From: an uncultured virus (IMG/VR IMGVR_UViG_3300025131_007349)
Taxonomy: Duplodnaviria > Heunggongvirae > Uroviricota > Caudoviricetes
IMG/VR virus record: IMGVR_UViG_3300025131_007349
DNA length: 20,000 nucleotides
Direction: 5' to 3' (one strand)
The number at the start of each line of letters is the position of its first letter. The stretch's first letter is position 1. This document shows positions 1-20,000 of this stretch, in pieces. The notes under the pieces are model-generated. The model did not search any database, was not told where the DNA came from, and saw nothing but the letters and a program-made list of their open reading frames with translations. Made by a program: the position numbers and the translations under genes.

Positions 1-1677
1 TTGTCTTGGTCGATAACCAACCCTAACCCTTGTCTAGAATGTAAACATTTGGTTAATGACCCATGTGATTGTGTAACATCAACAACTACGATTCCAGCTA
101 CTACGACTACAACTACTGGTCCAGTAACAACAACGACAACCACTTCCGGCCCATTAGGGTTAGAAGATTGTTGTGACCCAAACATACAATATGTAGCAGC
201 GGGAGCACTTTATACACTTCTTTCATCAATGATTGTAGGGCAAGCCTTTACTAGTACTATAGCTCCTTGTGATTGTTTTGGGTGTTGGAAAATAATAAAT
301 AACCCAGTTGGTCCAGTACAAACTTGGAGTAGTTCACCTTCTTTTGTGTCTTCATCATGTGCAGCGTTAAATACAGCTACAAATTATCGGGTATGTTGTC
401 CAGTAAGCACAACCACTACTACAGTATATGGTACAACTACTACCACAACACATCAAACTCTAGGAGTTAAACAATGTTGTGACCCTTATACCGAATATAT
501 AGCTACAGGTGTTATATTAACTTGGTTAACTACTAATTTACTAATAGGTGAGGTGGTATATGGTGATATTATCACAGCACCATTTTCACTCCAGTCCGGA
601 TGTTGGGAGTTTATAGCAAACACGACCGGCCCGGGTACAGCTGTTTCTATATCACCGACCAATACCTATTCATCTCCATTCCCATGTTCAGCATGTACCA
701 CTATTAATGAAACTGCTGCGTGTACTACTACAACCACAAGTCCAGGTATAATAGGTATTGAGGCTTGTTGTCCAGACCTACTTACCGGTGCATTTGACCA
801 ATATGTAGCGGGAGGGGCATTTGAAATATATCTTAATGGTCTAACTATAGGTCAAGCATTCGAAATTACATTTAATATTCCTGGGGTTGGAGATATTACT
901 GGATGTTATAAAATTATAAGTAACCCTATCGGTTTAACAGTAACAGTTTTTGTGACCCCAACAAGTGTATACCATAATTGTAATGCGTTAGAAGCTGCTA
1001 TACACTTTAGATGTTGTGAACAGCCACCAACAACTACAACTACAACAGTATCAGAAATGTCAATAGTAAAACATTGTTGTACTGGGGATGTTTATGAATT
1101 AGTAGGTGATGCCGGTGCTTTAAGTAGCGTGGCTGGACTTAATAATAATGACACATTTAGATTAGTGGGGATTGGTCCTCCATTTGATGGTATGGCTTGT
1201 TGTTTCCATAAATGTGATGGTTGTGCCCCTATTGTAGGGCCAATTACTGGTACCTTCCTCTACCCTATTTGGGCAGCGACCCCAGGTCCTCAGTGTGATG
1301 TTTGTCATCGATTCGGACAATCAGATGGATGTTGTCCAACTACAACAACCACAACTATGGTGAGAGCTGGGTTAGGGCTAGAAGCGTGTTGTGAAACTTA
1401 TCCTGGGTCTTCGATATACATACAATATGTGCCTATTGGAACATTACTTAGTAACATAGGGGCTTTAACTTTAGGGACAGCACATTTATTTGTACTTAAT
1501 GGTACTCCGGTGTGTGCAACGGTAATTAATAACCCAATTGGTCTTAATGTTACAGGAAGTATAGTACAATCACCACCAACAGATATGGATTGCCACGACC
1601 TTATCACATGGATGCCTCCATCATTGATGCAATGTTGTCCGGTAACAACAACTACGACATGTACACCCATAAACTAA
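1..1677 (+). CDS. 5'-truncated Cys-rich, poly-Thr-linked repeat protein (mucin-like; putative virion surface protein)
   Basis: Frame is open from base 1 (the TTG start is an edge artefact) to TAA at 1675-1677. Five copies of a ~85-100 aa module opening with G[LIV][EK]xCC (the fourth divergent, IVKHCC) at about 157, 463, 754, 1063 and 1375, each followed by a TTTTT tract. Confidence 0.85.
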   Translation: MSWSITNPNPCLECKHLVNDPCDCVTSTTTIPATTTTTTGPVTTTTTTSGPLGLEDCCDPNIQYVAAGALYTLLSSMIVGQAFTSTIAPCDCFGCWKIINNPVGPVQTWSSSPSFVSSSCAALNTATNYRVCCPVSTTTTTVYGTTTTTTHQTLGVKQCCDPYTEYIATGVILTWLTTNLLIGEVVYGDIITAPFSLQSGCWEFIANTTGPGTAVSISPTNTYSSPFPCSACTTINETAACTTTTTSPGIIGIEACCPDLLTGAFDQYVAGGAFEIYLNGLTIGQAFEITFNIPGVGDITGCYKIISNPIGLTVTVFVTPTSVYHNCNALEAAIHFRCCEQPPTTTTTTVSEMSIVKHCCTGDVYELVGDAGALSSVAGLNNNDTFRLVGIGPPFDGMACCFHKCDGCAPIVGPITGTFLYPIWAATPGPQCDVCHRFGQSDGCCPTTTTTTMVRAGLGLEACCETYPGSSIYIQYVPIGTLLSNIGALTLGTAHLFVLNGTPVCATVINNPIGLNVTGSIVQSPPTDMDCHDLITWMPPSLMQCCPVTTTTTCTPIN

Positions 1678-1690
1678 TCGTTATGATAGG

Positions 1691-1697
1691 TATTTAT
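1691..1697 (+). promoter_or_regulatory. TATTTAT intergenic motif, putative phage late promoter element
   Basis: Starts 23 nt upstream of ATG 1714; the same heptamer recurs before the genes at 7758, 10232 and 13216. Confidence 0.55.
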
Positions 1698-1713
1698 TAC
1701 TAAATGATAAATT

Positions 1714-4700
1714 ATGGCGTATCACAAATATATAGCGTGTTTTAGTAATGTTCCTTTTACAATACCTACGCCTTACGATTGTAATATTGGTAAATTAACT
1801 GGTGGTATACCAGGAAATACTACTGCAAATAATCAAAATTTTGTTACCCATTATTATAATCAATCTGGTGGTTTTGTATTAGTGCCAGGAACTTTTATTA
1901 GGTTATATGACGCATTTTACCCAAACACCTATACTTGTTATGAATATCTAGGTACAAGTCTTACACCGGAAGTACTTTATGTTGAATTTCTTGGTGCCCA
2001 TTCTTTACAAAATTCTGGTTATCTTGTTGAACCATATGGTGATTGTAGCACATGTGAGATTGACCCATCCATTTTCGCTTACAACCATTCTTGGCGTTAT
2101 TGTGATAATTCAATCGCTTTTAATCCAGTACCAGTAGTACCTATAATAGGTTCATGTTTTTTACCAAATACTGAGACAAATATTCAGATAGCTCAAAACC
2201 AATTAACTGCTGCTCTAGGGCCTATAAGTATTGGGGACGTAGTACAATTATCTGATGGGACATGTATGTACTATGAAGGGAATCAACTCAGACCAACCAG
2301 TTATGATATTGATGCAAGTAATAATCCAGGTAGTGGAAATTGGCATGCAGGATACGCTCCTGGGAGTTGTGGAAATGCTTTTGGAACACCACCAACAAGA
2401 GGATTAATTGGTAGTATTGGTGATTGTCAACAGTGCCCTGCAGTTATTACTACAACTACCTTAACTACTATAGCCCCTATAACCACCACAACAACAACAT
2501 GTTATAATTGTTGTACCACCACAACTACTAGTGGACCTTGTCAAACATGTGGTATAGAATCTTGTTGCGACCCATCAATACAATATCTCGCTACTGGTAA
2601 TTTATTAATTTTACTGAATATATTGCAATGTAATTCTACTTACGCCTTATTTTTACCACAATTATTCGTTGGTGGTAATGTAATATATGATGAATGTTGG
2701 AAACCACTTTGTAACCCCCCACAAAATCTACAGATAGCTACTACCACCGCAACATATGCATATTTAACTTCGAATGGTTATATAAATGCATTGGGTTGTG
2801 CAGGGTTAAGTTCGACACTACCAATTCCTTGTTGCCCAGTTACTACCACAACAACTTATTATCCAGCTACGACCACAACAACTTATTCCCCAACGACTAC
2901 AACTACAACCTATACCCCAGTTTCAACAACAACTACTGTATGGTACGAGTGTATAGCATCATCCCTAGTAACTATAGGAAATGGCTCAACTTGTGACAAT
3001 AAAATTAAGTTACCATATGTTCATGGATATGCAGGAGGTATTGGAAGTGGAAACTTTATAGCTGATGAAATAATAGCGGGTAATATACCTGCCACTGCTA
3101 ATTTTAGTGATTATTATGTGGAGGGTGTTAACCCTAATTCAAATTATTGCATCAACGGCAATAGTTACACAATGTATGTAACCGCGTGGCCTCAATATCT
3201 TGGGCCTCATACACCACAACCTTTTGATTTATGTTGTTGGTTAGCCGTCCCACCTCTTTCTCCACCTCTTAATGTTATAACACATGTTATGGGTATAATT
3301 ACTACTGGTGTGATGTGTTGGCCTTATAATAATTTATATACAAGTGGTGCGGGTGCTACTCCGACAATATATCCTACTTGGGCAGCATTTATAGATTATC
3401 TAAATCAAACTAATACCATTAATTCGCTCCCAGCAAGCTATACCTATACAATGCCAAGAGCTACAGTAGTTGGAGATATGTGCACATATTCCATTCCATT
3501 TAACACCGGGCCAAACCCAACTTGTAATGATGTTTTTGATTATGCTCAGTCATATTGTGAGTGTTCATCACTACCATGTTATTGTGTGCCATGTTATACT
3601 CCTGGTACATCACCTTGCATATATAATAATTTTACTGCGTGTGATACAGCGGCAAACCCACCTGGTGGCGGGCCATGTTGTGAACCAGCCTCAACAACAA
3701 CTTCAACAACCCCACCAACAACCACAACTACCACAACATTAGCTATAGGCTTAGAATTGTGTTGCCCAACATATGACCAATACATAGTACCTAGTGGGAA
3801 TTTTCTATATACCCTAATACAAGGATTAACTATTAATTCTGCTCATCTTTTTTCAATAACTTTACCTAATGGTAATGATGTGGAGGCGTGTGTTAAAGTA
3901 ATCAATAATCCAAACCCTTCAAATGTAATAACTAATGGTATGTTACTAGCATCACCAAGTACTGATATGGATTGTTATAGTTGGAATAACGATTTAGATA
4001 TAAATAATGGTTATGGTTATACGGCTTTTGAAGATGGATGTTGTACTCTTGAGGATTGGCATGAATGTATTACACCAGCACCACTAATTCCTGGTATAAG
4101 TGCAACAAATGGATGTGAGGTGGGGGACACTTATGTTATACCACCACTTGTTAATTTAATTAATAATTTGTTTGAGAACCATATCGCTTTCATTGATTAT
4201 GTGGTTAGTACTTTTGGTAACGCTATGACTTTAAGTGATTACTTCTATATTAATCCTACGTCTTATTACTACGTATATTCGTGTTATAATTATAGTGGTC
4301 TATATGGTGGAACTGGACCTGGGACTGGTGGAGTCTATATGACTGTCGACAGTATTATACATGCCCCAGGGAATACTATCTACATATTCGTTACCCCATA
4401 CCCTACAACATGGCAAGAACTTATAGATGCATTAAATGTTATAAATGCAGCAAATTCTTGGGTACAAGATTTTTCATATAGTGAAAATTGGGCTCAGACC
4501 TTAACAAGAATTATAAATAACGTCCCAGGGGATACATTATTGGTAAATTCTCTAGATTGTCATTGTTTTAATCCTTGCTATTGCCAACCATGTACCCCAC
4601 CTGCACCAAACTGTATTTACAGTACTTATGCTTTATGTGATGTAGCAGCTAATGCGATACCATGTTGTGACCCCACAACCACCACTACAACAGTATATTG

Positions 4701-7700
4701 TGATAGATTAGGTATAGAAGATTGCTGTACCCACATTGTATATTTGGTTGCACCTACCACCCCTCTATATGTTATAATATCTAACCCTATATATCTGAAC
4801 ATGGTGTTAGCTCTAGAAATAGTACTTCCTAATGGACAACTCCTTATTTCTTGTTTTGAGGTTATAGATACGGCTTGCCCTCCAGACCCTGTGGTTACTG
4901 GAGGATGGACAACACCTATATTACCACATCTACCCACATGTACACAATGTTTGGCTATGATTGCTGCCCAGCTCCAGATTGATTGTGTAACAACAACTAC
5001 AACACAATGGTGGGAATGTGTTCGGGGCCATGTACCAGTTCCTGGGGTAGACGCAATATACTGTGATTCTAGTCACACTTATTTTCAACCAGCAAGTATC
5101 TCAACAGCAAATGGATGGGACATAAATAGGCAGATTTTTATAAATAACGTGGCTAGTACATTTGGGCAAACAGCACTGTTTTCAAATTACTTCTACATCA
5201 ATCCCATTGTAGGCCCAACGACACCAAACAATGTTTGTGTAAATACTGACCCAAACTTATTTAATGGTGTGGGGGAATATCAGACGGTAGTTGGTTTTGT
5301 TGGAATGGGCACAAACACATATTATGTATTAACAGGACCAGTAACAACTAATGCTAATTGGCAAATGTTAATAGATGCATTAAATGCTATAAATGCAGCA
5401 AATGGATGGGCACAAAATTTTCTTTATACGGACTCTTTTGGCGACATCCAGTACAAAATACTTCAACATCTAATCGTGCTTCCCGGAAACCCAATGGAGG
5501 CTATTTTGCTTGTATCAGCGTATTGTATGTGTACCGTTACGTGTATTTGTCAAGTATGTAGTTCAGGGCCTAACTGTATCTATACTAATGAACCAGATTG
5601 TTTACTATCGGCTAACGCAACACCATGTTGTATAACAACAACATATGCTCCACTAACAACAACTACAACTACTAGTAATTTAGTTGGTCTTAAATTATGT
5701 TGTGAACCTTATACTCAATATGAAGTAATTTATAATAGTTCACTTTATAATCTTATAGACTATAGTCTTCCACCATTTACTAGAGCGTTTGTAATGACAA
5801 TAACATTACCTAATGGGACAGACCTTACAGCTTGTATGCAGATGGATATGAATATACCTTTAGCTTCCCCTCAAGTACAAGCGGGTCAGTTTGAATGGCT
5901 TTTTAGTCCTACTTACTATTATTCTAATTGTTTAGAGCTAGATTTAAACGCCCCAATGAATAGTGGTTATGGTTTTCAACAATTTTTGTATGGTTGTTGC
6001 CAACCTACTACGACTACAACTACATCAGCACCATTAGGAGTAGAAGAATGTTGTTCACCTTTTACTCAGTATGTAGCTACAGGCCCGCTATTATCATATT
6101 TCTCTACTTTCAGTGTAGGTGAAGCATTTTATGGTGCTCTAAGTGGCCCATCAACAGCCACCCCTTATATTTGTTTTAAAATTATAACTAATCCTGCGGG
6201 TCTTATAGTAAATTCAGCAGTAGGATATGGTCCAAAAGATAGTTGTACAGATATAGATACGTATATTATAAATGCAGGATTTGATGCTTGTTGCCCAACT
6301 ACGACAACAACAACCTACCCTCCAACTACTACCACAACCACAGTCCTATGTGATTCATGCGGTGTACTATTTGTAGATGATTCAAATCCACCAAACGTTT
6401 ACAATTATAACCATACGGCAAATCAGGTTAATTTATTATTTACAGCGACACAAAATCTAGGATATAGTGCAGATATAGCAAGGTACGGCAATCTAATATG
6501 GGTGTACTATGGTGTAAAAATTCAAGAATATGTTATAGACCCTGTTACTTGTATTGTTAACTGGGTAAGAGAGATTACACTTCCAGCACCAATAGGTAAT
6601 GGTTTAGCGGCTATAACTTCTACTGATTTAATTGGTGGTAGTGATTGGAATATTAGTTGGGGGTATATTAATAGTATAGATATAACTACTAACACAGCTG
6701 TACTATCTGGTTCTATTACTTTAGGAGCTGGAGAATATGTCGCGGGTGATTTATTATACTTAGCTGGGACTAATACATTAATAGTCGCTTTAAGTACAAA
6801 TACCGGAGCTAAATTAGCTTATTATGATTTGGTTAGTGGAGCACTAATAGCGAATATAGGTGGAAGTTTAACTTGGGGATTATATTGTTATAACCAAAAC
6901 ATTTATGGTGTTACTAATACTAAAGACATTTACCAAATATATGTAACTTCTAGTTCAATAAGCGCTGGTTCACCACTTCAGACCCTACCTAACCCACCAT
7001 CATATGTTTGGGGCGCAGCTTCAGACCCAGACTGTTGTATACAACAAGTCACTACCACAACCACGACTAATGTAGTCTCACTAGGGGTTGAATTATGTTG
7101 TGTTCCATATACACAATATGTAGCAGGAGGTTCTTTATTAACGTATATAGCAACGTTAAATATTGGAGATGCTTTTGCTGGTAATTTTAATATTGGTAAT
7201 ACGGATAATATTAAATGTATGAAAGTTGTATCTAATCCAGTAGGAACATTAATAAATCAATTTATTCTCATTTGTAATCCTCATCCGATGACTTGTGACG
7301 CGTTAAATACTCACTTAATTAATTATATTCCACCTGGTCACGGCCATGTAGAGTTAGAACATGGATGTTGTCCATCAATTACAACTACAACAACAGAATA
7401 TGTACTAACTAACAGGTGGATTAGAGCGTGTTGTCCAGAACAATTAGGAGGTAGTTACTATATAGAATTTGCTGCACTACCAGGAAGTAATCTAGAGGGG
7501 ATATTAAACAGTACAGCTTTAGGTGTAGCAATAGAATTAACGGTAACACCACAAGGTGGGATGCAAAGACCATCACAATGCTATAGAGTAACAGACGTAA
7601 ATACATCACCGTACAATCTAGCTGATGGATTCTCAATGTTACAACAAAGTTATAATAATTGTGTTGATTGTACAAACGCACTTCCGGTGATTCCACATAC

Positions 7701-7713
7701 TTGTGCACTTTGA
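1714..7713 (+). CDS. Giant 1999-aa modular Cys/Thr-rich protein (mucin-like; Cys modules, three larger repeated domains, probable beta-propeller)
   Basis: Uninterrupted ORF ATG 1714 to TGA 7711-7713. Seven GxExCC-type modules (about 2551, 3748, 4711, 5686, 6037, 7084, and the divergent WIRACC at 7417), three WxEC...CxCxxC...CIY...PCC domains, many poly-Thr linkers. No obvious signal peptide or transmembrane helix. Confidence 0.9.
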   Translation: MAYHKYIACFSNVPFTIPTPYDCNIGKLTGGIPGNTTANNQNFVTHYYNQSGGFVLVPGTFIRLYDAFYPNTYTCYEYLGTSLTPEVLYVEFLGAHSLQNSGYLVEPYGDCSTCEIDPSIFAYNHSWRYCDNSIAFNPVPVVPIIGSCFLPNTETNIQIAQNQLTAALGPISIGDVVQLSDGTCMYYEGNQLRPTSYDIDASNNPGSGNWHAGYAPGSCGNAFGTPPTRGLIGSIGDCQQCPAVITTTTLTTIAPITTTTTTCYNCCTTTTTSGPCQTCGIESCCDPSIQYLATGNLLILLNILQCNSTYALFLPQLFVGGNVIYDECWKPLCNPPQNLQIATTTATYAYLTSNGYINALGCAGLSSTLPIPCCPVTTTTTYYPATTTTTYSPTTTTTTYTPVSTTTTVWYECIASSLVTIGNGSTCDNKIKLPYVHGYAGGIGSGNFIADEIIAGNIPATANFSDYYVEGVNPNSNYCINGNSYTMYVTAWPQYLGPHTPQPFDLCCWLAVPPLSPPLNVITHVMGIITTGVMCWPYNNLYTSGAGATPTIYPTWAAFIDYLNQTNTINSLPASYTYTMPRATVVGDMCTYSIPFNTGPNPTCNDVFDYAQSYCECSSLPCYCVPCYTPGTSPCIYNNFTACDTAANPPGGGPCCEPASTTTSTTPPTTTTTTTLAIGLELCCPTYDQYIVPSGNFLYTLIQGLTINSAHLFSITLPNGNDVEACVKVINNPNPSNVITNGMLLASPSTDMDCYSWNNDLDINNGYGYTAFEDGCCTLEDWHECITPAPLIPGISATNGCEVGDTYVIPPLVNLINNLFENHIAFIDYVVSTFGNAMTLSDYFYINPTSYYYVYSCYNYSGLYGGTGPGTGGVYMTVDSIIHAPGNTIYIFVTPYPTTWQELIDALNVINAANSWVQDFSYSENWAQTLTRIINNVPGDTLLVNSLDCHCFNPCYCQPCTPPAPNCIYSTYALCDVAANAIPCCDPTTTTTTVYCDRLGIEDCCTHIVYLVAPTTPLYVIISNPIYLNMVLALEIVLPNGQLLISCFEVIDTACPPDPVVTGGWTTPILPHLPTCTQCLAMIAAQLQIDCVTTTTTQWWECVRGHVPVPGVDAIYCDSSHTYFQPASISTANGWDINRQIFINNVASTFGQTALFSNYFYINPIVGPTTPNNVCVNTDPNLFNGVGEYQTVVGFVGMGTNTYYVLTGPVTTNANWQMLIDALNAINAANGWAQNFLYTDSFGDIQYKILQHLIVLPGNPMEAILLVSAYCMCTVTCICQVCSSGPNCIYTNEPDCLLSANATPCCITTTYAPLTTTTTTSNLVGLKLCCEPYTQYEVIYNSSLYNLIDYSLPPFTRAFVMTITLPNGTDLTACMQMDMNIPLASPQVQAGQFEWLFSPTYYYSNCLELDLNAPMNSGYGFQQFLYGCCQPTTTTTTSAPLGVEECCSPFTQYVATGPLLSYFSTFSVGEAFYGALSGPSTATPYICFKIITNPAGLIVNSAVGYGPKDSCTDIDTYIINAGFDACCPTTTTTTYPPTTTTTTVLCDSCGVLFVDDSNPPNVYNYNHTANQVNLLFTATQNLGYSADIARYGNLIWVYYGVKIQEYVIDPVTCIVNWVREITLPAPIGNGLAAITSTDLIGGSDWNISWGYINSIDITTNTAVLSGSITLGAGEYVAGDLLYLAGTNTLIVALSTNTGAKLAYYDLVSGALIANIGGSLTWGLYCYNQNIYGVTNTKDIYQIYVTSSSISAGSPLQTLPNPPSYVWGAASDPDCCIQQVTTTTTTNVVSLGVELCCVPYTQYVAGGSLLTYIATLNIGDAFAGNFNIGNTDNIKCMKVVSNPVGTLINQFILICNPHPMTCDALNTHLINYIPPGHGHVELEHGCCPSITTTTTEYVLTNRWIRACCPEQLGGSYYIEFAALPGSNLEGILNSTALGVAIELTVTPQGGMQRPSQCYRVTDVNTSPYNLADGFSMLQQSYNNCVDCTNALPVIPHTCAL
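2941..5631 (+). repeat. Three intragenic copies of a ~205-245 aa domain (2941-3681, 4057-4668, 5008-5631)
   Basis: Each starts WxEC, contains WxxxIDxLN and ends CxCxxC..CIY....C...AN..PCC. DNA 4423-4455 and 5371-5403 match at 32 of 33 nt. Confidence 0.85.
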
Positions 7714-7723
7714 CCGCTGTAAC

Positions 7724-7730
7724 TATTTAT
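7724..7730 (+). promoter_or_regulatory. TATTTAT intergenic motif, putative late promoter element
   Basis: Starts 34 nt upstream of ATG 7758. Confidence 0.55.
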
Positions 7731-7757
7731 GAATAACGAATAAAATAATATAAAGAT

Positions 7758-10199
7758 ATGGCTTGGTTTTGTCCTACAGAATTAGATTTAGTAAATCCCA
7801 TCATGACACCTTATCCGTGTTGTGTACAAGGGCCAGCACCACTCAACCATCTAGTTTTTGGTACACAACAGGCTTGTCATGATAACACATCTTGTTGTAA
7901 TAATGCCAATCAACCTGGAACAGGTAATTTAGATGTATGTTGCGGAGGTATAGACCAAGGTGACCCCTGTATCTATACTGCTTGGTTATCACTGACCCAA
8001 ACACAAAGAGACGGTATATGTCAATATTGTATGGCGAGTGACCCCCTTAATAACCCTTGTCTTTCTGAAGTTTCTTTATACTGCAGGTGTTGTGATGGAT
8101 GCAACCCAACAACTTCTACTACAACTCAAGAGATTGTAAGAGGGGTAAGAAGGTGCCCACAATTTGGTCCACAATTAGAATTTAGGGCAGACGCAAATCC
8201 TTTATTTACAATAGTTTGGTCATATCCTATTGGTACTGTATTAGCACTTGAAATTATTTATATAACTTTACAAGCTATATTCACTTATAGAGCTTGTTGG
8301 GAAATTATAGAGTTAGTAAACCCATATTATTCTTGTGATGCGGCAAATGGAACATTATTAAATCCTACACCAGGTATAGACTGTTCTAAATGTGTGGTTC
8401 CACCAGGCCCAGAAATCTGTACAACCACCACCACATCTGAACCACCACCTGCCCCATATTGGTGTATTAAAAAATGTTGTGATGATTCCTTACACAAAAT
8501 AGACGCTACTTTTCCATGGGATTGGTCTGGAACTCTTGGTGCATACGTTCCAGGAACTGCATTTTTATCTCAATCTTTTAATAATTTAAATGGTACTGGA
8601 TTACAAGAGTGTTACTCTCTCCCCGACCCACCAGTATTTGGGTGTGGTAACCTCCCTACACTTGTATTAGCTCCACCAATAGTGGTTTTCCTACAAACTA
8701 TACCACCCCAACCTAGCTTATGTGATGATTGTTTATGGATGTACGAATATGGCCAAATTGGTGATGTATACCAATGGTTTCCACCAACTTTACCACCACC
8801 TACAGGACAAGCAGTAGATACTGGGGTAGATGTTAACTTATGTGACCCAAGTGGTGCCACCACAACAACTACACTAACTCCTGGTACAACTACCACAACA
8901 ACAGTATGTATATGGGGTTGCACGGACCCACTAGATTGTAATTATGACCCAACTGCTACTTGTGATGATGGTTCTTGTATGTCGCTTGTTTATGGCTGTA
9001 TGGATAGTGGTAATTGTATAGGGACTAGTTGTCCAGGACCTGGTGGTACTTGCCAAACTCCTAGTACTTACTATGTGTCACCTTATCCTGGATGTCAAGC
9101 TCTTAATTATTATCCTGGTGCGAACTTTATGGACGCTAATAACCCGTGTTATGGTTATTGTAATTGTTTAGACCCAAGTGGTACAAATTATAATGATACT
9201 GGTGAAATCGGTTGGGTTCCACCAGCTAACGCCGCCGTATGGATAAATGGGTTGTATATTGACTGTGCAGGTGTAGTACAAATGATAGGGCTAGTTTGGA
9301 ATGGTAATGTAGGAGACACTTCTTGTTGTGGCCCTATAGTAACGACAACAACTACAGTATGTATATGGGGTTGCACAGACCCAACACAAGTAAATTTTGA
9401 CCCATTAGCTACTTGTAATGATGGAAGTTGTATCCCAATTATTTATGGATGCATGGATGATGGTTGCTGTACTACCGGTATAGGTCCAGACCCACTTGTT
9501 GGTGACCCCTGTGCTGGTGGAGCTACAGGGTTATATCATTTGTGTCCACAAGGTATTATAGGAGGTCCTTCATATAATTCACCATTACCTCCTCCTGGAG
9601 CACTTAATTATTATCCTGGTGCTAATATAAACTCTCAGTGTCTTTATCCTCCTCTAGCAATTACATTTTTCGAAGTGGGACTACCTTATCCTGCGCCTTG
9701 TGCAAATTATCCAAACTCATCTCCTGGGCAATGTGGAGCAACATATAATATTAATATTAATACAGGTACTTCAGCAGATATCCCTCAAGGGGAAATTAAG
9801 TTTACTTTTGAAGCACATACTACAAATCCAGGTGTTTATTATGATGCTCCAACACCTTCCACTTATACTCATAATACAGTAACCACCTCTTTAGATTTTG
9901 ATTGTCAAAGTTATGTATATTGCACAGGGGCAGCCTATTCAGGAGCTTTTACGTATATAGGTGGTTTAGGAGCACTAACTAATGTTGAAGGTTCTGTACC
10001 AGTTAAAGTAATTATAGAATTAACGATGGCGGCCAACGGAGGCATATTGCTAGGAGAAGCTGTACTACAAGATGGGGCTACATCAGCAAATATCAGTATT
10101 GGTTATACTAATAATTTATCAGTTGTTGCCGGAGGTTTTTTCACTCAGACTTGTAATCCATCCGCTTCATCTCCTGGAGGTGTAGGGGGTTGTGTATAA
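7758..10199 (+). CDS. Cys/Pro/Thr-rich protein with GCTD/GCMD-type repeats (putative structural protein)
   Basis: 813-aa ORF. Contains GCTDPLDCNYDPTATCDDGSC and GCTDPTQVNFDPLATCNDGSC, two interrupted GCMD...ALNYYPGAN copies, poly-Thr linkers and a beta-rich C-terminal domain. Confidence 0.85.
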   Translation: MAWFCPTELDLVNPIMTPYPCCVQGPAPLNHLVFGTQQACHDNTSCCNNANQPGTGNLDVCCGGIDQGDPCIYTAWLSLTQTQRDGICQYCMASDPLNNPCLSEVSLYCRCCDGCNPTTSTTTQEIVRGVRRCPQFGPQLEFRADANPLFTIVWSYPIGTVLALEIIYITLQAIFTYRACWEIIELVNPYYSCDAANGTLLNPTPGIDCSKCVVPPGPEICTTTTTSEPPPAPYWCIKKCCDDSLHKIDATFPWDWSGTLGAYVPGTAFLSQSFNNLNGTGLQECYSLPDPPVFGCGNLPTLVLAPPIVVFLQTIPPQPSLCDDCLWMYEYGQIGDVYQWFPPTLPPPTGQAVDTGVDVNLCDPSGATTTTTLTPGTTTTTTVCIWGCTDPLDCNYDPTATCDDGSCMSLVYGCMDSGNCIGTSCPGPGGTCQTPSTYYVSPYPGCQALNYYPGANFMDANNPCYGYCNCLDPSGTNYNDTGEIGWVPPANAAVWINGLYIDCAGVVQMIGLVWNGNVGDTSCCGPIVTTTTTVCIWGCTDPTQVNFDPLATCNDGSCIPIIYGCMDDGCCTTGIGPDPLVGDPCAGGATGLYHLCPQGIIGGPSYNSPLPPPGALNYYPGANINSQCLYPPLAITFFEVGLPYPAPCANYPNSSPGQCGATYNININTGTSADIPQGEIKFTFEAHTTNPGVYYDAPTPSTYTHNTVTTSLDFDCQSYVYCTGAAYSGAFTYIGGLGALTNVEGSVPVKVIIELTMAANGGILLGEAVLQDGATSANISIGYTNNLSVVAGGFFTQTCNPSASSPGGVGGCV
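8901..9630 (+). repeat. Intragenic duplication of a TTT-VCIWGCTDP...GSC...YGCMD...ALNYYPGAN unit
   Basis: 8901-8930 and 9354-9383 match at 29 of 30 nt (acagtatgtatatggggttgcac[g/a]gaccca); cttaattattatcctggtgc occurs in both copies. Confidence 0.85.
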
Positions 10200-10216
10200 A
10201 ATATAATTAATTAAAG

Positions 10217-10223
10217 TATTTAT
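10217..10223 (+). promoter_or_regulatory. TATTTAT intergenic motif, putative late promoter element
   Basis: Starts 15 nt upstream of ATG 10232. Confidence 0.55.
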
Positions 10224-10231
10224 AAAAAGAT

Positions 10232-12160
10232 ATGGCATGTAATTTAACGGGAATAACAATTAATATAGGTGGTGGTATTTCACCCTATAATATAAGTCTT
10301 TGTGACCAAGGATGTGAAACTGGTTGCAATAATGTAGCTTCTACGAATTATGATTGTGTTTATTTTACCGCATGTTGTGGAACTTATGGTTTATTAATAG
10401 AAGATGTTTCTGGATGTACAAGTTGTTCTGATTTAATAGTAGATACTTGTTTTACTACTACGACAACTACAACCGTAGCTCCAGCTACCACCACAACGAC
10501 AATATCTCCAGCTACTACAACAACATCAACTACGTCAGCTCCTACAGCTGCTACATTGTTTAGACCATGTGATGGCCAAAGTGGATGCACAGGCCATCCT
10601 AATATTATAACACCAAGTGTTGTAGGGGGTGGAGCAGAAATTACTATGTCAATGAACATACCGTCCTATACTAGAGTAAAAGGAGCTACTATTTCTACCG
10701 ATGATATATATTCCGGTTATACTGATTCTGATGGAATCGAACATATGTCATACCATGATTATATAGTAAACAAATATGCAGATACTATCACCTCTACAGG
10801 AGTAACTTCTATACATGTAGGACGAAAAATCACCAATAATATAGATACAGGTGTTTATTGTATCACTATAAGTGTTGTAGAAAAGAAAGATTTAAGTGAA
10901 CTAAGTGAGAGTGAATTATTACCAACAGAACTAGACGAGATACCAACAGATATAGTAGCGACAGGGGAATATATATTACACTCTTCATGTTTATATGATA
11001 AAGCTTTAATACTAACTGAAAGTACACAATGTCTCCCTAGTTTCCCTCCAGGTACTTTTGGGTGTGGTCCTTTGAATGGGACAGTTATTAGTTACCCTGC
11101 CTGTTCAGACCATGGAAATCCTTATTATTCACCAGCTACTAACCAGAGAGCTATTCCTGGTGGCGTTAGTATTGGTACAACCAATTCACTTGCTGCATTT
11201 GGTGGTAGAGTAAATGGGACATTAGGATGGTTAGCTTATGATAATAGTGACGACAGAATAGTTGCTATAACCAATAATCACGTTATAGGATATAATTTTG
11301 TTGCGGCAGGATTAAACGCAGACCCAATTAATTATCCTGGTTTAGATTGTGGTTCTGCTGCCGGTGCAACTTCAAATGGTGGAGCACAACCACCAAACTG
11401 GACAACAGGTTACGTAACCCAACAACCAAGCTATCCAGATAACGGATATTCAAGTGCTGGGGTACAAATGGGTTCAGTAAAAAGATTCCATCCTATATGT
11501 CACGATTATACACAAAATAAGGTTGATGGTGCGGTTATAGAATTAACCGAAGAACCTACAACCACTCAACTAGGTCTTGCATGGGGACCTTTCCAACACG
11601 CTACAACAGCAGAAATAAATGCATGTGTAGGAAGTTATGTTTATAAAGTAGGAAGAACTACTGGTAATATGTTAAGTGTAAGTTATCCAGATGTTGTAAT
11701 AACTACAGTTAACGCAGCTAATATAGCATTAGACGGGACAGGTCTCTTTAAGTACAACAACCAAATAATATATCAATCAGTAGGCGATGGTGACCCATCC
11801 GCGGGTGCTCCAGGTGATTCTGGTTCTTCTCTTTTATGTTGTGTAGGTGGAGCATTAAAAGTAGTTGGACTTAATTTTGCAGGTAATTATCCAACAGGAA
11901 TATGTTGTGGATTTAGTGCAGGTGATATAAATACTATATGGCCTAATGGGTTTATTGCTATTGCCAATCGTATAGACGAAGTAGAATCTAAATTAAATAT
12001 TTCTTCATGGGACGGTTCTATAGTAGTATCTTCTACAGCATCTAACTATATAAAAGTTAATGATAAATGTTATTATAACGCAGGAACTACTACCAGACCA
12101 GTACAACACACTATAGATGCTTCTTATACAGATTGTTCATCTTGTAATTCTTCTATCTAA
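10232..12160 (+). CDS. Trypsin-like (S1/PA clan, Nal1-type) serine protease fused to a SprB-like repeat, poly-Thr linker and Cys module
   Basis: Motifs GTLG, ITNNHVI (His350), VDGAVI (Asp432), YKVGRTTG, PGDSGS (Ser530) and VVGLNFAG. The upstream VGRK...CITISVVEKK...ELLP.ELDEIPTDIV segment resembles the N-terminal domain of Nal1-like proteases. The N-terminus GGGISPY...GTYGLLIEDVSGC resembles a SprB repeat. Confidence 0.85.
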   Translation: MACNLTGITINIGGGISPYNISLCDQGCETGCNNVASTNYDCVYFTACCGTYGLLIEDVSGCTSCSDLIVDTCFTTTTTTTVAPATTTTTISPATTTTSTTSAPTAATLFRPCDGQSGCTGHPNIITPSVVGGGAEITMSMNIPSYTRVKGATISTDDIYSGYTDSDGIEHMSYHDYIVNKYADTITSTGVTSIHVGRKITNNIDTGVYCITISVVEKKDLSELSESELLPTELDEIPTDIVATGEYILHSSCLYDKALILTESTQCLPSFPPGTFGCGPLNGTVISYPACSDHGNPYYSPATNQRAIPGGVSIGTTNSLAAFGGRVNGTLGWLAYDNSDDRIVAITNNHVIGYNFVAAGLNADPINYPGLDCGSAAGATSNGGAQPPNWTTGYVTQQPSYPDNGYSSAGVQMGSVKRFHPICHDYTQNKVDGAVIELTEEPTTTQLGLAWGPFQHATTAEINACVGSYVYKVGRTTGNMLSVSYPDVVITTVNAANIALDGTGLFKYNNQIIYQSVGDGDPSAGAPGDSGSSLLCCVGGALKVVGLNFAGNYPTGICCGFSAGDINTIWPNGFIAIANRIDEVESKLNISSWDGSIVVSSTASNYIKVNDKCYYNAGTTTRPVQHTIDASYTDCSSCNSSI

Positions 12161-12214
12161 TAATTTATTTACTATAGTCAGAAACCATTTAATTTTATTT
12201 AAAAAATAGATTAT

Positions 12215-13186
12215 ATGATTTTTATCTGTGCACAACCTGACGTACCATATTTCCATTGGCAAATAAGAATGCTATTCTTTAATTTTGAGAAATTTGGAAT
12301 TATTAATAAATGTAGAGCAATATTCGGTTTAATGAATGGAGCTCAAGAACCAAGTGAAGGACTAAAAAAGTTACTAAGAGATTATCCAGATAATATTTAT
12401 TTTTATAAAGATACTAGAATAAATAGGTCATATATTCCAAGCATTAAACCACACTTAGTAAAACATTACTTAAAAGAACATCCACAAGACGGTAAATGTA
12501 TATTTTTAACTGATTCAGATATTTTGTTTAGACAATTACCAGATTTCGGGTCCATGTTATTTGATGACATATGCTATGTTTCAGAATGTCCTGGGTATAT
12601 AGATTATAACTACATAAAAGGTTGTTGTGATAGGTATAAAACACAACATCCACAGTTAGGTGATATCGAATTATTAGAAGATATGGCAGATAAGGTTGGT
12701 ATATCAGTAGACGTTATCAAACAAAATAATGATAAATCTGGAGGAGCACAATACCTTATAAAGGACACAGATTATCATTTTTGGCATAAAGTAGACCTTG
12801 ATTGTAATAGAATATACGATACAACAAGAAAGTTTGGTGACAAATACCCTATACCAGCACATATACAATTTTGGACCGCAGAAATGTGGGCCATATTATG
12901 GAATATGTGGTATTTTGGAAAAGAAACAGCTTTACACTCTGAATTAGCTTTTAGTTGGGCCACTGACCCAGTCTCTAGATACGAAGAAAGGAACATATTT
13001 CATTTAGCTGGTATATTAGACGAAATGAAAGATGAAAAGTTCTATAAGGGTGAGTTCATCAATAAATGTCCATTCATGGAATACAAAAACAACCCAACAA
13101 AATTCCAAAATTACTCACCAGAATTCGGTGCAATAAAATACGTAGAAGAAATAAAACGATTCATTGAGTCGAAACGACCTTACTGA
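12215..13186 (+). CDS. Putative GT-A fold glycosyltransferase, similar to plant peptidyl-Ser galactosyl- / Hyp arabinosyl-transferases (GT96/GT95-like)
   Basis: 323 aa with normal globular composition. DxD motif after a hydrophobic strand (IFLTDSDILFR, 12512-12520). Ordered motifs YFHWQ, YIPSIKP..V.HYL, DKSGG and WTAEMW parallel the YFDWQ, YPAINKP..V..WL, DKVGG and WISEMY motifs I recall from SGT1. Confidence 0.75.
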   Translation: MIFICAQPDVPYFHWQIRMLFFNFEKFGIINKCRAIFGLMNGAQEPSEGLKKLLRDYPDNIYFYKDTRINRSYIPSIKPHLVKHYLKEHPQDGKCIFLTDSDILFRQLPDFGSMLFDDICYVSECPGYIDYNYIKGCCDRYKTQHPQLGDIELLEDMADKVGISVDVIKQNNDKSGGAQYLIKDTDYHFWHKVDLDCNRIYDTTRKFGDKYPIPAHIQFWTAEMWAILWNMWYFGKETALHSELAFSWATDPVSRYEERNIFHLAGILDEMKDEKFYKGEFINKCPFMEYKNNPTKFQNYSPEFGAIKYVEEIKRFIESKRPY

Positions 13187-13187
13187 T

Positions 13188-13203
13188 TATTTATATATAA
13201 ATA
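13188..13203 (+). promoter_or_regulatory. TATTTAT motif with an adjacent TATAAATA, putative late promoter
   Basis: TATTTAT at 13188-13194 starts 28 nt upstream of ATG 13216. TATAAATA at 13196-13203 equals the T4 late consensus but lies in a nearly pure AT tract. Confidence 0.5.
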
Positions 13204-13215
13204 AATAATTAATTT

Positions 13216-16200
13216 ATGGCCTATACCGGTAACGTACATGTTTCACTATATGCTATTCCAGATTACTGTAATCCGGGGGCTATATGGGCATCAGACCAAG
13301 AAAACCCTCTCCAACCAGGAGGGTCACTAAACTATATTTACAACAATGCAACTAATGCATTTGGACTCCAATCGCCATTTTTTGATGCAGGATATTATTT
13401 TATTGGTGATACTGTAAAAATGTCCGCTGATACAGGCGGAGATGGTGGGATATATACTAGTGCTGCAAATTGGAACACACTTCGATTCGGTCAACCAGCA
13501 CATTCTAAGTTTGACCATGCAATGCGTACTATGCATTGGTTAAAGGCCTGTGAATATACTGATGGTTCTGCATTTACTCATACATTATCTGGAGTTACTA
13601 GTGGTGGTACTAAACCTTATATCTATAAATGGGAAAACCAAGCTCATCCATATACTGGGAATATTTTTAATTTATATACTCTAGCTAGTGCTTATACTGC
13701 TAGTGATTCATGGGGAGGATATAGTGGTCAGACCTATACATGGGCTGGAACAGGAGATACCGTATATGGATTTTTTGATAATACATATGCACAAATTTAT
13801 ACCGGACCGTCAAGAGTTAAGTTAACTGTTACCGACTTTACTGGTGGTACAGCTAGTACATTTATGTCCTTAAGTTCAGGATGTACAACAATGCCATGGT
13901 CAGCGGCAACGACAACCACTACTACCGCACCTCCAGTTACAGGGTATTGTTATGAACTGAGAAGTTGTAATCCGTATTATGATACTGGATACACATTCTC
14001 CACAATGTTCACAGCATCCACACTATCAGCAGGAAGTCATTATGAAATCTTAGCACCACCAAACCTTAATGGTATAGAACATTGTTGGCAAATTGTTAGT
14101 GCTTGTGGTTATACTGTAGGAACAAATATAGGTGCTAAAGTAATGGCTGGACCATTTAGTGGATGTTGTGACCCTACAGCTACTGGAGCTTGTAGAACTA
14201 TGTGGTGCCCACCACCACCAGAAACAACTACAACAACTGTTGAACCAGGAACTACAACAACAAGTACAACCACGATTGTGCCTGCAACAACAACCACAAC
14301 CACTTGTAACTTAAGATATGAAGTAGAACCTTGTGTAAGCACAGGAGGAACAATAACAATAATGTTAACAGGCTCATCATGCTTAGATATAACTTTAAGT
14401 GCGGGAAGCTATTATAGGCTAGAGACTGGATGGCCTGAGTGTGTAACTGATTGTTATCATATAATTACAGGATTAACATATGGTGTTTCAGGGGTTCAAA
14501 CTGATATAATTGCTGGTGTATTTAGTTCTTGTACACATTGTGACCAAGGATGGATTGGGGAGACTACGACAACCACTACTATGTGGCCACCATGGACAAC
14601 TACTACCACTTCTCCAGTTACAGAAACTACTACTTGTGCTTATTATGAAGCAGATGCAACAGTACATGTAGTTACACAAAGTGCGAGGACAGCTAATGAT
14701 GTAATGAACATATGGTCTATATTACCTAGTGGGTTAACTCATAGTCCATATGATTATGATTGTCGTTTAAAATTAAAACCAATTACTGGGTATAGTAGTT
14801 ATAATATTGATTATAGTATAATTAGTGCAACTGGTAGTTGTGAAGGTTATTATAATGAATTAGCTGGAGGATTTTACCAAGGATTTTATAAATTACAAGG
14901 ATACCCTTATGAGGTTTTACCTACTAGGGTAGAATGTGGTTGGACTGTAGAGACAATAATTAGACCTAGATGTAATACTATATGTAATGGTTATACTTTG
15001 AATGATTTATTTCCAGATAATAAAGGGATATTCTTTTATATGGGGACAAGAGCTGAGAATAAATTCAGGATACCCTATTCGGGAGAAAATTGTATAGAAA
15101 CTTGTGAACCATCTTGTTCAGGAAATTCTATAACTTTACAGACTGCTGGGTGTGACACTTATATGGATAATTGTGGAAATGTACATGAAGAATGTACTTC
15201 AGCTACAACATACCCATATTTTGTAGATTGTTGTAGTAATAATTTTGCTTTAATGTTAAGTGGAAATTGTGAAACAGGGTATAGATTAGGTTATAAAGCA
15301 TTATATTTTTCTGGTGGTTGTGTTGTGACAGGAACTACCGATGAAACGGTACACTACGATAGATGTGGCCACCCATATATGGTAAGTTCTAATAATCCTG
15401 ATTGTGGTACAGCTTTTACTTATATGACCGCATGTACAGTAATTAATCGTTTTAGTGATGATATAATATGCGACTTTACAGGACAAACAGACGCGCCCTG
15501 GCTTTATATAAGTGCTGTTTTCGAAAGAGATTATTGTTGGGATTGTTGTGACTTAGAAAATCAAGGAGGAGTCAATGACTTAATACACGAAAGAATACCT
15601 GGAGTAGACTCGGTGTTTGGATATAATGATGCAGAACTCCCAACATATCTAAACTTCACAAAAAAATGGGTACAAGAAAAGAAATATAGAATGGGCACAT
15701 TAACAATTTATGTTAATGGTAGACCAGTTTTTATAGATAAGAATTTCGAGGAAATCATCCCACGACAACTTAATACAGCAAATCAATTACAAGTAGGTGT
15801 GCCATTTAATATTAGTTGGGGTGGTGGTTCACAAGGATTATTAGAATCATTTAGATTTGATGGTTGTGAATGTGATAGTGATATAATTACAGATTCACAA
15901 GTAGATTGTATAACAGAAAACTTTGCGGGGACATTTATGGGAGCTATATCTCAGTTTAGGTATTATTTAAAACCTTTAGGTGCTGATGAGGTACAACATA
16001 ATTTCTTAGTGGATAAGGATAGATATGGATTAATAGATTGTAAATGTGAAGATACAGCATGTAATAAAGCAAGAACAATATACTATATCGAAGGAGATTC
16101 TGTCGATGTAATGCTAAACTATCCTGTACCAATAACCGTCCTAGATTTTGGTGGATTTGATACTTATATAGACGTTACAAAGTACGAAGGAATTAAATTT

Positions 16201-16389
16201 AAATCCATTTTAGTTGATAATATAAGCTCTTTTACAATTAAAAGATACCCAGAATCAGTAATTACAGATGTTGTAGTCGAAACTTTACCGTTCTGTGTCG
16301 GGCCAAACGATATAGTTCAAATAATTATTAATAGAGTAGACACCAATAAAAAAGCGAGTGCTACATTAATAGGTAACCTATATAAGTAA
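13216..16389 (+). CDS. Large structural protein with Cys modules, poly-Thr linkers and a C-terminal LamG/concanavalin A-like domain
   Basis: 1057 aa. LamG-like strand pattern WTVETIIRP ... WLYISAVF ... LTIYVNG ... FMGAISQFRYYLKPL. SprB/PKD-like SGGTKPYIYKW...KLTVTD near the N-terminus. Confidence 0.75.
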   Translation: MAYTGNVHVSLYAIPDYCNPGAIWASDQENPLQPGGSLNYIYNNATNAFGLQSPFFDAGYYFIGDTVKMSADTGGDGGIYTSAANWNTLRFGQPAHSKFDHAMRTMHWLKACEYTDGSAFTHTLSGVTSGGTKPYIYKWENQAHPYTGNIFNLYTLASAYTASDSWGGYSGQTYTWAGTGDTVYGFFDNTYAQIYTGPSRVKLTVTDFTGGTASTFMSLSSGCTTMPWSAATTTTTTAPPVTGYCYELRSCNPYYDTGYTFSTMFTASTLSAGSHYEILAPPNLNGIEHCWQIVSACGYTVGTNIGAKVMAGPFSGCCDPTATGACRTMWCPPPPETTTTTVEPGTTTTSTTTIVPATTTTTTCNLRYEVEPCVSTGGTITIMLTGSSCLDITLSAGSYYRLETGWPECVTDCYHIITGLTYGVSGVQTDIIAGVFSSCTHCDQGWIGETTTTTTMWPPWTTTTTSPVTETTTCAYYEADATVHVVTQSARTANDVMNIWSILPSGLTHSPYDYDCRLKLKPITGYSSYNIDYSIISATGSCEGYYNELAGGFYQGFYKLQGYPYEVLPTRVECGWTVETIIRPRCNTICNGYTLNDLFPDNKGIFFYMGTRAENKFRIPYSGENCIETCEPSCSGNSITLQTAGCDTYMDNCGNVHEECTSATTYPYFVDCCSNNFALMLSGNCETGYRLGYKALYFSGGCVVTGTTDETVHYDRCGHPYMVSSNNPDCGTAFTYMTACTVINRFSDDIICDFTGQTDAPWLYISAVFERDYCWDCCDLENQGGVNDLIHERIPGVDSVFGYNDAELPTYLNFTKKWVQEKKYRMGTLTIYVNGRPVFIDKNFEEIIPRQLNTANQLQVGVPFNISWGGGSQGLLESFRFDGCECDSDIITDSQVDCITENFAGTFMGAISQFRYYLKPLGADEVQHNFLVDKDRYGLIDCKCEDTACNKARTIYYIEGDSVDVMLNYPVPITVLDFGGFDTYIDVTKYEGIKFKSILVDNISSFTIKRYPESVITDVVVETLPFCVGPNDIVQIIINRVDTNKKASATLIGNLYK

Positions 16390-16679
16390 TGAGTTGTAAT
16401 TGTAAAAATATAATAGAAGTTTTCCAAGGTGGGGATGTACCTTTACCAGCTACTTTTTATTCCAGCGTGACACTAACTCAGTTATGTCACACTGTAGAAG
16501 GAACCAAAGACTTACTAAAAATATTAAGTCTAGGAGCTCACCCATCTCCACTACAGATTGGAGACACTTACTGCATCTTTGAGAACATGCAAACATTTCA
16601 TGCGGATGAATACATAAACGAAGGTGGTACTTTAGGTATAGATGGGGAACTAGTACTTTACGGAACAGACTTTGTATAA
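16389..16679 (+). CDS. Small hypothetical protein (96 aa), possible fibre/baseplate accessory
   Basis: The ATG overlaps the upstream stop (TAATG), implying translational coupling, and the ORF fills the gap exactly. Confidence 0.75.
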   Translation: MSCNCKNIIEVFQGGDVPLPATFYSSVTLTQLCHTVEGTKDLLKILSLGAHPSPLQIGDTYCIFENMQTFHADEYINEGGTLGIDGELVLYGTDFV

Positions 16680-16699
16680 AAAAATAAAAATAAGAAAAA

Positions 16700-17449
16700 A
16701 TGCCAGCAATTATTAGAATTAAAAAAGAAGACCCTAGTGGTATAACAATACCACCTAGTGGAAATGCTACCCTATTGGTTGGATATGATGTAGTATCAGG
16801 GATAGACTATAATAACCATATAACCCTTAAACTTGACGATGGAACATTAAAACGTGCAGGCCAATGGATAATAGAAGATAACTTAACAAATTCATCAGGA
16901 TTACCATTTGTTGGAGATGTAGATTTTAATGGGGATATCACAATAGGTGATAGTGCTTCAGATAGTCTAGCGGTAAGTGCAACATCAAGATTTGCAGAAT
17001 ACGCTACATTTGGTAAAGGTATATATATTCAGAATGACATTGTACATTTAAGTGATACCGATACCAAGATAGCTTTCTCTACAGACTCTATTGGTTTTTC
17101 TGCAGGTAATAAGACCCATCTAACCCTTACAACATCAGCAATAGAAGTTAATAAAGACAATTTAGATATAGATTTTGTCATTAGAACTACAAATACTAGT
17201 AATATATTTTATGTTGACGCTGCTAGTGATAATATAGGTATTGGTACATCTTCACCAGGAGTGACTAGTATACTAGACGTAGAATCAACCACACAAGGAT
17301 TATCAGTACCTAGAATGACTACCGCTCAGATGAACGCTATCCTAGGACCAACCGCTGGAATGGTTGTATATGCAACGGATGGTGGTTCAGGTAATGGTAA
17401 ATTAATGATTAGAACTTCGGCAGCTTGGGAGACAATAACATCTAGTTAA
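16700..17449 (+). CDS. Tail-fibre-like protein with the IGIGT..P...ILDV.STTQG..VPRMT motif
   Basis: 249 aa. The C-terminal NIGIGTSSPGVTSILDVESTTQGLSVPRMTTAQMNAI..PTAGMVVY matches a motif family common in Bacteroidota fibre-like surface proteins and phage fibres. Confidence 0.7.
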   Translation: MPAIIRIKKEDPSGITIPPSGNATLLVGYDVVSGIDYNNHITLKLDDGTLKRAGQWIIEDNLTNSSGLPFVGDVDFNGDITIGDSASDSLAVSATSRFAEYATFGKGIYIQNDIVHLSDTDTKIAFSTDSIGFSAGNKTHLTLTTSAIEVNKDNLDIDFVIRTTNTSNIFYVDAASDNIGIGTSSPGVTSILDVESTTQGLSVPRMTTAQMNAILGPTAGMVVYATDGGSGNGKLMIRTSAAWETITSS

Positions 17450-17461
17450 TAAAAAATAATA

Positions 17462-18163
17462 ATGATTCGTACTTCTTCTTTAGTTAGTGTAAAATATTTA
17501 AATCAGGCTTTTAAAAGTCTGCAGGGATTATATTTGCCTACATCTGGAGGAACAGAAACTGGTGACGTACATTTTTTAACACCGATATACGCTAATTTAA
17601 GTAAGGAACAAACACAAGTTTATCCAATTACAACTGGTAGTACATCAGGAATAGGGATTCCTGTCACGATTAGGTCTTCTGTGGATTCTGGAAAAAATAG
17701 AGCATTTAGTATATGGTCTAATGATTTTACAGGTACGACATATAATTTAGAATTCGGTATTGATAGAAGTGGTGAATTTAATATAGGTAATACTAATAAT
17801 TTTTATCATCTAAATGCAAGTAGAGGTAGATTCGAAGTTAGAAGTAGTTCATCAGCATCAACATTTATCGTAGACACTTTAACTGGGGCAAATAGATATA
17901 CTGTTACGGTTAATGGTACAGTTTCAGCAGCAACAGGGTATCAGACAGGAAATATAGATGCTGCTATTGATAGTTTACATGACATTGGTAAGGTAGCAAT
18001 AAATCAAGGAAACTATAAGTATTCTCTGGAAGCAGGGGATGTTATGGAGATTCCAAAAAATAACATATTAACACATAATACAAGTCTGGTTGGAGCTTTT
18101 GATGTGGGAGCCGGAGTACTAGTATTAGGTGCAGGAGCATATTTAGACCAGATAGCTTGGTAA
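17462..18163 (+). CDS. Hypothetical beta-rich, tail-fibre-like protein
   Basis: 233 aa. YLPTSGGTETGDV resembles the YLPxxGGTxTG motif of phage fibre proteins; Gly/Ser/Thr-rich beta-type composition. Confidence 0.7.
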   Translation: MIRTSSLVSVKYLNQAFKSLQGLYLPTSGGTETGDVHFLTPIYANLSKEQTQVYPITTGSTSGIGIPVTIRSSVDSGKNRAFSIWSNDFTGTTYNLEFGIDRSGEFNIGNTNNFYHLNASRGRFEVRSSSSASTFIVDTLTGANRYTVTVNGTVSAATGYQTGNIDAAIDSLHDIGKVAINQGNYKYSLEAGDVMEIPKNNILTHNTSLVGAFDVGAGVLVLGAGAYLDQIAW

Positions 18164-18181
18164 AAAGACATAATTAAATGA

Positions 18182-18188
18182 TATTTAA
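18182..18188 (+). promoter_or_regulatory. TATTTAA variant of the intergenic motif
   Basis: Starts 21 nt upstream of ATG 18203; the same variant lies at 12196-12202 before the glycosyltransferase. Confidence 0.4.
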
Positions 18189-18202
18189 TATATAAAGGAC
18201 AT

Positions 18203-19726
18203 ATGGGAGCAATTAAATTTACAAAAGAAGCGTTTAGTGGGATTACAGACCCGAGCCAGAGCAGTCAACTTACAATGTTTGTTGGTTCTGGACAAGATAA
18301 TCAATTAAACCAATTATATTTCAGAACATCTGATGGTACAAATGTTAGAGCGTTGACAGACGCTAATAGTACTGATGGTATTAAAGTGGAAGATTTGACG
18401 GATAGTTCTGATAAAAAAGTAACACAAATTAAAGGTGGTTATATTAAGATGACTGGAGCTACAAATTCTGGAATGACTTCCGGAATTAGTATGACTTTAA
18501 CATGGAGTGGTATGACATATGAACACCAATTCAAAGGTCAAAAACTATATTCAGGTGTTACTTGGGCTTCCGGTACAAGACATGTAGTAGGTGATATTGT
18601 TTATGCTGAAGATGTCTCAACCAACACATGGAATTATGGTGCAAAGACAGGAACTTATTATAAATGTTTATTAACTCACTGGTCAGCAGAAAACCCACAA
18701 GTAGCGGGTAGACAAGGTTTTGACCACACAACGAGTTGTTCTAATTGTTTCCCAGGGATTTATGACGGTATGAGAGACCAACAAGCGTCCCCACCACAAG
18801 TATGGGAACCGGTAAGTAAAATTGGTTTTGTTATAGGAGAAGAAGCCATTAGAGATTTACAGGTTGCTACAGCACCATATGTTATGACTGGAACCACGGT
18901 ACTGGTAACTGGATGTACAGATAATACAGCTCTTAACTACAACCCATTTGCTAATGTACTTTGTAATAATTTGGTAAACCCTAACGGGTCTTGGTCACTA
19001 AGTAATTGTTGTATATACAGTGCTTCAACAGGAACAACAACGGGAGCTACATTTGGTATATCAGGTTGTACAGATATAACTGCAATAAATTATAACCCAT
19101 TAGCTACATTTGGATGTTGGGGGTCAACTAGTTTCTCAGGTATTGGTGGTAGTTATGGGACCTATGTGGACCAAATAACTGCATTCGGTGCTAATTGTTC
19201 TGGAGCTACCGCGTATCAATTTACACAAAATTGTTGTTGTGATTATACTGGAAATACAGGAACTACAACTTTTGTGTCGGTAACTGGTATGACAGCAATC
19301 ACACAAACATGTCAACTATCAACACAAGATATTTTACCTTGTACACCAGGTGGTTACATCTCTATAGGTGGTGGACAACCTTGGTTGGCACCAACAGGTA
19401 ACATTGACACTATTAGTCTTAAATCAGATAATATAATTTTAGGCCAACCAGGAGGACTACAGTCTTCAGCTTCAGATGAAGTTAATACCTACGCCAAAAA
19501 TATCACTTTGTATGTCAGACAAGATGGCACTAACCCTGGAAATTCAGATGGTGTACGGATAACACATGATGCCGCCAATCAATACCAAGCATATTTCGGA
19601 CTTAACAAACCCTACACACCAACGTCCGGTGCAGCGGGAGTAACGGGAAGTATAAGTTGGGATGAGGATTATGTTTATGTGAAAACAGTTGGTGGTTGGA
19701 AAAGAGCATCTTTAAGTACATTCTAA
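18203..19726 (+). CDS. Fibre-like structural protein with a CBM5/12-like module, two GCTD repeats and a phage C-terminal motif
   Basis: 507 aa. WASGTRHVVGDIVY...YYKCLLTHWS...PQVWEPV (18563-18814) resembles CBM5/12 chitin-binding modules. GCTDxTAxNYNPxA repeats at 18911 and 19064. The C-terminal GSISWDEDYVYVKT.GGWKRASLSTF resembles a short domain common in phage fibre proteins. Confidence 0.75.
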   Translation: MGAIKFTKEAFSGITDPSQSSQLTMFVGSGQDNQLNQLYFRTSDGTNVRALTDANSTDGIKVEDLTDSSDKKVTQIKGGYIKMTGATNSGMTSGISMTLTWSGMTYEHQFKGQKLYSGVTWASGTRHVVGDIVYAEDVSTNTWNYGAKTGTYYKCLLTHWSAENPQVAGRQGFDHTTSCSNCFPGIYDGMRDQQASPPQVWEPVSKIGFVIGEEAIRDLQVATAPYVMTGTTVLVTGCTDNTALNYNPFANVLCNNLVNPNGSWSLSNCCIYSASTGTTTGATFGISGCTDITAINYNPLATFGCWGSTSFSGIGGSYGTYVDQITAFGANCSGATAYQFTQNCCCDYTGNTGTTTFVSVTGMTAITQTCQLSTQDILPCTPGGYISIGGGQPWLAPTGNIDTISLKSDNIILGQPGGLQSSASDEVNTYAKNITLYVRQDGTNPGNSDGVRITHDAANQYQAYFGLNKPYTPTSGAAGVTGSISWDEDYVYVKTVGGWKRASLSTF

Positions 19727-19729
19727 AAA

Positions 19730-20000
19730 ATGGAATTTTTTGTAAGAAAAAATAGTAATGAACCGATACTGAAGATGCAATTGATTCAGGATGGGAGAAG
19801 TGACTTTAAACACTTTCATGATAAATTATCGAATGCTGATATTCGTTTTTCTATGAGAGATGTTGAAAATGGGGCTTATGTACTTTTAAATAAAGCTGCC
19901 GGAATCGTCGCTAAAACAACCATTCACGAAACTGACCCACCAGAGTATTACATTTATTATAGATGGCAATCTAGTGATACTGAATTCACAGGTCGATATC
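19730..20000 (+). CDS. 3'-truncated protein resembling the BppU N-terminal (upper baseplate) Ig-like domain; absent from the ORF track
   Basis: ATG at 19730, three nt after the previous stop, open to the window end: MEFFVRKNSNEPILKMQLIQDGRSDFKHFHDKLSNADIRFSMRDVENGAYVLLNKAAGIVAKTTIHETDPPEYYIYYRWQSSDTEFTGRY. The pattern F.++.N...P.L...L ... +.FSM ... Y.W...DT...G.Y is BppU-N-like. Confidence 0.7.
   Translation, partial: MEFFVRKNSNEPILKMQLIQDGRSDFKHFHDKLSNADIRFSMRDVENGAYVLLNKAAGIVAKTTIHETDPPEYYIYYRWQSSDTEFTGRY

What the first reader, a model, noticed from the sequence alone, without database searches (positions are those of the whole stretch)
12215..13186. Glycosyltransferase with the motif order of plant SGT1 (GT96) / HPAT (GT95) in a phage-like context
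Seen: PYFHWQIRML, SYIPSIKPHLVKHYL, IFLTDSDILFR, GYI, DKSGG and FWTAEMWA in this order, followed by a C-terminal IFH, with no signal anchor. From memory, plant extensin-modifying enzymes have YFDWQ / YPAINKP / ILDADMIIR / GYL / DKVGG / WISEMYG (SGT1) and WQCRIMY / WVLEMYAY (HPAT). These families are characterised in plants and green algae. A soluble viral relative would bear on their origin and could be a useful cytoplasmic O-glycosylation tool.
Basis: partly seen in the sequence, partly recalled or inferred. Interest (0 to 1): 0.82.

Follow-up and report, generated by a model that had tools for sequence, protein, structure and literature searches.

The report
Phage sugar-transferase among poly-threonine proteins
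A giant uncultured phage encodes a soluble sugar-adding enzyme, distantly related to the plant enzymes that glycosylate cell-wall extensins, in the middle of a block of huge proteins studded with threonine runs, so the phage probably sugar-coats these proteins, though no sugar has been measured.

Summary
The ORF (12215-13186, +, 323 aa) and all seven motifs are real and in the stated order. The protein folds as a GT-A glycosyltransferase (pLDDT 96.7) with an invariant DxD (D100, D102) and His263. It has no membrane anchor and belongs to an unannotated phage family, phrog_4417.

The Pfam HPAT model does not hit the query. A profile of the family aligns over its full length with 13 metagenomic or bacterial HPAT-like proteins (11 scanned, 10 over the Pfam HPAT cut-off): hhalign 95.2%, E 2.7e-8, against 6.7% and 0.8% for two other GT-A controls. 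Nine residues are conserved in both families. No plant sequence was compared directly.

The likely function is O-glycosylation of poly-Thr tracts. The five large ORFs flanking the gene carry 39 Thr runs. In a 297-kb relative, all 57 Thr6-coding runs lie in the 27 kb around the gene. In one siphovirus tail-protein family, 17 of 17 loci with a poly-Thr tail have this gene and 56 of 56 without the tail lack it.

Fused bacterial homologues sit in lanthipeptide-like clusters. No glycan has been measured. This scan reported the same pairing before, on DNA of at least 55 other genomes.

The parts
12215..13186 (+). Gene for a 323-aa soluble GT-A fold glycosyltransferase of the family phrog_4417, a remote HPAT-like relative
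   Evidence: ORF. phrog_4417 at E 4.6e-65. AlphaFold2 pLDDT 96.7. GT-A matches in PDB. hhalign 95.2% to HPAT-positive proteins.
12512..12520 (+). Codons for D100-S101-D102, the DxD motif, inferred to bind the metal and the nucleotide-sugar
   Evidence: D100 and D102 are invariant in 52 of 52 sequences. They align with D96 and D98 of the HPAT-like set. They follow beta strand 95-98 in the model. Their role is inferred from what is known of GT-A enzymes.
13001..13003 (+). Codon for His263, inferred to be the third metal ligand
   Evidence: Invariant in A1. Aligned with the invariant His232 of the HPAT-like set.
1..1677 (+). 3' part of a gene for a Cys-rich protein (558 aa seen) with 9 Thr runs; a presumed acceptor
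   Evidence: ORF. 9 tracts, 16.8% Thr, 7.3% Cys.
1714..7713 (+). Gene for a 1999-aa Cys-rich protein with 16 Thr runs; a presumed acceptor
   Evidence: ORF. 16 tracts, 5.5% Cys. No Pfam, PHROG or PDB sequence match.
7758..10199 (+). Gene for an 813-aa Cys-rich protein with 5 Thr runs; a presumed acceptor
   Evidence: ORF. 5 tracts, 7.6% Cys. No family match.
10232..12160 (+). Gene for a 642-aa protein with an N-terminal Cys-rich part, 3 Thr runs (residues 75-102) and a protease-like C-terminal domain; a presumed acceptor
   Evidence: ORF and sequence. phrog_20754 'protease' at E 1.9e-17 on residues 305-558. Tracts.
13216..16389 (+). Gene for a 1057-aa protein with 6 Thr runs (residues 232-466) and a possible LamG-like lectin domain at the C-terminus; a presumed acceptor
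   Evidence: ORF. Tracts. The LamG/ConA-like reading is a lead from the protein atlas only (score 0.91).

Best explanation
The gene encodes a soluble, metal-dependent GT-A glycosyltransferase. It is made in the infected cell and transfers a sugar from a nucleotide-sugar onto the hydroxyl groups of threonine runs. In this phage the runs are linkers in five giant, cysteine-rich, fibre-like or adhesin-like proteins encoded on both sides of the gene. The result would be mucin-like glycosylated stalks, most probably displayed on the virion.

Shown here:
- the fold, the conserved DxD and His, and the remote kinship to the HPAT family;
- the tight genomic coupling of the enzyme family with Thr runs.

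Inferred:
- that the Thr runs are the acceptor;
- that the acceptor proteins are virion parts in this phage;
- that the reaction retains anomeric configuration, because the nearest structures are GT8, GT24 and GT77 enzymes, which I recall to be retaining;
- the donor sugar, which is unknown. A related 297-kb phage encodes its own nucleotide-sugar pathway. The small siphoviruses do not, at least within the 6 to 9 kb inspected on either side of the gene, so there a common host UDP-sugar is likely.
For: Enzyme:
- The model has pLDDT 96.7 and pTM 0.93.
- The 50 best Foldseek PDB matches listed are all GT-A glycosyltransferases. The best is UGGT 7zle at E 2.8e-6, and 235 matches have E <= 0.001.
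- VIA-align finds glycogenin 3u2t at Z 14.8 (226 residues aligned, rmsd 3.5), LgtC at Z 13.7, UGGT at Z 13.7, the Skp1 galactosyltransferase 6mw8 at Z 13.2 and the PBCV-1 capsid glycosyltransferase 2p6w at Z 11.2.
- D100, D102 and H263 are invariant.
- hhalign to HPAT-positive proteins gives 95.2% and E 2.7e-8. The controls give 6.7% and 0.8%.
- Of 83 longer family representatives scanned, 15 carry a second glycosyltransferase domain: GT2, Glyco_transf_7C, PF11397, O-FucT, or weak GT25 and GT1 hits.

Coupling to Thr runs:
- In the window, 39 runs lie in the five ORFs flanking the gene. The gene itself and the five ORFs downstream have none.
- In the 297,623-bp relative, 57 of 57 matches to six consecutive ACN codons lie on one strand within 175,304-202,392. 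That is 9% of the genome and holds the orthologue at 176,685-177,653. The backwards-pattern control gave 2 and 8 matches.
- In one major-tail-protein family fetched without regard to the tail or the enzyme (80 IMG/VR loci, 73 scorable), 17 have a poly-Thr C-terminus and the enzyme gene next door, 56 have neither, and none is discordant (Fisher 5.7e-17). The tail-protein tree needs 10 changes of state. Independent pairs agree in 5 of 5 on well-supported branches and in 10 of 10 on all branches.
- The link is not mere adjacency. In 17 of 17 enzyme-positive loci another, non-adjacent gene also ends in poly-Thr: a capsid-sized protein of about 400 aa or one of about 105 aa. This is so in 2 of 44 enzyme-negative loci.
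- All 4 cultured phages inspected show the pairing: phiFL1A, VPE25, phiCTP1 and Chryseobacterium phage MA9V-3.
- Of 53 single-domain loci in bacterial genomes, 45 have a Thr run within 6 kb.

Support for a peptide or protein acceptor:
- Fused homologues in Bacteroidota lie in lanthipeptide-like clusters.
- HPAT-positive relatives are fused to a PqqD peptide-recognition domain.

Sugar supply: the related phage has four nucleotide-sugar epimerase/dehydratase genes, an aminotransferase and a second weaker match to that family, a methyltransferase and a further glycosyltransferase, 14-23 kb from the Thr-run block.
Against: - No glycan, mass shift or enzyme activity has been measured for any member of the family. 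No paper on it was found.
- In this window the Thr runs are internal linkers. In the siphoviruses, where the statistics were done, they are C-terminal tails, so the transfer of the argument is by analogy.
- That the five big proteins are virion parts is not shown. They match no structural family apart from one weak PHROG match on the Thr-run region of the 642-aa ORF. In the relative, a DNA polymerase gene lies between the block and the tail tube and sheath genes.
- The sign test on well-supported branches alone reaches only p = 0.0625 (5 of 5).
- Two enzyme-negative loci, L086 and L143, still have a Thr/Ser-rich tail on a small protein.
- 8 of 53 single-domain genome loci, some of them short contigs, show no Thr run within 6 kb.
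- 24 of 27 fused loci also show none, although most of those are RiPP-like clusters.
- Cysteine-rich proteins made in the cytoplasm are odd and remain unexplained.
Confidence: 0.7

Rival explanations
1. The enzyme glycosylates something other than protein: phage DNA (as protection from restriction) or a host envelope polymer (as serotype conversion or superinfection exclusion). On this view the Thr runs are only flexible linkers that travel with it.
For: Glycosylation of phage DNA and of host surface polymers are the usual roles given to phage glycosyltransferases, as stated in PMC12619734 (passages). The fold alone does not name the acceptor. The related phage has a nucleotide-sugar cluster that could serve any acceptor.
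Against: The perfect two-way association with Thr tails in a matched tail-protein family (17/0/0/56) would be unexplained. So would the tails on non-adjacent capsid-sized genes (17 of 17 against 2 of 44). The gene sits between the tail tube gene and the tail chaperone genes in siphoviruses, and the protein has no membrane segment. The bacterial homologues are in peptide-modifying clusters, not polysaccharide clusters.
Confidence: 0.1
2. The enzyme does act on the Thr runs, but as a sugar-1-phosphate transferase (phosphoglycosylation, as by Stealth/GlcNAc-1-phosphotransferase enzymes) and not as a simple glycosyltransferase.
For: GlcNAc-1-phosphotransferase and the CpsY phosphotransferase appear among the structural matches at Z 9.2-9.4. 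The family profile has a faint sequence match to 7s6n (E 0.81). One family member has a faint Stealth_CR2 hit (E 0.17).
Against: These matches are far weaker than those to true glycosyltransferases (Z 13-15). They fall in the range that the tool calls a common arrangement. The HPAT family, the nearest by profile, is described as arabinosyltransferases (PMC8012813, passages).
Confidence: 0.05
3. The protein is a catalytically inactive or purely structural GT-A-like protein, for example a chaperone or lectin that binds the Thr-rich regions.
For: No activity has been measured. Such a role would explain the co-occurrence equally well.
Against: The DxD and His are invariant in 52 of 52 diverse sequences and are shared with the HPAT-like set. 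That is the pattern of a working active site. The frequent fusions are to second glycosyltransferase domains.
Confidence: 0.05

Closest known systems
Pfam PF23452 HPAT family: plant hydroxyproline O-arabinosyltransferases, CAZy GT95. A review calls it related to GT96, the family of the extensin serine galactosyltransferase SGT1 (PMC8012813, passages).
   Same: The two are homologous over their full length by profile-profile comparison (95.2%, E 2.7e-8, 254 columns). The motif order is the same. Nine residues are conserved in both, including the DxD, the W-x-x-[DE]-M motif, the His and the Lys. The domain length is similar (about 300 residues; the profile has 307 positions). Both would put sugars on hydroxyl groups of repetitive, extended protein segments: Hyp/Ser runs in extensins, Thr runs here (the latter inferred).
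   Different: The query does not reach the Pfam model at all, and the best family member scores 18.2 bits against a cut-off of 23.9. There is no type II membrane anchor and no Golgi setting: the protein is soluble and cytoplasmic. The likely acceptor is Thr, not Hyp or Ser, and the donor is unknown. The comparison used Pfam-positive metagenomic and bacterial proteins, not plant sequences.
Virion glycosylation of mycobacteriophages (Freeman et al. 2023, Cell Host Microbe). I know it here only through citing passages in PMC12619734 and PMC13313380. The paper itself is not held.
   Same: Phage-encoded glycosyltransferases are thought to decorate the phage's own particle proteins. The citing passage says the glycans sit at the C-termini of the capsid and tail tube subunits. 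That is where the poly-Thr tails sit in the siphoviruses that carry this family.
   Different: The enzyme family here is unannotated (phrog_4417, 'unknown function'). Whether it is related to the mycobacteriophage enzymes was not tested. The acceptor here is a plain poly-Thr tag. In this window it is used as many internal linkers in giant proteins, not as one C-terminal tail. Nothing has been measured for this family.
Retaining GT-A enzymes of CAZy GT8, GT24 and GT77: glycogenin, LgtC, UGGT and the Skp1 alpha-galactosyltransferase AgtA. The family numbers and the retaining mechanism are recalled, not tested here.
   Same: These are the best structural matches: Z 13.2-14.8, 213-239 residues aligned, rmsd 3.5-4.0. 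They share the DxD plus a C-terminal His. Several act on proteins (glycogenin, UGGT, AgtA).
   Different: There is no sequence-level kinship. Pfam GT8 does not hit the query, and hhalign to seven GT8 members gives 6.7% over 93 columns. Foldseek TM-scores are only 0.38-0.44.
PBCV-1 A64R, the chlorovirus glycosyltransferase involved in glycosylating the major capsid protein (PDB 2p6w)
   Same: It is a virus-encoded, soluble GT-A enzyme that glycosylates the virus's own particle protein in the cytoplasm. It is a structural match at Z 11.2 with 188 residues aligned.
   Different: It comes from a eukaryotic virus. No sequence kinship was detected, and no poly-Thr tag is involved as far as the entry title tells.

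Membership tests
Pfam PF23452 HPAT (CAZy GT95) | Whole-protein score over the curated Pfam cut-off of 23.9 bits | tested here: not met
   The query has no HPAT hit even at E <= 10, and the orthologue's genome has none either. The best family members score 14.8-18.2 bits. None of 83 longer members is hit at E <= 0.01.
Pfam PF23452 HPAT (CAZy GT95) | Homology to bona fide HPAT-model members over the whole catalytic domain | tested here: met
   hhalign of A1 against A4 gives 95.2%, E 2.7e-8 and 254 columns (A1 10-312 to A4 12-278). Of the 13 rows of A4, 11 were scanned and 10 lie over the cut-off at 34.4-117.6 bits; one (L184) scores 22.7 bits. L171 and L173 were not scanned. Controls give 6.7% (GT8) and 0.8%. 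No plant sequences were used.
Pfam PF23452 HPAT (CAZy GT95) | Shared catalytic and motif residues | tested here: met
   W15, Y73, D100, D102, W190, W220, M224, H263 and K278 are conserved at 90% or more in both alignments at aligned columns. That is 9 of the 25 aligned A1 columns conserved at that level.
Pfam PF23452 HPAT (CAZy GT95) | Type II membrane anchor and Golgi localisation, as described for the plant enzymes (PMC8012813, passages) | tested here: not met
   The protein starts with the first beta strand of the fold and has no N-terminal hydrophobic segment. It is a phage protein.
Pfam PF23452 HPAT (CAZy GT95) | Hydroxyproline acceptor and UDP-L-arabinofuranose donor | not testable with these tools
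   This needs biochemistry. The genomic association is with Thr runs, not Pro-rich runs.
CAZy GT96 (SGT1, peptidyl-serine alpha-galactosyltransferase) | Sequence or profile match to SGT1 | not tested
   No SGT1 sequence or model was on hand. A search for longer relatives found only 14 fused family members and nothing SGT1-like. A 756-aa metagenomic protein (L184) has an HPAT-like N-terminal domain at 22.7 bits. It is only a lead.
GT-A fold glycosyltransferases with a DxD motif | Rossmann-like GT-A fold | tested here: met
   Model pLDDT 96.7. The Foldseek and VIA-align top matches are all GT-A enzymes.
GT-A fold glycosyltransferases with a DxD motif | Conserved DxD after the fourth strand, plus a C-terminal His | tested here: met
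   D100, D102 and H263 are invariant in 52 of 52 sequences. The DxD follows strand 95-98. Metal binding itself is inferred.
   There is no PF01501 hit. hhalign against seven PF01501 members gives 6.7% over 93 columns. The similarity is structural only, at Z 13.7-14.8.
phrog_4417 (PHROGs, unknown function) | HMM match over the whole protein | tested here: met
   E 4.6e-65, 220.6 bits, residues 1-293 to profile positions 1-274 of 293.
Phage virion O-glycosylation systems (mycobacteriophage type) | A phage glycosyltransferase gene together with acceptor segments on particle proteins | tested here: met
   In siphovirus relatives, the tails sit on the major tail protein and on capsid-sized proteins only when the gene is present. 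In this window the acceptors are five neighbouring giant proteins whose place in the virion is not shown.
Phage virion O-glycosylation systems (mycobacteriophage type) | Glycan detected on virion proteins | not testable with these tools
   This needs mass spectrometry or glycoprotein staining.

The most novel reading that the evidence does not exclude
The plant extensin-glycosylating enzymes (GT95 and GT96) are the membrane-anchored eukaryotic branch of an old and much larger superfamily of soluble peptide and protein O-glycosyltransferases in prokaryotes and phages.

Bacteria use this superfamily to tailor ribosomal peptides, through fusions to PqqD recognition domains and within lanthipeptide clusters. 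Phages of many lineages use it with a minimal portable acceptor, a run of threonines. They graft the run onto capsid, tail or fibre proteins to build mucin-like sugar coats.

Enzyme plus Thr tag would then be a self-contained two-part system for cytoplasmic O-glycosylation that can be moved to any protein.
Probability: 0.35. Interest if true: 0.88.

Novelty: new variant of a known kind. Interest (0 to 1): 0.77.

Why it matters
If the reading is right, sugar-coating of particles is not a peculiarity of mycobacteriophages. It would be widespread among phages of Bacillota and Bacteroidota and among jumbo phages. It would be carried out by an enzyme family that every database lists as 'hypothetical', and a simple sequence tag would predict it.

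That would matter for phage therapy, because glycans shield particles from antibodies according to the passage citing Freeman et al.. It would also matter for host-range and adhesion biology.

It would give glycoengineers a soluble enzyme with a very short acceptor tag.

It would also give the plant-restricted families GT95 and GT96 their first prokaryotic and viral relatives, which makes their origin a testable question.

Tried and rejected
- **Direct sequence searches for a named family.** Pfam gave only two spurious sub-threshold hits. PDB sequences gave nothing for the single protein. The family profile found only TAL-effector repeats and a faint GNPTAB match.
- **The window's own genome.** None is held. 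Megablast of the whole window against known phages found nothing.
- **Plant SGT1-like long relatives.** A search for longer proteins found only 14 fused family members. The tool itself calls this weak evidence.
- **A member clade formally inside Pfam HPAT.** I searched with P0205, the most HPAT-like member. None of its 52 relatives carried a precomputed HPAT label, and only 4 of the 48 scanned gave sub-threshold hits.
- **The HPAT model in bacterial genomes.** It was found in 1 of 5 genomes and in 1 of 401 Myxococcota genomes, the same genome both times. So prokaryotic HPAT-positive proteins are rare in reference genomes. I took them from metagenomes instead.
- **GT8 controls.** No GT8 gene was found in the first five genomes. 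They came from 7 of 81 Bacillota genomes.
- **What the five Thr-run proteins are.** Pfam gave nothing, and PHROGs gave a protease-like domain plus two weak matches on the 642-aa ORF and nothing on the others. PDB sequences gave nothing. The atlas gave only a LamG-like lead.
- **Literature.** Seven full-text searches found no paper on this family or on poly-Thr tags in phages. Freeman et al. 2023 is not held.
- **Rows dropped.** L181 was left out of the HPAT alignment because it looks frameshifted. Seven tail-protein loci with under 1200 bp of downstream DNA were left out of the 2x2 table; none of them had a Thr tail. Loci with under 5 kb of upstream DNA were left out of the second table.
Full report
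**1. The observation.** The window has an ATG-initiated ORF at 12215..13186 on the + strand, 323 aa long. The protein has no N-terminal hydrophobic segment. In the predicted structure it begins with a beta strand at residues 2-8. All ORFs of 80 aa or more that are plausible genes lie on the + strand.

**2. The family.**
- Pfam gives no credible hit for the query, and no PDB sequence matches it.
- PHROGs places it in phrog_4417, 'unknown function' (E 4.6e-65).
- The family is large. There are 1503 relatives in the 90%-clustered collection, all 120 listed being unnamed or 'hypothetical'. There are 794 representatives at 50% clustering.
- 75 deposited phage genomes carry it, all at under 60% identity. 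They include phages of Enterococcus, Lactobacillus, Staphylococcus, Lactococcus, Clostridium and Chryseobacterium.
- Orthologues 93% identical lie on two IMG/VR contigs. One is 297,623 bp long and rated 93% complete, which makes it a jumbo phage.
- A 52-sequence alignment (A1) has 13 invariant columns, including D100 and D102 (a DxD motif), H263 and K278.

**3. The fold.**
- With A1 as input, AlphaFold2 gives pLDDT 96.7 and pTM 0.93.
- The 50 best Foldseek matches against the PDB that were listed are all GT-A glycosyltransferases: UGGT, LgtC, B3GNT2 and the blood-group transferases. The best E is 2.8e-6, and TM-scores are only 0.38-0.44.
- The Foldseek-independent search gives glycogenin at Z 14.8, LgtC at 13.7, UGGT at 13.7, the Skp1 galactosyltransferase at 13.2 and the chlorovirus capsid glycosyltransferase A64R at 11.2.
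- Among viral models, only two family members match closely (TM 0.87 and 0.73). The rest are generic GT-A proteins.
- So this is a GT-A enzyme of a family without a solved structure.
- Many longer members are fused to a second glycosyltransferase domain, to a radical SAM/SPASM module or to lectin-like domains (14 fused forms).

**4. The plant link.**
- HPAT (PF23452) is the only glycosyltransferase Pfam family that recurs among members: 3 of 52 at E <= 1, 2 of 72 at E <= 0.05, and 4 of 48 relatives of the best one.
- These hits are always collinear (residues 6-113 to profile 6-114) and always below the cut-off (at most 18.2 against 23.9 bits). None of 83 longer members is hit.
- The HPAT model rang in one of five bacterial genomes that hold a family member. 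The protein is 378 aa long (P0333). It scores 34.4 bits on HPAT and has a C-terminal PqqD domain. Its gene lies directly upstream of a family member on the same contig.
- HPAT was found in only 1 of 401 Myxococcota genomes.
- A metagenome scan with P0333 gave 22 loci. Of ten proteins scanned, nine exceed the HPAT cut-off at 39.5-117.6 bits. Three of these cover the whole profile. One 756-aa protein reaches 22.7 bits.
- The profile of A1 against the profile of 13 such proteins (A4) gives hhalign probability 95.2%, E 2.7e-8 and 254 aligned columns, spanning A1 10-312 and A4 12-278 (repeated).
- Controls run the same way give 6.7% over 93 columns for seven Pfam GT8 members. They give 0.8% for the second glycosyltransferase domain of eight fused members.
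- Nine residues are conserved at 90% or more in both families at aligned columns: W15, Y73, D100, D102, W190, W220, M224, H263 and K278.
- With plain HMMs, 12 of 13 A4 members score 11-23.5 bits on the A1 model. The window protein scores 12.1 bits on the A4 model.
- I conclude that the family is a remote homologue of the HPAT family but not a member of it.
- I saw no plant sequence and no GT95 or GT96 structure. One deep-learning study predicts GT-A for GT95 and a novel fold for GT96 (PMC8476585, passages). A review calls the two families related (PMC8012813, passages).

**5. What it acts on.**
- The window's five large ORFs around the gene carry 9, 16, 5, 3 and 6 Thr runs, 39 in all. They are 4.2-7.6% cysteine. 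The enzyme gene and the five ORFs downstream have no runs.
- In the 297-kb relative, all 57 matches to six consecutive ACN codons lie on one strand between 175,304 and 202,392. This 27-kb block contains the orthologue. The backwards-pattern control gave 2 and 8 matches. The block includes an ORF of at least 4487 aa with 34 runs.
- The same pairing appears in unrelated cultured phages. The phiFL1A major tail protein ends in a run of over 20 Thr/Ser residues, and the enzyme gene follows it directly. The VPE25 major tail protein and phiCTP1 gp18 and gp11 end in Thr runs. Two neighbours of the gene in Chryseobacterium phage MA9V-3 have long Thr/Ser linkers.
- In 84 fetched relative loci plus the window, 52 of 85 have a run of six or more Ser/Thr with at least five Thr in an ORF.

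**6. A matched test.**
- I aligned 15 Bacillota major tail proteins with their tails cut off (A2). I then fetched 80 IMG/VR loci that encode relatives.
- 73 loci had at least 1200 bp of DNA downstream. Of these, 17 had a Thr tail and the enzyme gene next door, 56 had neither, and none was discordant (Fisher 5.7e-17). The seven loci left out had no tail.
- On a tree of the tail-less tail proteins both traits need the same 10 changes, and well-supported branches force at least 5. Independent pairs agree in 5 of 5 on starred branches (sign test 0.0625) and in 10 of 10 on all branches.
- Linkage alone does not explain this. Among loci with at least 5 kb of upstream DNA, 17 of 17 with the gene also have a Thr tail on a non-adjacent gene: a capsid-sized protein of about 400 aa or one of about 105 aa. 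Only 2 of 44 without the gene do (L086 and L143; Fisher 3e-13).

**7. A second context.** The 80 bacterial-genome loci split in two.
- 53 encode a single-domain enzyme, and 45 of them have a Thr run within 6 kb. For Bacillota the count is 36 of 37.
- 27 encode a fused form with a second domain, 26 of them in Bacteroidota. Only 2 of the 27 have a Thr run. 20 have a LanC-like neighbour by an ad-hoc HMM.
- Pfam on five such loci shows LanB dehydratase, LanC-like cyclase, C39 peptidase-ABC exporter, radical SAM, HlyD and VKOR-thioredoxin genes.
- Together with the PqqD fusions of the HPAT-positive proteins, this points to peptide and protein hydroxyl groups as the general acceptor of the superfamily. 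This is an inference.

**8. Sugar supply and setting.**
- The related jumbo phage has four nucleotide-sugar epimerase/dehydratase genes, an aminotransferase and a second weaker match to that family, a methyltransferase and another glycosyltransferase at about 216.7-225.7 kb.
- Its baseplate hub, tail tube and tail sheath genes lie at about 153-161 kb.
- A DNA polymerase gene lies between these and the Thr-run block.
- These genes lie outside the window.
- The five Thr-run proteins match no known structural family. One has a protease-like domain, and one has a possible LamG-like domain (lead only).

**9. Verdict.**
- The most likely function is O-glycosylation of Thr runs on the phage's own, probably particle-borne, proteins (confidence 0.7).
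- The function is untested. I found no paper on it in seven searches.
- The known precedent is mycobacteriophage virion glycosylation, which I saw only in citing passages.
- This scan has reported the same pairing in at least 55 other genomes. I repeated the key association test independently on my own loci.

Noticed in passing
L008, L018, L028, L047, L063 (Bacteroidota chromosomes), enzyme gene at about 6000-7700 in each: Here the family member is a 504-582 aa fusion. In at least two of them (L018, L047) the added part matches Glyco_transf_7C. The gene sits among LanB dehydratase, LanC-like cyclase, C39 peptidase-ABC exporter, radical SAM, HlyD and VKOR-thioredoxin genes. This looks like a glycosylated lanthipeptide or other RiPP cluster. 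By an ad-hoc HMM, 20 of 27 fused loci have a LanC-like neighbour.
   Followed up: partly
L024:2133-3266 (Myxococcales MAG contig) and metagenome loci L166, L169, L170, L172, L174, L176: These are soluble proteins of about 378 aa that pass the Pfam HPAT cut-off and carry a C-terminal PqqD domain, known as a RiPP leader-peptide recognition element. In L024 the gene lies directly upstream of a 630-aa member of the window's family. HPAT-type enzymes outside plants therefore seem to exist as peptide-modifying enzymes.
   Followed up: partly
L184:3977-6244 and L185 (metagenome contigs of 32 and 39 kb): This is a 756-aa protein with an HPAT-like N-terminal domain (22.7 bits, just under the cut-off), a weak ShK-like match (just under its cut-off) and a YFDWQ motif. 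Its origin (alga, giant virus or bacterium) is unknown.
   Followed up: no
G001 (297,623-bp IMG/VR record) about 216,696-225,687 = L197:9043-18034: This is a cluster of four nucleotide-sugar epimerase/dehydratase genes, one aminotransferase plus a weaker second match to that family, a methyltransferase and a glycosyltransferase. It lies 14-23 kb from the Thr-run block. The phage may make its own modified amino or deoxy sugar.
   Followed up: partly
L195:1-13461 (- strand) in G001: An open reading frame of at least 4487 aa with 34 Thr runs and 4.7% cysteine, next to the enzyme block. It is one of the largest phage ORFs I have seen and matches nothing.
   Followed up: no
window 1-12160 and 13216-16389: The Thr-run proteins are unusually rich in cysteine (4.2-7.6%). 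Four of the five ORFs further downstream have 0-3.0%; the fifth is a 96-aa ORF with 4.2%. Many disulfide-type modules in proteins made in a bacterial cytoplasm are unexplained.
   Followed up: no
window 10232-12160, residues 305-558: A protease-like domain (phrog_20754, E 1.9e-17, with a GDSG-type motif in the sequence) sits behind a Cys-rich module and three Thr runs. Its role is unknown.
   Followed up: no
L086 (IMG/VR locus), ORF 6492-6806: This is the one clear exception to the pairing. A 105-aa protein ends in ten threonines, but no enzyme gene lies in the 16.6-kb locus and the tail protein has no tail. Its sister locus L085 has both, so this may be a recent loss, or the gene may lie elsewhere in the genome.
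   Followed up: no
window protein residues about 139-169 (profile positions of A1): The family profile gives repeated weak matches to each repeat of TAL effectors (Hax3, summed E 0.001). The cause is a helix-loop segment that ends in N-x-S-G-G-[AK]-Q. It is probably convergence of a short helix-loop motif, but I did not look into it.
   Followed up: no
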